Below, in pieces: positions 1 through 64,000 of a stretch of 64,000 nt of DNA. Made by a program: the position numbers and the translations under genes. The stretch covers positions 256,001 to 320,000 of the forward strand of contig JBHLJY010000002.1 in assembly GCA_048887225.1 (NCBI GenBank). The letters run 5' to 3'. How positions within the stretch are numbered: position 1 is the first letter of the stretch; every line of letters begins with the position of its first letter. The DNA comes from Candidatus Hodarchaeota archaeon (GTDB lineage Archaea > Asgardarchaeota > Lokiarchaeia > Sigyniarchaeales > SOKP01). Below the pieces are notes generated by a model, which ran no database searches, was not told the origin of the DNA, and was given only the letters and a program-made list of their open reading frames with translations.

Positions 1-499
1 AATAAATATGAGTAATGTAATTTAAGAGTGTTGCGGGATCGAGTTTTATTCCAGCAAACTTCTCATGTCCTTGCAGTAATTTCTTCTTTAAATCCTTATT
101 ATAATATAATGCATCAATAAGGCGAGTAAAAGAAGGTGTCATAATAATATGAATTCCACCTTTTTTTAAGATGCGGTAGGATTCTTTAACAAAAACTCTA
201 AATTGTCTGTAATAAAGATGTTCGATAACATGACACGAATAAATAACATCCACGGCTCTAGAAGGAAAAGGTAATTTTTTAGCGATATTTATTGGTATTT
301 TACCTACTATGTCTGTATTGAGATATCCATCTAATTTTTCTTTTCCGCCACCGAAATGTATCTTAATTTTATCGTGGGTTTTAAAATATTTTTTTATCTT
401 TGATTTCCTTCTTATCCTATTAAAAATATTAAATAATTTTAAGAGATCTAGTTTTAAACTGAAAAATAGCTGATTTATAAGACCTTCTTTACGCTTCAC
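1..499 (-). CDS. Class I SAM-dependent methyltransferase-like protein (partial, runs off window start)
   Basis: Not in the ORF track; hand translation from GTG at 499 gives ...KIHFGGGKEKLDGYLNTD...KKLPFPSRAVDVIYSCHVIEHL...RILKKGG, typical Methyltransf_11-like motifs. Confidence 0.8.
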   Translation of the reverse strand, partial: MKRKEGLINQLFFSLKLDLLKLFNIFNRIRRKSKIKKYFKTHDKIKIHFGGGKEKLDGYLNTDIVGKIPINIAKKLPFPSRAVDVIYSCHVIEHLYYRQFRVFVKESYRILKKGGIHIIMTPSFTRLIDALYYNKDLKKKLLQGHEKFAGIKLDPATLLNYITHIY

Positions 500-564
500 A
501 TTTCTTAGAATTTACTATAAGATAAAAGGGTAAGTACTTTCAATTAAAAAATATATTCTCGAAA

Positions 565-1833
565 TTATAATTTATTAATCAATTCTATAATTTGATTGGC
601 ACATTCTTTAGGAGAGAACATTCTTTCAATCTTTTTTATATCTTCCTCAGGAATTTCAACGGGCTTTTTAAAAAAATCTTCAATTTCTTCTAACCATAAA
701 TTAACTTTAAGAGGTAAAATTTTCAAATATTTTTTTTTCTTAAATAAGTAATTCGCACCACATTGAGGAGAAGCTATTACAGGTGTGTTATTCATTATGC
801 TTTCTAAGATAACTCTTCCGAAAGCTTCTGTATAAATTGAAGGAACTATTGTTAATCTAGCTTTTTGATATAAATAATATAAATTGTTAGTTGGAATTTT
901 ACCAAAATTAATTACATTAGGATATTTCTTTAAATCATCTAGAAGTGTGCCAATAACGAGGATTATATAATCCTTGGGAAGCTTATCTAATAATAATCTT
1001 ACAAAAGGATAACCCTTGCTTCCTCCTTCATTTCTTGGAATTATATACAAAATGATTTTATTCGATTTCTCGATTTGTTCTATGATTTTTTTATCAATCA
1101 TCTCGTTCATTATTGTAATCCCTGAATTATCAATAGGGGTTATTTTTCTAATTAAAATCCTTTCATTTTTAATCCTTTTTAATGCTAAATCCTTCATTAA
1201 GGGAGATGCTACAACATTTACATACGCATATTTCATTAAAAAGAAATGTACTTTTATAATATAGTATAGGATTTTATAATATATTGTATATAATTGCGAT
1301 GTTAGTGATCGATGGAAGCTCACTGGTTTATCTAACAAAATAACCCTTAGAGTTCGCCATCTATTTATGCATTTCCAACATTTTTTCCTCGTCATTACTT
1401 CAGAACAATTGTTAAATCCATCAATTATATCAATGAATTTAGGACATAATCCCATTGGATCCCGTATAATATTAATAACAGGTATTTTTTTCAAAAATCC
1501 AGCAACCATAGCAGCAAAGGTCAGATCTCTTTGAACAACTATTATGTTTGGCTTATTTTTTTTAATTTGTTTAATAATAGGAAACAGACTTAAATACTGA
1601 TTAATTCTTAAAAATTTTATAATAGAATTAAGTTTTTTAAACGAAGTTCTCAAAATTGGATTGATTCTTTTAACAATGAGTCCTCCTTTTTTAAACTCTT
1701 TAGTATCTCTTGCTAAAACCTTAATTTCATAATCTGGATTTTTTGCGAGATCATTAATAATTCCATGACTCGATTTAAATGCACCACCACTAGTTGTAGC
1801 GTCAAATTTCTGATCAATAAATAGTATTTTCAA
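565..1833 (-). CDS. Glycosyltransferase family 4 (GT-B)
   Basis: TTG start; MKILFI N-terminus; PSIYTEAFGRVILES (E-x7-E); Cys-containing insert CPK...C...CWKC. Confidence 0.88.
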   Translation of the reverse strand: MKILFIDQKFDATTSGGAFKSSHGIINDLAKNPDYEIKVLARDTKEFKKGGLIVKRINPILRTSFKKLNSIIKFLRINQYLSLFPIIKQIKKNKPNIIVVQRDLTFAAMVAGFLKKIPVINIIRDPMGLCPKFIDIIDGFNNCSEVMTRKKCWKCINRWRTLRVILLDKPVSFHRSLTSQLYTIYYKILYYIIKVHFFLMKYAYVNVVASPLMKDLALKRIKNERILIRKITPIDNSGITIMNEMIDKKIIEQIEKSNKIILYIIPRNEGGSKGYPFVRLLLDKLPKDYIILVIGTLLDDLKKYPNVINFGKIPTNNLYYLYQKARLTIVPSIYTEAFGRVILESIMNNTPVIASPQCGANYLFKKKKYLKILPLKVNLWLEEIEDFFKKPVEIPEEDIKKIERMFSPKECANQIIELINKL

Positions 1834-1862
1834 CTTTAATCTCCCGTATTGATAATTATCTC

Positions 1863-3872
1863 TTAATCTACCTTAAAAAATAAATAATCATCATTTTCAT
1901 ATAAAACCTTCATATTATCTTCAATTTCCTCTAAACAAGAACTCTTTGTTTCGTCTTTTTTAACCAATACATAATCTGTTTTATTACTAACAATAGCGCT
2001 TATTAATTCAGAGTAAGAGGTATCATCGTACTTGAATTTTTCTATATCTATATCTTTATTATAAATGAGGTCATAAATGTAGGAGTGTTCAAGTTTAGGC
2101 ACCAATATATTCTCATCTTCTATATCATGTCTATCTAAATAATCTCCGATGTATAAAACTGCTTCAGTTAAGTCATCATCTTCAAAATAATTTTCATAGA
2201 TTATGTTATAATGAAGATACAAATGGTATGAAAAGAGACTCGCACCTAAAATCATTAAAAAGATAAGATAAGTTTTAGCCATTTTTTCTTTTATGAGATT
2301 AATTTGCTTTTTAATACCTGCCATTTTACTGTTTAACTTTTTTATTTTAACCTTTTGAATGTATTTTATTACTTTTTTTACACCTAAAACAAAGAGTATT
2401 GACCAACATGGCGCAAAAATCTCAAACACCCTTTTTCCTTTAGTGAAAACGAAGCTCGCAATAGAAAAAATAATATCATTATCAACAATGAATAAAAATG
2501 CATCTAAAATAAAAATTAAAAATGAAACTACAAAGGTAAATTTAATAAATTCAATTAAGTATTTTTTCTGGGGGGAGTCCCATTTTTTGACATATAGTAA
2601 TCCTAATACGATAAAAATAAAACCCCAGCTTAAAGTCTTATTTATAGGAATGTCAAATCCAATATATAAGAGATTCTTGACAAGATCTGTAGTAGAAGGT
2701 GTGAGATTCAAAATTGTTAACATTATCGAAGGAATGTTCTTAAAATAACTATGTACAAGAGAATCAGATGAATATCTTCGATATAAATAACGCTCTATAT
2801 GTTCAATAATATTTTTATCTGAAATTATTAGATTTAGAAAATAGGGGATCGTCAAAATTATTATAATTGCTAAGAAAAGACCATGCTTTTTCAGAAAATA
2901 AAGTAAAACTTCTGATTTTTTGTTTTCTTTATTAATTAAATTCAAAATTAAATAATAAGACTCAAATAATAAGAAAAATCCTAAAATTAAAATAAAATAC
3001 CATAAATGAATTAAAAAGATTCCACCTATAAATAGCCCCCTAATTATAGTTATTCTCAGATTATTCTTTTCAAATAGAGTATTAATGAATATTATTCCTA
3101 AAACTGTAGCTAAAACTGACGGAACACATAGGAAAAATCTATATAATAAAGAGTTAAAACATAACAATACTACTAAAGCGATAAGAATTTCATAATCTTT
3201 TTTAAATATTTTTGATGAAATGTCAAATATCAGGAGAATAATAATAAAAAAAAAGAAAACTGGATTATATTTTATAAAAAAATACTGAATATAATAATCT
3301 TGAACAACTAACAAAGCACCAGCGTTAAAAATCACAAATCCTGTTCCATAAACGGTATACGATTCATAATCAAGATCGCCATATTTATGTAGATACAGGA
3401 TACTATTAAACCAATTATACGGATCTTTTGCAGGTAAACTTAGATTCTTTTCAATTACTCCTTGAGTGACAAGAAAGAGTATAAAAATAATTAGTACAAT
3501 CGTTAAACGTCTTTTAACTAGTTTATTTGAAAGTCTATTTTTAATATTATTAAATAAATCTTTGAAATTCTTTTCAGATTTGAATTTGTAAAAAATACAA
3601 ATATAGAAAAGATTTAGTATAACAAAAACGATTAAAGGTAAATAATTGAAAAAAAAGTTAAAAGACTTATAGAAATCTATAATAAAATATGAATAGAATA
3701 TATATAATACCGTTCCGACACCAAAAGATTCTAATAGAATCGTTAGCGAAATCTTTTTCGATTTAAAGGTATTAAAAAGGTGATATTGAAAGAAGTAGCC
3801 TAATAGCGTAAGTAATATTACAAAAAAGAAAAATATACCAAAGTTTATAAAAAAGAAACCTATTGTAATCAT
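1863..3872 (-). CDS. Multi-pass membrane protein, GT-C/STT3-like, paralogue 1
   Basis: Many TM segments; KDPYNW in the first large loop; soluble C-terminal domain ending DYVLV...LYENDDYLFFKV; similar to 25028..27022 and 36774..38786. Confidence 0.6.
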   Translation of the reverse strand: MITIGFFFINFGIFFFFVILLTLLGYFFQYHLFNTFKSKKISLTILLESFGVGTVLYIFYSYFIIDFYKSFNFFFNYLPLIVFVILNLFYICIFYKFKSEKNFKDLFNNIKNRLSNKLVKRRLTIVLIIFILFLVTQGVIEKNLSLPAKDPYNWFNSILYLHKYGDLDYESYTVYGTGFVIFNAGALLVVQDYYIQYFFIKYNPVFFFFIIILLIFDISSKIFKKDYEILIALVVLLCFNSLLYRFFLCVPSVLATVLGIIFINTLFEKNNLRITIIRGLFIGGIFLIHLWYFILILGFFLLFESYYLILNLINKENKKSEVLLYFLKKHGLFLAIIIILTIPYFLNLIISDKNIIEHIERYLYRRYSSDSLVHSYFKNIPSIMLTILNLTPSTTDLVKNLLYIGFDIPINKTLSWGFIFIVLGLLYVKKWDSPQKKYLIEFIKFTFVVSFLIFILDAFLFIVDNDIIFSIASFVFTKGKRVFEIFAPCWSILFVLGVKKVIKYIQKVKIKKLNSKMAGIKKQINLIKEKMAKTYLIFLMILGASLFSYHLYLHYNIIYENYFEDDDLTEAVLYIGDYLDRHDIEDENILVPKLEHSYIYDLIYNKDIDIEKFKYDDTSYSELISAIVSNKTDYVLVKKDETKSSCLEEIEDNMKVLYENDDYLFFKVD

Positions 3873-3879
3873 TTTTTAA

Positions 3880-4704
3880 TCAATATCCCGTAATACCATA
3901 TTTTTTATAGACATGTTTGAATAATAATACTGAAAGAATGGGTCCGAATATTGTCAATATTAAAACAATTGTAAAGTGTATTGTATAGCGTGAATTCCAA
4001 ACGACATTTTCAAAACCAAAAACTAAAATTATCCTGATTGTCTCCCAGAAATAATAAAAAGGATTGAAGTATACAAAAATTTGGAGCTCCTCTGGAAAAA
4101 ATTGTACTGGGTACTTATAACAGCTGAAAATAAGAAAAAACTTAATAAAAAAGAAAAATACCTTGAATTGCCCTTCAGTTGATAACCTAAATGAACCTAT
4201 GGCCAATCCAACTGAAGCAATAAATAAACACGCAGCTAAATAAAAAATTACTGTAAATAAAATTGTCATCAATGAAGCATTAGCAATTATGAAGCATATT
4301 ATAAAAACTAAAAATAATGGAATTAAGAATGCAATTAATTCCGCAATTAATTTGCTAATCAAAACATTATAAGTATTGACAGGAGACATAAATATACCTG
4401 AAAGTGTTTTCCAATACTTTTCTCGTAAAAAGCTATTACCATAAAGAGATATTAAATCAAGAATTATAATGATAAAAACACCTGTTAGTATGAAAATAAT
4501 ATAATTCTCTGGTGTCCAAATTCCAAAAGATTTATCACCAATTTCTTCAAATATCTTATTGAAAACGAGTAATGGAATAATAAAATTTGTAAATGGTATA
4601 ATTATTAAGAGGAGAAACTTTGCTATATATCTTGATCTCAATTTGAGGTCCTTAATGACTAGAGCTTTTGTCTGCGAAATATTTTTTTTAATTTGCTGTA
4701 GCAT
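3880..4704 (-). CDS. ABC-2 type transporter permease
   Basis: KDLKLRSRY, EKYWKTL..IFMSPV, YPVQFFP, NPFYY motifs; start moved to ATG 4704 (MLQQIKK) to avoid overlap with the divergent permease and match its N-terminus. Confidence 0.85.
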   Translation of the reverse strand: MLQQIKKNISQTKALVIKDLKLRSRYIAKFLLLIIIPFTNFIIPLLVFNKIFEEIGDKSFGIWTPENYIIFILTGVFIIIILDLISLYGNSFLREKYWKTLSGIFMSPVNTYNVLISKLIAELIAFLIPLFLVFIICFIIANASLMTILFTVIFYLAACLFIASVGLAIGSFRLSTEGQFKVFFFFIKFFLIFSCYKYPVQFFPEELQIFVYFNPFYYFWETIRIILVFGFENVVWNSRYTIHFTIVLILTIFGPILSVLLFKHVYKKYGITGY

Positions 4705-4750
4705 TAAAAAGATATAATTTTTTTTTACTAAATAACTTATTTTAATTAAG

Positions 4751-5587
4751 ATGTTTAACAAGAAAGCGATCAGAAAAAACGTTGTTCAAATTTACTCATT
4801 AACTATAAAAGATTTGAAACTAAAGGGGAGATATAAGAGTGAGTTCTTTGTTGAAAATTTTTTACCATTTCTTACGTTATTTTTTCCTTTCATAATTTTT
4901 AATACACTGTTCCAACTGAAAAGTGATTTTTTTGAAGGTAGTTATTATTCCGTAGAAAATTATATATTATTTTTATTACTCGCTTACTCCGTGGAGTGCT
5001 CTTTATTTTTATTATGGTATTATAGGGATCTTTTTTATGATGAGAAATCTTGGAAAACTCTCAATGGCATAATGGTTGCCCCTGTAAGTAAATTTAATGT
5101 ATTGATCGGTTTTTTTATCTCGGGATTATTTACAAGAGTTTTCTCCATAATTTTCACAATTATTATATGCTATATTTTATTTCCCATCCCATTGGCAACA
5201 TTGATATTTGTATTAATTGTATTATTCTGCATCACATTAACCTTTGCAGGAATGGGATTTATATTAGGATTATTTGAAATTGTAAATGAGAATGTTTCGG
5301 CAAGTTTATCTATTGGAATAAGTTTTATAGCTTTAGTAAGTTGCCTATTCTATCCAATAGAAATCTTTCCTGAACAATTTCACATTATAATTTTGTTAAA
5401 TCCACTTTATTATTATTTTGATCTCTTAAAATTATCTTGGTGGTCAGGTATTAATTATCATGAAGCTATGAGGTATATAACAATAAATCACATTATAATT
5501 GTAGGATTTTGTACAATATTGACTCCATTGATTGCTTCAATTTTATTTTTAAAAATATATCATAGATATGGAGCTTCTGGGTATTAA
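4751..5587 (+). CDS. ABC-2 type transporter permease
   Basis: KDLKLKGRY, EKSWKTL..IMVAPV, YPIEIFP, NPLYY; clear paralogue of the divergent permease (both end YG..GY). Confidence 0.87.
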   Translation: MFNKKAIRKNVVQIYSLTIKDLKLKGRYKSEFFVENFLPFLTLFFPFIIFNTLFQLKSDFFEGSYYSVENYILFLLLAYSVECSLFLLWYYRDLFYDEKSWKTLNGIMVAPVSKFNVLIGFFISGLFTRVFSIIFTIIICYILFPIPLATLIFVLIVLFCITLTFAGMGFILGLFEIVNENVSASLSIGISFIALVSCLFYPIEIFPEQFHIIILLNPLYYYFDLLKLSWWSGINYHEAMRYITINHIIIVGFCTILTPLIASILFLKIYHRYGASGY

Positions 5588-5589
5588 AA

Positions 5590-6525
5590 ATGAATGAAAA
5601 TATTATTGAAACTATTGATTTAACTAAAGAATTCAAGTTAAAAGCCGGTGGAAAAATTTTAGCATTAAATCGAATCAATTTCGCAATAAAAAATGGAGAG
5701 ATTTTTGGTCTTTTAGGTCCAAATGGGGCTGGAAAAACTACTTTGGTATCAATTTTATCAACCTTACTACAACCTACTAGTGGAACTGCTAAAGTTTTTG
5801 GATTAGATGTACGGAAAAATCCTAAAGTAATTAAAAGAAAAATCGGGTTAATGTTAGGAGAGGAAATGATTTATTATCGTATGACTGGAATTGACAATTT
5901 AAAATTTTTCGCAAGGCTATATCAAATCAAAAATTATAGAGAAAAGATAAAAGAAGTAACATCAATTTTAGGAATCAATCATAAATTAAAAGAATACGTA
6001 TCCAATTATTCTCGTGGTCAGAAATTAAGAATGGCCTTATCTAGAATTTTACTAATTGAACCTGAACTACTATTTTTAGATGAGCCTTTATTAGGTATGG
6101 ATCCAAAAACTACAAGAGAATTAATTAAAATCCTCGTAGGGCTCGATAAAACAATACTTTTAACTTCTCATCAAATGCATGTTGTTCAACAACTCTGTGA
6201 ACGAATTGCATTTCTAAATCGAGGTAATATCATAAAAATTGATACAAAAGAGAACTTTATTGATATTTTAAGACATTTTATTCGAATAAGTTTCAATATT
6301 ATTGATGAAAAAAATAAAAGACAATTAAAAAAGGAATTAAACTCACTTAATTATATTAATAAAATTAGCCACAAAAAAGATGGTTTTATTATATCTATAA
6401 ATGATTATAAGTATTATCCTTCACTTTTGTCTTGTTTAGGAAAATACCCCGTTCAAAAGATTAGAGAAATAGAACCGAGCTTAGATGATGTATTTATTGA
6501 ATTATCTACTCAAAAAGATATTTAA
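5590..6525 (+). CDS. ABC transporter ATP-binding protein (DrrA/NodI-like)
   Basis: Walker A GPNGAGKT, signature YSRGQ, Walker B LLFLDEP, H-loop TSH, C-terminal EPSLDDVF. Confidence 0.93.
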   Translation: MNENIIETIDLTKEFKLKAGGKILALNRINFAIKNGEIFGLLGPNGAGKTTLVSILSTLLQPTSGTAKVFGLDVRKNPKVIKRKIGLMLGEEMIYYRMTGIDNLKFFARLYQIKNYREKIKEVTSILGINHKLKEYVSNYSRGQKLRMALSRILLIEPELLFLDEPLLGMDPKTTRELIKILVGLDKTILLTSHQMHVVQQLCERIAFLNRGNIIKIDTKENFIDILRHFIRISFNIIDEKNKRQLKKELNSLNYINKISHKKDGFIISINDYKYYPSLLSCLGKYPVQKIREIEPSLDDVFIELSTQKDI

Positions 6526-6537
6526 GTGTAACTATCT

Positions 6538-7686
6538 GTGAAAATCGATATAATCTTACCTTCATTTAATAAACCTGAAAAATATCAAAGATATCAAAAG
6601 GCCCAAAGATTCACTCCATTTCCATCCTTCATTGGAAGTTGGTTTCCTGTATGGTATAATAGGAAACAACTTAAAAATATGGGAGTGTCTATACGATTTA
6701 TTAATTTTTTTAATATAAACTATAAAAAACTTCGAGATCATGTAGGATTCGACAACAGAATTATAGGGAACTTAGGAAGGAGTTATGGTAAAGTTAGAAT
6801 AACGACTAAAAAAGCGATTATTCCAATATTAAAAAAAATTCGGACTAAGGCAGAACATATTATTTATTTCGACAATGGAGATGGAACAGGCCATACTCAA
6901 TTTGAAGTATTACCTTACGTTGACCGTTATTTAAAAAAACAACTATTAAAAAATCGATTATTATATTCAAATTTTCTTTATAAAAAGCGGTTATTCACCG
7001 ATTTCTATCTAAAAAAATACAATCTAAAACCAGAAGGCACCACCACTTCGCTTCATCCAATTGATCCTCAATATGAGCATAAAATAGGTTTGTCCTGGAA
7101 TTTTGCCTATAGAGACTATCGCCCCTCAAATCAAATTAATAAGATCTTTTATGGCTTTTCAAAATTTCCTTCTTTGAAATACTGTAGCCCTTATAATAGC
7201 CGAAAGTTACTTTTTTCAGCTAATTATAGTATAAAAACGGGTTCAAACTTGATTGATTTTCAGAGGAAAGAGCTTTTAAAATATCTTGAAAACAACTTTA
7301 AAGAAAATAAGGCAGTATCAATTGGGAGGATACCAAAGAAAATATATGTAAAAACTCAAAAAAATTCAAAAGCTATTTTTAGTCCATTTGGTTGGGGGGA
7401 ATTATGTTATCGAGATTTTGAAATTTTCATTTCAGGTGCAGCTTTAATAAAACCCAATGTTGATCATATAGTTACTTGGCCGAAATTATATATAAAAAAC
7501 AAAACTTATTTTCCAATATCGTGGGAAGTTGAAAAATGGGATGATGAAATACCACATATTTTGAATGACGAGAATCTTTTATTAAAAATAGCGATAAAAG
7601 GTCAAGATTCATATAAAAGCCTGTGGACACAAAAGGGGAGAAAAAAGTTCTGTGAGCACTTTATCGAGATGGTAAGTCCAAATTAA
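6538..7686 (+). CDS. Putative GT-B glycosyltransferase (exostosin/Glyco_trans_1_2-like C-terminus)
   Basis: GTG start; SPFGWGELCYRDFEIFISGAALIKP motif, followed by KIAIKGQ. Confidence 0.65.
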   Translation: MKIDIILPSFNKPEKYQRYQKAQRFTPFPSFIGSWFPVWYNRKQLKNMGVSIRFINFFNINYKKLRDHVGFDNRIIGNLGRSYGKVRITTKKAIIPILKKIRTKAEHIIYFDNGDGTGHTQFEVLPYVDRYLKKQLLKNRLLYSNFLYKKRLFTDFYLKKYNLKPEGTTTSLHPIDPQYEHKIGLSWNFAYRDYRPSNQINKIFYGFSKFPSLKYCSPYNSRKLLFSANYSIKTGSNLIDFQRKELLKYLENNFKENKAVSIGRIPKKIYVKTQKNSKAIFSPFGWGELCYRDFEIFISGAALIKPNVDHIVTWPKLYIKNKTYFPISWEVEKWDDEIPHILNDENLLLKIAIKGQDSYKSLWTQKGRKKFCEHFIEMVSPN

Positions 7687-8501
7687 GTATTATTAAAAAG
7701 AGATTTTTTTATTAAGATATCTAAATTAAAAGGACGGTATTTGGATGTTTTATTAAATAACTGTTTTAATTTTTCGTATTCGTTATGATTATCTACATCT
7801 AGCCATATCGTATCGGGAAAATCTAAATAAGAAACATTAAAATCTAAATTAATCGCTGAAAGTAAAATATCAGATACTCCAAACTTATCATCAATCTTTT
7901 CGATAAATTGAGATATTCTTTTTATAGTTTTAGTTTTCATAAGAAAGGCGCCCATATCAAGGCGGTTATAATTTTCAATTTGTTTACCAATTTCCTTGAT
8001 TTGGGCATTATATCCAAGAACCTTGGTACAATCCTCTAAATCATAGTGCCCTATAATTTTTATTGGATCGGTAGCTAAGACAATATCTTGATTATTATAT
8101 TTTTTAATTAATTCTTCATATACGTTAACAGAGAAGATGTGGTCAGCCATAGATAATATAAAAAATTCAGAATTTACATTTTTAGCACCTAAGAAGAGGC
8201 TATAGCCATTTTCTCTTTCAATGTTGTCGTTTTCAATGAAATTTAAACTTATATTTGTTGTTTTGAAAGATATGTTTTTTAAAAAACTGAAACATGATTT
8301 TTTTATCTCGGTTGTATCAGCATCCATATCTACAATTAAATTAATTTTTTTAATACCAGCTTTAATCATTCCTACGATTATATAATTTAATATATTAGAC
8401 CTTGCAAAAGGTAATAGATACTTCTTATACGAGCTATCTCGAAAATCGAATCGACTCGCACATCCCGCAGCAAGAATAATACTTTCAACATTCATATTCA
8501 A
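7683..8501 (-). CDS. CTP:inositol-1-phosphate cytidylyltransferase (IPCT)-like nucleotidyltransferase
   Basis: ILAAG.ASR, ERENGYSL, FILSMADH, DCTKV, IGKQI, DMGAF, WLDVD follow the archaeal IPCT motif series as I recall it; directly downstream of two MIPS genes. Confidence 0.8.
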   Translation of the reverse strand: MNMNVESIILAAGCASRFDFRDSSYKKYLLPFARSNILNYIIVGMIKAGIKKINLIVDMDADTTEIKKSCFSFLKNISFKTTNISLNFIENDNIERENGYSLFLGAKNVNSEFFILSMADHIFSVNVYEELIKKYNNQDIVLATDPIKIIGHYDLEDCTKVLGYNAQIKEIGKQIENYNRLDMGAFLMKTKTIKRISQFIEKIDDKFGVSDILLSAINLDFNVSYLDFPDTIWLDVDNHNEYEKLKQLFNKTSKYRPFNLDILIKKSLFNNT

Positions 8502-8537
8502 TTAAGATGTCTAATAGTTTCTACTTTAAAAATTAAT

Positions 8538-9677
8538 TTATCTCTCACGTTTACCTTCTATGAATTCTAGAACCCATTCCTTGGCTATAAAATCCGATGG
8601 AGGTTGAATATGGGGGTGTTTAAAACTAAAGGAACTTATGCTTTCTAGTCGCCCTGAAATTCTTCTATCCAAAGCTAGTTTCATAACCCGCACGACATCC
8701 AATATAACTCCTGCGGAATTGGGGGAATCCTCAACCCTGATTTTTACATCCATTACTAAAGGTAAGTTCCCATATGTCGTACCATCTATTCTAATATAAC
8801 AAATCTTTTTATCTTCAAGAAAAGGTACATAATCACTCGGACCAATTCTGCAATTAATAGGATATGGAAGAACAGAAGTTACTGAGGTTGTTTTTGATTC
8901 ACGCTTAGTTTTTAAGCGATTTTCCAATTTCATATTATAGAAATCACCATTGCCTCCGATGTTTAATTGATAAGTATCATTCACTATTACACCCCTATCC
9001 AGAAACATCTTTGCCAGAACTCGATGTGTGATAGTTGCCCCTACTTGAGATTTAATGTCATCTCCTGCGCATGGTAGTCCATTCTTTTCAAATTCAGCAA
9101 CCCAGTCCTTATCTCCCTCGAGCTTTTCAGATATAATAAATTCTGGAATTCCATTAACAAATCCACAACCAGCATCGATAGCTGCTTGAGCATATAATCT
9201 TGAAGCGTTATAGCTTCCGACCGGCAGAAGATTTACTAAGATCTCTGCCCTATTATCTCGTAATGTTTGGGCAATGTCAACAGGTCTAATAACACTTTCA
9301 TCATATGCCTTGAAATAATCTAATGTTGATAAACGCTCATCTTCAGTTTTATAACATCCATCAGAAATTGGTCCGGGATAACAAAGCGCTCCTGTTTTTG
9401 GCATATCGTTAGGTTTTACAATTGGTTGACAACAATTAGGTTCAGCATATATAGCATCTGATATATCTTTATTAATTTTTGTTGTTGAAACATCAAATGC
9501 AGCAACTACTTTAATATGACGAGGCAAATATCCCTCAATACTTGGATTCATTAAACCCATTATATACATATCTTCCTCTTTAATATTCTTATAATATTCA
9601 ATTCCTTGTAATAAAGCAGAAGCACAATTTCCAAGACCAGCTATTGCAATACGAATTTCTTTTGAATCGTTTTCCAT
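8538..9677 (-). CDS. ino1: myo-inositol-1-phosphate synthase
   Basis: GLGNCAS, LPVGS, GDDIKSQVGAT, QLNIGGNGDF, KRESKT, DKK, DSPNSAG, FKHP; all canonical prokaryotic MIPS motifs. Confidence 0.95.
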   Translation of the reverse strand: MENDSKEIRIAIAGLGNCASALLQGIEYYKNIKEEDMYIMGLMNPSIEGYLPRHIKVVAAFDVSTTKINKDISDAIYAEPNCCQPIVKPNDMPKTGALCYPGPISDGCYKTEDERLSTLDYFKAYDESVIRPVDIAQTLRDNRAEILVNLLPVGSYNASRLYAQAAIDAGCGFVNGIPEFIISEKLEGDKDWVAEFEKNGLPCAGDDIKSQVGATITHRVLAKMFLDRGVIVNDTYQLNIGGNGDFYNMKLENRLKTKRESKTTSVTSVLPYPINCRIGPSDYVPFLEDKKICYIRIDGTTYGNLPLVMDVKIRVEDSPNSAGVILDVVRVMKLALDRRISGRLESISSFSFKHPHIQPPSDFIAKEWVLEFIEGKRER

Positions 9678-9681
9678 GATT

Positions 9682-10746
9682 TCAACCCTCCTGTTTTATT
9701 CCTAATATAAATGATGCTAAATTTTTATTTGCCTCTGATGGATTCTTAGGATATTTTGGTGGATTTTTAAATCCATACGCAGAAATTTCATCTATTGATC
9801 CTGCGACACCCTGATTAATTGCGACTTTTGTAGCACGAATGACATCTGCTAATACAGAACCACCATTAGGACCATCTTCAGTTTGGATCTTAATATCCAT
9901 AATTACCTTAGATCCTAAGAAACCATTTCCAACAATCCAGAGCATAGAGTTCCGTTTATTCTTAAGGAAACCCACCCAATCAGAAGTTCCGGCCACAATT
10001 GGAGCATCAATATTTAAAGCTCCCGCTACGGACTTACTTTTTATTTCTCGTTTTATTTCTCGCGCTCGATATATTGTATTTAAACTCTCAGCACCACCCC
10101 CAACATCGAGAGCATAACTTTCTTTTATATCAATCCCCCGATCCAACAATTCTTGAAGAATTAATTTATGCAATATTGTCGCTCCAAATTGGTCTTGTAA
10201 ATCATCTCCAATTAGAGGCAATTTTGCATCATAGAATTTTTGAGCAATTTCTTTATCGGTTGCAATACTTGTAGGTGTAGCATTAATAAAGGCACAACCA
10301 GCTTTAAGGGCTTCGCTTGCATAAAATCGTACAGCATTGTCTGCTCCAGAAGGTAATAAGCATAAGACAATCTCCGCCCCGGTCGATATTAAGTATTCAG
10401 ATATATTTATTGATGGTAGTTTTGCTGGTTTAATATTAAATTCTGTTTCCTTAATGGCTCCATCTAAAACATTGCCCATAACAACGATGATATCATAATT
10501 TTTACGGAAATCAACCTTAATATCCAATTCATTTTCTCTAATTGCTTTGTAAACCTTTTTACCAACCTTTCTCTCCGAGATATCAACAGCTGCGACTATC
10601 TGAATATCTGAAATATGATAACCAGCTAACGTTGGGCGAAGCAATCCTCCATTATTCAATCCCTCACGGTAATATTCAATACCTTGGATTAACGCAGATG
10701 CAGCATTACCTATTCCAACAATTGCTAACTTAATTTTTTCTGGCAT
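9682..10746 (-). CDS. myo-inositol-1-phosphate synthase-like protein (divergent paralogue)
   Basis: GIGNAAS, LPSGA, GDDLQDQFGAT, DVGGGAES, KREIKS, DGPNGG, FKNPP; same fold with altered active-site motifs. Confidence 0.85.
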   Translation of the reverse strand: MPEKIKLAIVGIGNAASALIQGIEYYREGLNNGGLLRPTLAGYHISDIQIVAAVDISERKVGKKVYKAIRENELDIKVDFRKNYDIIVVMGNVLDGAIKETEFNIKPAKLPSINISEYLISTGAEIVLCLLPSGADNAVRFYASEALKAGCAFINATPTSIATDKEIAQKFYDAKLPLIGDDLQDQFGATILHKLILQELLDRGIDIKESYALDVGGGAESLNTIYRAREIKREIKSKSVAGALNIDAPIVAGTSDWVGFLKNKRNSMLWIVGNGFLGSKVIMDIKIQTEDGPNGGSVLADVIRATKVAINQGVAGSIDEISAYGFKNPPKYPKNPSEANKNLASFILGIKQEG

Positions 10747-10754
10747 ATGAACAC

Positions 10755-10777
10755 TTCACTGTGAATTTCAGTATAAA
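10755..10777 (-). promoter_or_regulatory. Candidate archaeal TATA box plus palindromic operator upstream of the MIPS-MIPS-IPCT operon
   Basis: Minus-strand TTTATA at 10777-10772 (26-31 nt before ATG 10746); 5-1-5 inverted repeat TTCAC-T-GTGAA at 10755-10765 between it and the start. Confidence 0.35.
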
Positions 10778-10907
10778 TTTGATTATTAAGAAATCAAAAT
10801 AAAATTTTCTCTATTGGATGAAAACATAAAGAGGAAAAAAATATAAAACATCATTTAATAAAAATAAATAGAAGAGAAGGATATAATGTTATAAATTTAA
10901 CAATCTC

Positions 10908-13352
10908 ATGCCAAAAATAACCAAGATATTTAATCGAATTTTGGATTTGATTTCCAAAAGGATTGCCATGAATATTAGGCACTTTTTTAGCCTGATAATC
11001 TCAAAATTTTATAGTAATAAAGTTGACGAGAATTTAATTGTCTTTGGATCTACGAACGGGAATGCTTTTTCTGGAAATTCTAAAGAACTATTTTTATATC
11101 TAACAGAAAACTCAAATTATCACTGTGTCTGGTTTACCTCATCAGATATAATTCTGAATGATTTAAGAAAAAAGGGATATCATGCAGAGTCAAATCGTAA
11201 GATTGTAAAACCGGTAAAATTCTTAAAAAGAGCCAAATATATCTTTATCACCCATGGATTCGGGGATGTTTTATTAGTAGATTTCTCACCAGATACTACT
11301 GTGGTTCATTTAGACCATGGTTCTGCATTAAAACTCATTGGATACGGTTTGAAAGCTTCATTTTTAAATGTGTTTCAGAGGAAAGTCCATGAGTATTGGA
11401 ATAAAAGAATTAGTTATTTAACGGTTTGTTCAGAGGAAACAAAAAGAATCAAGCGATTTAGTTATGATTTACCCTCTGAAAGAGTAATAATTACGGGATA
11501 TCCAAGAAATAAAACTCTTGAAGAAAACTCAATTGAAGCTCAAAATGAGCTAAGGGAGAAATTATATATTGAAAATAGTGAGGAAATATTATTATATGCT
11601 CCTACTTTTAGGGATTATCCCATTCAGAGCCCTCTTAATGGTGATTTTTTAAAAGAATTAGATGAATTTTTATTAAGAAATAATAAAATTCTTTTATACA
11701 AACCTCATCCATTTGAGGAAAAAATAGATCTTAACAAATATCAAAATATTAGATCAATCGACCCGAATGTTGATATTAATGATTTACTTGTAATTGCCGA
11801 TTTGTTAATAACAGATTATTCTGGTGTATTTTTTGATTATCTTCTCACTTTAAGACCAATTCTTTTTTTTCCTTATGATTTAGAGAAATATACAGGAGCA
11901 CGAGACTTTTTTTATGATTATAACACCCTTGTTCCAGGCCCAATTGTTAGGACTGGAGAACAGTTAATCTCAAAATTAGAAACTATGCAACAATGGAGCG
12001 TGGAATATTTAGAATCAAGATTAAAGGCTCGAGATAAATTTAATAAATATCACGACGGAAGAGCAATACAAAGAATCGTAGAACTTTTAAACCTTAAAAT
12101 AGAAAAACCAATAAGACCTATATTACCTCCAAAAGTTAGGATTGAGCCACTCATTGGAAGATTTAATAGGACCTTCAATAATGTTCTTGAATTTGTATCC
12201 AAAAAAGTTGGAATGAATATAAAACATATTTTATCTTATCCCTTGTCCAAGCTATTTAGTAAAAAGGTATATGATAGCCTCTTAGTATTTGGTAGTACCA
12301 ATGGTCAAGCGTTTGCAGGTAATCCGAAGGTTGTCTTTCAATACTTATGTGAACATTCAAATTATAAGTGTGTATGGATTACTGGTTCTGAAAACGTCTA
12401 TAGAGATTTAAAAAGACGAAATTATAATGTCGTCTTGAATAAAAATATAATTAAGACAATAAAAACTCTCAAAGCAGCCAAATATATTTTTATTTCACAT
12501 GGATTTGGAGATATTTTTTATATCGATTTTTCACCAAAATCAAGATTAATTCATTTAGCACATGGAATATCCTTTAAGAAAGGAGGTCATGATTTAGAAT
12601 CAACCTTCATGCCTTTCGTTGAGAAGTGGATGAATAAAATGCTTGTCAATCATATGAATCTTTTGATTGATTCTTCAGAAGAGACAAAACGCCATAAAAT
12701 GACAAGATTTAGCCTCCCTACTGATAGAATTGCGGTAACTGGTTATCCAAGAAATGATATTTTAATTAACCATACTAAAGATTTAGATAATAGTATTAAG
12801 AAAGGATTAGGAATCAAAAAGAATTATGAAGTGATATTATACGCTCCAACGTTCAGGGACTACAGCTATACGCCTCCTTTAAGCAAACCATTTCTCGAAA
12901 AACTAGAAGAATACCTCATAGCTGAAAACAAATGTTTTTTATATAAACCGCATCCATTTGAAAAGCAACTTGATTTAGGTGATTTTAAGAATATTAAGTC
13001 AATCGATCCTAACGTTGACATCCTTGATTTATTAATAATTTCCGATATATTGATAACAGATTATTCTAGTGTATTTTATGACTATCTCCTCACAGTAAGA
13101 CCAATAATCTTTTTTGCAGAGGATTTAGATAGATATACCAATGTAAGAGATTTTTATTATGATTACGAATCATTCGTACCTGGACCAGTTGTAAAAACCA
13201 GCGACCAATTAATTGAAGTTCTAAAATCTTTTAATCAATGGGAACCAAAATATAAAGAAAGAAGAAAACAAATGCGAGATCAATTTAATAAATATCATGA
13301 TGGAAGGTCTACAGAGAGAATTGTTGATCTACTCGAATTAAAGACGTTTTAA
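10908..13352 (+). CDS. CDP-glycerol:glycerophosphotransferase (TagB/TagF) family protein with two complete tandem domains
   Basis: Two copies of FGSTNG..F.GN, HG...K, TGYPRN, LYAPTFRD, KPHPFE, LITDYS..F.DY, PGP, HDGR. Confidence 0.92.
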   Translation: MPKITKIFNRILDLISKRIAMNIRHFFSLIISKFYSNKVDENLIVFGSTNGNAFSGNSKELFLYLTENSNYHCVWFTSSDIILNDLRKKGYHAESNRKIVKPVKFLKRAKYIFITHGFGDVLLVDFSPDTTVVHLDHGSALKLIGYGLKASFLNVFQRKVHEYWNKRISYLTVCSEETKRIKRFSYDLPSERVIITGYPRNKTLEENSIEAQNELREKLYIENSEEILLYAPTFRDYPIQSPLNGDFLKELDEFLLRNNKILLYKPHPFEEKIDLNKYQNIRSIDPNVDINDLLVIADLLITDYSGVFFDYLLTLRPILFFPYDLEKYTGARDFFYDYNTLVPGPIVRTGEQLISKLETMQQWSVEYLESRLKARDKFNKYHDGRAIQRIVELLNLKIEKPIRPILPPKVRIEPLIGRFNRTFNNVLEFVSKKVGMNIKHILSYPLSKLFSKKVYDSLLVFGSTNGQAFAGNPKVVFQYLCEHSNYKCVWITGSENVYRDLKRRNYNVVLNKNIIKTIKTLKAAKYIFISHGFGDIFYIDFSPKSRLIHLAHGISFKKGGHDLESTFMPFVEKWMNKMLVNHMNLLIDSSEETKRHKMTRFSLPTDRIAVTGYPRNDILINHTKDLDNSIKKGLGIKKNYEVILYAPTFRDYSYTPPLSKPFLEKLEEYLIAENKCFLYKPHPFEKQLDLGDFKNIKSIDPNVDILDLLIISDILITDYSSVFYDYLLTVRPIIFFAEDLDRYTNVRDFYYDYESFVPGPVVKTSDQLIEVLKSFNQWEPKYKERRKQMRDQFNKYHDGRSTERIVDLLELKTF

Positions 13353-13357
13353 TTTAA

Positions 13358-14512
13358 TCAAGCTATTTTTTCAATCTTCTTATTGTATAAATCGGTAAAA
13401 ATCTCTTTCCATTTTATAATTGCGATTTCAATGTTCATCTCTCGCTTAACATATTTGTAAGCATTCTCGCTGAAATTTGTCCATGCCTCTGGATTTTTGA
13501 GCAAGTGATTCAAATTCTCTATTAATGTGTTGAAATTATTATTACAAAACAGACCAACTTGGTTTTTTCCTATGAAATTGTCAGGATTGATATTTAAGCT
13601 TAAGATTGGTGTTGAAGAATTCATTGATTGATTGAAAGAATTAGGAAAACCTTCTGTTAATGATGTATTCACAAATACCTTCGCATTTTTATAATAATCA
13701 TCCACCTCAGAAAAAGGTATACCTGGTATAAATTGAAGATTTTTGACCTTATTTGCAGTATTCTTAATATATTCAAAGTATTTAATGTCGTCTGCAGCCG
13801 GCATTATCATAATAAATTTTTCGTTAGGAAAATTTCTCGCCAAATCGATAAATACTTCTGGTCTTTTCCATTTTTTACCCCTTGCAACCCAAAGAATAAA
13901 ATCTCTTTTCTTGGTATCAGTTTTTTTGATAGAATAACTATTCCGAATTACTAAAGAATCAAAATTAAAGGTTCTTTTTAGAATATCTCGATCTTCCTCA
14001 TTTTGAACTACAATATAATCCACTTTTTTAAATCCTAAATAAAAGAATGAATATCTTCCACTTCCTTTTAAAATTTTTTTCAATAAATATAGTTTATTTA
14101 CTTGATGTTGATGTTCTGTTCGATGGATATGAACTTTTTTGTTTAACCTACAATAAAAATTAGTAAAGCCCACATATTTAGATAAATTAGCTGTGAAATA
14201 AATATCAGCATTTATTTGAGCCAGTTTCTTGTAAAATTTAAAAAATGAAAGGATATAGTTTTTAAAATTTTTCTTCTGTGAATGTCCTTTAATTACTTTT
14301 ATGTTATTGTATATTTCAAGAGATTTTTGACCGAAATCAGCTACCAAAAAATATATCTCGAAATTGTCATCCTTTACTAATTCATTGGCAATATTATATA
14401 AATCTACTTCTGCTCCGCCTATTTTTGCTTTTGAAGCCGGATTAAAGACCGCATAGGTGAACGCTTGTACAAAACAGATTTTAATCTTCCTTGTCATTTT
14501 AAACTCTTTCAA
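13358..14512 (-). CDS. Glycosyltransferase family 4
   Basis: IGGAE, KRPE, NTSLTEGFPNSFNQS. Confidence 0.9.
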   Translation of the reverse strand: MKEFKMTRKIKICFVQAFTYAVFNPASKAKIGGAEVDLYNIANELVKDDNFEIYFLVADFGQKSLEIYNNIKVIKGHSQKKNFKNYILSFFKFYKKLAQINADIYFTANLSKYVGFTNFYCRLNKKVHIHRTEHQHQVNKLYLLKKILKGSGRYSFFYLGFKKVDYIVVQNEEDRDILKRTFNFDSLVIRNSYSIKKTDTKKRDFILWVARGKKWKRPEVFIDLARNFPNEKFIMIMPAADDIKYFEYIKNTANKVKNLQFIPGIPFSEVDDYYKNAKVFVNTSLTEGFPNSFNQSMNSSTPILSLNINPDNFIGKNQVGLFCNNNFNTLIENLNHLLKNPEAWTNFSENAYKYVKREMNIEIAIIKWKEIFTDLYNKKIEKIA

Positions 14513-15324
14513 ATTTTTCTAAAAACTGCCTCAAATGAAGGCACATTCCATTTATGATATTCTTCATAAAAGATAAATTCCAATGAAGTTTCCTTGTTAT
14601 TAATAAATTTGAATTTTTCTCCTTTTTGGTTTTCCAGAAATAATTCATTATTTTCAACATAAATATCATATTTATGCATACCAGTCCAAGATTTTCTTGA
14701 TCCCTCTCTTGTATTACTACACACAAAGAAGAATCCCCCTTTTTTAAGTAATTGATATCCATTTCTAAAACATTTTAGCGGATTCTCAGCATGATCTAAA
14801 GAATTTTGAGCAAATACTATATGAAAACTTTCTTTTTTAAAAGCTTTTAATAGATCTTCACCTTTCAATTTGATTGGAACAATTGGATAAGTATATTTTA
14901 ATTTTTTCATCATTCTTTCATAGATATCCGCCAATGGGTCAATTGCTGTAACTTTTATTAATTTTCTATCGACCCAATAAGATAGATTTGAATTAGGACC
15001 CGAACCAATTTCCAAGGTTTCTAATAATGATACATTGAATTTTTCTCTTAACTTTGATACCTCATCTCTTATCCCGGGAGCAAATGCCGCTGGATTTTTT
15101 CTACAAGATTCTAAAAAAGCAATTGGATCTTCTTTTTTTATAAAAAATAAACTTTCATAACTATAAACTTCGGAAGCTATGTTTGTTTCTCGTCTTATAT
15201 ATGATCTGAGTGAAAAGTATAAAGATTTCAAAAGTAGTTTTAAATTAATAAAGCTTATTTTGTTCTCTTTAATTGCTAGAGCAATAAACTCGTTAAATTT
15301 CTTAGATACGCCAGTTCGTTTCAT
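14509..15324 (-). CDS. Class I SAM-dependent methyltransferase
   Basis: LEIGSGP, AIDPLA, SFHIVFAQNSLDH, LKKGG; 4-nt overlap with the downstream GT4. Confidence 0.85.
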   Translation of the reverse strand: MKRTGVSKKFNEFIALAIKENKISFINLKLLLKSLYFSLRSYIRRETNIASEVYSYESLFFIKKEDPIAFLESCRKNPAAFAPGIRDEVSKLREKFNVSLLETLEIGSGPNSNLSYWVDRKLIKVTAIDPLADIYERMMKKLKYTYPIVPIKLKGEDLLKAFKKESFHIVFAQNSLDHAENPLKCFRNGYQLLKKGGFFFVCSNTREGSRKSWTGMHKYDIYVENNELFLENQKGEKFKFINNKETSLEFIFYEEYHKWNVPSFEAVFRKI

Positions 15325-15431
15325 ACTATTACGATCCGATGAATTTTTATGAATGTTCTTTTTATAATATCTTTTAATTCTATGCTAAAATAAATTTTTA
15401 ACTTATTAGAGATTTTTGAAATCATACTATT

Positions 15432-16328
15432 ATGAGAAATCAAAAAGTTATTGTTATAAATGGATTTCAGAGAGGTGGGACTAATATCATTTACAATATT
15501 TTTCAATCTCATCCATTAGTTTGCTCACCAAATAATCTTGAAACAGGTGAAATAATTTCACAAAATTATCGATTATATAAATATCCTAAAATTAAATTAA
15601 TCAAATATTTTATAAAACGCTTAAAATTAAAGCTCTATGACATATTAAATAGTAAATTCATTTTAAATTCATTTTTAGTTCTGATATTTGGAAGCTTTTA
15701 TGATAAAATCTTTTATAAATATAAAAAGATGAATTATACAGATCCATTCAATAAATATAAATATGAAAATGAACCTTATAACAAAAAAGAAGTTAAAAAC
15801 AGCGTAATTTGTTTGAAATCCATCCACAACGATATTAGGTTAACGGCCTTCCTCTCTAAAATTTATAAAAATATCTTTTTCATAGGATTAGTAAGAAATG
15901 GTTATGCACTATGTGAAGGTTGGATTAGAAGAGGAAAAAATGCTGAATATTGCGGTTTGAGATATCGAAAATTCTGTGAAATGATGATTAAGGATAAGAA
16001 GAAGTTTAAAAATTATAATATCATAAAATTTGAAGACGTCTTAAAGAATCCATTTGAGATGGCATCAAGGCTATATAAATTTACAAAGCTAACACCAATT
16101 TCTTTAGAAAAGTTAAGATTTCAAGTAAAAAAGATCTTAACTGTCGATGGACACAAAATAAAATTTGGAAAAGAAAGAGCTAAATATTGGTTTGATCATG
16201 AAACTGTAAACGATTTATTTGATCCAAATATTAATAAAATTCAAATTCAAAACCTTTCAGCAGAGAATCGAAAGATTTTTGAAAAGAATACTAAATCGAT
16301 ATTAAAATATTTCAATTATTTAACCTAA
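15432..16328 (+). CDS. Sulfotransferase (PAPS-dependent family)
   Basis: 5'-PSB loop NGFQRGGTN; 3'-PB-like LVRNG; IKFEDVLKNP. Confidence 0.8.
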   Translation: MRNQKVIVINGFQRGGTNIIYNIFQSHPLVCSPNNLETGEIISQNYRLYKYPKIKLIKYFIKRLKLKLYDILNSKFILNSFLVLIFGSFYDKIFYKYKKMNYTDPFNKYKYENEPYNKKEVKNSVICLKSIHNDIRLTAFLSKIYKNIFFIGLVRNGYALCEGWIRRGKNAEYCGLRYRKFCEMMIKDKKKFKNYNIIKFEDVLKNPFEMASRLYKFTKLTPISLEKLRFQVKKILTVDGHKIKFGKERAKYWFDHETVNDLFDPNINKIQIQNLSAENRKIFEKNTKSILKYFNYLT

Positions 16329-16353
16329 ATAACATTAAAAACTTTTATTAAAA

Positions 16354-17616
16354 ATGAGAATAGCCCTAATCACTAACAATTTCTTACCAAAAACAGGCGG
16401 AATCACAAATGTTATGGTAAATGTTAGTGGAAAACTGAAAAAATTAGGAGAAAAAGTCTCAGTTTTAAATAAAACTCATGATGAGAAAGAGCGGTTATGT
16501 TATAAATTGTTATCAAATACTACATCCTTGAAAGGAATAGTTGTTCATAATGTAAAGTTCTTTTATTTCTTATTTTTTCTATTCTTAAAAATTATATTTT
16601 CTTTTAAAGAAATTACACTTAAAGATAAATTGAGGTTAGCATCATTTTATTGTTTTTATCCTAAATTTATCGTCAGGAGAACTATTTCACTTAAAAACTT
16701 AGTTTCACATTTCAAAAAACAGAAATATGATATTGTATTAAGTGGAACTTCAGATATCTCTCTATTATATAGTTTTATTATAGCAAAGTGGTTTAGGCTC
16801 CCGCTAATTACAATTGCACATGGTGATGATTTTCTCAGAAGATATCCTTTTAAAATTAAAGAGTATATCTTCCAGAACATCCAAAAACTTGTTGTGACTA
16901 ATGAATTCATGCGAAAACTATTTTTAAAAATCTATGATGTCAATCCTGTTAATGTAAATGTAATACATTTAGGTGTAAATATTGAAGAAAGCCAAGTAAA
17001 AGAATCAATCATTGACTTAAGAAAAAAATTCAATATCTTATCAGATGAGTTTATAATTCTTACTGTAAGTCGTTTTTATCCCAGAAAAGGATTTGAAACA
17101 GTTTTAAAAGCAATTAGGCTCATAAAAGATGAAAATCCGGGCATTAAAATTAAATACTGCCTAATAGGGAGAGGAGAGGAAGAGAAAAGAATTATAAACA
17201 CAATCAAGAGTTTAGAACTAAACGATGATGTGAAATTATTAGGTCAGGTTGATGACATTACTAAAAATCAATTCTACAAATTATCAAATGTTTTTGTTTT
17301 AGTTCCTGAAATAAGTAAAAACTCTATCGAAGGTTTTGGTATAGTTTATACTGAAGCGAATTATTTCCACATACCAGTAATTGGATCAAGGTCTGGAGGA
17401 GTAAGAGTAGCAATTGAAGATGGTAAAAATGGTTTTCTAATTGACCCCAAAGATGTAGAAAATTTGAAGATCTTAATTATGAAATTATATGAAAACGAAC
17501 AGCTCCGTAAAAAATTAGGAGAATATGGCCATAACAGAGTTATAGATTTATTTAATTGGAGCAAAAATGCTTTAAAATATAGAGAATTATTAAAAAAAAC
17601 AAAAGAAGAATTTTGA
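16354..17616 (+). CDS. Glycosyltransferase family 4 (PimB-like)
   Basis: FLPKTGGI, AHG, SRFYPRKG, EGFGIVYTEA, SGGV. Confidence 0.92.
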   Translation: MRIALITNNFLPKTGGITNVMVNVSGKLKKLGEKVSVLNKTHDEKERLCYKLLSNTTSLKGIVVHNVKFFYFLFFLFLKIIFSFKEITLKDKLRLASFYCFYPKFIVRRTISLKNLVSHFKKQKYDIVLSGTSDISLLYSFIIAKWFRLPLITIAHGDDFLRRYPFKIKEYIFQNIQKLVVTNEFMRKLFLKIYDVNPVNVNVIHLGVNIEESQVKESIIDLRKKFNILSDEFIILTVSRFYPRKGFETVLKAIRLIKDENPGIKIKYCLIGRGEEEKRIINTIKSLELNDDVKLLGQVDDITKNQFYKLSNVFVLVPEISKNSIEGFGIVYTEANYFHIPVIGSRSGGVRVAIEDGKNGFLIDPKDVENLKILIMKLYENEQLRKKLGEYGHNRVIDLFNWSKNALKYRELLKKTKEEF

Positions 17617-17624
17617 TATAAATA

Positions 17625-18863
17625 ATGGGCACAAAATTATTAGAATTAATCGCATCAAAAATAAAAATAATCAAATTCGCAAAAATCTTAAGGATAAATC
17701 CAAAATTCTTCTTAGATATTGTTCTTTTCCACTTTTCAAAACTTTTTAGCGCAAAAATCGATGATAAATTAATTATCTTTGGCTCAGTTGGTGGAAAAGC
17801 ATTTATTGGGAATCCGAAATATATATATCAGTACTTAAAGGAAAATACAGATTACAAGCTAATTTTCTTTGCCCAATCCAAAAACGTGAAAAACAAATTA
17901 GAAAACGAAGGTATAAAGGCAATTAACAGACATTCTATAAAAGCGATTAAAATATTGAGAAAAGCACGAGCTGTTTTTGTTTCACATGGATACGAAGATG
18001 TTTTACCGATTAAATTCTCACCAAAATCATTAGTAATTTATACTGGTCATGGGGGAGGTATCAAGATAAAAGGAAAGAATCCATATCATCAAAAATATAT
18101 CTATTCTAATTGGACAAAAATCTTGAGAGTTAAATTACGTGAGCATGAATATTTAGATTATGTTGTAAGCCCTTCTGGTTCAGGAAAGCCTCTAAAAATA
18201 TGGGCAAATATGTTACAATACCCTTTGGACAGGATATTGCCAACGGGATATCCTAGAAATGATATCTTTTTTGCTGACGACCCTTCATTAAAGACAAAGT
18301 TTAAAGATCGTTATGACATACCAAAAAATATTCAAAGAATAATATTATATGCCCCGACATATAGGGAGATTTTCTCAACAAAAGAACCTTTTACTACTGA
18401 AGATATGAAAAAATTGGATGATTTATGTAAAAACACCAATTCTATCCTTTTAATTAAGGGTCATGTGAAAGAAAAAATCATTAAATTCAAAGATTTAGAA
18501 AATATTAAAAAAGTTATTGGAGATTCAGACACGCAAGAACTCTTATATATTACGGATGTTTTAATAACAGATTATTCAACAATTTTTCATGATTTTCTGC
18601 TTCTAGACCGCCCAATCTTATTATACACTTATGATTATGATGAATACGTTAGTAAACGTGGAATTTATTATGATCATCTAGAAGAAGTCGCTCCTGGCCC
18701 TTTAATATATAACTTCAATGATCTATATGAGGCGCTAAAGAATATTGATAAAATAAAAGCTGAATATGACAAGAAAAGAATTGAATTACGAAATTACTTT
18801 AATAAATATAACGATGGGAACTCTTCGGAACGACTTTTGAGATTTTTAAAGCTAATAAATTAA
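17625..18863 (+). CDS. CDP-glycerol:glycerophosphotransferase (TagB/TagF) family protein, single domain
   Basis: FIGNPK, GHGGGIK, TGYPRND, LYAPTYRE, KGH, LITDYST, PGP, NDGNSSER. Confidence 0.92.
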   Translation: MGTKLLELIASKIKIIKFAKILRINPKFFLDIVLFHFSKLFSAKIDDKLIIFGSVGGKAFIGNPKYIYQYLKENTDYKLIFFAQSKNVKNKLENEGIKAINRHSIKAIKILRKARAVFVSHGYEDVLPIKFSPKSLVIYTGHGGGIKIKGKNPYHQKYIYSNWTKILRVKLREHEYLDYVVSPSGSGKPLKIWANMLQYPLDRILPTGYPRNDIFFADDPSLKTKFKDRYDIPKNIQRIILYAPTYREIFSTKEPFTTEDMKKLDDLCKNTNSILLIKGHVKEKIIKFKDLENIKKVIGDSDTQELLYITDVLITDYSTIFHDFLLLDRPILLYTYDYDEYVSKRGIYYDHLEEVAPGPLIYNFNDLYEALKNIDKIKAEYDKKRIELRNYFNKYNDGNSSERLLRFLKLIN

Positions 18864-18870
18864 GAAGTTC

Positions 18871-19419
18871 TTATGCAAAATCATAATCATGCCAAAATTT
18901 ATGAAGATATTTTATCGTAATACCTTCCTTTTTCACAACTTTTTTCTTAGGATTTTTATCATAGTCATAAATGCTTAATATTCCATATTTTTTTGCCAAT
19001 GATATCGTGTAGTCATCATATTTAAACCACCCTAATGCCAGCTTTTCAGGTTTTACATCCACTTGCCCCATAAAATTCATTGCTTCTTTAAACAATTCAT
19101 CTTGAAGTTCATTATCGAAGAATTGCTTAATATTACATATATGTATATGTAATTGAATTTCTTCATTTTTTTCTTTTAGATATTTTATTCTATTTTTTAG
19201 TGTGTTGGTAAATTCTTCTTTGTTCATTTTCAAGTTAAAATATAATTTACAATAATCATAATTGGCGGGTGTTATTACAAACCAAACATAGTTTTTACCA
19301 ACTAAATTTTTAACCTTTTCCCATAAATCATCTCTCACAAAAGCTTCCACATGCATGGTCTTTTCAGATAATTTGGCAAATTTTCTTAGAATGCTATGAT
19401 AAAAATTCCTTAGCTTCAT
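18871..19419 (-). CDS. Hypothetical protein, possible minimal polysaccharide deacetylase (NodB-like) fold
   Basis: MHVE, WFVITP, EIQLHIH, GWF, WHDYD resemble CE4/DUF2334 metal-binding elements. Confidence 0.45.
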   Translation of the reverse strand: MKLRNFYHSILRKFAKLSEKTMHVEAFVRDDLWEKVKNLVGKNYVWFVITPANYDYCKLYFNLKMNKEEFTNTLKNRIKYLKEKNEEIQLHIHICNIKQFFDNELQDELFKEAMNFMGQVDVKPEKLALGWFKYDDYTISLAKKYGILSIYDYDKNPKKKVVKKEGITIKYLHKFWHDYDFA

Positions 19420-19568
19420 AAATTAAGAAATTTAGTGTAATTTAATAATTATAGGTATTATTATCAGACCCATGTTTTAAAGTAAAACTCAAAATTAAAT
19501 GTAAATTATCTATTTTATTGAGCAACTTTTTATTGTCAGATGTGTTTAAATCAAAATGAACCCTAAAG

Positions 19569-20729
19569 GTGTACAAAATTAAAATAAATAAGGCATCTCT
19601 TGCAAATTTTATTAATAGAAATATTAAAAGAAGTTTTGTCTTATTTAAGCGGATAACTCATAATAGGTTCAATTCCACATATTATGCAGATTTATTAGGT
19701 TTAAATCTAAATAGATTATTAAAAAATGAGTTCGTACCAAATCCAAAAGAGCATATCTATATTGAAACAACAAATATATGTAATCTAGGTTGTAAATTCT
19801 GTGCCTATAGTAAGGCCTCAACCAAAAAAACTGCAATGTCCAATAAAAAATTTTTTGAGATTGTTAATAATGCAACAGAAGCAGGGTATGATACTTTTGG
19901 TTTAACTCCAATCGTAGGAGAGGTATTCGTTGATAAAAATTTTATACAGAAACTTAATTTTCTTGAGAACCATAAGAAAGTCAAGAATTATCACTTTTTT
20001 ACTAATTTTACATTAGGTAATAAAGAAATTGTAGATGCACTTTTGAAATTTAAAAAGCTAAAAGAACTATTTATAAGTCTCTATGGTCATGATAAGGAAT
20101 CTTTTATGAAATTCACAGGAGGAAGCGAAAGCGTATATAATAATCTAATAGAAAACCTCGAATATCTTTCTAACCAGCTAAAAAATAAAAGTTTAGATTT
20201 TGAATTGGGTTTTGGTCTAAGAACTTATCGTTCATTTAACTCATTGGATGAATGCACGAGTAAATTATGCCAAATCTTGAAAGATATCCTAAATAATACG
20301 AGAAGGAGTCATCTTAATATAACCAAACTTTATTATAATTGGGGGGGATATATCACTCAAGATGATGTAGAAGGACTTGAAATTACAATAAATAAGCCAA
20401 CTAAGTATTATAAATGTGGATTATGCTCTCTTATTCTATACAAAAACCAAATTTTAGCGGATGGTCGAATAAATGCATGTGCTTGCCGAGATGTTGATGC
20501 AACATTAGAAATTGGGGATTTAAATACACAAAGATTCGAGGAAATTTACTCTATAAAAAATAAAAAGTATATTGACATAATAAAGAGTCAACAAAATGGA
20601 TATTTTAATCCAGTATGTAGAGACTGCGATTTTTATAGAAGTATTTATAAGTATTATAAAGTTTATCACAAGTATAAAAGAAAACTTTTCTGCTTAAATG
20701 ATTTTTATGCTTCTCTAAATAGAGATTAG
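19569..20729 (+). CDS. Radical SAM protein with SPASM/Twitch domain
   Basis: CNLGCKFC (CxxxCxxC), GEVF, FTN; C-terminal C...DGRINACAC...CRDC. Confidence 0.92.
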   Translation: MYKIKINKASLANFINRNIKRSFVLFKRITHNRFNSTYYADLLGLNLNRLLKNEFVPNPKEHIYIETTNICNLGCKFCAYSKASTKKTAMSNKKFFEIVNNATEAGYDTFGLTPIVGEVFVDKNFIQKLNFLENHKKVKNYHFFTNFTLGNKEIVDALLKFKKLKELFISLYGHDKESFMKFTGGSESVYNNLIENLEYLSNQLKNKSLDFELGFGLRTYRSFNSLDECTSKLCQILKDILNNTRRSHLNITKLYYNWGGYITQDDVEGLEITINKPTKYYKCGLCSLILYKNQILADGRINACACRDVDATLEIGDLNTQRFEEIYSIKNKKYIDIIKSQQNGYFNPVCRDCDFYRSIYKYYKVYHKYKRKLFCLNDFYASLNRD

Positions 20730-20742
20730 CCTTTATCTTAAT

Positions 20743-22761
20743 TTAAATGAATCCATAAAAATTTTCAGTTTTTCCATTTATTATGTCTAACATATTGGTA
20801 ATTCTAGAGATATAATTATGTTTCTCTCTCGCTAATTCTGCGGCATTCCTTTTTATTTCCTCACGTAGTTCTTGATTAGATAGATATTTATCAAGTAATA
20901 ACTTCAATTCACTTTTATTATTATACCATAATAAATGTTTCTCGTTTACTGCTAATTTCTCAAGTCCTTTAAAATAATTAGTGATAATGCAACAACCAGA
21001 TGCCATGGCAATATAAGGTCGATTCGAAGCATATAATTCTAAATCCTTGAAGTATGGATCACCTGCAAATATGATCTTACATTTTGAATATTCTTCAGAC
21101 ATGTAATTAAAGATATTCTTAATTATTTTAACCTTATAATGTTTTTTGATGTAATTTAACGTTTTAGTTCTTTCGATATAGAAGGGATTTTTCAGACTTA
21201 ATTGTCCCCCAAATCCAATCTCGAATTTTTCCTTAATAAATCTATTCCTACAAATTATTTCGGGCATTATAGCAGCAGGCATATAATACACTTTTTCTAA
21301 ATTATAAGTCTTTTTGTATATAGGAATTTCTCCTTTACTTGTAATAAACATGTAATCAATTATTTTGCTATAATCAAAGTATCTAGGTGTAATTATATCC
21401 CAAAGCCAATATACGATTTTATATTTGTTTTTCGTAAAAAAAGCTGCATTAGCTTTTAAAAAAGCTCCGCCTACCTTTCCACCTACCCACAAAATATCCG
21501 GATTGTATTTTTTTATTACTTTTATTATATAACTATATGACTCGTCTTCTAAATCTATAATATTTGTTTGATACCCTAACTTTTCAAAAGCTCTTGCTTG
21601 ACTATCCCATCTAGCATTCGTTAAGAAGGTATATCTCATTGAGTAAACGCCTAACAATAAGACTTTAATGTTATTTTTCTCAATTGGAAAACTTGGTTGA
21701 TTTTTTAAATGAGTTTGGAGCATTTTAAGTGAAGAGCTTAACGTAATTGACTGAATTGAAAGATTATTCTCATCTAATATGCGTACTAAAATACCTTTAT
21801 CAAAAAGATGTGCCGTATTTCGTGAATAATAATTCTTTTTATCTGGAACTATTATAAAAACATCTGCTCCAGGCTCAAGAATTCTTTTAATTTCATCGAA
21901 AATTCTCATATATTCCCCGAAATCAATAAACTCAAAAAAATCTGCGATTAAAGCAACATCTATACGATTTTCAGGGATTTTAAATAAATCTTCGATAGAT
22001 TTGATATGAAGTGTTTTCAAACCATATTGCTTTAGTGCTTCATCAATAATTTCCGAATTTTTTGCAATTAGTAATATATTCGTTTTATTTTTGATTATTT
22101 CTTGGTTTTGCTTTATTATCTCAATGATATCATTTAATTTCTTAACATTTTTCTTTATTTCGTGATCTTTTCTTCTCAATTGTTTTATAGCGGTGATAAT
22201 AACACTTTTATTTATATTTAAATTGCTTTTATCAAATCTTTCAAAGAGGAAATTCGCTTTTTTCAAGTCAGTTATCAATCTTTCAATTTTAACTTCATTC
22301 TTATGAAATTCTATTTGAATTTTTAGAAATCCTCCTGGAATTAGTCTATTATTGAACGATCTTAGTATTTTTTGAAATTTTTCATTTTTAAAATAATGGA
22401 AAAAATGTTTAATTGTTATAATTTGACAAGAATTCCTTTTAAAAGGTAATTTTTTAAGATTACAACAAAGTGAACTATTTGATATATGAGAATCGAAATT
22501 AAAAAATGGTAAATAATTCTTTTGCTTTAAAAATCCAATTCTTATTATCCAAAATTCATTAATATATCTAATTTTCCTCCTTCGCTTTAAGTAGGGATAA
22601 ACAATCTCAAATATTAATCTATGACTCAACAAAACACGCAAAAAAGCTGAAACCAGAGAATTGAATAAGGGATCTTTTACTTTTTTCGCAAAAAAATGCT
22701 TTAAATTTACTTTTTGAGCTTTAAGAAGCGATTTTATTATCCAAATATTCTTAAAGACCAT
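20743..22761 (-). CDS. Fusion: two methyltransferase-like domains plus CgeB/Glyco_trans_1_2-type glycosyltransferase
   Basis: LPFKRNSC...RLIPGG and IDVAL..DFFE...RILEPG; C-terminal YWLWD, SNRPYIAMASG, EIKRNA...HNYISR. Confidence 0.65.
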   Translation of the reverse strand: MVFKNIWIIKSLLKAQKVNLKHFFAKKVKDPLFNSLVSAFLRVLLSHRLIFEIVYPYLKRRRKIRYINEFWIIRIGFLKQKNYLPFFNFDSHISNSSLCCNLKKLPFKRNSCQIITIKHFFHYFKNEKFQKILRSFNNRLIPGGFLKIQIEFHKNEVKIERLITDLKKANFLFERFDKSNLNINKSVIITAIKQLRRKDHEIKKNVKKLNDIIEIIKQNQEIIKNKTNILLIAKNSEIIDEALKQYGLKTLHIKSIEDLFKIPENRIDVALIADFFEFIDFGEYMRIFDEIKRILEPGADVFIIVPDKKNYYSRNTAHLFDKGILVRILDENNLSIQSITLSSSLKMLQTHLKNQPSFPIEKNNIKVLLLGVYSMRYTFLTNARWDSQARAFEKLGYQTNIIDLEDESYSYIIKVIKKYNPDILWVGGKVGGAFLKANAAFFTKNKYKIVYWLWDIITPRYFDYSKIIDYMFITSKGEIPIYKKTYNLEKVYYMPAAIMPEIICRNRFIKEKFEIGFGGQLSLKNPFYIERTKTLNYIKKHYKVKIIKNIFNYMSEEYSKCKIIFAGDPYFKDLELYASNRPYIAMASGCCIITNYFKGLEKLAVNEKHLLWYNNKSELKLLLDKYLSNQELREEIKRNAAELAREKHNYISRITNMLDIINGKTENFYGFI

Positions 22762-22814
22762 GGTAATAAAAGATCTTGAATTTTAAATTTTAAAGTTTAA
22801 TATAAACATTTATT

Positions 22815-23801
22815 TTAAATACTGATGTGAGATTTATGCCATTCAAAAGTTTTTCTTAATCCATCATCAATGTTAGTAGAAGGGTAATAATTTAAGATTT
22901 TTTTTGCTTTTTCTGTATTTGAGTATGTCACATCGACATCCCCTTTTTGTCTTTCTGTATATCTTATCCTTTTAGACTTATTTGCGATGTTATACATTTT
23001 GTCTACCAAGTCATTAACGCTAATAGGGTTTCCTATACCTAAATTAAAAATCTCTCCTACTGAATTATTATTTTCAGCCGCTAAAATTAAACCATTTATG
23101 ATATCAGAAATGTAAGTAAAATCTCTAAGTTGCCCTCCGTCTCCATAGATAGTAATCTCTCTATCTTGTAAAATTAAATTATAAAATTTTCTTATGGCCA
23201 TATCAGGTCTACCTCTTGGGCCATATACAGTATAAAACCTTACGGAAGTAATGGGTAAATAATATTCTCTAAAATAAAAATCAGCATAGATTTCTCCAAC
23301 CAATTTAGAAACTGCATAAGGAGATATTGGATTTTTTGGATGTTCTTCATCGAGTGGTGTATAAATTGGATTTCCATATACAGAGGATGATGAAGAATAA
23401 ACTACTTTCTTCACGTTGTTACGCAAAGCAAATTCTAAGATATTTACAGTACCTACAATATTGTTGTTTGTCACTTCTGACGCGTGCTCAATAGAATATC
23501 TTACACCTGCTTGAGCCGCCAGATGAAATATAATATCGACTTCGCAATTTATTTCATTATAAACTGATTTATCTAAAAGATCTCCCTTAATTAAAAAGTA
23601 ATCTTTTGAAATTTCATAATCTTTTGTTATTTTTTCGAACTGTTCCTCTTTCCCATTATAATATTTATTAAAATTATCAATAACGATAATATAATTGTTT
23701 CCTTTAATTAAATTTTCAAACAAATGTCCCCCAATAAAACCAGCGGCACCAGTAATAAGGATTGATTTATTTTTTATCATATTGTGTTTTCCACTTTGCA
23801 T
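22815..23801 (-). CDS. NAD-dependent NDP-sugar epimerase (UDP-glucuronate 4-epimerase-like)
   Basis: GAAGFIG, HLAAQAGVRYS, SSSSVYG, YAVSK, VYGPRGRPDMA, RDFTY; start may be ATG 23780. Confidence 0.9.
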   Translation of the reverse strand: MQSGKHNMIKNKSILITGAAGFIGGHLFENLIKGNNYIIVIDNFNKYYNGKEEQFEKITKDYEISKDYFLIKGDLLDKSVYNEINCEVDIIFHLAAQAGVRYSIEHASEVTNNNIVGTVNILEFALRNNVKKVVYSSSSSVYGNPIYTPLDEEHPKNPISPYAVSKLVGEIYADFYFREYYLPITSVRFYTVYGPRGRPDMAIRKFYNLILQDREITIYGDGGQLRDFTYISDIINGLILAAENNNSVGEIFNLGIGNPISVNDLVDKMYNIANKSKRIRYTERQKGDVDVTYSNTEKAKKILNYYPSTNIDDGLRKTFEWHKSHISI

Positions 23802-23808
23802 TATTAAA

Positions 23809-25008
23809 TTATTTAGTTCTAGTTGTTAAAATAGTCTCTTTATAAAGTCTTTTTACCTTTTGAGCTATATTGGACCAATCAAACTGTCTAACCTTCTTAA
23901 GTGAATTTTTTAAAATTGTATCACAAAGATTTTTATCTTTATAGAGAATTCTTAATTTCTTGACAATTTCTTCTCTTTCTCCGCAAGGAATTATTGAATT
24001 CTCATCAAGAATTTCATCAACTTCTCCGACATCTGTACAAATACATGGAACATTGGATGCTATTGCCTCTAATAAAACAGTTGGAAAGCCTTCTACATAT
24101 GAAGTTAAAGCAAGAAAATCTGAAATTGCGTAAAATTTTTCTATTTCTAATCTTGTTCCTAATAAAAAGACATTTTCATGTAAACCTAAAATCTTTAGCT
24201 CCTTCTTTAATTTTTTTCGATACTTTCCATCACCCAAGTAAAGCAATTTTATCTTTTTTTTCTGATTTTCACTTAATTCAGAAAGGAATATTTTGAAACT
24301 ATGAAGAAAATCAATCATTCCATAGACTTTCTGTTTCAGATCCATAAATCCAACATATATTATGATAAAATCATCATTATCAATAAATGAGGAGACCTCT
24401 AAATCGTTTATTATTTTTTCTTTCTCTTTAATGCTGGAAACATGAAAAAATCTATTTAGCTCAACACCTACGGGGATCCATTTTAATTTTCTTATATCAA
24501 GTTTGTTTTTTTCAAAAAAAGGGATCATTCTTCTACTAACTATGATATAACTCGCTGCATGTTGATATATCAGCTTTAATTCTAATAAAAAATTCAATTT
24601 AAAGTGCGAATCAAGCCCATGTTGAGTATAGATACATGGGATTCTGAATATACGATTAAATATAACAGCCATTAATCCAGTTACTGCAGGATTATCACAA
24701 TGAATTAAATCTATTCGATATTTCCTGTGGAGCTTTAGGAGTTTTTTTAATGAATAATATCCAAACCTGATTAAAAAGAGGATTTGACTTATAGCCTTTG
24801 CATTCCATTTTGAAGCTCTTAATGGTAAATAATAGATTTTAAAGTTTTCATTTACTATTTTATATTTATCTTTAAATCCTTTGGGTCTACAAGTTACATT
24901 AAACATTCTAAATCTTTTATCTGAGACATGCTTAGAAAGAAAATATGCATAAACTGCTGGCCCTGCTTTATCCGGATAAATTCTAGTTGTAAGTCTAACA
25001 ATATTCAT
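23809..25008 (-). CDS. Glycosyltransferase family 4
   Basis: TQHG, TSYVEGFPTVLLEA, TDVG. Confidence 0.9.
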   Translation of the reverse strand: MNIVRLTTRIYPDKAGPAVYAYFLSKHVSDKRFRMFNVTCRPKGFKDKYKIVNENFKIYYLPLRASKWNAKAISQILFLIRFGYYSLKKLLKLHRKYRIDLIHCDNPAVTGLMAVIFNRIFRIPCIYTQHGLDSHFKLNFLLELKLIYQHAASYIIVSRRMIPFFEKNKLDIRKLKWIPVGVELNRFFHVSSIKEKEKIINDLEVSSFIDNDDFIIIYVGFMDLKQKVYGMIDFLHSFKIFLSELSENQKKKIKLLYLGDGKYRKKLKKELKILGLHENVFLLGTRLEIEKFYAISDFLALTSYVEGFPTVLLEAIASNVPCICTDVGEVDEILDENSIIPCGEREEIVKKLRILYKDKNLCDTILKNSLKKVRQFDWSNIAQKVKRLYKETILTTRTK

Positions 25009-25027
25009 GAAAAATCACCAATAGAAG

Positions 25028-27022
25028 CTAAGTTTTGAAAAGTATATAATCGCTGTTTTCTAACTTCTCTTTAAAATCTGGATTACGAGATAAGTAATCT
25101 TCTATTCTTTCATTATCTAAATAATCTTTTGGAAAAATTAAATAATCAATATCCCTTTGCTGAACTTCTAATAAAAGTTCTTCATAAGTAGAATTTTCCT
25201 TCAAATCCCATTCTTTAACTTTCATATCATAAAGCATCCTAAAAATTACTGCCGAGTCTAACTCTTCGCGTAAAATTACAGAATCTGGATCCGCGTTTTC
25301 TCGGAGATAAAGTACAACCTCTACTAAGTTATCATCATAATAATAATAAAAATCAGGCCATCGATTTATATAATATGTTGAGCTTGCTGATACTAACAAA
25401 AAACCAACCATAATGGAATCAATTCTAAAGAGTCTTGAATACGGTTTTCTGCTATTAATGAATTTTTTATAGAATGCAAATTTATGAATTAAATAATCTG
25501 TAAATAATCTTGCTTTATTTACAACCCATTCAATTGCATAAACCGTTATAATTATTACAGGTAAACAAAAACTTTGTAAAATCCTCTTCCTAAATTTAAT
25601 AAAAAAACCTAAATTGTAAAAAAAGGAAGGTAAAAAGAAAAATATTATAATCATTATAATAAAGAACTTGAAATATGCTAAAATCTCTAAGTCTTTTTGA
25701 CTTTTTTTAGGTTTGACATATATTAATAAGCCTATAATTGCAAAAATGAAAAAGAGAAATATCGAATTCCTAAAAATTTCATCAAAAACATCTAATAATC
25801 TTACATCTATAATTGGCTCAAAAAATTCCAACGGAAATACCATTTCTAACAAATAATTATTAAGATCTTCATAAAATACATTATAAAGGGAATCTTCAAA
25901 ATTAGTAAAACGCTCTGAAAAATGCACAAGAAAGTCAAAGAATGAATCATTATAGACTATATATATACTTAAAAAGTAAGGAATTAAAAGAACTAACGAA
26001 ATTGATATTAAAATAACAATAGAATATGTTTGTTTTAAAAAATTTTTCCGATTTTTAATAAAAAGTAAAAACTTAAAAACGTAAAAGGAAAAAAGTACAA
26101 AAATATAATAGAAAGTCGTGAGTGGGTGGATCAAATACAAACCCGCTAAAAATATTCCAATTATATAATCAGGATATTTATTTATTACTATTAGTATTGA
26201 GATTACAAGTATAATTGATGCTAAAGAAGATGACAAATATAGTATCGTCCGTGCTATGAAATATCTTGATATTAAAATAAATAATAAGGCTAAAATAACG
26301 AGATAATGCTTTTTAAACAGTTTTCTAATGATTATAAATGCGATAATTATATAAAGTGATAACATGTAAAGAGAGATTAATTTAAAGTAATAATATCCAA
26401 AGATGTAATCGGGGTAAATCAAAAGAACGCCCGCATTGAAAAATGTGTGACCAGAAGGGTAGTTGTAATCTAAATATTCATATTCAATATGTCCATTATC
26501 AATTAAATAGAAAACCGTCTGATACCACTTGAAAGGATCTGTATAAATTAAGGAATCAGAGTCATTGATAATTACCATTTGAATCATGATACTTATTACA
26601 ATTATAAAAACTAATGATGCGAAGCAAAATATATTGTTCTTATCTGAAAAGTACTCTTCAACTCTCTCTTTAAATAAGCTTATTTTATATTGAGAGATTA
26701 TTTTTTCTTTATTTCTGAAGATCAAATAACCAAGAAAAGCACTATCAAAGATAACAATTGAAAGATAAGCAGTATAGAAATTAAACATCTTAAATAAGTC
26801 AATAATATAACATAAACTGATATAAATGGACACACCAAGACCAAATGATAGAAATAACTGTTCTAAAAAGGTATTAGAGTGATTTATTTTTTCAAATTTT
26901 TCTCTTTTGTTAAATATCTTTTCTTTTATTAAGAAAAAAACAGAATATCCTAAAATGGATAAGAGAAAGAAAAATACAAAAAAAATTAAACCTACAAGAA
27001 AAATATATAGCAGAATATCCAT
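25028..27022 (-). CDS. Multi-pass membrane protein, GT-C/STT3-like, paralogue 2
   Basis: TDPFKW...YPSG, HPLT; C-terminal YLRENADPDSVIL...IDYLIF...LENSDYILFK. Confidence 0.6.
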   Translation of the reverse strand: MDILLYIFLVGLIFFVFFFLLSILGYSVFFLIKEKIFNKREKFEKINHSNTFLEQLFLSFGLGVSIYISLCYIIDLFKMFNFYTAYLSIVIFDSAFLGYLIFRNKEKIISQYKISLFKERVEEYFSDKNNIFCFASLVFIIVISIMIQMVIINDSDSLIYTDPFKWYQTVFYLIDNGHIEYEYLDYNYPSGHTFFNAGVLLIYPDYIFGYYYFKLISLYMLSLYIIIAFIIIRKLFKKHYLVILALLFILISRYFIARTILYLSSSLASIILVISILIVINKYPDYIIGIFLAGLYLIHPLTTFYYIFVLFSFYVFKFLLFIKNRKNFLKQTYSIVILISISLVLLIPYFLSIYIVYNDSFFDFLVHFSERFTNFEDSLYNVFYEDLNNYLLEMVFPLEFFEPIIDVRLLDVFDEIFRNSIFLFFIFAIIGLLIYVKPKKSQKDLEILAYFKFFIIMIIIFFFLPSFFYNLGFFIKFRKRILQSFCLPVIIITVYAIEWVVNKARLFTDYLIHKFAFYKKFINSRKPYSRLFRIDSIMVGFLLVSASSTYYINRWPDFYYYYDDNLVEVVLYLRENADPDSVILREELDSAVIFRMLYDMKVKEWDLKENSTYEELLLEVQQRDIDYLIFPKDYLDNERIEDYLSRNPDFKEKLENSDYILFKT

Positions 27023-27159
27023 TTTGTTCTTAAATCAATTCAAACTTTTCAGATTATTTGAAATAATCTTATTTAATGATTAAATATTTTTAATTTTTAA
27101 TAACACAGTTTATATTCTCATTATTTTTGAATCTTTTGAATGTAATTAACGAATGAGTA

Positions 27160-28335
27160 ATGAATATTCTAATTATATCTCAGGTGTTCCCCCCTAAAAG
27201 AGGAGGAGTACAGACAGCTGCGTATAACACAGCCAAATTTCTAGCTAATCTTGGCCATGATGTAGTAGTTGTAACAAGTAAATGGGGAGAAGAACAACGA
27301 AAAAAGCATAAAATGGATGGTTTTCTCGTATACCGATTTAAACAATTTAATCCCCCTGAATATTCTAAGATCACACAAGTTTCAAGTCTAAGATTCATGC
27401 CAAAAGCTATATATAAATTACCTAAAATAATTAGAAAACATAAAATCCAGGTAATCCACGCAGAGAGCAGATTATTTCCAATTTCATGGATCTCAACATT
27501 ATTAAATAAAATTATTTTTAAAAGACCTATGTTTGTATCTGTTCAAGGGCGTTTAGAAGTTGGGATTACTGGCATAATAGAGAATGTTTTTGATAGAATT
27601 ATTACTAAACATGTTTATGAAAAGAATTTGAATAAAATAATTTGTGTTAGTGATTCTCTTAAAGAGCGACTTGTTCAACTTAAAATAAGAGAAAGTAAAT
27701 TAAAAATGATACCAAATGGAGTAGATACAACTGAATTTGTTCGTCGTCCTCATTCAACATTTTTGGACAAACACCTAAATGGAAAAAAAGATTATAAACG
27801 AGTTGTATTTGTGGGTAGGCTAGATGTTCAAAAAGGTGTAGAATATTTAATACGAGCGATTCCAAACGTAATTTTAAAGTACAAAAAGGTTCATTTCTTT
27901 GTTCTTGGTAATGGAAATTTAGAAATCATGTTAAAGAAACTTGCCAAAGAATTACAAATTCAAGATCATGTGACATTTTTAGATTTCATTCCGTTAGAAA
28001 AAATGCCTGATTTTTATTCTTCGGCAGATATATTCTGTTTACCATCTCTTCACGAAGGTTTTCCATTAAGCATTGCTGAATCTCTTTCAATAGGATTAAT
28101 TATCGTAGCCTCTGCGATTGAAGGCGTTCCAGAAGCAATAATTGAAGGAAAAAATGGATTCTTAGCTAAACCTGGCAATGTTATAGAATTATCCAATAAA
28201 TTACTTAAAGCACTAAATCTTAAGGAAAACCAAATTAATGAGATTAAAAATAATAATATCAAATTAAGCAGATCTAAATATTCTTGGGAGAAAATAGTCG
28301 GAGAAATTGTCAAAGTCTATAAATTAAGTCCTTAA
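27160..28335 (+). CDS. Glycosyltransferase family 4
   Basis: FPPKRGGV, IPNGVD, GRLDVQKG, PSLHEGFPLSIAES. Confidence 0.93.
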   Translation: MNILIISQVFPPKRGGVQTAAYNTAKFLANLGHDVVVVTSKWGEEQRKKHKMDGFLVYRFKQFNPPEYSKITQVSSLRFMPKAIYKLPKIIRKHKIQVIHAESRLFPISWISTLLNKIIFKRPMFVSVQGRLEVGITGIIENVFDRIITKHVYEKNLNKIICVSDSLKERLVQLKIRESKLKMIPNGVDTTEFVRRPHSTFLDKHLNGKKDYKRVVFVGRLDVQKGVEYLIRAIPNVILKYKKVHFFVLGNGNLEIMLKKLAKELQIQDHVTFLDFIPLEKMPDFYSSADIFCLPSLHEGFPLSIAESLSIGLIIVASAIEGVPEAIIEGKNGFLAKPGNVIELSNKLLKALNLKENQINEIKNNNIKLSRSKYSWEKIVGEIVKVYKLSP

Positions 28336-28446
28336 AAAGTTGTTTATACAATCAAATAACTCATTAAATAAATTTAAATTTCATAATGATATTACTATCA
28401 TTAACAAGGATTTGTAATCTTAAGAATATTTAACTTTAATAAAAAT

Positions 28447-29352
28447 ATGACAAGTCCTCAGAAAAAATTAGATTTTCAAACACAATTGCCATTATTTTGT
28501 TATGGAGGTCTTATAATAATAGCTCTTTTACTTGTTATTTCTAAAGATTTAAAATCTAATCAAAAAAAGAGATTTGTTAACTCAAGGAATGAATACCTTT
28601 ATCCTGGTTTAAGAGTAGGTATTATTATACCTGCTTATAACGAAGAACAGAATATCGGAAAAACTCTGTCACTTATGCCCAGAAATATCAGCGATAAATT
28701 TGAAGTGATCGTTATTGATGATGGTTCAAGCGATAAGACAGTAGAAATTGCAAATCAATTTGATACAACGGTTATTCGACATCCCAAAAATAAAGGAAAC
28801 GGAGCTGCGATACAAACAGGTTTAGATTATTGTAGAGATAACGACAAAGAGATTGTTTTAATAATCGACGCCGATGGCCAGCATGAACCTCGTTATATTA
28901 AAGATTTTATAAAGCCGATTGTAGAAGATGGTTATGATTATGTAATCGGCAATCGTTTTAGATACCATTATAACATGAGACTAGTTAAAAAAGTAGCCTC
29001 AAGAATAATGAGTTTCGTTGTATCTTTTGTACTTCGCCAAGAGATAAGCGATCCTACTATGGGATTTAGAGCGCTTTCAAAAAGAGTGATAAAATTAACA
29101 TATTTTGAATCTGATTATTCAATTACGCTTGAAATGCTTTTTAAAATAGTTCCTTACTTTAGGACTTGTCAAATTCCTATTAAAATAAATGAAAGAGTGT
29201 ATGGTCAATCTTTCATAAAATTAAAGAGATATTTCTATAAAACTTTTTTCTCATTCATAAAATATTTCCTATTTCCAAAAGTGTACAGATTTGCATATCA
29301 GGCTTTAAGGAAAGATTTAAGAAGGAAAGTCTACCTGATGTTCAAAACATAA
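28447..29352 (+). CDS. Glycosyltransferase family 2 (DPM/DPG-synthase-like) with N-terminal TM helix
   Basis: IPAYNEE, DDGSSD, NKGNG, DADGQH, GNRF, DPTMGFR. Confidence 0.9.
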   Translation: MTSPQKKLDFQTQLPLFCYGGLIIIALLLVISKDLKSNQKKRFVNSRNEYLYPGLRVGIIIPAYNEEQNIGKTLSLMPRNISDKFEVIVIDDGSSDKTVEIANQFDTTVIRHPKNKGNGAAIQTGLDYCRDNDKEIVLIIDADGQHEPRYIKDFIKPIVEDGYDYVIGNRFRYHYNMRLVKKVASRIMSFVVSFVLRQEISDPTMGFRALSKRVIKLTYFESDYSITLEMLFKIVPYFRTCQIPIKINERVYGQSFIKLKRYFYKTFFSFIKYFLFPKVYRFAYQALRKDLRRKVYLMFKT

Positions 29353-29359
29353 ATCTCTT

Positions 29360-30544
29360 CTACGTGAATGGCGAATTTTTCAGAACTTTCTTATAAATTA
29401 ATATTATCTTTTTAGTTATCGCTTCCCAAGAAAACTTTTGTCTAATTAAAGCTCTTCCAATCTTTCCTAATTTTGCATATTCTTGATTGTTTTTTATTTT
29501 GTTGATAAATTCAATAGCCTGATCTAACATACCATTTTCAAATAAATAACCTGTTTTATTATGCTGGACAATCTCGCTTGTCCCCCCAACGTCAGAAGCC
29601 ACAACTGGAATTTCACATGATAATGCCTCTAACACACAAGTTGGCAATCCTTCTGCTCTAGAAGTTTGTACAAATATTGAGCATTGATTATAATATTTAA
29701 CTATTTCACTATGGTTTACTCTTTCTAAGAATTTGATTGGATATTTTTCATTTGCTTTTTTCACATCATTTAGATATGGGCCTTCTCCTATAATTAAAAA
29801 CTCTTGATTTCTATCAATCTCATTAATTTTCTTGATTAATTCTAAAAACAAATCAATACCTTTAATTTTAGTTAATCTCCCGATGAACCCTATATATTTT
29901 TTATCGATCTTATCTAATCTTTTAAATTCTTTAGAATCTACTACATTTGGGATATAAAAATTGTGTGTTTTTCTATTACTTTTAAAGACATTATTAACTG
30001 CCAATAGGTCTTCTTTAGATACTGAAATTATTGCATTTGCTCTTTTAATCATAAATTTACCAATGATTAAATCAAAAAAAAATTTCTTTATAAGTAGCAT
30101 AGCTTTTTCAATTAAGCTTGAAGCAATAAATTCTTCAGTTTGAATCCCCCCGTGAAGATGTAATATAACGGGTATTTTTTGATTAAATAGTAATCTATAA
30201 ATGAAAGTTTGTATCGTTGCGAAATATATATATGAATGGACATGAATTAGATCATATTTATTTGCGTTTTTCTTCAAGTATTTTAAAACTAAGAATAATG
30301 GATTCTTAATTCGTAAAAAATTATCATTATCTGGGAAGGCATATACTTTTTGTTTTAATACATTTATGTTTAATCCAATTTGATCAATTATTGGCCCTTT
30401 TTTTGACAATGTACTTGTGAGGATATCAACTTCAATACCTTTTTTTTCTAAATTTAAAGCTAGATCCCTACAAAAAAGAGCTAGTCCTCCTAGATATTCT
30501 GGAGGAGAAGGAGTAATTATTAAAACTTTCATTTTATTTATCAA
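29360..30544 (-). CDS. Glycosyltransferase family 4
   Basis: LGGL, HLHG, GRLTKIKG, SRAEGLPTCVLEA, SDVGG. Confidence 0.93.
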   Translation of the reverse strand: MINKMKVLIITPSPPEYLGGLALFCRDLALNLEKKGIEVDILTSTLSKKGPIIDQIGLNINVLKQKVYAFPDNDNFLRIKNPLFLVLKYLKKNANKYDLIHVHSYIYFATIQTFIYRLLFNQKIPVILHLHGGIQTEEFIASSLIEKAMLLIKKFFFDLIIGKFMIKRANAIISVSKEDLLAVNNVFKSNRKTHNFYIPNVVDSKEFKRLDKIDKKYIGFIGRLTKIKGIDLFLELIKKINEIDRNQEFLIIGEGPYLNDVKKANEKYPIKFLERVNHSEIVKYYNQCSIFVQTSRAEGLPTCVLEALSCEIPVVASDVGGTSEIVQHNKTGYLFENGMLDQAIEFINKIKNNQEYAKLGKIGRALIRQKFSWEAITKKIILIYKKVLKNSPFT

Positions 30545-30598
30545 ATTTTTTAATTAAATAAATAGAATTTAGATTAGTTATATTAAAGTATTGTAATT

Positions 30599-31972
30599 TT
30601 ACCATTTATAAAATCCTATTAATTGAAAAATCATTGTTTGAATAAAAACTAAGATTAACAATTTATTCTTTTCAGATAAAGAAAAATCCCTCTCGTTTAA
30701 ATAGAATGCTACAGGAAATAATAAAAATGGATAAATATAAGAACACCCCCTTGCGGTTTCACCAGTTTTATATACACCTAATAAAAAAAGAGACAATAAA
30801 ACAACAATAGCAGAACTCATCAATAAATAATAATCTGAAAATTCACTTTTCAATATAGAATTACCTCGTAGAAACAATAGAAAGAGAAATGGTCCAAAAA
30901 AAAACAGAATTTCTAAAATATTCTCAACTCTGCTAACAAAATACCCAAATGGATCTGCAAATAACCAAAATCCTTCAGGATTTTCTTGTTGACTCGCATA
31001 TAGAAAAGAAGCTATGTAGTTAAAATTGAATAAAACTAAAAATACGACGTATACTAAAATTAAGCTCATAGAAATTAAAAATATATTCTTAAAATTCGTT
31101 ACTCTCTTATTTTTATAAGATTTTATCATTTCAAAACAGAATAAAACACCCAAAATAAAAACTACCATGAAAGTCAAAAACGCTATTAAAAAGAGACAAG
31201 TAATTGTACCAATCAGGTTTATTCTATTATCCGGATGCATATAGAAATAAATAACTCCAAGAATTAGGGTTGCTATGATTGCGTAGTTATTAGCTAAATA
31301 GTATATTTGAATAGCTGGAAGAAGTAAAAACAAAAAAGTCATATAGAGAGCTAGATCATCATTAATTACTCTTTTCAGAATCCCATACAAAAAAAAAGCC
31401 GAAAAAATCGTCGAAATAACAAGTATCGCAAGCGATATTAAAGCTGGAAATACAAAGATTTTATATAGAAGATAGTATAATAGGACAGCTCCAGGAGGAT
31501 GTGTTCTCGAATGAAGCTCTAAACTATGTTGCCGTTGATTAAAAGTTCTTAAGAATTCAAGTGGATCCTCAATTTCTATTGCATCCCAATAGTATGTTAA
31601 TCCTCCAGAGCCCTCAGTAGGACTTACAAAACCTTTCCAGAGCCCATGGAATATATTTGTACCTATTATCAGTAAAATTCCTATAATTATCACAATGTAG
31701 AGCTTAAATTCATATTTGGATCTTAATTTTAAGATTAATAAAAAAGATATGAATACTATGGCTGCTATTATTATTCCGAAGATTGTGGGAATAATTGGCT
31801 CTACTTTTCCAATAGGCCAATATCGACCTACGGTTCTGTTAAAGAATGACGAGATTAATTTAAAGAGTAAATTAACACCAATCCAAAAACCTACAAATAT
31901 TAAAGTAATGAATGTAATTTCCTTGTAGCTAAAGAGTTCAAAATTGTTTTTTTTTACTTCAGTATCAGCCAT
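30599..31972 (-). CDS. Multi-pass membrane protein, putative GT-C (PMT_2/GT39-like) glycosyltransferase
   Basis: About 10 TM segments; YYWDA...HSRTHPPG loop; GETARG near the C-terminus. Confidence 0.55.
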   Translation of the reverse strand: MADTEVKKNNFELFSYKEITFITLIFVGFWIGVNLLFKLISSFFNRTVGRYWPIGKVEPIIPTIFGIIIAAIVFISFLLILKLRSKYEFKLYIVIIIGILLIIGTNIFHGLWKGFVSPTEGSGGLTYYWDAIEIEDPLEFLRTFNQRQHSLELHSRTHPPGAVLLYYLLYKIFVFPALISLAILVISTIFSAFFLYGILKRVINDDLALYMTFLFLLLPAIQIYYLANNYAIIATLILGVIYFYMHPDNRINLIGTITCLFLIAFLTFMVVFILGVLFCFEMIKSYKNKRVTNFKNIFLISMSLILVYVVFLVLFNFNYIASFLYASQQENPEGFWLFADPFGYFVSRVENILEILFFFGPFLFLLFLRGNSILKSEFSDYYLLMSSAIVVLLSLFLLGVYKTGETARGCSYIYPFLLFPVAFYLNERDFSLSEKNKLLILVFIQTMIFQLIGFYKW

Positions 31973-32151
31973 TTTAGAATAATAATATCCTCTTAAATAA
32001 ATTCTTATTTAAAATAGAGTGAAATTTAACCAATAAATAAAATAAGAAATTGTCTATTATTCTTCATGTGGTCAAATATACATTTTTAAATTAATCATTC
32101 TTAATTCATACTATATGGTAAATACACAAATAAGCTATTGACACAAATTTT

Positions 32152-33456
32152 ATGTCACTACAAGGAAAATTTAAAAACAAATCCCCAGAAAGTCAAAAAA
32201 AGAAAGAAATTTTGGTCATTACGTTTGTTGGTGTTATAATTCTTTCATCGATATTCATTTACACGTATGTTATAAATTATCCAATAGAATTGTCAAATTT
32301 TCCTAGCATAAGAATCGTATCTACGGATGAGATTCCATTCGGTGAATACACTGAATGTACTGTTGAAGTAGATCGTAATGATGGATCTAATGTTAAGGAG
32401 TTAAAAGGAAGAATAAAAATTAGAGGTCATACGAATGCAAAGGATAAAATTCCTAAAAAAGAATACCGTTTAGAGCTTAATCAACGGAAATCTCTACTTG
32501 GGATGCGGGTCGATGATGACTGGCTTTTATTGGCTATGTATTTCGATTTCCCGCGCATGCGCGTTAAAATGTCTTTTGATTTATGGCGTAGTCTCTCATT
32601 TATGAATCCTACTACAATATTACCTGATTCTGAATATGTAACATTGTATATAAATGGAGATTTTGAAGGACTTTATCTCTTAACCGAAGAAATTGATAGA
32701 AGGCTACTTGGTTTAGACGATCCTCAAAATAATAATAATTCAAGCCTTCTTTTTCAATTAAAAAGGTCAGAAGATCTTACTGCATATTATAGGGGTAAGT
32801 GGGATCAAGATTGGCCTAACGAGGATGAAGGATATTATATGATAGATTATGTTTTACCTGATTTAATTAATTTCATATCTCAATCAAATAATGATGAATT
32901 TTTTGATACTGAAACAGGAATTTATTCATTATTTGATAAAATGAATTTAATCGATTTTCTAATCTTTAATATATTTATAAATCATAAAGATTTTTGGGAT
33001 ACAAACTACTATATAGCTAGAAATACTAATCCCAGTAAATTTTTTCTCGTTCCTTGGGATTTTGATGGAAGTTTTGGACAACGTGGGTGGGTAGTTTTTG
33101 ATTTTAATGAAAATAATGAAATAAATATTCTTAATGATAATTATCTTTATAAAAGATTGCTCAACAATAAAGAATTTCGGCGTGAGTGTAGCGCTCGTTG
33201 GATTTTCTTAAGAGATGTTCTCTGGACAGAAGAATTTATCACCGATATGTTAACAGACATTTATGAAGATATAAAGCCTTTAATTGAGTTAGATACAAGG
33301 AAATGGAAACCAATAACCGTTGAACATGAGTCGTTGATTGTTAATCGTTATCTACATAGTACAAAAGATTTTAATCTTGAAGAATTTATTGATGAGTTAT
33401 ACCAGTTTATACCTCATCGATTAGAATTCTGTGATGATTATTTCAATAATTTATGA
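32152..33456 (+). CDS. CotH kinase family protein, N-terminally membrane anchored (paralogue 1)
   Basis: KIRG, PKKEYRLEL, LLGMRVDDDWLL, GLYLLTE, HKDFWDTNYY, PWDFDGSFG; basic N-terminus plus TM helix. Confidence 0.92.
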   Translation: MSLQGKFKNKSPESQKKKEILVITFVGVIILSSIFIYTYVINYPIELSNFPSIRIVSTDEIPFGEYTECTVEVDRNDGSNVKELKGRIKIRGHTNAKDKIPKKEYRLELNQRKSLLGMRVDDDWLLLAMYFDFPRMRVKMSFDLWRSLSFMNPTTILPDSEYVTLYINGDFEGLYLLTEEIDRRLLGLDDPQNNNNSSLLFQLKRSEDLTAYYRGKWDQDWPNEDEGYYMIDYVLPDLINFISQSNNDEFFDTETGIYSLFDKMNLIDFLIFNIFINHKDFWDTNYYIARNTNPSKFFLVPWDFDGSFGQRGWVVFDFNENNEINILNDNYLYKRLLNNKEFRRECSARWIFLRDVLWTEEFITDMLTDIYEDIKPLIELDTRKWKPITVEHESLIVNRYLHSTKDFNLEEFIDELYQFIPHRLEFCDDYFNNL

Positions 33457-33619
33457 AAAGTATACCTAGGACCTAATTTTGGCAAAAAATCTATTTTTCT
33501 CTTAAATTGAAAGAGGAAACAGCTAAAGTTTTAATTGCTGCGTCTTTAAATTCATTAAATGTGTTAAATTTTGGTTTAAAAAAAAATTAATAATCTTAGT
33601 TAAATTTATTCTCAAAAAA

Positions 33620-34783
33620 ATGAAAGTTCTGTTAACGTTTACGTATGATGTATCTTTAGAAATATGGGAAAAAAAAGGGCTTATCTCTCGTGAAGTCTCT
33701 ATATATAAGGAGCTTAGCAAAAAAAATGTTGAGATCTCCTTTTTGACTTATGGTACTGATACTGATCTTAAGTACTCGGATTTGTTGGGAGATTTGAAAA
33801 TTTATCCTATATTCAATTATATTAGATCTAAATCAACGATTTTACAATTTATTAAATCTCTTCTTTTACCTTTAAAGCTGAGAAATGTAATAAAAGAGTT
33901 TGATATAATTAAAACTAATCAAGTTTATGGAAGTTGGATTTCATTTATTTCTAAAATATTATTTAAAAAGAGAATTATTATCAGATCCGGATTTGAATGG
34001 TTAAGCGGACATAGGACTTTTTTTAACAAAAAAGGAATAAAACAATTTATTAAATATTTACTTATGTATGTATATATTTTTATCATTGAATTCCTCTCAT
34101 ATAAAATGGCTGATGGAATTATCGTGACTGGAGATTATGATATTCCCTTTATCGTTAAATGTTTTAGATTGAAGAGCAAGTATAAAAAAAATAAAATTCG
34201 TCTATTTTATAATTTTATTGATGATATTTTATTCAAACCAACTTCATATGAAAAAAAAGATAAACATATTCTTTTTATTGGTAGATTATCTTACGAAAAA
34301 AATCTCTTTAACCTATTAGAAGCATTTAAAGAGTTGAATGGATTTGTTTTAGATATTATAGGAACGGGACCTGTAGAAGAAAAATTGAAACTTAAAGCAA
34401 AGAAACTGGGCATAAATGCAAACTTTCTTGGTATTATTCCAAATAATGAGATGCCTGAAAAAATAAATCAATATCAAATATTTATCTTACCATCTTTTTC
34501 AGAAGGAAACCCTAAAGCATTATTAGAAGCAATGAGTTGTGGAGTTGCTTGCATAGGTACAAATGTTAAAGGGATTAATAACATAATCAAACATAAACAA
34601 AATGGATATTTATGTGAAAAATCTCCTATTTCAATTAAAAAAGCAATTTTAAACCTTTATAATGATGAAAATTTCCGAAAAAAATTGGGGAAAAATGCAA
34701 GAAAATTTATTTTAGATAACTGTTCATTAACTTCTCTAGTCGAAAAAGAATATTTATTTTATCAAGAAATTTTAAGAAGATAA
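33620..34783 (+). CDS. Glycosyltransferase family 4
   Basis: GRLSYEKN, PSFSEGNPKALLEAMSCG. Confidence 0.92.
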   Translation: MKVLLTFTYDVSLEIWEKKGLISREVSIYKELSKKNVEISFLTYGTDTDLKYSDLLGDLKIYPIFNYIRSKSTILQFIKSLLLPLKLRNVIKEFDIIKTNQVYGSWISFISKILFKKRIIIRSGFEWLSGHRTFFNKKGIKQFIKYLLMYVYIFIIEFLSYKMADGIIVTGDYDIPFIVKCFRLKSKYKKNKIRLFYNFIDDILFKPTSYEKKDKHILFIGRLSYEKNLFNLLEAFKELNGFVLDIIGTGPVEEKLKLKAKKLGINANFLGIIPNNEMPEKINQYQIFILPSFSEGNPKALLEAMSCGVACIGTNVKGINNIIKHKQNGYLCEKSPISIKKAILNLYNDENFRKKLGKNARKFILDNCSLTSLVEKEYLFYQEILRR

Positions 34784-34805
34784 ACCAAAAATTTAGCAGA
34801 TACAA

Positions 34806-35597
34806 ATGAAGAGAATCTTGGTAAATATCATTAGAAATGTATATATTTGTTTAAGCTATAAGTTAAATCAAAGAAGAGGATTAAGGAAATTCATATACGA
34901 AATTTATGAATTGATAAGATTTGTTGAATTTAAATTAAAAAATTTATTTTTGAAAAAATTTACCATTGAGTATATAATACATGTAAATCCTGAGAAAATA
35001 ATATATCAGAAAAACTTACAGAAAGGAAATTGGTTACTTTTCTTAAAATTTATACAGCCTTTACTAAATATAAGGTTTAATTATTCAATGCAAGTAATTA
35101 ATGGAAATTGGGATCTAAAGGAAAATTTACAATTATTTAATGAAAATATAAAATATAAATCATATTATCAACATTTTATAGAAGGAGTTGAATGGAAATA
35201 TACTGAATATTATAAGAGAGAAAAAAAGAGATATTTAGACGGGAAAGTTAGAAAAGAATATAAATCAATAGAGGATCTCGATTTAAAATATAGATACTTT
35301 GACAAATTATATCGAAAAATTGAGAGGGAAGGTTTTAAATCTCAACGAGAAATAATTAAATCCGAGGGCATTATCACAAATCATGGTCGAGGTGTTGTAA
35401 TAAGAAAACCAGGCGACGATATAGCCATTGCCATTGGAAGAAATGGGGAATTAATCTTTTTGGATGGAAGACATAGACTTAATATAGTTAAAATGCTATA
35501 TATTCAAAACCGGAATATTAAAAAAATACCTGTTCGCGTCTTAGTTATTCATCCAGAGTTTATATCAAGCTTAGAAAAAAAATCTAAGGATTTCTAA
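34806..35597 (+). CDS. ParB/sulfiredoxin-like N-terminal domain protein
   Basis: GNWD, LYRKIEREGF, IAIGRNGELIFLDGRHRL, IPVRV...H. Confidence 0.65.
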   Translation: MKRILVNIIRNVYICLSYKLNQRRGLRKFIYEIYELIRFVEFKLKNLFLKKFTIEYIIHVNPEKIIYQKNLQKGNWLLFLKFIQPLLNIRFNYSMQVINGNWDLKENLQLFNENIKYKSYYQHFIEGVEWKYTEYYKREKKRYLDGKVRKEYKSIEDLDLKYRYFDKLYRKIEREGFKSQREIIKSEGIITNHGRGVVIRKPGDDIAIAIGRNGELIFLDGRHRLNIVKMLYIQNRNIKKIPVRVLVIHPEFISSLEKKSKDF

Positions 35598-35599
35598 TT

Positions 35600-36781
35600 A
35601 TGAATATTTTATATTTCGCACATTACTTTCCACCTCATAGTGGAGCTGCGGCAATATGTACTCATAAAATATCTGCATATCTTGCTAAATTTGGTCATAA
35701 TATATTAGTATTAGCCCCAGAGAATAAAGGTAAATTTTTTAAAGGAAAGGCTTCCAGGGTATTTAATAATATAGAAGTAATTAATTCAAATCAAATTGTT
35801 AGATTTCCTTTTAGCTTAATTATTTCGCATATAGAGAATCTTATTAAATTCTTAACAAAATTAAAAGCTAATTTTCGACCCGATATAATTTTTTCTCAAT
35901 ATCATACATTTCATTACGCAAGTGTAGTTGGGGGATATTTATCTAAGATTCTAAAAATCCCTCATATTATTAGATCTCACGATATTTTTATTGATTTAAA
36001 AACAAAATCAGTCCCTTTTAAAATTATCTTTTCAATTAATTACCCTCGAATATATCATTCGATTTGTAATTGCGATATAGACTATGTTCAAACATCAGAA
36101 ATGAAGGAATATTTATCAAAATTTAGAAAGTTTAAAGACGTTAGTTTTAGAATCCTCCATAATGGAATTGAAACTCAACAGTTTTATCCTCATAGAAACC
36201 AAGATTTTTTTAAAGATAAGTATGGATGTGATATAATTGTTTCATTTATTGGGCTAATGACACAGGATATAGGGATTCATAATTTTATTCAAATTTTACC
36301 AGAGGTATTAAAAACTCATAAGGATACTCATTTATTAATGATTGGAGATGGTCCTTATAAAAATTTTGTTTTAAAACTTGTAAAAAAACTCCAACTTAAT
36401 AAAAAGGTTCATTTTTTAGGAATTAGACCACATCATGAAATACCCTTTTTTATCAATAATTGCGACATTGGAATAGGACGCATTACTCATAAAGAAATGT
36501 GGAGATATTTTATACCCGTAAAGTGTTTGGAGTACATGGCTTGCCAAAAACCCTTTATAACTACACCAATTTCTCGAGATGCCATTAAAAATAATGATGT
36601 TGGACTTATATTAAAAAGAGATTTTAATAATAAAGAGCTTGTTACGAAACTTATTATGTTAATTGAAGACAAAAGCTTGCGAACAAAATTGGGAGAAAAT
36701 GGATTAAAAAAAATCAATCAAAATTTTAAATGGGAAGCCATTATGGAAGATTTTAATACCGATCTAGAAGAAATCAAGTAA
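35600..36781 (+). CDS. Glycosyltransferase family 4
   Basis: YFPPHSGAAA, HNGI, GDGP, PVKCLEYMA. Confidence 0.9.
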   Translation: MNILYFAHYFPPHSGAAAICTHKISAYLAKFGHNILVLAPENKGKFFKGKASRVFNNIEVINSNQIVRFPFSLIISHIENLIKFLTKLKANFRPDIIFSQYHTFHYASVVGGYLSKILKIPHIIRSHDIFIDLKTKSVPFKIIFSINYPRIYHSICNCDIDYVQTSEMKEYLSKFRKFKDVSFRILHNGIETQQFYPHRNQDFFKDKYGCDIIVSFIGLMTQDIGIHNFIQILPEVLKTHKDTHLLMIGDGPYKNFVLKLVKKLQLNKKVHFLGIRPHHEIPFFINNCDIGIGRITHKEMWRYFIPVKCLEYMACQKPFITTPISRDAIKNNDVGLILKRDFNNKELVTKLIMLIEDKSLRTKLGENGLKKINQNFKWEAIMEDFNTDLEEIK

Positions 36782-38786
36782 GGAAATAACAATCTTCATA
36801 CTCAAACAATACATGTACATCATTCTCATATAAATTTGTAAAACGCATATCGCTAGTAAAATTGTATAATTCTGTTGAGCTCACTTTCTCTAGATCTAGT
36901 AAAACATATTCGATATTTTTATCTATTATATATTTTTTTATTTCTATTATATTATTCTTACCAGCTCTGAATTTCCAATCATAAAGTTTATAAGTACTTA
37001 ATAGGCTGTGGAGTGCATCACCATAATCATCATAAAAATGAACTAATATTTTCGAGTCTTCTGGAATGTTATCTTTAATATAGAAAATTGTTTCAAAATG
37101 TTCCTCTTCAAAATAAACGTGATAATAAACGTTGCGATGGACTATAAAGGTAGAAAAAACCGATATAAGAAGTAATGTAATCACAATATTTTCAATTTTA
37201 AAAAAATTCGAGCTCTTTAATAGATTTTTATAACGGGGATAGTTGTTTCTAAGGTATAGAGTAATAATCTTAGCTTTTTTGATAATTAATTCTATAATAA
37301 AACAACAAAAGATTATAATTGGTCCCGTAAAAGCCTCCAAAATTCTAGGTATAAACCAAATAAGACTTTGGGCAAATATCGTAGGGGATTCAGAGAATAA
37401 AAGATCTCCCACATAAAATCCAATTATAACAATGAGGGAAAATTTTCCAAAATTAATTAAATCTCGATTTTTTTTCCCAAAATACCTTTTTATTGGTAAG
37501 AATAATCCTATAATAGTAAAAATAATGAAAAAGGAGAACACACGTTTTTCTAAATCTCTAAATATAGAGATTACATCATTATTTGGGATTATATCTTTTA
37601 GAATATCAGAAAAATCAAAATTCAGTAAAATCGTATTTAAACTTAATAAATTAAGATTTTTCGATAAGTATATTGTTGGAATTCCAAAAATTATAGAAAA
37701 AGCGTTTAGCAATTCAATGAAAGTTATGTTAAGAACGATCATTGTATGGAAAACGAAAGTCAATAATAGTATTAAGATCAAAATTATTGGTTTAATTGTG
37801 TATTCCATTAAAGTAATTCTTAGGGGGTAATGTTTAGAAATTAATTTAAATAAGATTAATAATCCCCAAACAATAATATAGCCAAACGCATAAAGCGGGT
37901 TAAATAGAAACATTAATTGAACGAAAAAAGCCGTTAAATAAAAAGGGCATTTTGATCGGAGAATAATTAAAGTTACAAGTATCATTATTGTAGGGAAATT
38001 TGAAGAAGTGTTCAAACAAAACCGAGAGAATAATATATTTGACATTAAAGTTAAAACTAATCCTATTAAAACTAAATAATTTTTTTCAAAGATTCTCTTC
38101 AATAGTGTTGCCATAATAATAATGTAAAAAGACATAATAGGTATACCAGCGAATTTAAAATACAAATAAGCAAAACCAAAATTTGGATTTATTAATACTG
38201 GAGCAACAATAAAAATAACAAAACCTCTCGGATAATGAATTCCGTGACGAGCTCTCCAAATATGCCCTTTCTCAAGTAGATGCCACATATGCCCCATCCA
38301 CCCATATGTATCTAGTGATGGAAGTGCGTATTCTTGAGTTATAACCCTCCATTGAACCGCAACTTGAATAAATATGATAAAAATCACAATTATTATTAAA
38401 GAGATTAAATCCCGTGGGTTCTTCTTAAATCTCCTCTTGATTGAATTAATAAAATCATTAACCTTATCTCTTGTTAATTTTTTACGATATATTAAAAACA
38501 AAACAAATAAAATATCTATTATTATAAGTGAGAGGTAGGCTGAGTAAAAATTAAAAAAGTGGAAAATATCTAAAATGAAACTTAATGAAATATAAATTGA
38601 CAAACCAATTCCAAATGATATTAAAAAAATTTCTAAAAAATTAATGTCCCAATCCTTCTTATTGATTTTTTTCAAAAAATAAAAGAAAATATATCCAAAA
38701 ACCGATATTAAAAATACGAAAAGGAAAAACGTTAAAGCAACTAATACCATATTAAAAAAGAGCCACTCTGGAGCTGTATTCACCAT
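36774..38786 (-). CDS. Multi-pass membrane protein, GT-C/STT3-like, paralogue 3
   Basis: LDTYGW...YPRG; C-terminal IKDNIPEDSKILVHFYDDYG...IEYVLL...LYENDVH. Confidence 0.6.
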   Translation of the reverse strand: MVNTAPEWLFFNMVLVALTFFLFVFLISVFGYIFFYFLKKINKKDWDINFLEIFLISFGIGLSIYISLSFILDIFHFFNFYSAYLSLIIIDILFVLFLIYRKKLTRDKVNDFINSIKRRFKKNPRDLISLIIIVIFIIFIQVAVQWRVITQEYALPSLDTYGWMGHMWHLLEKGHIWRARHGIHYPRGFVIFIVAPVLINPNFGFAYLYFKFAGIPIMSFYIIIMATLLKRIFEKNYLVLIGLVLTLMSNILFSRFCLNTSSNFPTIMILVTLIILRSKCPFYLTAFFVQLMFLFNPLYAFGYIIVWGLLILFKLISKHYPLRITLMEYTIKPIILILILLLTFVFHTMIVLNITFIELLNAFSIIFGIPTIYLSKNLNLLSLNTILLNFDFSDILKDIIPNNDVISIFRDLEKRVFSFFIIFTIIGLFLPIKRYFGKKNRDLINFGKFSLIVIIGFYVGDLLFSESPTIFAQSLIWFIPRILEAFTGPIIIFCCFIIELIIKKAKIITLYLRNNYPRYKNLLKSSNFFKIENIVITLLLISVFSTFIVHRNVYYHVYFEEEHFETIFYIKDNIPEDSKILVHFYDDYGDALHSLLSTYKLYDWKFRAGKNNIIEIKKYIIDKNIEYVLLDLEKVSSTELYNFTSDMRFTNLYENDVHVLFEYEDCYFLT

Positions 38787-38940
38787 TATTTACAGTTTCT
38801 CTTAATATAAAATTCTCTTGTTAATTTCTTTACCAAATATTATCTTCTAAAAATATTTTAGCTTATTAAAAGTTCAGCCTTATAATCATTTAAAAAAAAG
38901 ATATTTTTATTAGATTAAAAACTATTTAACTTGAACAAGT

Positions 38941-39714
38941 ATGAGTAAAGGATTAATCCCAAAAATGTTTCAGAAGTATTTTAATCGCTTTGAGATTAAA
39001 TATAGAATTTCTATTCCTGAACGGGATAATTTAATCGACAATTTCAGACCATTCATGGAATTAGATCCTCATGTTAAGAAGGGCTATAAAAATTATGAGG
39101 TAAGAAGTGTTTATTTTGATTCTCCACTTAAAAGAGCATATTTTGAAAAAATTTATGGGATTAAAGTTAGGGTTAAGTTGCGAATTCGATATTATCCTGA
39201 TTTTCAAGTTGGTGAGAATGAATTAGTTTTTATTGAACTTAAACGTAAAATTAATGATAATGTTTCAAAGAGCCGGGTTTTAGTTCCATTTGCAGATTCA
39301 TTTGAAATTATTAACAGCCATACCCAAAAAGCGAAAGAATTTTATGAAAAAGCCTCTCAAGAGGATAGAGAAAAATTAAATGATATATGGTATCTTTATG
39401 ATAGATATAATTTAAAACCAGTTTGTATGGTGTGGTATCATAGACGACCATTCATTTCTAAGATTGAACAAGGACGATTTAGAATAACATTTGATACCAG
39501 CGTTAAGGTTCGAAACCATAATTTTGATTTGCATATGGGAGGGATTGGTGGTAGATATGTAATACCACCTCAAATATGCATAATGGAAATAAAATTTACT
39601 AATATGATCCCTGCTTGGGCAATTCGTATAGTACAGAAGAATAATGTAATCCAAGAAAAGATGAGCAAATTTGCCAGCGGATTAGAAAGAACAAAAATTC
39701 TGAGCATCTTATAA
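38941..39714 (+). CDS. VTC domain (polyphosphate polymerase, CYTH/TTM fold) protein
   Basis: RFEIKY, VRSVYFDS, KLRIRYY, FIELKRK, RITFD, IMEIKF, SKF. Confidence 0.92.
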   Translation: MSKGLIPKMFQKYFNRFEIKYRISIPERDNLIDNFRPFMELDPHVKKGYKNYEVRSVYFDSPLKRAYFEKIYGIKVRVKLRIRYYPDFQVGENELVFIELKRKINDNVSKSRVLVPFADSFEIINSHTQKAKEFYEKASQEDREKLNDIWYLYDRYNLKPVCMVWYHRRPFISKIEQGRFRITFDTSVKVRNHNFDLHMGGIGGRYVIPPQICIMEIKFTNMIPAWAIRIVQKNNVIQEKMSKFASGLERTKILSIL

Positions 39715-39751
39715 TAAAGTTTTTTTATAATATTTAATAGGTTTTAATAGA

Positions 39752-40519
39752 ATGATATTTCAAAATATTGTTTTTGATGCGATTGATGCCTTTCTTGAAG
39801 AATCGTTTAGAAACATCGGGACAGATATTAATCTTTTAGATGTTGGTCTTGTTTTATTTTGGAGTATCTTCTTATCTTTTATTATCGCAATCACTTATAG
39901 AGGAACTCACAGGGGCGTTTCATACAGCTCAAATTTTACTCAAAACTTAGTAATAATTGGATGCGTTGTTGGAATTGTAATGTTAGTCATCGGGACAAAT
40001 ATTGCCAGAGCATTCACTTTAGTGGGGGCCCTTTCAATTATCAGATTTAGGACTGCGATAAAAGATCCGAAAGATGTTGGATTTATTTTTTTTGTAATGG
40101 TTGTTGGAATGGCCTGTGGAACTAAATTCTATCCAGTTGCTATAATAACGACTTTTGTGGGATGTGGATTAATTTATTTTATGACTTATTCCAATTTTGG
40201 ACAAAAAGGTTTAGCACAGGATATATTAGAAATGTACTTTCCTATAACTGAGGATTACGCAAAAATTTTAAGTCCTATTTTTGTACGCCATTTGAAATAT
40301 TACTCTCTTTTATCTGTGGATACAGTTGATAGTAAAACAAATCGCTTGAGTTTCATTGTTACTTTTAAAGCAAGGAGAAAATTATTAAATTTTAAAAACA
40401 AAAGAGAAGTTTTTGATGACTCGCTTACTCCAAAATCCGCATTATTGTCAGATTTGCAAAGTATTGCTTATATTACCAATATAAAAGTAATAGAAGGTTC
40501 CACCTCTGTGGAATTATAA
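39752..40519 (+). CDS. DUF4956 domain membrane protein
   Basis: TM helices with IGTNIARAFTLVGALSIIRFRTAIKDPKD...GMACG; directly follows the VTC gene. Confidence 0.9.
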   Translation: MIFQNIVFDAIDAFLEESFRNIGTDINLLDVGLVLFWSIFLSFIIAITYRGTHRGVSYSSNFTQNLVIIGCVVGIVMLVIGTNIARAFTLVGALSIIRFRTAIKDPKDVGFIFFVMVVGMACGTKFYPVAIITTFVGCGLIYFMTYSNFGQKGLAQDILEMYFPITEDYAKILSPIFVRHLKYYSLLSVDTVDSKTNRLSFIVTFKARRKLLNFKNKREVFDDSLTPKSALLSDLQSIAYITNIKVIEGSTSVEL

Positions 40520-40554
40520 TTTTTTTTACAACATATTATTCATACTTATGGAAG

Positions 40555-41826
40555 TTAGAATTGTACAAAATAAGAATCGCAAAAAACCAACCTATTTGGA
40601 ATCCATTCAAAAACATGATCAATAGATTTATCGATTTCCTCTTCCCAATTTTCTGCCCAAAGATTGTGGTACCAAAGATTAGTATCAATATCTAAAACCT
40701 CCTTAATTTCTTCATAATATTCCATTAACATATCTATTATTGCTTCCTCGACCCAAATTGTATCTCTCAAACTAAACCAACGAGTTTTACAATCATTTTT
40801 AAATTCAGCATTAGTGAGAAGTCTATCAAATAATAGATTATGCTGTCTAAGAAATTCTTCATCATTCCTGTCTGGCGCACTGTTTCTTCTCAACCATTGA
40901 CCAAAACAGCGATCAAAATCCCATGGAACGAGAAAAAATTTACTCGGATTGGTATTTCTCACTATGAAGTAATTATGATCCCAAAAATCATCATGTAAAA
41001 TAAAAAAATTGTAAATGTAAAAGTCAATCAAATTTTGTTTATCGAATTTTGAATAAATTCCATTCTCAACATCAAAGAATTCTTCTTCAGGTGTATTTTT
41101 GATGAAATAGACAAGGTCAGACATGATTGCATCCATAATATAGATCCCATCATATTCATTAGGCCAGTCTTGTTCCCATTCTTTATATAAATAGTAATGA
41201 AAATTATCATGCGCGTATGAAGATTGAAAAATCAAACTCGACATGATATTATTCATCGCATCATCTAGAGCAAATAATCTTCTGTCATTTTTTTCAACAA
41301 GAAGATAAAGTCCTCGAAGTTCCCTGTTGACATATACAATTACGTATTCGGAATCGGGCAATATAGCAGTAGGGTTTGATGGTGTTAAGGTTTGATATAA
41401 TTCCATCGCTAATTTAATTTGCATTCGAGGAAGATCACTATACATAGCGAATAACATCCAATCATCATCTTCCCTCATTCCAAGAATGGATTTTGGTTCT
41501 GAGAGTTCAATTCTGTATCCTTTCTTTGGTAAATCGGCGTTATATCTTCCTCTTATTTTAACAATACATTTGAGAGGGGCTATGTTTTCAGATTCATCAG
41601 GACAATTCAATTCAAATGTACCATCCACATAATCGCCATGTATAATCTCCTCCTCAGTCACTATGTTTATTACTGGAAAATTCTCTGGGCTTATTGGAGA
41701 ATTTCTAATGTAAGTATAGACAAATACAATAGTAACTAAAATAGCAAAAATCAAAATTATAATTACTAACTCTTTTTTCCTTCTATGAGTCGGTAATTTA
41801 TTTGTAAATTGATTCTGATCTGACAT
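40555..41826 (-). CDS. CotH kinase family protein, membrane anchored (paralogue 2)
   Basis: KIRGR, PKKGYRIEL, LGMREDDDW, HDDFWDHNYF, PWDFDRCFG. Confidence 0.92.
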   Translation of the reverse strand: MSDQNQFTNKLPTHRRKKELVIIILIFAILVTIVFVYTYIRNSPISPENFPVINIVTEEEIIHGDYVDGTFELNCPDESENIAPLKCIVKIRGRYNADLPKKGYRIELSEPKSILGMREDDDWMLFAMYSDLPRMQIKLAMELYQTLTPSNPTAILPDSEYVIVYVNRELRGLYLLVEKNDRRLFALDDAMNNIMSSLIFQSSYAHDNFHYYLYKEWEQDWPNEYDGIYIMDAIMSDLVYFIKNTPEEEFFDVENGIYSKFDKQNLIDFYIYNFFILHDDFWDHNYFIVRNTNPSKFFLVPWDFDRCFGQWLRRNSAPDRNDEEFLRQHNLLFDRLLTNAEFKNDCKTRWFSLRDTIWVEEAIIDMLMEYYEEIKEVLDIDTNLWYHNLWAENWEEEIDKSIDHVFEWIPNRLVFCDSYFVQF

Positions 41827-41956
41827 AGGGATATAACCAAAAGGTAATAATGTTTATTTGTTTTTTAATTCAATTTTCACTGTATTATAAAACTTAATTT
41901 TTTAAAATATTTGAATTGTCTTAGTCTTAAAATATAGATAAACAAAATAAGTATCA

Positions 41957-43213
41957 TTAAAAACCTCCGAAATATGAATCACAAAATATTAATCGCTTCG
42001 GAATCCAATCAAACAATTTATCAACAGCCTCGTCAACTTTAATAACCCATTCAGTATCATAATACCAAAGATACCATTTATTTATGTCAGTTTCTAATAT
42101 ATCTTTAATCTCATCATGTATTTCAGTTAACATATCTGAAATAGATTCCTCACTCCAAATTGATTCTCTCAAGAAAAACCATCGATTTTTAACATCCTTT
42201 TTAAAATCTTTATTATTCATTAATCGAACATATAAATAATTTCTCTTAAATATTTCAATTTCAATATTCTCCTCTGGATCAGATTTTCTTCCTAAAAATT
42301 GGCCAAAACTCGAATCAAAATCCCAAGGAATCAGAAAAAATTTACTAGGATGAGTATTTCTGACCAAAAAATAATTATGAGACCAAAAGTCTTTATGCAA
42401 AATGAAAAAATTAAAAATTAAAAAATCTATCAAACTCATCTTATCAAATTTATTATATATACCATGAGAATCGTTGAAAAATTCACTATCAGATGTTTGA
42501 CATATGAAAGGAATTAATACACTGAAGACCTCATCCTTAATATAAATACCATCATATTCATTAGGCCAATCCTGATCCCAGCCATCGTTTGAATGCTCAA
42601 AAAAATTTAAATCGTGTGAATCTGATTGAAATATTAAGCTTGAATTATCATTATTTTGAGCATCATCAAGCCCAAACAATCTTCTGTCATTCTTTTCAGC
42701 AAGTAAATAGAGTCCTTGAAATTCACCATTTACATATAAAATAACATATTCAGATTCAGGTAAAATAGCAGTAGGGTTTGTTGGTAATAGACTACGCCAT
42801 AAATCCATTGATAATTTTATTCTCATGTCGGTTAAATCCATGAACATAGCAAACAATTGCCAGTCATCATCCTCTCTCATCCCAAGAAGCGAAATCCTAT
42901 CAGATAATTCTATGCGATATCCTTTCTTAGGCATTTGAGCATTAAGTCTTCCTCTAATTTTTATTTGACACTTAATAGGAGCGATATTTTCTGACTCATC
43001 AGGGCTTTCTAATTCGAAGGTACCATCGATATAATCGTCAGTATTAATATCTCCTTGAAATGTTATTTTTATTGTAGGGAATTCTTTTGATAGTATTGGA
43101 GTTTTGTAAATATAAGTGTAATAAACCACTGCAAAAATCAGAATAGAAGAAATAATAAAGACTATTAAAAAATCATTTTTTTGCTTAGAATTTGGCAGCT
43201 TTAAGCTAAACAT
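41957..43213 (-). CDS. CotH kinase family protein, membrane anchored (paralogue 3)
   Basis: KIRGR, PKKGYRIEL, LGMREDDDW, HKDFWSHNYF, PWDFDSSFG. Confidence 0.92.
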   Translation of the reverse strand: MFSLKLPNSKQKNDFLIVFIISSILIFAVVYYTYIYKTPILSKEFPTIKITFQGDINTDDYIDGTFELESPDESENIAPIKCQIKIRGRLNAQMPKKGYRIELSDRISLLGMREDDDWQLFAMFMDLTDMRIKLSMDLWRSLLPTNPTAILPESEYVILYVNGEFQGLYLLAEKNDRRLFGLDDAQNNDNSSLIFQSDSHDLNFFEHSNDGWDQDWPNEYDGIYIKDEVFSVLIPFICQTSDSEFFNDSHGIYNKFDKMSLIDFLIFNFFILHKDFWSHNYFLVRNTHPSKFFLIPWDFDSSFGQFLGRKSDPEENIEIEIFKRNYLYVRLMNNKDFKKDVKNRWFFLRESIWSEESISDMLTEIHDEIKDILETDINKWYLWYYDTEWVIKVDEAVDKLFDWIPKRLIFCDSYFGGF

Positions 43214-43367
43214 TGATCTGAGATAATCTTGGTTAAGTTTTCTTATAAATATTTTCCACTATTATTTTAAAAAAAACTTTGAATTAAATCTATGTATAAT
43301 AAAAAATATTAGATATATTGATTTGATTACAAAATCCTTAATATAGTTCAAATATTTCGAGAAATTA

Positions 43368-44708
43368 ATGACTGAAATTAAAAGTAGTCCTTTTGGTTTA
43401 AAGATTCAATATTATTTTAAGAGCTTTACCGAGATGGATGATAACTTATCTAATTTAGTAGCTAAAAATGGATTTAATAGTTTTTCACCCGAGGGGATTT
43501 CGAGTTATTTTACATTTCGCTTTCCAATTGGGAATTTAACTATGTTTAAGGATTATTTTAAAATACCATGTGGCTCAGAATTAAAAAATGACGAAATCCA
43601 AACTTATTGGTATCCAAAATTTTACCCAATTCCAATAAAATTAGAAGAGGCGCTTAAAAAAATTGAGGAAATATTATTTGCAGCAATTAAAAATTTATTG
43701 GAAGGAAAAGATAAATTTGGATTTGCTATGAGCGGTGGTGTTGATAGTTCTCTCATCGTTGCTCTCTGTAGGAAATTATATCCAGATATAGAACTTTATA
43801 CATATTCAGCAGGCTTTTATGGTGAAGATGAATTTGAATATTCAAGATTAATAGCAAAAAAGCTTAATACTATTCACACTGAGAAGATTTTATATAAAGA
43901 CGATTATATTGGGAAATATTCCTTATTAGCTCCATTAATTAGATATAAAGGAGAGCCATTACATCCTAATGAATTAGCGTTAGGAAATATTGAGAAAATC
44001 GCTAAAAAGGATGGTTGCGACATAGTGCTATGCGGTGAAGGTGCTGATGATATTTTTGGAGGTTATGGACAAAATTTTAGAATGTATTTGAATTATAAAA
44101 AGGATGTACCTTTTTTCAGATTCTTTCTAGACAATTATCGTTATTTCTCTATTGAAGATAAGGAATATCTGCTTAAAAATGAATATAATATTAATGATTA
44201 TGAAATATTAATGAATGCTTTAAATGAAAAAGAATTTCCAGGAGATATTAAGAATTATGTTGCTTATTTTACGCAAAAAATCCATACAATAGGACTAATA
44301 ACCCGTGGTGTTAATGCAATGCGCTATAATGGTTTTCCCCCAGGATTTCCTTATATTAATATGGATTTAGTTAATTTTGTAAATTCTTTACCATTCAAAT
44401 TTAAAATTAAGTGGAAAAGCAAGAATTCAAAAGAAAAAGCCAAAGGATTAAATTTTAGAGATATTAGCGAGAATTATGATATTCCAAAATTTATTTTAAA
44501 AAAATTAGCTGAAAAATACTTACCTCATAAAGTAATTTATCGTCCAAAATATGGCTTTCCTGTTCCATTTGACTTTTGGTTTGAAGACTTAAAAGATTGG
44601 AACTTGGATGACGAGATATTTAAGACAAATGATATAAGTAGATTGAGTGGATGGAAAAAGTTTATGATAATCAATTTAAACACATTTTTTAATGAGTTTA
44701 GAAATTAA
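43368..44708 (+). CDS. Asparagine synthetase-like amide ligase lacking most of the glutaminase domain
   Basis: SGGVDSS, GEGADDIFGGY, RPKYGFPVP; N-terminus begins at PFGLKIQYY (equivalent to D.FG.KPLYY), no N-terminal Cys. Confidence 0.85.
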   Translation: MTEIKSSPFGLKIQYYFKSFTEMDDNLSNLVAKNGFNSFSPEGISSYFTFRFPIGNLTMFKDYFKIPCGSELKNDEIQTYWYPKFYPIPIKLEEALKKIEEILFAAIKNLLEGKDKFGFAMSGGVDSSLIVALCRKLYPDIELYTYSAGFYGEDEFEYSRLIAKKLNTIHTEKILYKDDYIGKYSLLAPLIRYKGEPLHPNELALGNIEKIAKKDGCDIVLCGEGADDIFGGYGQNFRMYLNYKKDVPFFRFFLDNYRYFSIEDKEYLLKNEYNINDYEILMNALNEKEFPGDIKNYVAYFTQKIHTIGLITRGVNAMRYNGFPPGFPYINMDLVNFVNSLPFKFKIKWKSKNSKEKAKGLNFRDISENYDIPKFILKKLAEKYLPHKVIYRPKYGFPVPFDFWFEDLKDWNLDDEIFKTNDISRLSGWKKFMIINLNTFFNEFRN

Positions 44709-44736
44709 TTAATATAATTGATATTTATTTTAAATA

Positions 44737-45474
44737 ATGAAAATTATAATACTTGCTGCGGGCAAGGGGGAGAGACTTTTTCCTCTCACTAAAAATACTC
44801 CAAAACCTTTAATCGATTTAGGAAATGGAGAAACATTATTAGAAAGGCAGCTGCAATATTTATATAAGTCTAATGTTATCGATGAGGTTATTATTGTTAT
44901 AGGCTATTTACACGAACAAATTGAATCAAAATTAAAAAGTTATAAGACTGAACTGAAAATAAAAACTGTATATAATCCGTTCTATGAAATATCTAATAAC
45001 CTCATTACTCTTTGGTTAAGCAAATATGAAATGAATGAGGATTTTCTAATTGCCAATGGAGACAATATAATAGCCAGTGATGTTATTAGAGATTTAGTCA
45101 ATAAAACAAATGAAGGAATTTATGTAACAATCTGCTATAGAGATAAATATAGCGAAGAAGACATGAAGGTAAATTTAGATCCTAATAAAAAAATTCTAAG
45201 AGTAAGTAAAGAAATTAAGAATGGAGATGCAGAATCTGTTGGACTTGTTAAAGTCTCGGGTGAAAAATTTAGAAAAATCTATAAAGATATCTTGGAAGAA
45301 TTAGCGAGAAATAAAGATTATTTAAATAAATTTTGGTTGGAGACTTTTAACATCTTAGCAAATAAAGGTGTTGAAATTAATTCATTTGAAATAGATAAAG
45401 ATAAATGGCGAGAAATAGATTTTCATTTTGATTTACATGATATAACAGAAATGATCAAGAAATTCAAGATTTAA
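44737..45474 (+). CDS. Phosphocholine cytidylyltransferase (LicC)-like nucleotidyltransferase
   Basis: ILAAGKGERL, PKPL, YNPFYEISNN, NGD, EDMKV, ESVG, WREIDF. Confidence 0.85.
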   Translation: MKIIILAAGKGERLFPLTKNTPKPLIDLGNGETLLERQLQYLYKSNVIDEVIIVIGYLHEQIESKLKSYKTELKIKTVYNPFYEISNNLITLWLSKYEMNEDFLIANGDNIIASDVIRDLVNKTNEGIYVTICYRDKYSEEDMKVNLDPNKKILRVSKEIKNGDAESVGLVKVSGEKFRKIYKDILEELARNKDYLNKFWLETFNILANKGVEINSFEIDKDKWREIDFHFDLHDITEMIKKFKI

Positions 45475-45527
45475 CTCGTTATTGTTATTTAATTAATTAT
45501 TTTAGTATAAGCACCAAAGTTAAGAAA

Positions 45528-46583
45528 ATGGTTTCACACATTTCAAGTAAAATTCAGAAATTATTTAAAAAAATCTATAAATTAACAAAACCGAAATATA
45601 TTGTTCTAAAAAATAAATTTTCCGAGAAGAATTTTGGAATTATAGATCGGCTCGAAAAAATCAAATCTATCTCAGATCGAGAGAAATTAATAAATCTATT
45701 AATAAATGTATATGGAATACAAGTAGAGTTCCCCTTACAAATCAAAAATAAAGTGAAGGGAATTAAAACAATTCAAGGTAAAATTAATTACGATGGTATT
45801 TTCTATGATAGATCAAGTTTTAGTAGCTATGATGGCTTAGAAATCCCTATTTATGTCATTTATCCTTTTAATTTTGATCCAAATAAAAAATATCCTACAA
45901 TTATAATTTTCTCCGGACACGGATCTGCGAAACAAGCCGCATTTGAAAAAGATTCTTATCAACATGGCGCAGGTCTCGCTTTATCGAAGCAAGGATTTCT
46001 TGTATATGTAATGGAAAACCGAGGTATGGGAAAATTATCATATCTAGGTAGTCATCTTCGAATTGATGCAGTGGCAAGGATTATCGGTGGAACTTGGTAT
46101 GGAGAAATTATCACTGATGCTTTATGGTTAGTTGAGAATTTACATCATGAATCTAATGTTGATAATAATCGCATTGGAACTGCTGGTATATCAACTGGTG
46201 GTGCGTTAAGTCTTATAGTTGCTGCTTTAGATAACCGTATTTCTGCATCATATGTTCAAGGATATTTAGGTTCGTTTAAAAAAACTTTTGGGATAAGAGC
46301 TAATCATTGTTTATGTGGTCACATTCCAGGTATATTAAAAATCTGCGATATGGCTGATATAGCATCTCTTATCGCCCCTCGTCCTCTAATATTTATTAAT
46401 GGTACTTCAGATATATTCTATTATATTGACGCAAAAGAAGAATTTAATAATATTTTACCTATATATAAAGAATTAGGAAACGAAGAAAAACTGAAATTAC
46501 TGGTTCCTAAAGGTGTTTGCCATGAATTTTCTACTGATATTGCTATAAAATGGTTTTCTGAGCAATTTAAAACCAATCGTTAG
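45528..46583 (+). CDS. Alpha/beta hydrolase (acetyl-xylan esterase/dienelactone hydrolase-like)
   Basis: Nucleophile elbow GISTGG, GTSD, CHEF (Ser-Asp-His), IAPRPL. Confidence 0.85.
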   Translation: MVSHISSKIQKLFKKIYKLTKPKYIVLKNKFSEKNFGIIDRLEKIKSISDREKLINLLINVYGIQVEFPLQIKNKVKGIKTIQGKINYDGIFYDRSSFSSYDGLEIPIYVIYPFNFDPNKKYPTIIIFSGHGSAKQAAFEKDSYQHGAGLALSKQGFLVYVMENRGMGKLSYLGSHLRIDAVARIIGGTWYGEIITDALWLVENLHHESNVDNNRIGTAGISTGGALSLIVAALDNRISASYVQGYLGSFKKTFGIRANHCLCGHIPGILKICDMADIASLIAPRPLIFINGTSDIFYYIDAKEEFNNILPIYKELGNEEKLKLLVPKGVCHEFSTDIAIKWFSEQFKTNR

Positions 46584-46632
46584 AAATACTAAATTCTATT
46601 TTTTCAGTTATTTATTATAATTTATAGATTGT

Positions 46633-47898
46633 TTACATATTATAGAAATATAAATCACAGAATTCTAAACGTTCTGGAATCCAATTGAACAAATGGCTAA
46701 CAGAATTTTGAATATTATTTTTCTTGTCTTCCCTGAATGAAATGGGTTCACGGGAATTCCATAAATCTACATCAATTTCTAAAACTTGTTTTATATCGTC
46801 ATATATTTCTTCCAATATATTTAGAATTTGATCTTCTGTCCATATTATCTCTCTCAATTCAAACCAACGATTTTTACAATCTTCTCTAAATGAAAAATTA
46901 TTTAATAATCGATGATATAGCGCATTTATTTTTACTATTTCCGATTCAGGATTCCTGTCTGAATCATATGTATCCCAAATATACCCTCCTAAGCTTCGAT
47001 CAAAATCCCATGGGATAAGAAAAAACTTACTTGGATAGGTATTTCTCACTATAAAATAATTATGGTTCCAGAAATCTTGATGATCTATGAAAAAATTAAA
47101 AATGAAAAAATCTACTAAATTCTGTTTATTAAATTTGGAATAAATTCCGTTTTTACAATTGAAGAAAACTTCAATTGAAGGTTGATGTATAAAATTAATT
47201 AAATCGTATAGAACAGCATCCATAATGTAAATGCCTTCATATTCATTAGGCCAATCTTGTTCCCATACATCTTTGTCGTAGTAATTTAAATCTGTCTCGT
47301 GCTTTACTTGGAATATTAAACTTGAATTGACGTTATTCTGACAATTTTCGAGATTAAATAACCTTCTATCATTTTTTTCAGCAAGCAAATATAATCCTCG
47401 GAACTCACCATTCAAATATAAACACACATATTCCGAATTAGGCAAAATAGCTGTGGGATCTGTATAAAGAAGGCTTCTCCAAAGTTCCATTGCTAATTTG
47501 ATTCTCATTCTTGGATAATCAAAATACAAAGAAAATAAAAGCCAATCATCATCTTCTCTCATTCCAAGTAACGATTTCGGTTCTTTTAGTTCTATGCGAT
47601 ATCCTTTTTTTGGTGATATTTTGTTCCAACCCAATCCACTTCCTCTTAATCTTATTTTTGAGTCTATTTGTTCAATTTTATTTGAATCTTTACAATTATC
47701 TACTTCAAATGTACAGTCTATATATTCCTCATAATCAAGATCTCCTTCAAAATTAATTTTTATTATAGGAAATCCTTTAAAACAAATTGGAATGTATCTA
47801 ATATAGTTAAAATACACTAATAATGACATAAGTACGGTTCCAATTACTGTTAAAACTTTTATTTCTTTCTTTCGTCTAGTAGAAGGAGATTTTTGCAT
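46633..47898 (-). CDS. CotH kinase family protein, membrane anchored (paralogue 4)
   Basis: RLRGS, PKKGYRIEL, LGMREDDDW, HQDFWNHNYF, PWDFDRSLG. Confidence 0.92.
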   Translation of the reverse strand: MQKSPSTRRKKEIKVLTVIGTVLMSLLVYFNYIRYIPICFKGFPIIKINFEGDLDYEEYIDCTFEVDNCKDSNKIEQIDSKIRLRGSGLGWNKISPKKGYRIELKEPKSLLGMREDDDWLLFSLYFDYPRMRIKLAMELWRSLLYTDPTAILPNSEYVCLYLNGEFRGLYLLAEKNDRRLFNLENCQNNVNSSLIFQVKHETDLNYYDKDVWEQDWPNEYEGIYIMDAVLYDLINFIHQPSIEVFFNCKNGIYSKFNKQNLVDFFIFNFFIDHQDFWNHNYFIVRNTYPSKFFLIPWDFDRSLGGYIWDTYDSDRNPESEIVKINALYHRLLNNFSFREDCKNRWFELREIIWTEDQILNILEEIYDDIKQVLEIDVDLWNSREPISFREDKKNNIQNSVSHLFNWIPERLEFCDLYFYNM

Positions 47899-47976
47899 TG
47901 GGATCTCTGATATTTATATAAAAGCTTATATGAAGCTTATAATAATTTTTGAAGTAACTCGAGAATAAAAATATTA

Positions 47977-49485
47977 TTAAATATTAATTTTTTTTTTGGA
48001 TTTATTGTTCCTCGTAATTAAATCTTGATAAAGTATATTTACTAAGTTTTTGATATTTAACATTAACTTAAAATATCTGATATCCTCTTTTTTTATACCT
48101 CTTAAAATATATAGAATAATAAAATAAAAGAAAATATTGAGGATTGCGAATAGTGGAATTAAGTAAAAGTAAGTCAAGAAATCTATCATGGCAATAACCA
48201 ATACATTAAAGAGAAATATTAAAAGAACAACAAACAAGTATAAAATTATTCCAAAATTATAACCATACTTATATTTTTTCCATAAAATTATTCTGATAAG
48301 TAGTGAGTATGTGAAATTTCCAAATAGTATAGCTAATGCGAGACCATTAATTCCAAGATTTAAACCATTAGGTGCAATAAAAAGAATAATAAGAAAAGTT
48401 TTATAAAATTCTCCTATAATTTTAATTGCTGAAAACAATTTCGTTAAACCTCGGGCGTTTAAATCAGTAAATACAGCCACATCATTTATTACAAAAATTT
48501 GAGCTAAGATTAATATATTAAAAACAAAAATAGATGGTTCATACACATCACCTAAGAAAATCAATATTAATTCATCTGAATATAAAAATGAAAGAAGTAT
48601 TATTGCTCCAAATAAAATACATGAATATTTCGTAATTTTTTTAATTATCCTCTTGTTTTTTTCTAAATTGCCTTTTTTTATGTTTTTTGCAAAGATAGAA
48701 ACCATTACTAAACTTATTACATTCGGAATAATTGTCCTAAAAACAGAAAAGTGTTCTGCTGCATAATAGAAAGCAACGGCTTCAGAAGAAATCCAAAAAT
48801 TTATTAATATAATTCCTATATTGCCACTAATTAAAACGGCAATATTAGAAAAAATTAAGGGATATGTAAATTTAAGATATTTTTTAATTACAGAATTCGT
48901 CGGTTTACTTATATTATAACGTAAAATATAGGGTAATAAAAAAGCCGTATGCAATATTGTAGATAATAAGTATATAAACGATAATGTAATTTCATTTTTT
49001 GGATAAATATATAATCCAATAACCAAAAGCAATATCTTTGATGAAGAAATAATTATCCAAGGAAAAGATCCTTTAATAATCTCGTTATCGGCAATTAAAA
49101 TGTTTGAGAACGATGTATTAATGCTTTGAACAATAAGTTCAACAATAAAAATAATAATAATCGTTGTAATTGTCTTATCAAAATTAAAAAGACTTAATAT
49201 CATGTAATAAAAACATATTGAGATACAAATAAAAACTGCTTTAAAACTTAAAAGAGTTCCAATGCTACTTGATTTACTCGTTTCCTCAGGATAAATTTTT
49301 AAATGGGCTATATTAAAACCTAAGTTAAAAATAAAGCTAAAGATAGCTACAAAAGCAATCGCAAATCTAACAATTCCAATGACAGCAGGTGCATAAAAAA
49401 GTACCATTAAATAAAAAAAAACAAAACTCAGCGCATACTTAGAGACTTTAAAGACAACAACGAAAATTATCCTTTGCGACTGCAT
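47977..49485 (-). CDS. Oligosaccharide flippase (Wzx/PST, MOP superfamily)
   Basis: About 13-14 TM segments; FNLGF, KFTYPL, VAFYYAA, LGINGLALA. Confidence 0.82.
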   Translation of the reverse strand: MQSQRIIFVVVFKVSKYALSFVFFYLMVLFYAPAVIGIVRFAIAFVAIFSFIFNLGFNIAHLKIYPEETSKSSSIGTLLSFKAVFICISICFYYMILSLFNFDKTITTIIIIFIVELIVQSINTSFSNILIADNEIIKGSFPWIIISSSKILLLVIGLYIYPKNEITLSFIYLLSTILHTAFLLPYILRYNISKPTNSVIKKYLKFTYPLIFSNIAVLISGNIGIILINFWISSEAVAFYYAAEHFSVFRTIIPNVISLVMVSIFAKNIKKGNLEKNKRIIKKITKYSCILFGAIILLSFLYSDELILIFLGDVYEPSIFVFNILILAQIFVINDVAVFTDLNARGLTKLFSAIKIIGEFYKTFLIILFIAPNGLNLGINGLALAILFGNFTYSLLIRIILWKKYKYGYNFGIILYLFVVLLIFLFNVLVIAMIDFLTYFYLIPLFAILNIFFYFIILYILRGIKKEDIRYFKLMLNIKNLVNILYQDLITRNNKSKKKINI

Positions 49486-49566
49486 ATTATTTTTTTAACT
49501 TCCTAAACTTGATTAGTGAAACTTTTTAAAAATCTTATACTTTTCGAAAAAAATTGTAAGTTTTAA

Positions 49567-51429
49567 TTAAATTGTTGAGAACCATCCTAAGAAACCGAGC
49601 CAGATATTAAATTTCATGTATTCTGAGGAGTGTTTTTTTAGTCTTGGTATTGTAGCTTTCCTAAACAGTTTCTTGAATGGCTTCATTTTAACAAAATTAT
49701 CTGATTTTAAGGAATTAATTAGCTGATATGCATAAGATTTTACAGCTTCAAAAGAATCTGGATTAAAAAAATCTTGTCTTAAACCATATTTTGGTTGCCA
49801 ATCAAAATATTTTTTTGGCAATAATTTCTTTCTTTTTGCTACTTCTCGGACTAACCATTTATATCTTGTTCTAATTCCATCTCCCGTTAATTTAAGGTAT
49901 GGAGGTATTGGTAAAAATTTTTGATATGACCTATATGAAATATAAGGGCAATATAACTTGAGATCATAATAACTCGATAAAACATGTGAAATTAAAGGAT
50001 CTCCAGAAGGGCTAAGATATTGAAGTGTAAATCCAAATTTATTGTAGTCATTAAAAGGATAAGTTTTAAACATTTTTACATTAATTTCTGTTAAATTATC
50101 TAAACTTAATCTTCGACCTGTAATTCTAAATACGTCTTCCATATGGCTAAATTGAACTGATGATGCTAATGTTTGAATTTCAGAGTTAGTTTCTAAAAAA
50201 TTTGAATTCATTAAGATATCAATTGAATTAATTGTATTTTTATCTTTTAATAAATTTGTAATCAAGAATGAGGGATAATAGAACTTATTTAATAGTCTGG
50301 CTGCATGGCTTCTTAATTTTCTTGGAATATGGAATAGATAATTTGTTCTTTTAAAATTATATAAAACATTATGGCGCAAATAACTCATAACTTCCCCTGC
50401 ACCCTCCCCTATCATAGTGTTATTTCTATTTAACTTTTTTACCTCATTATATCCCGCAAATCTTGAAAAATATGCTGTTCCTCCCATAGGTTCTTCTAAT
50501 ATATTAAAAACTTCAGTATAAATTTCAGTTAATTCTTTATAATCGTGAATTCTCATGTCCCTAATAAAATGTGGGATATCAATGTATTCAGCAACTTCAA
50601 TGGCCTTTTCAACATCCTCTTCATTATATCCTGGGACACTCACAGTTATAGCTTCAACAGGATTATCAAATTCCCTTTTGAGAATTGAAGTAATTACTGT
50701 TGAATCTAAGCCCCCACTCATCATTGATAAAATTGGCTGTTTGGTAGGAAATGAAAGTGTCTCCTTGAATGTTTGGTACACATATTCAACCCAATAATCA
50801 ATATCTTTGACGCTGTGTTTTGATCTTTCGAAAAAATTCTTATTTATTACCCAAGTTTTAAAAATTTTTATTTCATTCGAATCAGTATATAAATTTTCTC
50901 CAAGATCTAATCTTTTAATTTGTAAAATGATTGATTCTGCCCCAATATTCAAACCTGTTCCTAAATATCGTCCAAATACTTTGTAATTAAATTTTTTATT
51001 ATCTAGAAGCGAAATTAAAAGTTTTAAAGATGTACTAAAAAGAAATGGTGGAGTTATTGTATAGTAGACCTTTTCACGAGCAAATATATCTTTATAAATT
51101 TTTATTCCTTTATTCTCATCATATATCGCAAAAATAAAATCATTCCTTAAATCCTTTATTGCCTCATCATAATCAAAATCTTTATTTTTATTTATTAAAA
51201 TTTCTGGAACATTATCATAATATAAACTTTTAAAGAGCTTACAATCGTCAAAATACCAAATATTGGTATTAGTTTTCTTTGATTTTTCTTTAATGATACC
51301 CATGAAATAGTTATTCTTAATCAATCCCTCAAATTCAAATGATTCTGAAAACCTCTTTTCAAAAAAATATAAAGATTTCTCAATCATTTGATTAGGTTTT
51401 TCTGAATACCCCCCAAAAATATATTCCAT
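49567..51429 (-). CDS. Asparagine synthetase-like protein with degenerate glutaminase domain
   Basis: N-terminus MEYIFGG (Cys replaced), KDIFAREKVYY, SGGLDST, EEP, GEGAGE, PKYGL. Confidence 0.8.
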   Translation of the reverse strand: MEYIFGGYSEKPNQMIEKSLYFFEKRFSESFEFEGLIKNNYFMGIIKEKSKKTNTNIWYFDDCKLFKSLYYDNVPEILINKNKDFDYDEAIKDLRNDFIFAIYDENKGIKIYKDIFAREKVYYTITPPFLFSTSLKLLISLLDNKKFNYKVFGRYLGTGLNIGAESIILQIKRLDLGENLYTDSNEIKIFKTWVINKNFFERSKHSVKDIDYWVEYVYQTFKETLSFPTKQPILSMMSGGLDSTVITSILKREFDNPVEAITVSVPGYNEEDVEKAIEVAEYIDIPHFIRDMRIHDYKELTEIYTEVFNILEEPMGGTAYFSRFAGYNEVKKLNRNNTMIGEGAGEVMSYLRHNVLYNFKRTNYLFHIPRKLRSHAARLLNKFYYPSFLITNLLKDKNTINSIDILMNSNFLETNSEIQTLASSVQFSHMEDVFRITGRRLSLDNLTEINVKMFKTYPFNDYNKFGFTLQYLSPSGDPLISHVLSSYYDLKLYCPYISYRSYQKFLPIPPYLKLTGDGIRTRYKWLVREVAKRKKLLPKKYFDWQPKYGLRQDFFNPDSFEAVKSYAYQLINSLKSDNFVKMKPFKKLFRKATIPRLKKHSSEYMKFNIWLGFLGWFSTI

Positions 51430-51454
51430 GTAGTATCTCCTTTTTTTTTGAATT

Positions 51455-52642
51455 CTAAGCGTTATAAATTTTTAATACTTTCTTAAATACATATCTATGG
51501 ATTTTATAATAAGATTTAGTATAGTTAATTATTGAAGATCTTCCATTTTTACTAAATTTATCTAATAAATTCGCCTGATCAAGTAGGTTTTGAATTGCTT
51601 CAATCAACTTTTTTATATTTCCTGGTGGGATTAAAATACCATTATATTCATTTTTAATAATCTTCTGAGTATCACCAACCGCAGTAGCTATTGAAGCGGT
51701 TCCACAACTCATTGCCTCTATTAATGATGCAGGTGATCCTTCTGTATATGAAGGCAATACAAAGACATCGGCAGAATTATAAATATCTGGAAGATTATCA
51801 TGATGTATCCACCCTAGAAGGTTCACATTTTTAATTTTATATTTATAAAGATAATCTTCAATCCATCCTCTTAAAGAGCCATCTCCAGCCATTATTAACT
51901 CAAGATTTGCATTTTTCTCTAGAAGGATTTTAAAAGCTTTAATGAGTAATTTTACGCCTTTTTCTTTTTCAAATCTTCCAACAAAAAGGATTTTAATTTT
52001 ATTGTTTGAATTACTGGTTGTTTCCGGTTTTTTATCTTTGAATTTCTCTAAATTCACATAATTAGGACTTAAAAATTTATTCTTAATGTTTCTTTTTTCA
52101 GTCAGTTCAAACAATTCTTCGGTTACAGGAAATACAAAATTAGCAGATTTAAGAATAATGATTTCATATAAAACTAATAGTTTTGATAAGAGCAAGGTGA
52201 AAATGTTCTTTTTATATTTAGATAATAAGGCTTTTCTTTCATTACCGCCTAACCATATTAGTAGAGGAATTTTTTCTTTTTTACTATGAAGAAAAGTTGG
52301 AGGGCCTGCTAAAAGTGTATTTTCCATTCTGATAATATCTATTTTGACAACTTTGGACAATTTCTTCAAGAAAACATAAAGTTTCAAATAGTTATTAAAA
52401 AGATTTGCTATTGACTTGAAAGCTGATGGTGATAAGGTAAAAGGTATAGCAATTAAATAACAATTATTATATATTTTCCTATATAAGAAATCTCCAGTCG
52501 TCGAATAACATATAAAAATCATTCTTTTGAATGTTTCTCGCCAAAAAAAAGCTTCAGAAAATCCTTTACCGATTAACACATCAAAATTTTCCTGTCTTAC
52601 TTGACTGATAAATGCAATTGTTGATTTTTTAAGAAAGGCCAT
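51455..52642 (-). CDS. Glycosyltransferase family 4
   Basis: GRFEKEKG, PSYTEGSPASLIEAMSCG. Confidence 0.92.
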   Translation of the reverse strand: MAFLKKSTIAFISQVRQENFDVLIGKGFSEAFFWRETFKRMIFICYSTTGDFLYRKIYNNCYLIAIPFTLSPSAFKSIANLFNNYLKLYVFLKKLSKVVKIDIIRMENTLLAGPPTFLHSKKEKIPLLIWLGGNERKALLSKYKKNIFTLLLSKLLVLYEIIILKSANFVFPVTEELFELTEKRNIKNKFLSPNYVNLEKFKDKKPETTSNSNNKIKILFVGRFEKEKGVKLLIKAFKILLEKNANLELIMAGDGSLRGWIEDYLYKYKIKNVNLLGWIHHDNLPDIYNSADVFVLPSYTEGSPASLIEAMSCGTASIATAVGDTQKIIKNEYNGILIPPGNIKKLIEAIQNLLDQANLLDKFSKNGRSSIINYTKSYYKIHRYVFKKVLKIYNA

Positions 52643-52661
52643 AATTCAAACTGATAAATAA

Positions 52662-53900
52662 TTATTTTTTAAGTCTTTCAATACTATCTAAGAATTTTTT
52701 TGCTATGTTTTTTATATTAAACTTCGTATTAAGTAATTCAATCCCTCTTAATCCGTATTCATAATTCATTTCAGGATTTTCTATAAATTTTATTATCTTG
52801 TCGGCTAGATCTTTAGGTTCATCTGATGACAACAATCCAACCTTCTCTTCTGTAATAATTTTTGTCCAACCTCCTATATCATTTGCCACGATTGGAAGTC
52901 CTACTGAAAAATAATCGAAAACTTTTGTAACAAATCCTAATCTTCTTGGCCAGTCATGAGTTGATGTAACAACTCCTACATTACATTCTGACAATAATTC
53001 AAGAAATTCTGAATGTGTCTCTTTCCAGTAAAAATTTATATTCAAATTCTTTTTTTTTGCTAATTTTTTTATCTCCTTTAATTTCTCCCCTTTTTTTGTT
53101 ATGTAAATTTGAGTATCAGGAAACTTCTCAAGAACATATGGTAAACTATTAAGAAATAATTCAATATTGCTTCGTTGAACAATCATTCCCGAATTAATTA
53201 CTTTTGGAGGGGTTCCTCTGTCTTTAGGTCTTTTTAAAATAGGGGCATTTCCAGTATATATAGTTTCTATGTTTAGTTTTTTTGGATCTGAAAACTGTTT
53301 TTTTAAAAAATAATTTAATGCTTCACTAACAGTTATTACAAATTCAGCAGCGGAGATAATTTCCTTAATTCTTTCAGCGAGACGAATATAAATATGGCTG
53401 AACCTTTTGATAACTCTATGTTCAACTAATTCTTCTGGCCAATAACTATGCAAGTCTAAAATTATTGGGCAACCCAATTCGTGCTTTACTTGGGTTAATG
53501 ATAATCCTGCTAATTCTTGAACTCCAATCATATAATCAAGGTGAAATGATTCTCTATTTAATTTGTCAATCAAAGCAGATGCTAATCTCTTATTTAATAA
53601 ATCAAGAGTTATTGGTTGTAGTATAGTATAATGAGACAATAACCGATAATGTAATATCTTTCTTGAAATTAGATATATTTTTTTTTTTATTGTAGCATAA
53701 ATTGGACTTACAATCTTAGAAAAACCTCTTGCGATATTAATAAATTTAACTCTTGGTCCCCAATCTTCATTATACTCATATGGCGTAAAAATAAAGCAAT
53801 TATTTCCATAAATTACTAATCCGTTTATTAAGCTCCTCATTCTATTTATAGATCCTAGACTCTCTCCAGGAGGATGTGTGTACAAAAATCCAAAATTCAA
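52662..53900 (-). CDS. Glycosyltransferase family 4
   Basis: TTG start; DLHSYWPE, TKVFDYFSVGLPIVANDIGG. Confidence 0.85.
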   Translation of the reverse strand: MNFGFLYTHPPGESLGSINRMRSLINGLVIYGNNCFIFTPYEYNEDWGPRVKFINIARGFSKIVSPIYATIKKKIYLISRKILHYRLLSHYTILQPITLDLLNKRLASALIDKLNRESFHLDYMIGVQELAGLSLTQVKHELGCPIILDLHSYWPEELVEHRVIKRFSHIYIRLAERIKEIISAAEFVITVSEALNYFLKKQFSDPKKLNIETIYTGNAPILKRPKDRGTPPKVINSGMIVQRSNIELFLNSLPYVLEKFPDTQIYITKKGEKLKEIKKLAKKKNLNINFYWKETHSEFLELLSECNVGVVTSTHDWPRRLGFVTKVFDYFSVGLPIVANDIGGWTKIITEEKVGLLSSDEPKDLADKIIKFIENPEMNYEYGLRGIELLNTKFNIKNIAKKFLDSIERLKK

Positions 53901-54010
53901 AAACTTACACCATTAACAGATTATATAATTTATTAAAAAGAAATAATTTTTTTTTGGCTAACGCAATATCTTTAGTTTTGACCTTATAATTAAATAGATA
54001 TTATCTAATT

Positions 54011-55624
54011 TTATTTTCTTCTAACTCCCATTTTAATAATTTTTTTTTCTATTTTTGCTAAAATATGTACGATTTTATTTAAAATTGGAAAATTTTCGAA
54101 ACCACTAATTAAAAAATCAATTTCTGATTCAGATACTAAAGAAAACACTCCTATTAAAATTAAAAATAACCCGAAATATATAAAAAAAGAAATTAACAGA
54201 ATAAAAATATTTATGATATATCCTTGTATAGGGAACTGTGTTATAAATGTATTATAAACAAAGAATATTAATATTCCAGAAATAATTGCTATTAGAAAAA
54301 TAGCCATGATGTTTTTTATATTTCCAAATAATTCTTTTCCATATTTTTTGCGAATAATTATATTTCCATAAAGAACAGCAAAAAGATGGCCAATTACAAA
54401 TCCAAATGTTACTCCAATACTCCCAATATAAGAAATCAAAATCAATGCGAATATTACTCCTGTAATTAAAAAAATGATTTCAAAATAAAGAACAATTTTA
54501 GTTTGTCCTTGTCCATTAAAAAAGGCTGGAATTGATAATAATCCAAAAGAAGTCATTAAAAATATGAGAAAATAAATTGAAATGAATATTGAGGCATCTT
54601 TATATATTTCACCATATATAATTGGAAGAATTTTGTCTGAAAATAATATAACGAAGATTGTAACGGGTATTATTAAAAATGTTCCATATTTAATAGAAAA
54701 TTGAAAATAATTTACTAGAACATCTTTCTCCTCTTCGTTCTCCCAAGACAATTTAGAAAATATTGGAAAAAGAGTAAATGATAGTGATTTTGTAAGAATG
54801 CTTACAATAGCCGCGCTCACGATTGCAACATTATAATAACTAACTTCATTTGAAAAACCATAAATACTTAATATTAAAATAAAGATTTGGCTCTGAATGC
54901 CGGCAATAATCGAAAATAATAAAAGTGGATGGCCGTAATTTACCATATCTTTGAATTCACTCCATTTTATGCTACCCTTTTCTCTTTTACCTTTTTTGAA
55001 ACTAATTTTTAAAAAAATTAGATACATTATAATGACAATTAAAGATGATAGAACAATACCAAGTATAGGACCAAGTAAAGTAAAGCCTAAGAGAATTAAT
55101 GAAACTGAAAGAATTGACCTTAAAGATGTGAGGAGTATTGTTCCTATTTGAACATATCGTACCTTTTGAGCACCTAAAAAGCACGCGTTAAATGCGTTAT
55201 ATAATATATTTGAAAAAATAGCTATTGATGAAATTTGTATTAAGAGATGGATTCTCTCATCGCTAACATTATAAATGTATTTAGCAATAAAAACAGAAAA
55301 GTAGGCAACCGAAAAAGTAAAAATTAAACCAATTATAGTTTTCACGATGAGGTTTATATTTATAACATTTCTCACTCCTTGCATATCATTTTCTTTTATT
55401 TTTTTCGCAATAAAATTAGTACTGGCATAATTTAATCCAAGTTCTCCAAATGGAATTAAAATACTTGGAAGAATATAAGCAATATTTATGAGACTATATT
55501 CTTCAACAGAAATCAATCTAATCACAATTACTGTTCCTATAGTTGACATTATCGAGGAAATGAGATATCCTACAATAAGGATATATGAATTCTGAACAAA
55601 ATTATCAGATTTTTCTAGCTCCAT
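54011..55624 (-). CDS. Oligosaccharide flippase (Wzx/PST, MOP superfamily)
   Basis: About 14 TM segments; ELGLNYA, YGHPL, VSYYNVA, LFPIFS. Confidence 0.87.
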   Translation of the reverse strand: MELEKSDNFVQNSYILIVGYLISSIMSTIGTVIVIRLISVEEYSLINIAYILPSILIPFGELGLNYASTNFIAKKIKENDMQGVRNVININLIVKTIIGLIFTFSVAYFSVFIAKYIYNVSDERIHLLIQISSIAIFSNILYNAFNACFLGAQKVRYVQIGTILLTSLRSILSVSLILLGFTLLGPILGIVLSSLIVIIMYLIFLKISFKKGKREKGSIKWSEFKDMVNYGHPLLLFSIIAGIQSQIFILILSIYGFSNEVSYYNVAIVSAAIVSILTKSLSFTLFPIFSKLSWENEEEKDVLVNYFQFSIKYGTFLIIPVTIFVILFSDKILPIIYGEIYKDASIFISIYFLIFLMTSFGLLSIPAFFNGQGQTKIVLYFEIIFLITGVIFALILISYIGSIGVTFGFVIGHLFAVLYGNIIIRKKYGKELFGNIKNIMAIFLIAIISGILIFFVYNTFITQFPIQGYIINIFILLISFFIYFGLFLILIGVFSLVSESEIDFLISGFENFPILNKIVHILAKIEKKIIKMGVRRK

Positions 55625-55853
55625 TTTAATATCAAAATTATTTTAAACTTTAAAACTTTAAGATTTAAACAATAGAGTTATATTTTAACTAAATGGAAGG
55701 ATGTATCATATTTTTTTTAAAAAATATATCTTTTTTATTTATTAATGGATGTTCTATCTTATGAAAGGATTTAATTGACTAAACAATAAATTAAGTTCTT
55801 TGTTTTAAGATAAGATCTAAAAAATAGTAGGAAAAAGGAGGATTTGGTTTCGA

Positions 55854-57155
55854 TTGAGAATTTTACATACAGTAAGAGCATATCCGGGAGATACTGGTTC
55901 AGAAGTTTTTTTCTTTCAATTATCAAATGAAATGATAAAGAAAGGGCATAAAATTACAATAATGACTAGTGATTTAATGAAATGGCAATTAAGAAGCATA
56001 TTTGATTATTACTCGAATCTTAATATTGTTGAAAACAATATAAGAATTAAGAGAATTCCTTATACAATATTAAGATTTATTTTTTCTCTATTTAAGTATA
56101 AGACTAATAAAAAAATCATCTTAAATTTCTTTGATTTGATTTTCTTCTCAATTGAATATTGTTTTATTAAACTTATAAGATTTATATTTAAAGTGAGAAG
56201 AAAATACCTATTGTGGGGTTTATTTCAAGATAATTTAGGTTGGAAAATATTATATGCCTTAAGAAACGAGAATTACGATTTAATACATACGACATGTGTC
56301 CCTAGATCTGTAATAATAGCCTCGTTAATTGCTGCAAAAAAAAATAAAATCCCTATTATGATAACTCCATTTTATCATTATAAAGAAAAAAGATTTTATA
56401 TATATGATAATTTATGGATGTCAATTTTAAATAAGTTTGATTGTATAAATGTCTGCACTGATGCAGAGCGGAATTATCTAATAAACCACGGAATAGATAA
56501 AAAAAAAATAGTTAAAATTGGAGTTGGAATATATTATAAATTAAAAAATCATGAAAATTATGTTGATTGGAGAAAGAAGCTTAATATTTCTAAGGAAAAA
56601 TTCGTTGCGTTATTTATGAGCCCTCAAGTATATAACCCTGAAAAAGGTGTCTTACAAGTTATAGCCGCTGCGTTAAAATTACCCCAAATAGAATTTATTT
56701 TTACTGGAAAAGATAAAAATAGTTGGAACTTTATGATCTCTCGTCATTTCCCTAATGAAAAATTAGATAATTGTCACTATGTTGGTTTTGTATCTGAGGA
56801 CGATAAGAACTTGTTATTAAATACAGTCGATTTGATTGTACGTCCAAGTATTAATGAATCCTTTGGTATTTTTTATTTTGAAGGGATGCGGAACGGTAAA
56901 CCTATAATTACATCAGATATAGATTCTATGAAAGAAATATCTAGCGGAGTTGGTATAGCGGTAGAGCATGGAAATGTTGAAGACTTAATTAGGGCGATAG
57001 AAAGACTCCAATCAGATAAAGAACTATATAGAAGGCTTTCGAAAAATGCATTAGAAAAAAGTAAAGCATTCAGTTGGGAAGAGATTTCAGAACGATTTAA
57101 TCAGATTTATTACTCTTTAGCAAATTTAAATAACACAAAAACAGAATTTGAATAA
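55854..57155 (+). CDS. Glycosyltransferase family 4
   Basis: TTG start; YPGDTGSE, TPFYH, EKG, PSINESFGIFYFEG. Confidence 0.9.
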   Translation: MRILHTVRAYPGDTGSEVFFFQLSNEMIKKGHKITIMTSDLMKWQLRSIFDYYSNLNIVENNIRIKRIPYTILRFIFSLFKYKTNKKIILNFFDLIFFSIEYCFIKLIRFIFKVRRKYLLWGLFQDNLGWKILYALRNENYDLIHTTCVPRSVIIASLIAAKKNKIPIMITPFYHYKEKRFYIYDNLWMSILNKFDCINVCTDAERNYLINHGIDKKKIVKIGVGIYYKLKNHENYVDWRKKLNISKEKFVALFMSPQVYNPEKGVLQVIAAALKLPQIEFIFTGKDKNSWNFMISRHFPNEKLDNCHYVGFVSEDDKNLLLNTVDLIVRPSINESFGIFYFEGMRNGKPIITSDIDSMKEISSGVGIAVEHGNVEDLIRAIERLQSDKELYRRLSKNALEKSKAFSWEEISERFNQIYYSLANLNNTKTEFE

Positions 57156-57233
57156 ATACAGAATTTTTATTGTTATTCACCCTTAATTATAAAAAATTTT
57201 TAATCTACAATGATTAAAATTTAATGAACAAGC

Positions 57234-58352
57234 ATGACCCCTATGAAGTTAAAAAAAATCTTATATTGGTGTTGTTACGCTGATAATCTTAATAGGAATA
57301 AAATTTTCATAAATGGTTTAAAATATAATGGTGTTGATCTGTATGAATACAATATAAATTCACATAGTCTCTTAATTAATATCTATGCTTTTATAAAAAA
57401 TTTTAAAAAAATCTTATTGGGTCATAAATATGACGCAATTTTATTTCATTCAGAAGCTTTTATCCAATTCATTTTAGCTAAATTCTTTTCTATTTTAAGC
57501 AACGTTCCGTTAATTCATGATATTTACATATCTAAACTTCAAACAATTTATTATGACCGTCAATTGTATACTAGAAAAAAAATCCCGAAATTGTTATTAA
57601 AAATAATACTATACGCTATAGATTTGATTGAATGTATATTTGCTGATTTAATTATCTTAGATACAAACACTCATATTAAATATTTTTCTAAAAAGTTTAA
57701 AATACCCATAGGGAAATTTAGAAGGATCTTTGTGGGCTCTCAGGACGATGTCTTTTATCCAATTGACACAAACAAGAAAATTAGTGATAAGTTTGTTGTA
57801 GGTTTTATTGGAACCTATATACCTCTTCAAGGGATAGAATATATTATAAAAGCGGCCAAACTTTTAGAGAAGGAGAATGAAATTAATTTTCATTTAATAG
57901 GAGATGGACAAACATATATAAAGAATCGAGAACTTGTTAAAGAATTGAAGGTAAAAAACATTAAGTTCATTAATTCTGTCCCTTTAAATGAAGTGCCAAA
58001 GTTTATTTCAAATTTTGATGTAGGTTTAGGTATTTTTGGAAAAACCGATAAAACAATTCAGGTAATTCCTAATAAAATTTTTGATGGCATCGCCATGAAA
58101 ATACCAATGATAACATGTGATAGTCCTGCGATTAGAGAATTATTTACCGATAATGAAAATATAATTTTGTGTGAACGAGCAAATCCAGAATCTTTAGCTA
58201 CAGCAATTCTAAAACTTAAAAAAGATAGGATTTTATTAAAAAAAATCGCTTTAAACGGATACAATTTGTTTCAAAAATTCTGTACAATTAACGCAATTGG
58301 TAAGAGTCTATTTAATACTTTAAATAATTTCCTAAGAGAACAAAAAAAATAA
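57234..58352 (+). CDS. Glycosyltransferase family 4
   Basis: GTYIPLQG, GDGQ, LGIFG, IPNKIFDGIA. Confidence 0.88.
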   Translation: MTPMKLKKILYWCCYADNLNRNKIFINGLKYNGVDLYEYNINSHSLLINIYAFIKNFKKILLGHKYDAILFHSEAFIQFILAKFFSILSNVPLIHDIYISKLQTIYYDRQLYTRKKIPKLLLKIILYAIDLIECIFADLIILDTNTHIKYFSKKFKIPIGKFRRIFVGSQDDVFYPIDTNKKISDKFVVGFIGTYIPLQGIEYIIKAAKLLEKENEINFHLIGDGQTYIKNRELVKELKVKNIKFINSVPLNEVPKFISNFDVGLGIFGKTDKTIQVIPNKIFDGIAMKIPMITCDSPAIRELFTDNENIILCERANPESLATAILKLKKDRILLKKIALNGYNLFQKFCTINAIGKSLFNTLNNFLREQKK

Positions 58353-58355
58353 TTG

Positions 58356-59732
58356 CTATTGATGAATGTTCTTATTTGAAAGATAAATATCAGATTTACT
58401 TTTCTTACTAAATTTTAATTGCCTATAAAGAAGAAATATACAAAAACCAAGAATTATAACGAAAATCAAATAAGTTAAGGTAATATCTTTCATATATGGA
58501 TAATTATATTTATCACTATTGGGAATTATATAAATCCCTAATACAGAAAGTAATCCAATTAGAATTATTTTATTTTTCTTTATAAAATCAGTAAAAAATA
58601 TATCTTTTTCAAGATATGGGACAAAGAGTAGACAAATTAAAGGAAATAAGATGAGACCTATTCTATAAGAAACATAATTTAGAAAAACAATGGACAGACT
58701 TAAAATCCCAAACTTCTCCTCCAATTTAAGTTTCCTATATATTATTAAAATCACTACAATTCCATATAAAATGAAGTTTAGTATACTGGAAATAATAGCT
58801 TTGCTATTATTTGATAATGAATCGAAATAATAATCATTAAAGAATTGTAAATAAAAATAGTTTAATCCCATATCAACTCTCCTGATATCTCTTTGCACAA
58901 CTTCATAATAATCAAAAATTAATTCAGGATATATTATAAATAAGAAATTCTGAATGAGAAATGAAATTATTATTATTGAATATTTCTTTAGATTTACTCT
59001 TTCAAATAATTCTTTTAATGAAATATCTTGAAATATATAAATAAGAAAGAAAAAAAGAAAATAAGGAAACATTCCAACTGCAAAAATAAAAAGATTATAG
59101 TTTATTAAATAGTATTTTGTGTCTTTTTTTATTTGACCTAATCTAAATTGGATTTCTTGTCTTAAAATGAATAAAAGGATTACACCTATTAAATATTTTA
59201 CTTGGTTATTAGCGTATAATTGTAAAACAAGCCATCCATTTGAAACTACAATAAGAAATAAAAACCTATGTAATCTTTCTTTTAGATTTAATAAATAAAG
59301 TATTCTATTAAATAGCAGAGTAAAAACTAATCCTAAAAAGATATTAATGATAAAAAAAATCTGGTAGGCAAGCAACATTGTAGGTATCAAGTAAAGTGGA
59401 ACACCTACAATTACAGCAAAATTGGGGAAATATTTATAGCCATATCTACGACCATTATAGATATTGTGTTTATATAATTCAGAAGGATTATTTATTACTC
59501 TTTCTCCGCAAGTATAATAGTTTGTAAAATCATAAACAGGATAATTTAAAAGAAAATTTCCATTAATTACAAAATATGCTGCCCAACATAAAATACAGTA
59601 AAGGGGAATTATTATATAAAGATGTGCTTTGAAATTTTCAAATTTTTTTTTAGAAACAAAAAAAAATGCTATGTAAACAAGAAGAAAAATGCCGATGCAT
59701 GCTAAAAAGAAAGCTAAAAAGGCTAAAGTCAT
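58356..59732 (-). CDS. Glycosyltransferase family 87-like (GT-C) membrane protein
   Basis: YDFTNYY...LY...YKYFP loop, NNQV, multiple TM segments. Confidence 0.6.
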   Translation of the reverse strand: MTLAFLAFFLACIGIFLLVYIAFFFVSKKKFENFKAHLYIIIPLYCILCWAAYFVINGNFLLNYPVYDFTNYYTCGERVINNPSELYKHNIYNGRRYGYKYFPNFAVIVGVPLYLIPTMLLAYQIFFIINIFLGLVFTLLFNRILYLLNLKERLHRFLFLIVVSNGWLVLQLYANNQVKYLIGVILLFILRQEIQFRLGQIKKDTKYYLINYNLFIFAVGMFPYFLFFFLIYIFQDISLKELFERVNLKKYSIIIISFLIQNFLFIIYPELIFDYYEVVQRDIRRVDMGLNYFYLQFFNDYYFDSLSNNSKAIISSILNFILYGIVVILIIYRKLKLEEKFGILSLSIVFLNYVSYRIGLILFPLICLLFVPYLEKDIFFTDFIKKNKIILIGLLSVLGIYIIPNSDKYNYPYMKDITLTYLIFVIILGFCIFLLYRQLKFSKKSKSDIYLSNKNIHQ

Positions 59733-59848
59733 TTTATTACATTGTTTTTATACAGTTAATTATTATTTAAATTAATTAAGAACTAAAAATGTTAGTAACC
59801 TAAATTAGAAATGAGTTCTCATGTTTATTAAATTTATATCTGTTTATA

Positions 59849-61558
59849 ATGGGTAAATTGAAGAAAATAATATACGAAAACTGGGAGCTTCTCGGAAGCT
59901 TAGCAATATTTTGGTCCACAATGATACTTATGCTGAGTTATTCTATCCTTTATTTAAATGAAGGGCATCTTGTTTATTCTTTAGATGATGCTTATATTCA
60001 TATGGCAATGGCAAAAAATTTCTCACAAAAAGGAGTTTGGGGTATAACTGATGCGGGATTTTCATCAACATCATCATCGATTTTATATACATTATTACTG
60101 ACATTAATCTTTTTATTTGGACCAAATGAGGTCGCACCTCTTATAATTAATCTTGCTTGTGCCTCACTACTCATTTGGTTTGTTTATTATGTCTTAAAAA
60201 CAAAATATAATTTTCCAGATTATGGTGTATTTGTTTGTTTATTATTGATTATTTTCTTTATACCCTTACCATTTTTAATATTTACAGGAATGGAACACAC
60301 AATACAGATCTTTATTGATATAATTTTTATTTATCTAGCAGTAAATATACTTTGCGACGAAAAAATTTTGGAAAAAAGAATATTTTCTTCAAATGAAGTA
60401 GAGAAATTATTCTCAATTCAAGATAAATTATTTTTGATTGCCACACCTCTAGTTACATTGGTAAGATTTGAAGGGATGTTTCTAATAGTGGTAATTTCTG
60501 CTTTATTTTTAATACGTAAGAAATATATTTATGCATTAATCATAACAGGACTTGGTTTTCTCCCAATAATTATTTTTGGTCTAATTTCTATGAATTTTGG
60601 ATGGTATTTCTTCCCAAATTCAGTGATTTTAAAAGGAGAATCCATTGATTTCTTTTCAATTAATGGAATTTCAGAAATTCTCTTAACATTCATAGATGAT
60701 ATCTCTGATAATTTGCATATTACTGTTCTGCTTATTAGTGCTGTAATTATATTCATTTTTTATTATTTTAAAGAAAAAAAAATATGGAAGGAATCTTCTG
60801 TTATAGCTGTCATTTTCATTTTTGTAACTCTTTTGCATTTAATTTTAATCGGTGCCACCATAGAAAACCAAAATCTTTCTAGGTATGATGGGTATTTAGT
60901 TGCTCTTGGAATTTTGGTTTTATTTTTATCAGTAAAAGATAAATTACCACAAAAATTAGCTCGAAGTCATTTAAATGTTTATTTCGCTAAGATTAAAGAA
61001 AATTATAGACGTAATCTTGTACCATTAGTGGGTGGTAGTTTGGTGCTTTTTTTTCTTTTCTTCTCTTTTGTTCCAAGAAGTTATACACTTATTAAAGATT
61101 CACCTCAAGCATCAAATAATATTTATGAACAGCCATACCATATAGGATTATTTCTTGATAAATATTATGACGGAGAATGTGTTGCCGCAAATGATATAGG
61201 GGCAATAAATTTCCATGCTGATATTGAATGTTTGGACTTAAGAGGATTGGGAACCCTAAGTGTTGCCAAAGCAAGATTAGATAATAAAATGGGAACTAGG
61301 TTTGTTTCTAAAGAAGTAGAAAAAAGGGATTGTAAGATTGCTGTAATTTTTGAAGATAAAGATTACGGGTATGGAATTCCAGATGAGTGGATTAAAGCGG
61401 GGGAATGGGAAGTTAAAAATGATGTAGTATTAGGCGATGATACTATATCTTTTTGGGCAGTTGATCCTAGTGAATATGACGATCTAATTGAAAATCTTAA
61501 AGATTTCGAGGATAAACTTCCCGATACTGTTATTCAATCAGGAAATTATACACTTTGA
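59849..61558 (+). CDS. GT-C membrane glycosyltransferase, DDAYI family (AftB/GT89-like)
   Basis: LDDAYIH..MAKN, GFSSTSS, GME, RFEG, PNS..K, SRY, DIGA...DLRGL. Confidence 0.65.
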   Translation: MGKLKKIIYENWELLGSLAIFWSTMILMLSYSILYLNEGHLVYSLDDAYIHMAMAKNFSQKGVWGITDAGFSSTSSSILYTLLLTLIFLFGPNEVAPLIINLACASLLIWFVYYVLKTKYNFPDYGVFVCLLLIIFFIPLPFLIFTGMEHTIQIFIDIIFIYLAVNILCDEKILEKRIFSSNEVEKLFSIQDKLFLIATPLVTLVRFEGMFLIVVISALFLIRKKYIYALIITGLGFLPIIIFGLISMNFGWYFFPNSVILKGESIDFFSINGISEILLTFIDDISDNLHITVLLISAVIIFIFYYFKEKKIWKESSVIAVIFIFVTLLHLILIGATIENQNLSRYDGYLVALGILVLFLSVKDKLPQKLARSHLNVYFAKIKENYRRNLVPLVGGSLVLFFLFFSFVPRSYTLIKDSPQASNNIYEQPYHIGLFLDKYYDGECVAANDIGAINFHADIECLDLRGLGTLSVAKARLDNKMGTRFVSKEVEKRDCKIAVIFEDKDYGYGIPDEWIKAGEWEVKNDVVLGDDTISFWAVDPSEYDDLIENLKDFEDKLPDTVIQSGNYTL

Positions 61559-61594
61559 GGTACTTGATTTAAGTTCAGCATAGTAAATATCTTT

Positions 61595-62314
61595 TTATGA
61601 TTTTACAATTATTTTTCCACGCAATCTGATTTTTATTATTGCTATTAAGACTTTTATCAGTTTTTTAAGATTTAGTTTCGATTTGCCACCTGCGCGTTCA
61701 TAGTATATAATCGGAATCTCCATTATTTTAGCATTGGGTTGCAAAATACAACCGTATAAAAGTTCTTCAACGATTTCAGGATTAATTGATACAAATTTAT
61801 CAAAATCAAGTTTTTGTAATACCTCTCTTTTAAAGGCTCTATACCCACTAGTACAATCTTTAATTTTTGTACCTAATATGATTCTAATGATTAGATTAGC
61901 CATGAGAGATAATGAACTTCTAACTTTTTTACGTCCTTTTTCGATTCCATCTACAACCATCCTTGAACCTATAACTACGTCATAATTTTGCAAATATTTT
62001 AGTAATTCAGGAATATATTTTGGATGATGCGAAAAATCGGCGTCTAATTCAACAAATATATCATTATCAGATTGAATGAAATATTTCAAACCTACAATAC
62101 CAGCTAATCCTCGCCCTTTTTTACCGGTCCTTCTAATTAAAGTCAAGTTTTTGTATTGATTTCGCAACTCATTGATTATTTCCAAAGTTCCATCTATACT
62201 ATCATCATCAACAACTAATATTTCTTTATTAAAATTTAATTTATTTATTGTTTCGATGATTCTACTTATATTCTCTTTTTCATTATAGGTCGGCAAAAAA
62301 ACTAATACTTTCAT
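61595..62314 (-). CDS. Polyprenol-phosphate mannose synthase-like GT2 (DPM1/Ppm1)
   Basis: PTYNEKEN, VDDDSIDGT, DADFSHHP, GSR, DCTSGYR, ERAGGKSKL. Confidence 0.88.
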   Translation of the reverse strand: MKVLVFLPTYNEKENISRIIETINKLNFNKEILVVDDDSIDGTLEIINELRNQYKNLTLIRRTGKKGRGLAGIVGLKYFIQSDNDIFVELDADFSHHPKYIPELLKYLQNYDVVIGSRMVVDGIEKGRKKVRSSLSLMANLIIRIILGTKIKDCTSGYRAFKREVLQKLDFDKFVSINPEIVEELLYGCILQPNAKIMEIPIIYYERAGGKSKLNLKKLIKVLIAIIKIRLRGKIIVKS

Positions 62315-62487
62315 AAATTATTAAAAGGCTATCTAACTAAAAATAGAATTATTTTATTTAAACTAATGAGTGTTCTTTATTTATTCGTTTAATTAATTAT
62401 CTCTTAAAAGACTTATTGGGTTTTAATGATTAAATTTATATAGGATTATATATCTAATTGATTAAATTAACTGAATGAATATAAATA

Positions 62488-63804
62488 ATGAAGCTTTTCA
62501 AAAGAAAAGAAATCGATATTACTCTCTTGAGTAAAGGATTTTTAATAATATCTCTAATAATTCACCTTGTTTTTATTTTTTCTCTCGTTTTTGGGTTTTT
62601 GAATCCCCTATTCCATGATAGTACTTACCGTTTAGGTCAAGGTTCTGATTTTTATGCTATTTACCAAGCGGGATATAATGTATTATTTGGGTTAAATCCT
62701 TATAAGAAGGTTGATGGCTATAATGTCGTCCCATATTCATATAATTTCATCTACCACCCGTTTCTAGCTTTTACTTTTGGAGTTGCATTTAATATCTTTC
62801 CACCATTCGTTGCATACTGGGTTTGGGTTATAGTTTTGCTTAGTCTGGTATGGATATCATGTTATCTTACTCATAATATCTGTAGAGCTTTAGATAAACC
62901 TAAATGGGTTGAATTTGTTGCTATAGGGATGTGGTTATGTTTTTCACCGATTTATGTTGAATTATTTATGGGACAAATAACATTAATAGTAGCACTATTA
63001 GCTTTCTTTTCATTATACGCAGAAACACGCAAAAAAGAAGCTCAAGGGACTATTTTTTGGACCCTTTCATGTCTCATAAAACAGTTTCCTTTTATTCTTT
63101 TACCTTCAATTTTAAGTTCGGGAAGGACAAGAAAAGTAGTTATAAATATTATTGTCTTTACGATTGCGACAATAGTATTTGGGCTAGGATATTTTTTATT
63201 TTATTATTTAGAATATGCAGGAATAAGATCAAGTAAAGTGTATACCCATTATGGGAATTTTGATTTAAGAAGTGTTATTTATGAGTTTGGTACGCTTATT
63301 ACAACGAGCCCTTCTTGGCTTGAAAAAAATATTTTTTTGATTAATATTGTATTATTTAGTATATTTATTGGCTTATCCTTAATTGCGACGATTTATTCAA
63401 GAGATTACTTAGTTTCAATTAGCCTATTTGTTTGTTCTTACTTCATAATTTTTTCAGGTGTCTGGGAACACCATTTTACATTAATATTACCCTTTCTAAT
63501 CCTTCTATGGATTCGAGATGAATCAAGGAACAAATGGTTTTTTATTTTCCTTTTTTTAGCTATTCCTACTCCTTTTATAATTTTAGAATTAAGCAATTTA
63601 TGGTATTTTCCTTTTTCTCTTTTGTACAGATGTTTTAAGTTTGTTCCTATTTTGATAATGTTTATTTTATTGCTGAAACAGGCATATAAAACACCTCGAA
63701 CCACAAGTTTCGTTGAATCAATTAAAGAAGTAAAAAATAATATTATTATCGGCTTAAAAAATCCAAATATTGAAAATTATTCAAACATTTTCATGGAATT
63801 ATAA
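62488..63804 (+). CDS. Glycosyltransferase family 87 (GT-C, PimE-like)
   Basis: GSDFYAIY, NPY, FIYHP, GQI, IKQFP, WEHH. Confidence 0.78.
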   Translation: MKLFKRKEIDITLLSKGFLIISLIIHLVFIFSLVFGFLNPLFHDSTYRLGQGSDFYAIYQAGYNVLFGLNPYKKVDGYNVVPYSYNFIYHPFLAFTFGVAFNIFPPFVAYWVWVIVLLSLVWISCYLTHNICRALDKPKWVEFVAIGMWLCFSPIYVELFMGQITLIVALLAFFSLYAETRKKEAQGTIFWTLSCLIKQFPFILLPSILSSGRTRKVVINIIVFTIATIVFGLGYFLFYYLEYAGIRSSKVYTHYGNFDLRSVIYEFGTLITTSPSWLEKNIFLINIVLFSIFIGLSLIATIYSRDYLVSISLFVCSYFIIFSGVWEHHFTLILPFLILLWIRDESRNKWFFIFLFLAIPTPFIILELSNLWYFPFSLLYRCFKFVPILIMFILLLKQAYKTPRTTSFVESIKEVKNNIIIGLKNPNIENYSNIFMEL

Positions 63805-63822
63805 TAATAATAATAATAATAA
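63802..63822. repeat. (TAA)7 microsatellite starting at the stop codon of the GT87 gene
   Basis: Seven consecutive TAA triplets, 63802-63822, between two convergent genes. Confidence 0.85.
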
Positions 63823-63828
63823 ACAGAT

Positions 63829-64000
63829 TCAATACCTAGTTTTAAAGATTACCTCATCATCTATCGTTATTTTTCTGAAATAATCATTATTTTCAAGAAA
63901 TTCTGCTCTAAAATATATTTCAACTTCTAATCTTTCGGGGAAGTGTTCAAGCTGAGCGGCATCAAATAGGTATTCTGTTATATTTAGAGAGACTGGATCA
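63829..64000 (-). CDS. Hypothetical protein, C-terminal fragment (enters from the window end)
   Basis: Hand translation DPVSLNITEYLFDAAQLEHFPERLEVEIYFRAEFLENNDYFRKITIDDEVIFKTRY*, stop at 63829-63831. Confidence 0.55.
   Translation of the reverse strand, partial: DPVSLNITEYLFDAAQLEHFPERLEVEIYFRAEFLENNDYFRKITIDDEVIFKTRY

Follow-up and report, generated by a model that had tools for sequence, protein, structure and literature searches.

Probable attachment of inositol-phosphate to a surface sugar polymer in a Lokiarchaeial archaeon and its relatives: a cytidylyltransferase that has exchanged its usual partner for TagF

The window, by which we mean the whole 64,000-nucleotide stretch of DNA analysed here, belongs to a metagenome-assembled genome of a Lokiarchaeial (Promethearchaeota) archaeon that is 98% complete. 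The following features were identified:

3880..4761, minus strand: ABC-2 type permease of the TagG/Wzm class (PF12698/PF01061)
4751..5587, plus strand: second ABC-2 type permease (PF01061, 26.2 bits; six hydrophobic segments)
5590..6525, plus strand: ABC transporter ATPase with a DrrA-type C-terminal domain, TagH/Wzt class (PF00005, 96 bits; PF13732)
6538..7686, plus strand: soluble CgeB/Glyco_trans_1_2-like putative glycosyltransferase, convergent with the IPCT gene
7683..8501, minus strand: clade-A IPCT-like CTP:inositol-phosphate cytidylyltransferase, 272 aa (NF041135, PDB matches, tree)
8538..9677, minus strand: MIPS1, canonical myo-inositol-phosphate synthase, 379 aa (PF01658, 105 bits)
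9682..10746, minus strand: MIPS2like, divergent MIPS paralogue, 354 aa, first gene of the operon (PF01658, 51.6 bits)
10747..10907, no strand: divergent intergenic spacer of 161 bp between the MIPS/IPCT operon and the double TagF (from ORF coordinates)
10908..13352, plus strand: double TagF-like polyol-phosphate transferase, 814 aa (PF04464, 523.9 bits in two stretches)
13358..14512, minus strand: GT4 glycosyltransferase (PF00534 and PF13439)
14509..15324, minus strand: SAM-dependent methyltransferase (PF08241)
15432..16328, plus strand: sulfotransferase-like protein (PF13469, 30.6 bits)
16354..17616, plus strand: GT4 glycosyltransferase; the third TagF follows after 8 bp (PF00534, 137.9 bits)
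17625..18863, plus strand: third TagF-like transferase (PF04464, 247 bits)
44737-45474: second, LicC-like cytidylyltransferase, in the same island, 26 kb off

An earlier note on this DNA had described an operon running from a MIPS-like through a MIPS to an IPCT-like gene, a 161-bp spacer and a double TagF, with another TagF about 4 kb further on. All of these are present; the operon gaps are 4 bp (MIPS2like to MIPS1) and 36 bp (MIPS1 to the IPCT-like gene), and the third TagF lies at a measured 4.3 kb. The true start of the IPCT-like gene is probably a few codons inside the ORF, at the first Met. The LicC-like cytidylyltransferase had been missed.

Several flanking genes recur with the cluster. 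The permease at 3880..4761 is kept beside it in G002 at 97% identity and has counterparts near TagF in G112, G078, G096 and G068; the second permease falls just under the PF01061 cut-off of 26.9 bits. A Pfam search with the protein at 6538..7686 gave nothing at E<=1e-3, and its assignment rests on homologues that carry PF13524, PF24785 or PF03016 and are named glycosyltransferase or CgeB; this CgeB-like gene adjoins the IPCT also in G002 and G005. The GT4 gene at 13358..14512 is conserved beside double or single TagF, with orthologues by TagF/IPCT in G002, G001 and G018, the methyltransferase is kept in G002, G001 and the P0025 contig, and an orthologue of the sulfotransferase-like gene adjoins the IPCT in G001 and the P0021 contig.

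IPCT normally supplies CDP-inositol for a heat-protective solute. In NCBIfam the window protein matched IPCT/DIPPS (NF041135) best, over the IPCT half (101.8 bits; positions 2-221 of the 419 in the profile), the next-best family scoring only 33.7 bits, and its only PDB matches at E<=1 were 4jd0, the T. maritima inositol-1-phosphate cytidylyltransferase (PMC12275187), and 2xme/4mnd, the A. fulgidus IPCT. The G-loop Arg, the Lys after it and the Asp of the (A/G)D motif are conserved. Since the family also holds phosphocholine, phosphoglutamine and phosphoglycerate enzymes (PMC12275187), the substrate, which we infer to be inositol phosphate, is not fixed by family membership alone. Phylogenetic analysis placed 7683..8501 among the IPCTs, as the earlier note had anticipated, within a group in which MIPS and a DIPPS-type enzyme are linked to the remaining members. 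This Asgard-specific group (support 100/100) consists of two sister clades, A (95/91), which contains the window gene, and B (90/86), with 52 columns invariant between them, including motif residues common to the solved IPCTs. The deep position of the Asgard group among IPCTs was unresolved, as LicC-like long branches intrude.

The two clades keep different partners. Counted over GTDB species representatives, a CDP-alcohol phosphotransferase is fused or adjacent in 37/40 loci of non-Asgard relatives (Aquificota, Desulfurococcales, Pyrodictiaceae, Archaeoglobaceae and others) and adjoins 27/28 clade-B loci, TagF being found in none of either. In clade A, no such phosphotransferase lies within 10 kb in any of the nine loci, and TagF is the immediate neighbour in six; the other three are two contigs of <4 kb and G001, where TagF is 14.5 kb off. 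TagF replaces the DIPPS-type neighbour in one IPCT clade only. It adjoins the IPCT also in two further metagenomic contigs, and a synteny survey, which the earlier note had proposed, found the adjacency in four Lokiarchaeial genera and at least five species, in most cases together with the MIPS pair. MIPS2like, MIPS1, clade-A IPCT and TagF occur together in shuffled order in G000, G018, G053, G112, G149 and the P0021 and P0025 contigs; G002 and G004 have IPCT and TagF without adjacent MIPS genes, and the P0006 and P0015 contigs have a clade-A IPCT without TagF within 7 kb. Among 151 Lokiarchaeia, TagF is present in 9/9 clade-A genomes compared to 27/142 others. Recurring across several genera with its gene order shuffled, the linkage is far beyond chance.

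All three TagF domains of the genome lie in the window cluster. The double TagF comprises two full Glyphos_transf domains (E 2.6e-157; 11013-12089 and 12264-13334), falls in the 'x2' clade (support 100/100) and keeps both catalytic His, its C domain aligning to TagF H444 and TarL H300. For the donor-polyol loop after the catalytic His, work on TarL/TagF assigns PL to glycerol and GAF to ribitol (PMC10901376). The window domains read LDHGSALK (N domain), LAHGISFK (C domain) and TGHGGGIK (third TagF); ISF aligns to TPL of TagF, with its Phe at TarL F305, and all three lack the Trp stacked on the catalytic His of TagF/TarL. IPCT-linked TagFs carry VQN, ISF or SAL, of which VQN and ISF are restricted to clade-A genomes, compared to TWHGTPIKK in a TagD-linked Lokiarchaeial TagF. 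The glycerol-type Pro occurs in 0/17 TagF domains of clade-A genomes and in 22 domains of genomes without clade A, including the TagD-linked one. The donor-polyol loop differs in exactly the clade-A IPCT genomes.

Two further observations on the TagF family were made. First, other Lokiarchaeial TagF genes adjoin TagD or PEP mutase cassettes (with decarboxylase, ADH or aminotransferase, and NTP transferase), suggesting that supply of the donor by a neighbouring cytidylyltransferase is general in Lokiarchaeia. Second, the TagF tree divides IPCT-linked TagFs between two lineages and does not recover cassette types as monophyletic, so adjacency may not map simply onto donor. The third TagF forms a 100/100 group with copies from G001, a sister genome, where these lie beside a PEP-mutase/aminotransferase/NTP-transferase cassette. 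With phosphonate cassettes next to its relatives, the third TagF may depend on a different donor, and both its donor and its place in an inositol pathway remain uncertain.

The MIPS pair bears on which polyol is activated. MIPS1 matches TIGR03450 at 355 bits and 1gr0 at E 6.5e-90 and retains the GDDIKSQ, GGNGDF, DKK and DSPNSAG motifs. MIPS2like matches 1gr0 at E 1.2e-58 with these motifs altered to GDDLQDQ, GGGAES, NKR and DGPNGG, and 6k96, a five-membered cyclitol-phosphate synthase, ranks second among its PDB matches. The tandem pair, MIPS2like always first, is found in many Lokiarchaeia, also far from IPCT and TagF. The scheme might thus be right with another polyol, a modified cyclitol phosphate from MIPS2like or glycerol-1/3-phosphate being activated and then transferred by TagF. 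The lost active-site residues of MIPS2like (GDDIKSQ to GDDLQDQ, GGNxDF to GGGAES), the 6k96 match, its leading position, the varied substrates of the IPCT family and the IPCT-TagF pairs without adjacent MIPS all leave room for this. We nonetheless consider it unlikely: the columns invariant between clades A and B tie the enzyme to a clade associated with MIPS and a DIPPS-type enzyme, canonical MIPS1 is co-transcribed with the IPCT here and adjoins it in at least eight clade-A loci, and the loops of IPCT-linked TagFs are not of glycerol type. Moreover, MIPS2like orthologues are common in genomes without any IPCT, indicating that MIPS2like is not dedicated to an inositol-phosphate glycan pathway.

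The claim that the window lacks DIPP synthase, TagD and TarI held: no CDP-alcohol phosphotransferase, TagD or TarI/IspD was found there above noise. Extending the search to the rest of the 98% complete genome, as had been suggested, revealed no DIPPS-type partner, TagD equivalog, TarI/IspD or PEP mutase, and no TagA or LCP ligase. The genome's four CDP-alcohol phosphotransferases are lipid-type; one (L024) has orthologues in 135/151 genomes and lies outside the clade-B-linked group, and another (L031) has no link to IPCT. The sole TagD-fold candidate, the small RibL/TagD-fold protein L021, scored 38.6 bits against a 165-bit cut-off.

IPCT and TagF could also be mere neighbours with no donor link, CDP-inositol being used by an unrecognised transferase of the island (the CgeB-like glycosyltransferase, a multi-TM protein or a lipid enzyme) and TagF receiving CDP-glycerol or another donor from an unrecognised enzyme such as L021 or the LicC-like protein. 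The TagD fold of L021 (function untested), the LicC-like gene in the same island, the phosphonate cassettes beside the closest relatives of the third TagF and the clade-A loci without a nearby TagF are compatible with this, as is the fact that phosphonate-cassette TagFs are often glycerol-type TP(I/L), which makes a neighbouring cassette no sure guide to the pocket. Yet TagF is the sole consistent neighbour of clade-A IPCT over four genera despite shuffled order, it takes exactly the place of the DIPPS-type gene that neighbours IPCT elsewhere, no clade-A genome has a Pro-type loop, and L021 orthologues occur in 37/41 relatives whether TagF is present or absent. We regard adjacency without a donor link as improbable.

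The exchange of a DIPPS-type partner for TagF suggests that in these Lokiarchaeial archaea inositol-phosphate is probably attached to a surface sugar polymer; to our knowledge this chemistry is as yet undescribed. On balance, and with moderate confidence, we favour CDP-inositol as the TagF donor for an exported glycan, as the earlier note had inferred, and all the computational checks proposed there turned out in favour of it. The gene identities, the conserved linkage, the partner swap, the lack of other CDP-polyol supply genes and the altered donor loop support this reading, with the third TagF a possible exception. The missing Trp and the clade-A loci without a nearby TagF or adjacent MIPS genes count against it, and no enzyme activity, polymer or Lokiarchaeial envelope chemistry has been shown. 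In what would be a surface-glycan island of this Asgard archaeon, MIPS1, possibly with MIPS2like, would convert glucose-6-phosphate to inositol phosphate, from which the clade-A IPCT-like enzyme would make CDP-inositol with CTP. TagF-like GT-B phosphotransferases, at least the C domain of the double TagF, with its 'ISF' loop, and probably the N domain as well, would then transfer inositol-phosphate onto a glycan hydroxyl, releasing CMP. We infer that the acceptor is a glycan, probably lipid-linked, made by the adjoining GT4 and CgeB-like glycosyltransferases. The predicted phosphodiester-linked inositol-phosphate may form repeats (glycosyl-inositol-phosphate) or caps, which sequence cannot decide, and may also be methylated or sulfated; transfer across the membrane is inferred to use the adjacent ABC-2 (TagGH/Wzm-Wzt class) transporter.

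A TagF-like enzyme might instead substitute for DIPPS and yield a small soluble or lipid-bound inositol phosphodiester, a solute like di-myo-inositol-phosphate (DIP) or an inositol phospholipid, rather than decorate a glycan. For CDP-inositol, the only established uses are the synthesis of DIP and, by proposal, of inositol lipids (PMC9246714), and the P0006 contig has MIPS2like-MIPS1-IPCT in non-glycan surroundings. However, in most loci IPCT-TagF is surrounded by genes for GT4 enzymes, methyltransferases, sulfotransferases and an ABC-2 exporter, characterised TagF-family enzymes use glycan, polyol or lipid-linked acceptors, and Lokiarchaeia keep a separate clade-B IPCT and DIPPS-type route for the classical chemistry. 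We find a small product very hard to credit.

The predicted glycan decoration resembles parts of several known systems. Fast-growing mycobacteria carry lipoarabinomannan with phospho-myo-inositol caps joined by phosphodiester to this surface glycan; the likeness of these bacterial caps is to the predicted product only, and we know of no TagF or CDP-inositol route to them. The DIP pathway (MIPS, IPCT and DIPPS) shares the first two steps and the cytidylyltransferase family, and its full classical gene set is kept by sister clade B in the same class. It differs in that clade A has no CDP-alcohol phosphotransferase fused, adjacent or specifically associated; because clade A instead adjoins a TagF-like enzyme of GT-B type within a glycan island, a glycoconjugate rather than a compatible solute is predicted. 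An alternative inositol-lipid cluster proposed in Bacteroidetes (NTP transferase, CDP-alcohol phosphatidyltransferase and HAD) likewise groups MIPS with an NTP-transferase proposed to make CDP-inositol (PMC9246714), but there too CDP-inositol would be consumed by a CDP-alcohol phosphatidyltransferase, with lipid as the acceptor, and the pathway still lacks confirmation.

Wall teichoic acid synthesis, which uses TagD/TarI (CDP-glycerol/CDP-ribitol), TagB/TagF/TarL and TagGH, is alike in its PF04464 transferases with both catalytic His, in the adjoining dedicated cytidylyltransferase and in the ABC-2 exporter by the cluster. In contrast, the host here is archaeal, its genome lacks TagD, TarI, TagA and LCP ligase, the loops are neither PL nor GAF, the pre-His Trp is gone and the predicted donor is CDP-inositol. 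Lastly, the Gram-negative capsule polymerases Cps3D (8qoy) and Hib Bcs3 (8a0c) contain related TagF-like domains (E 1e-21 to 2e-19) that build poly(glycosyl-polyol-phosphate) together with a glycosyltransferase, just as each window TagF adjoins a GT4 gene. Those polymerases fuse several domains and work with CDP-glycerol or ribitol/ribose donors, whereas the window encodes glycosyltransferase and TagF in separate genes or has two TagF domains in a single chain, and the predicted donor differs.

The genes from which the earlier note had inferred a CDP-inositol-dependent surface polymer pathway are all present at the locus, as established by ORF coordinates and profile matches.

Genes of the inositol-phosphate and TagF cluster
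7683-8501, minus strand: NTP transferase resembling inositol-1-phosphate cytidylyltransferase (IPCT), 272 aa, after a 36-bp gap from MIPS
8538-9677, minus strand: canonical myo-inositol-phosphate synthase (MIPS1), after a 4-bp gap from the MIPS-like gene
9682-10746, minus strand: MIPS-like divergent paralogue (MIPS2like), first gene of the operon
Spacer of 161 bp between the MIPS/IPCT operon and the divergent double TagF gene
10908-13352, divergent from the operon: double TagF, 814 aa, two complete Glyphos_transf domains (E 2.6e-157)
17625-18863: third TagF (TagF3)

The double TagF gene is followed by a GT4 gene, a methyltransferase, a sulfotransferase-like gene and a second GT4 before TagF3 is reached. 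On the upstream side lie two ABC-2 permeases, an ABC ATPase and a soluble CgeB/Glyco_trans_1_2-like putative glycosyltransferase. With the two permeases and the ATPase adjoining it, the cluster has the components of a TagGH-class ABC-2 exporter; one permease falls just under its Pfam cut-off, and the class is assigned at the family level only. The 64-kb window as a whole (~27% G+C) is a glycan island: besides numerous GT4 genes it encodes three paralogous proteins of 12-14 transmembrane segments, CotH kinases and a VTC/DUF4956 pair. The assembly to which it belongs is 3.27 Mb long, 98% complete and contains no SSU rRNA.

Several further features of the island were recorded. First, the three paralogues (1863-3872, 25028-27022 and 36774-38786; 664-670 aa, 12-14 hydrophobic segments, no Pfam match) have homologues that adjoin TagF or IPCT at other loci (L048, L052, L059, L061, L063, L166) and are candidate GT-C-like transferases, polymerases or ligases. 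Second, four CotH-kinase genes occur with a VTC-domain (polyphosphate polymerase-like) gene and a DUF4956 membrane gene at 32152-33456, 38941-43213 and 46633-47898. Third, between CotH kinase genes, a cassette at 43368-46583 encodes a glutaminase-less Asn-synthase-like ligase, a LicC/PntC-like cytidylyltransferase (1jyk, 67 bits) and an AXE1-type esterase, and could provide the island with a further CDP/CMP-activated group. Lastly, MIPS2like has altered active-site motifs (GDDLQDQ, GGGAES, NKR, DGPNGG; compare locus L086:9981-13456). Its tandem pairing with canonical MIPS is conserved even where IPCT and TagF are distant, all three MIPS types stand in tandem in the related genome G001, and orthologues with 64-73% identity occur in sister families without IPCT. 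The genome carries a third MIPS, of housekeeping type, on another contig, and a housekeeping-type MIPS is also retained by those genomes with a window-type IPCT that lack the MIPS pair.

The placement of the 7683-8501 product among IPCTs was supported by profile, structure matches and tree. Its top NCBIfam match was the N-terminal (IPCT) half of the bifunctional IPCT/DIPPS family NF041135, at 101.8 bits compared to 33.7 for the runner-up family, DIPPS being the classical CDP-alcohol phosphotransferase that consumes CDP-inositol. The only PDB matches at E<=1 were the IPCT structures 4jd0, 2xme and 4mnd, the first being that of the T. maritima enzyme (PMC12275187). The score did not reach the NF041135 equivalog cut-off of 580 bits, which is uninformative for a stand-alone IPCT because it is calibrated on fused, two-domain IPCT/DIPPS proteins of Thermococcales. 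The IPCT motifs common to 4jd0 and 2xme aligned in the window enzyme and were invariant across 16 Asgard homologues. The nucleotidyltransferase catalytic residues were likewise kept in these 16 sequences: the G-loop Arg (R17) nearly invariant, the following Lys (K27) and the Asp of the (A/G)D motif (D120) invariant. Catalytic residues of the family are named in PMC12275187, with the numbering offset unresolved. An in-frame TAA found in the IPCT genes of G001 and of a second relative, G053, had raised the possibility of pseudogenisation, which we rejected: ORF calling gave intact frames of 259-261 aa, so the TAA simply marks where these genes end and the search had run past it. The gene is co-transcribed with MIPS here and adjoins MIPS in five other genomes (G005, G018, G053, G112, G149) and on metagenomic contigs of P0006, P0015, P0021 and P0025. 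We infer from homology, without an enzyme assay, that the enzyme makes CDP-inositol from CTP and inositol phosphate.

Scanning GTDB species representatives with the 16-sequence Asgard alignment yielded 78 IPCT-like loci. The relatives outside Lokiarchaeia (22-34% identity) came from Aquificota including Aquifex aeolicus, Desulfurococcales, Pyrodictiaceae, Archaeoglobaceae and similar lineages, which are groups that produce di-myo-inositol phosphate (DIP). In the IPCT tree the Asgard sequences were monophyletic (100/100) and split into clade A, which includes the window gene (95/91), and its sister clade B (90/86); the placement of the Asgard group deeper in the tree was unresolved. Neighbourhoods were surveyed 10 kb either side of all 78 loci.

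Partners of IPCT-like genes by clade
Non-Asgard relatives, 40 loci: CDP-alcohol phosphotransferase adjacent or fused in 37; TagF nearby in 0
Asgard clade B, 28 loci: CDP-alcohol phosphotransferase adjacent or fused in 27; TagF nearby in 0
Asgard clade A, 9 loci: CDP-alcohol phosphotransferase in 0; TagF the immediate neighbour in 6

The three clade-A loci without an immediate TagF comprise two contigs shorter than 4 kb and G001, where a double TagF lies 14.5 kb off in the same island. Two more metagenomic contigs (P0021, P0025) carry IPCT-TagF-MIPS-MIPS, and no TagF was found within 7 kb of MIPS-IPCT on the contigs of P0006 and P0015. The linkage of MIPS, IPCT and TagF thus recurs beyond this genome: the set of MIPS2like, MIPS1, clade-A IPCT and TagF is found in G018, G053, G112 and G149 as well as in the window's own genome, together representing four genera, with gene order and orientation shuffled, a pattern better explained by selection on the linkage than by common descent of one arrangement. 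Across 151 Lokiarchaeia, full-length TagF occurred in 36 and an IPCT-like gene in 34, and all nine clade-A genomes had TagF. The clade-B phosphotransferase is either a protein of 206-224 aa or, by Pfam, the C-terminal domain of a 440-469-aa protein, usually with MIPS present too. Such classical-looking clusters of clade-B IPCT, MIPS and CDP-alcohol phosphotransferase (~210 aa in the free form), often with a xylose-isomerase-like TIM-barrel gene alongside, occur in many Lokiarchaeia (L046:7896-11932, L071:8753-12588, L073:9665-13040 and 25 further loci, L096-L123), and represent a pathway of DIP or inositol-lipid type in archaea that are not among the known hyperthermophiles.

A DIPPS encoded elsewhere in the genome could explain the IPCT without any role for TagF, and a source of CDP-glycerol or CDP-ribitol could supply the TagF domains, all three of which are located in the window cluster. 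The genome-wide search for DIPPS, TagD and TarI agreed with the absence of these genes reported from the window, returning only candidates that we judged unlikely or rejected. No DIPPS-type CDP-alcohol phosphotransferase was fused to or near a clade-A IPCT (0/9 loci), and none specific was found in the genome. Its four PF01066 proteins are one archaetidylserine-synthase type and three AIPS-like proteins, of lipid or housekeeping type. The best score against the DIPPS half, 73 bits, belonged to the AIPS-like protein L024; we rejected it as a hidden DIPPS since 135 of 151 genomes have an orthologue of it, whether or not they carry IPCT, and it also falls outside the clade-B-linked phosphotransferase group on the tree. 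Another protein of the genome, L031, was rejected as an IPCT partner, its occurrence being uncorrelated with IPCT.

On the donor side, neither IspD/TarI (none above noise) nor PEP mutase was found in the genome, and the TagD equivalog (TIGR01518) was also not found. PF01467 has three members in the genome: PPAT, NMNAT and L021, a 148-aa RibL/TagD-fold protein that gave the best TagD score. At 38.6 bits against a cut-off of 165, and with orthologues in 37 of 41 relatives with or without TagF, L021 was judged unlikely to be a TagD; this is not excluded biochemically, and L021 is probably RibL. TagD equivalogs were detected in only 3 of 151 Lokiarchaeia, in one of which (G079) TagD directly adjoins TagF. 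L024 and L021 were observed to adjoin each other, ~1.1 kb apart (G000:C7:39511-41681), a pairing kept in most Lokiarchaeia examined, with the same contigs and spacing in G001, G002, G006, G009, G018 and G019.

The TagF domains themselves were well supported. Glyphos_transf (PF04464) was matched above cut-off by the double TagF (523.9 bits in two domains) and by TagF3 (247 bits), and the PDB matches were TarL 8va1 and TagF 3l7i (E ~1e-32). Both catalytic His (H444/H584 in TagF, H300/H433 in TarL) are conserved in all three domains, the H444/H300 alignment being confirmed. The Trp that precedes the catalytic His, and stacks on it in TagF and TarL, is missing (LDHG, LAHG, TGHG); TWHG is retained by the IPCT-linked TagF type of G112, G053 and G149. 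A cryo-EM study of TarL assigned the loop right after the catalytic His to the donor polyol, with PL in glycerol-phosphate transferases and GAF, one residue longer, in ribitol-phosphate transferases (PMC10901376). The loops at issue here are neither: SAL, ISF and GGI in the window, and VQN in other IPCT-linked TagFs. One VQN-type TagF lies at L068:9063-10289.

Donor loops of the IPCT-linked TagF domains
TWHGVQNKR: IPCT-adjacent TagFs of G112, G053 and G149; second copy in G018
LAHGISFKK: IPCT-adjacent TagFs of G018 and G004; C domain of the double TagF
LDHGSALKL: N domain of the double TagF

ISF aligned to TPL of TagF, and its Phe to F305 of TarL. The TagD-linked Lokiarchaeial TagF and many others read TWHGTP(I/F/M)K, the TagD-linked one, at L066:7986-9227, having TPI. 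Among all TagF matches in the 151-genome sample, the loop Pro was present in 22 domains, all from genomes without clade A, and in 0 of 17 domains of the nine clade-A genomes; VQN and ISF were confined to clade-A genomes. These counts were not tested statistically, the genomes being related; the pattern covers two TagF lineages and four genera.

Lokiarchaeial TagF is typically paired with a cytidylyltransferase cassette, which supports IPCT as the donor supplier. Three other neighbourhoods were found: a Fom1-like PEP mutase/NTP-transferase fusion with a TPP decarboxylase, an Fe-ADH or class-V aminotransferase and a LicC-like NTP transferase; an NTP transferase with an MFS transporter; and TagD. 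Cassette type switches often along the TagF tree. TagF3 groups (100/100) with copies from G001 and G004 that adjoin phosphonate cassettes, and because of these relatives its donor remains undecided between CDP-inositol and whatever is made by the LicC-like enzyme encoded at 44737-45474, which matches 1jyk best in the PDB. Phosphonate cassettes beside TagF, whose PEP mutase is fused to an NTP-transferase domain (564 aa), were seen at L050:3281-9197, L085:11136-19007, L052, L055, L059, L067, L174-L176 and L180, and suggest phosphonate-decorated glycans or TagF-like enzymes with CMP-phosphonate donors. TagFs of the double-TagF clade also occur without any IPCT in G150 and G104 (L172:3-2422 and L173:1442-3542; loops IVL and ITL), adjoining a 225-268-aa protein with weak similarity to CDP-alcohol phosphotransferases; in G150 a TagD equivalog is present as well.

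In the proposed pathway, MIPS would provide inositol phosphate, clade-A IPCT would convert it to CDP-inositol, and the TagF-like enzymes would move inositol-phosphate onto a glycan built by the adjoining GT4 and CgeB-like glycosyltransferases; the product, possibly methylated or sulfated, would be exported through the ABC-2 transporter. Every step beyond gene identity is inferred, and we lean only slightly toward this route from CDP-inositol through TagF to an exported glycan. Alternating glycosyltransferase and TagF action could, by analogy, give a poly(glycosyl-inositol-phosphate), and a single inositol-phosphate cap is equally compatible with the data. That Lokiarchaeia make a teichoic-acid-like anionic surface polymer with inositol-phosphate in the repeat, for example poly(glycosyl-inositol-phosphate), using a TagF CDP-inositol pocket that evolved twice (ISF, VQN), is a tentative proposal that we consider rather unlikely in this full form.

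If true, this last reading would give CDP-inositol a third biological fate, and the prokaryotes most closely related to eukaryotes would have an archaeal envelope polymer of a new class. To our knowledge, Asgard envelope chemistry is essentially unknown, and it bears on ideas of cell-cell contact in eukaryogenesis. Full-text literature searches returned nothing joining CDP-inositol to a TagF-type enzyme or consumer, no TagF-like genes described in Asgard archaea, and no described inositol-phosphate teichoic or capsule polymer. Directly testable candidates follow from the comparative pattern: a single cytidylyltransferase that is small and soluble, and three types of TagF domain whose donor loops differ. 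In addition, the TagD-linked, phosphonate-linked and IPCT-linked TagFs form a natural specificity panel inside one archaeal class.

Neither the linkage-unit enzyme TagA (WecG, PF03808) nor an LCP ligase (PF03816) was found in the genome; the pathway is therefore not one transplanted from bacterial teichoic-acid synthesis. The known donors of TagF-family enzymes are CDP-glycerol and CDP-ribitol, and we know of CDP-inositol only as the DIP precursor and a proposed lipid precursor. Its consumers, documented or proposed, are CDP-alcohol phosphotransferases (PMC9246714). A CDP-inositol-dependent TagF would widen what is known of both chemistries and would predict an anionic glycopolymer of a new kind. 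The next-best structural relatives of the window TagFs are TagF-like capsule polymerases, from which the analogy of alternating glycosyltransferase and TagF action is drawn; compared to the known systems, the one predicted here is a TagF-type polyol-phosphate transfer system with a new donor and a new host group.

Follow-up and report, generated by a model that had tools for sequence, protein, structure and literature searches.

Accessory genes for a CotH protein, a polyphosphate-polymerase-domain protein and a DUF4956 protein have already been described at the Pel loci of Gram-positive bacteria (Whitfield et al. 2020, PMC7112168). In S. intermedius this trio corresponds to SIR_1594/1593/1592, and it was shown that deletion of the DUF4956 or the CotH gene leads to a lower Pel level and lower aggregation; for deletion of the VTC gene no phenotype was reported (PMC12345266). 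The same study, published in 2025, did not find the trio outside Pel loci (PMC12345266). A first-pass annotation of the DNA described here had stated that the trio is known from bacteria without an assigned mechanism, and the Pel-locus trio confirms this (PMC7112168, PMC12345266).

Nine residues of Vtc4 have been reported as critical, namely K200, R264, R266, K281, Y359, R361, E426, S457 and K458 (10.1101/2023.01.27.525886). They constitute the triphosphate- and Mn-binding set of the enzyme. The only CotH protein that has been assayed, that of B. subtilis, uses ATP, as measured with gamma-32P-ATP, and mutant data exist for its residues D228 and D251 (PMC7821199).

Phosphorylation outside prokaryotic cells has no obvious source of ATP. 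The trio, which is widespread, may be one answer to this problem, under the hypothesis that it has a polyphosphate (polyP) polymerase inside the cell, a protein in the membrane and, on the outer side, enzymes of the kinase fold.

Organization of the locus

The window, a stretch of 64,000 nucleotides, belongs to a Loki-type Asgard archaeon of the Promethearchaeota. It contains a gene for a stand-alone VTC protein with a Vtc4-type tunnel, a putative polyP polymerase (38941..39714, plus strand; Pfam PF09359, E 4.5e-36), which is followed after 37 bp on the same strand by the gene of a DUF4956 membrane protein (39752..40519; Pfam PF16316, E 2.4e-14). Two genes for anchored CotH kinase-fold proteins converge on this pair from the minus strand, CotH2 (40555..41826, 423 aa, Pfam E 4.4e-38) and CotH3 (41957..43213, 418 aa, E 8.7e-44), with 35 bp between the stop of DUF4956 and the stop of CotH2. 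CotH1, a type-II anchored protein of the same fold (32152..33456, plus strand, 434 aa, Pfam PF08757, E 1.9e-45), is encoded 5.5 kb upstream of the pair and the likewise anchored CotH4 (46633..47898, minus strand, 421 aa, E 6.3e-40) 6.1 kb downstream. The VTC, DUF4956 and four CotH genes named in the first-pass annotation were thus all recovered by Pfam at the positions given there, and its three family assignments hold.

The annotation had also placed these genes inside a glycan locus, in agreement with the GT4, GT2, GT-C-like and Wzx neighbours that we found. Two GT4 glycosyltransferases lie between CotH1 and VTC on the plus strand (33620..34783 and 35600..36781; Pfam Glycos_transf_1, E 6.1e-38 and 1.7e-22), separated by the gene of a basic 263-aa protein (34806..35597, plus strand) that has no Pfam or NCBIfam match and only archaeal hypothetical clusters as Atlas neighbours. 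Further GT4 genes start at 27160, 29360, 51455 and 52662 and a GT2 gene at 28447. A Wzx/PST-type polysaccharide flippase is encoded next to CotH4 (47977..49485, minus strand; Pfam Polysacc_synt, E 2.2e-11), and a second Wzx-type gene starts at 54011. Between CotH3 and CotH4, all on the plus strand, are genes for an AsnB-type synthetase domain that lacks the glutaminase part (43368..44708; Pfam Asn_synthase, E 8.3e-39, residues 99-412 only), a sugar-phosphate nucleotidyltransferase (44737..45474; Pfam NTP_transferase, E 3.5e-14; NCBIfam Arch_glmU-like N-terminal domain) and an AXE1-like esterase of the alpha/beta-hydrolase fold (45528..46583; Pfam AXE1, E 1.9e-11). The NCBIfam matches of the AsnB-type protein are all under the cut-off.

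Directly upstream of VTC, on the minus strand, is the gene of a GT-C-like membrane glycosyltransferase of the PMT_2/ArnT-like kind (36774..38786), with about 15 hydrophobic segments and no Pfam match. Its feature and structure neighbours in the Atlas are PMT_2, dolichyl-P-mannose mannosyltransferase-like and RgtA-like clusters. Paralogues occur in the window at 1863-3872 and 25028-27022, and in a relative (genome G017) an orthologue adjoins the trio.

Pel-specific families were not found among the 40 window ORFs scanned (19.5-59.7 kb), which contain just generic GT4, GT2 and PST proteins. Identity with a Pel locus was rejected, as the contiguous pelDEADAFG arrangement does not occur in these ORFs.

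The VTC protein

The VTC protein scores 125 bits (cut-off 23) over profile positions 1-232 of 235. It is a soluble protein by prediction: its 257 aa comprise one Pfam domain, and hydrophobic or transmembrane (TM) segments are absent. The first-pass annotation had described a stand-alone VTC catalytic domain, and this description fits the protein well: its profile aligns to Vtc4 (3g3q) with E 7.9e-23 and all nine critical residues are matched by identical ones (K20, R81, R83, K101, Y166, R168, E216, S242 and K243). These nine are invariant across 44 diverse representatives with 26-48% identity. They include K243, the equivalent of K458, a Lys that is lost in the inactive Vtc2 and Vtc3. The AF2 model (pLDDT 92) has Vtc4 (3g3r) as its best fold match, with E 1.5e-14 and TM 0.72-0.73; generic TTM/CYTH enzymes give E 2e-8 at best and do not exceed TM 0.51. 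Judged by its sequence, the protein has a complete catalytic residue set of the Vtc4 type.

An architecture of the eukaryotic type was considered and rejected, given that both SPX and a fused Vtc1-type TM domain are absent. The best 150 relatives in a library of 1.84 billion proteins are all stand-alone proteins of 176-304 aa. In a tree without eukaryotic sequences, the Asgard VTC proteins form their own clade beside the bacterial ones, so that the tree does not speak for a particular relationship between Asgard and eukaryotic proteins.

Neither PPK1, PPK2 nor PPX/GppA was found in the host genome, which is 98% complete, and PPK1 and PPK2 were not found in the 101 genomes of the host family. 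The VTC protein is the only polyP-synthase candidate found in the host genome.

The DUF4956 protein

The DUF4956 protein scores 53.9 bits against a Pfam cut-off of 30.6. Its AF2 model (pLDDT 75.5) begins with a helix, continues with five TM helices and ends in a beta-alpha-beta domain of the ferredoxin/ACT-like type. The model predicts the N-terminus outside, and two invariant polar/basic loops as well as the ACT-like domain at the cytoplasmic side. Invariant residues are Y49, R50, T52, H53, S57, Y58 and S59, and R86, R98, R100 and D108. In the monomer model, a short helix ends at the cytoplasmic side with the 'IIRFRT..K' stretch. In this small five-helix protein we found no pore, no oligomer and no similarity to a Vtc1-type channel. 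The C-terminal domain matches ACT, S6, NikR and MgtC C-terminal folds with Z 8-10, where dozens of unrelated ferredoxin-like domains score as well as the ACT-like matches.

The CotH proteins

All four CotH proteins match PF08757 with 132-156 bits (cut-off 23.8). Each has one hydrophobic segment within residues 12-38. The tail ahead of it carries a net charge of +2 to +5, the domain behind it one of -21 to -35. The segment spans residues 20-38 in CotH1, behind a tail of net +4 and ahead of the acidic domain, 20-38 in CotH2, 15-33 in CotH3, and 12-30 in CotH4, behind a tail of net +5. Because of the basic N-terminal tail, the single TM segment and the acidic domain, the positive-inside rule predicts an N-in/C-out topology with the kinase domain outside, as the first-pass annotation had supposed. 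The same N-terminal anchor is present in all Asgard CotH orthologues examined. Moreover, a metagenomic fusion protein (P0241) consists of CotH (12-287), one hydrophobic stretch and VTC (375-594), which would place the CotH and the VTC domain on opposite sides of the membrane.

The catalytic residues D280, N285, D303 and D305 of CotH1 align to B. cereus CotH (5jd9) and do not vary among 10 paralogous and orthologous sequences. In this alignment D280 corresponds to the catalytic D228 and D303 to the metal-binding D251 of B. subtilis CotH. CotH2 and CotH3 are sisters and represent a tandem duplicate. A fifth CotH protein of the host genome is encoded without linkage to VTC and DUF4956.

Distribution of the trio

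VTC and DUF4956 have an identical presence in the host family: of 101 genomes, 11 have both and the others neither. In a count of loci at species level, the two genes are less than 300 bp apart at 15 of 17 in Asgard archaea and 60 of 63 in bacteria (75/80 in all). This adjacency, together with the identical presence, indicates that the arrangement is not due to chance. CotH occurs in 10 of the 11 family genomes with the pair, compared with 5 of the 90 others. In 16 of 17 Asgard species a CotH gene is found no more than 7 kb away from VTC, although gene orders are rearranged. The co-occurrence of the three families, which the first-pass annotation had named as a check, is therefore strong in Asgard archaea. 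Among the bacterial loci, at least 19 of 63 contain CotH.

Of 28 Asgard families 4 are positive, which makes the distribution patchy, and decayed copies of the module are found in two genomes (G078 and G267). Both cultured Asgard strains, P. syntrophicum MK-D1 and L. ossiferum Loki-B35, have an intact trio, and all three families are present in the control genomes of B. thetaiotaomicron, C. glutamicum and M. acetivorans. In two other Asgard families VTC and DUF4956 are found without CotH, where their neighbours are lamin-tail-domain and Cthe_2159 proteins. In part of the Asgard archaea the trio is a stable trait that is probably passed on vertically.

Discussion

Our data on the Asgard locus and its relatives contradict the view that the trio occurs only at Pel loci of bacteria. 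We favour a reading, which we regard as possible rather than probable, in which the trio is a phosphate module that spans the membrane and forms part of a locus for surface glycans. The cytoplasmic Vtc4-type protein would polymerise phosphate from ATP, and DUF4956 would hold it at the membrane and deliver the chain as it grows, or phosphoryl groups taken from it, to the outer face. Outside, the anchored CotH proteins would use this supply to phosphorylate, or attach phosphate chains to, a glycan or glycoprotein, with different paralogues serving different acceptors. We infer that the acceptors are products of the neighbouring GT4, GT2, GT-C and Wzx genes.

The steps of this model differ in strength. 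It is likely that VTC polymerises polyP, and almost to the same degree we expect VTC to contact DUF4956. Translocation of polyP across the membrane is a serious possibility that falls short of being likely. That CotH takes phosphate from polyP is doubtful: the CotH proteins of the window keep all catalytic residues of the ATP type, and to our knowledge no kinase of the CotH or Fam20-like fold uses polyP. Feeding CotH cannot be the sole role of VTC and DUF4956, since the pair also occurs without CotH in Asgard archaea and at many bacterial loci. In its most far-reaching form, which we consider improbable, VTC and DUF4956 would be a prokaryotic polyP polymerase-translocase and the CotH proteins the first kinase-fold enzymes fed by exported polyP instead of ATP, phosphorylating the outer-face glycans made by the adjacent PMT-like GT-C enzymes. 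If true, this would be a functional parallel to eukaryotic VTC and lumenal glycan kinases. Among these kinases, POMK and Fam20B work downstream of PMT-type transferases.

VTC might instead be held at the membrane by DUF4956 and make polyP that stays in the cytoplasm, where it would buffer phosphate and energy for the synthesis of a phosphate-rich surface polymer. The CotH proteins would then use another donor outside, for example released ATP, and be linked to the pair by co-regulation only. A catalytically complete VTC that is the only polyP-synthase candidate found would suit such a store, as would the pairs that lack CotH in some lineages, and the authors of the S. intermedius study suggest that polyP may remain in the cytoplasm (PMC12345266). 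We nevertheless rate it as somewhat unlikely, as neither PPX nor PPK2, which could draw on the polyP, was detected in the host genome, and a module that is present in about 11% of the family genomes, in 10 of 11 cases with CotH, would be odd for a housekeeping function. Furthermore, the CotH-TM-VTC fusion is hard to account for by co-regulation alone, and a soluble polymerase would not need an obligate membrane partner.

A purely regulatory unit would do without phosphate transport: DUF4956 would be an MgtC-like regulator with an ACT sensor and VTC a tunnel protein that senses or hydrolyses triphosphate or phosphate, both tuning glycan export or CotH activity to the phosphate or energy status. 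The ACT/ferredoxin-like C-terminal fold, with MgtC C-terminal domains among its matches (Z 8.3-8.7), points in this direction; CDD puts the S. intermedius homologue in the MgtC family according to the authors, and deletion of its gene alters the amount of Pel (PMC12345266). However, the fold matches are shared with the many unrelated ferredoxin-like domains mentioned above, Pfam MgtC does not match the protein, and hhalign gave a probability of 0.6% for the DUF4956 alignment against ten Asgard MgtC-domain proteins, both alignments being shallow (Neff ~2.3). VTC, in turn, keeps the full set of polymerase residues, including the Lys by which active Vtc4 differs from inactive Vtc2 and Vtc3, and is far nearer to Vtc4 than to TTM hydrolases, so that we regard such a unit as very unlikely. 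Finally, the genes could be together only since glycan islands collect transferred genes, which would agree with the patchy occurrence and the decayed copies. This is contradicted by the identical presence of VTC and DUF4956 across the 101 genomes and their adjacency in two domains of life, and by CotH beside the pair in 16 of 17 Asgard species despite reordered genes; we consider it extremely improbable.

With the intact copies in MK-D1 and Loki-B35, polyP and surface phosphorylation become directly examinable in Asgard archaea. B. thetaiotaomicron, C. glutamicum and M. acetivorans are genetically tractable carriers of all three families.

Comparison with known systems

The DUF4956 protein resembles the MgtC family in its five TM helices and cytoplasmic ACT-like domain (C-terminal fold Z 8.3-8.7), while its conserved motifs are unlike those of MgtC and the profile probability is 0.6% with shallow alignments (Neff ~2.3). 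With Bacillus CotH (PDB 5jd9/5jda) the CotH proteins share the Pfam family and the catalytic and metal-binding aspartates. In contrast to the Bacillus enzyme, which acts in the mother-cell cytoplasm with ATP on CotB and CotG, they are predicted to be membrane-anchored ecto-enzymes of a glycan locus. In this they are similar to the Fam20-like secretory-pathway kinases, as the domain is predicted to act across the membrane from the cytoplasm.

The Pel-locus trio has the same three Pfam families adjacent to each other and exopolysaccharide genes next door, and in both systems CotH is exported or anchored, VTC is soluble and DUF4956 has an ACT-like tail behind several TM segments. The locus described here differs in its archaeal host, in having no Pel family among the 40 ORFs scanned, in its four single-TM CotH paralogues instead of one secreted CotH-FN3 protein, and in a genome in which PPK1, PPK2 and PPX were not found.

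Compared with the yeast VTC complex (Vtc4/Vtc3 or Vtc2/Vtc1; PDB 3g3q, 7ytj, 8i6v), the VTC protein of the window has neither SPX nor the fused Vtc1-type three-helix TM domain, its partner is the unrelated DUF4956 and the identity is about 18%. However, both have the tunnel domain with the nine residues, the yeast enzyme is the best fold match, and in both a cytoplasmic polymerase is, or in the archaeon would be, tied to a membrane component. The lumen of the vacuole is topologically equivalent to the cell exterior.

Results

Pfam assigns one VTC, one DUF4956 and four CotH genes to positions 32152-47898 of the window, and the gene description given in the first-pass annotation was correct throughout. 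The stand-alone VTC domain is encoded at 38941-39714 (+) and is followed, 37 bp 3' of it, by the gene of the DUF4956 protein (39752-40519, +). CotH1 lies at 32152-33456 (+), while CotH2 (40555-41826), CotH3 (41957-43213) and CotH4 (46633-47898) are all on the minus strand. The window is C2:256001-320000 of the source genome, G000 (3.27 Mb, 98% complete), which holds one VTC, one DUF4956 and five CotH genes in total, and the G+C content of the window is about 27%. The fifth CotH (441 aa; L017:9793-11118, contig C4 of G000) is on another contig and unlinked to VTC; it lies directly 3' of a 980-aa ORF, with a near-identical copy in G025.

GT4 and GT2 glycosyltransferases and two Wzx-type flippases are found between and around these genes, together with AsnB-type synthetase domains, a sugar-phosphate nucleotidyltransferase and an esterase. 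A three-gene cassette between CotH3 and CotH4 (43368-46583, +) may provide or modify a substituent of the glycan; its products are a sugar-phosphate nucleotidyltransferase, an AXE1-like esterase and an AsnB-type synthetase domain that lacks the glutaminase part. The VTC gene is adjoined by a gene for a GT-C-like membrane protein with 15 TM segments (36774-38786, -), which is PMT_2/ArnT-like according to ESM Atlas features and structure and has an orthologue next to the VTC, DUF4956 and CotH genes of a sister species (L008). Two paralogues are encoded at 1863-3872 (-) and 25028-27022 (-); the three proteins, of about 665-670 aa, share 27-34% identity and none has a Pfam match. A strongly basic protein of 263 aa (34806-35597, +; 54 K+R against 29 D+E) is encoded between two GT4 genes. 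It matched no Pfam or NCBIfam family, and the Atlas returned archaeal hypothetical clusters only; we take its DGRHR motif to resemble ParB/Srx-type phosphotransferases. The upstream end of the glycan locus carries genes for a radical-SAM/SPASM protein (19569-20729, +) and a 672-aa methyltransferase-glycosyltransferase fusion (20743-22761, -).

The named relatives closest to the VTC and DUF4956 proteins are from Lokiarchaeota/Promethearchaeota MAGs and from the cultured Candidatus Lokiarchaeum ossiferum and Promethearchaeum syntrophicum MK-D1 (50-64% identity), whereas identity to even the closest bacterial VTCs is no more than about 30-35%. A quick tree was built from 81 prokaryotic VTC proteins; its 18 Asgard members fall into a single clade (SH-aLRT 99), which a long branch separates from the Bacteroidota, Ignavibacteriota and other bacterial sequences. 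Both results agree with an Asgard origin of the genome. When 44 diverse VTC representatives were combined into a profile, it matched the catalytic domain of yeast Vtc4 (3g3q; residue number = chain index + 185) in two stretches with an E-value of 7.9e-23. The critical Vtc4 residues named in the cryo-EM study of the VTC complex (10.1101/2023.01.27.525886), K200, R264, R266, K281, Y359, R361, the Mn ligand E426, S457 and K458, align with K20, R81, R83, K101, Y166, R168, E216, S242 and K243 of the window protein, and these nine are invariant in 44/44 representatives, which are 26-48% identical to it. K458 is the single residue that is lost from Vtc2 and Vtc3, which are inactive (10.1101/2023.01.27.525886), and its counterpart K243 is retained here. 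The AF2 model (pLDDT 92) gave Vtc4 structures as top matches (E 1.5e-14, TM 0.72-0.73), and CYTH/TTM triphosphatases and cyclases came behind them with E-values of 2e-8 or weaker. By Pfam and hydrophobicity, the window VTC has neither an SPX domain nor a TM segment. A stand-alone VTC of about 250 aa is the norm for the family: 13,717 clusters passed E 1e-3 in the search, and the top 150 of them were all stand-alone proteins of 176-304 aa.

Searches for PPK1, PPK2 and PPX/GppA gave no match in the G000 genome, and PPK1 and PPK2 were likewise without a match in 101 sampled genomes of its family. The control genomes gave the expected matches each time. VTC is the only candidate found for a polyphosphate (polyP) synthase in G000. 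Known polyP metabolism seems to be missing from this Promethearchaeota family except where VTC is present.

The AF2 model of the DUF4956 protein (pLDDT 75.5) consists of an acidic N-terminal helix, five membrane helices (residues 28-52, 60-80, 82-98, 106-123 and 127-146) and a C-terminal beta-alpha-beta domain, which aligns to ferredoxin/ACT-like folds (S6, NikR, IlvN and the C-terminal domain of MgtC) with Z-scores of 8-10. The most conserved stretches are Y49, R50, T52, H53, S57, Y58 and S59 on the one hand and R98 and R100 with D108 on the other; in the model, both would lie at the cytoplasmic membrane face if the C-terminal domain is cytoplasmic, and the IIRFRT..K stretch forms the end of the short third helix that faces the cytoplasm. 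Against the PDB, DUF4956 had no match by sequence even at E 10 and none by Foldseek at E 0.001 or better, while VIA-align matched the C-terminal domain only; neither sequence nor Foldseek comparison gave similarity to a Vtc1-type channel or any solved membrane protein. Two predictions of a VTC:DUF4956 complex (alignments A2 and A3), run without controls, both gave an ipSAE of 0.00, which counts neither for nor against contact between the two proteins.

In each of the four CotH proteins, a single hydrophobic segment separates a basic tail (net charge +2 to +5) from an acidic domain (net -21 to -35), so the positive-inside rule predicts an N-in/C-out topology for all of them. The larger orthologues from Asgard archaea, MK-D1 and L. 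ossiferum among them, share this N-terminal anchor, in agreement with the outward-facing CotH domain suggested earlier. D280 and D303 (CotH1 numbering) align with D228 and D251 of Bacillus subtilis CotH, which are needed for kinase activity (PMC7821199); an Asn five residues past D280 is also present, and all three residues are invariant in 10 paralogues and orthologues. A quick tree shows that the single-TM CotH genes of about 420 aa are an expansion within the genus of the window genome; for several of the paralogues, sister species hold an orthologue, and CotH2 and CotH3 arose by tandem duplication. This pattern fits diverged acceptor specificities. N-glycosylation sequons were not enriched in the CotH ectodomains (z -0.3 to -1.5), a count that is uninformative because cytoplasmic proteins score alike.

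Full-length VTC and DUF4956 occur in the identical 11 of 101 genomes of the family sample. CotH is found in ten of these and in 5 of the 90 others, four of which are just 69-82% complete; the fifth, G078, carries a 132-aa VTC remnant beside CotH. In the phylum sample of 251 genomes, seven genomes from four families have both VTC and DUF4956, four more have only one of the two, and CotH was found only in the order of the window genome. Among 80 named species-level loci, DUF4956 lies less than 300 bp from VTC in 15 of 17 Asgard and 60 of 63 bacterial loci, and CotH lies within 7 kb of VTC in 16 and at least 19, respectively, the bacterial CotH counts being lower bounds from a home-made iterated profile. 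These figures are counts and not statistics, since kin are not independent; chance can be excluded as an explanation of the linkage.

The gene order is CotH fused to a lamin tail domain (LTD), VTC, DUF4956 in MK-D1 and VTC, CotH, DUF4956 in L. ossiferum; a CotH-LTD fusion is also present in G179. Single-protein searches for related loci found none. In Asgard lineages without CotH, VTC and DUF4956 are flanked by an LTD protein of about 250 aa (L012:7249-11192 in G080; L020:1509-3720 in G197), in G080 with a Cthe_2159 carbohydrate-binding beta-helix protein alongside. Decayed modules were seen in a closed 4.36-Mb relative (L021, G267:C1:3914424-3917092), where CotH has two TAA stops, VTC is truncated and DUF4956 is missing, and in G078 (L039:5057-6882).

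The search for longer VTC homologues gave a single fusion among 8000 scored candidates, a metagenomic protein of 597 aa (P0241) with CotH at 12-287, a hydrophobic stretch at about 318-340 and VTC at 375-594. Its N-terminus is cut off, the CotH profile match beginning at position 75, and the three genes are separate in its closest relative (L022, 48% identity). If real, and not an assembly or gene-call artefact, this polypeptide would place the CotH and VTC domains on opposite sides of a membrane.

Discussion

The best-supported account of these data, which we put forward tentatively, is a membrane-spanning module. VTC would act as a polyP polymerase inside the cell, docked on DUF4956, and the two would serve extracytoplasmic partners, which in this lineage may be the CotH enzymes, acting on a glycan or glycoprotein built by the locus. 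The more specific reading that CotH takes phosphate from polyP we consider unlikely. We know of no CotH-fold kinase that uses polyP, and our literature search found no paper proposing polyP as CotH donor. The only assayed member of the family uses ATP (PMC7821199). In S. intermedius, deletion of the DUF4956 or the CotH gene lowered Pel level and aggregation, but no phenotype was reported for the VTC deletion (PMC12345266).

Another explanation is that VTC makes an internal polyP store and that the CotH genes are merely co-regulated, which appears somewhat unlikely. A regulatory MgtC-like unit is improbable. The DUF4956 C-terminal domain aligns to that of MgtC among other folds; hhalign, on shallow alignments, gave no support for kinship with the MgtC-domain proteins of the same clade. 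Of 41 relatives searched, 10 have a conserved protein of about 420 aa in which a long additional multi-TM part comes after an MgtC domain at the N-terminus (L042:658-1914 on contig C3 of G000, and orthologues L043-L051); its distribution shows no correlation with that of VTC.

Our literature search brought up no publication dealing with VTC in Asgard archaea. As the first-pass annotation had noted, neighbourhoods of VTC, DUF4956 and CotH without an assigned mechanism are in print for bacteria, namely for Gram-positive Pel loci (PMC7112168; PMC12345266), and the Asgard locus belongs to this already-known, mechanistically unexplained module. What the present data add is that the three genes are widespread in Loki-type Asgard archaea (16/17 VTC-bearing species-level loci), yet present in only about 11% of the family genomes, that their host lineage is one without detected PPK enzymes, that both cultured Asgard strains carry intact copies, and that the CotH paralogues have expanded adjoining PMT-like GT-C genes. 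The statement of 2025 that the three genes are absent outside Pel loci (PMC12345266) is contradicted by the Asgard locus.
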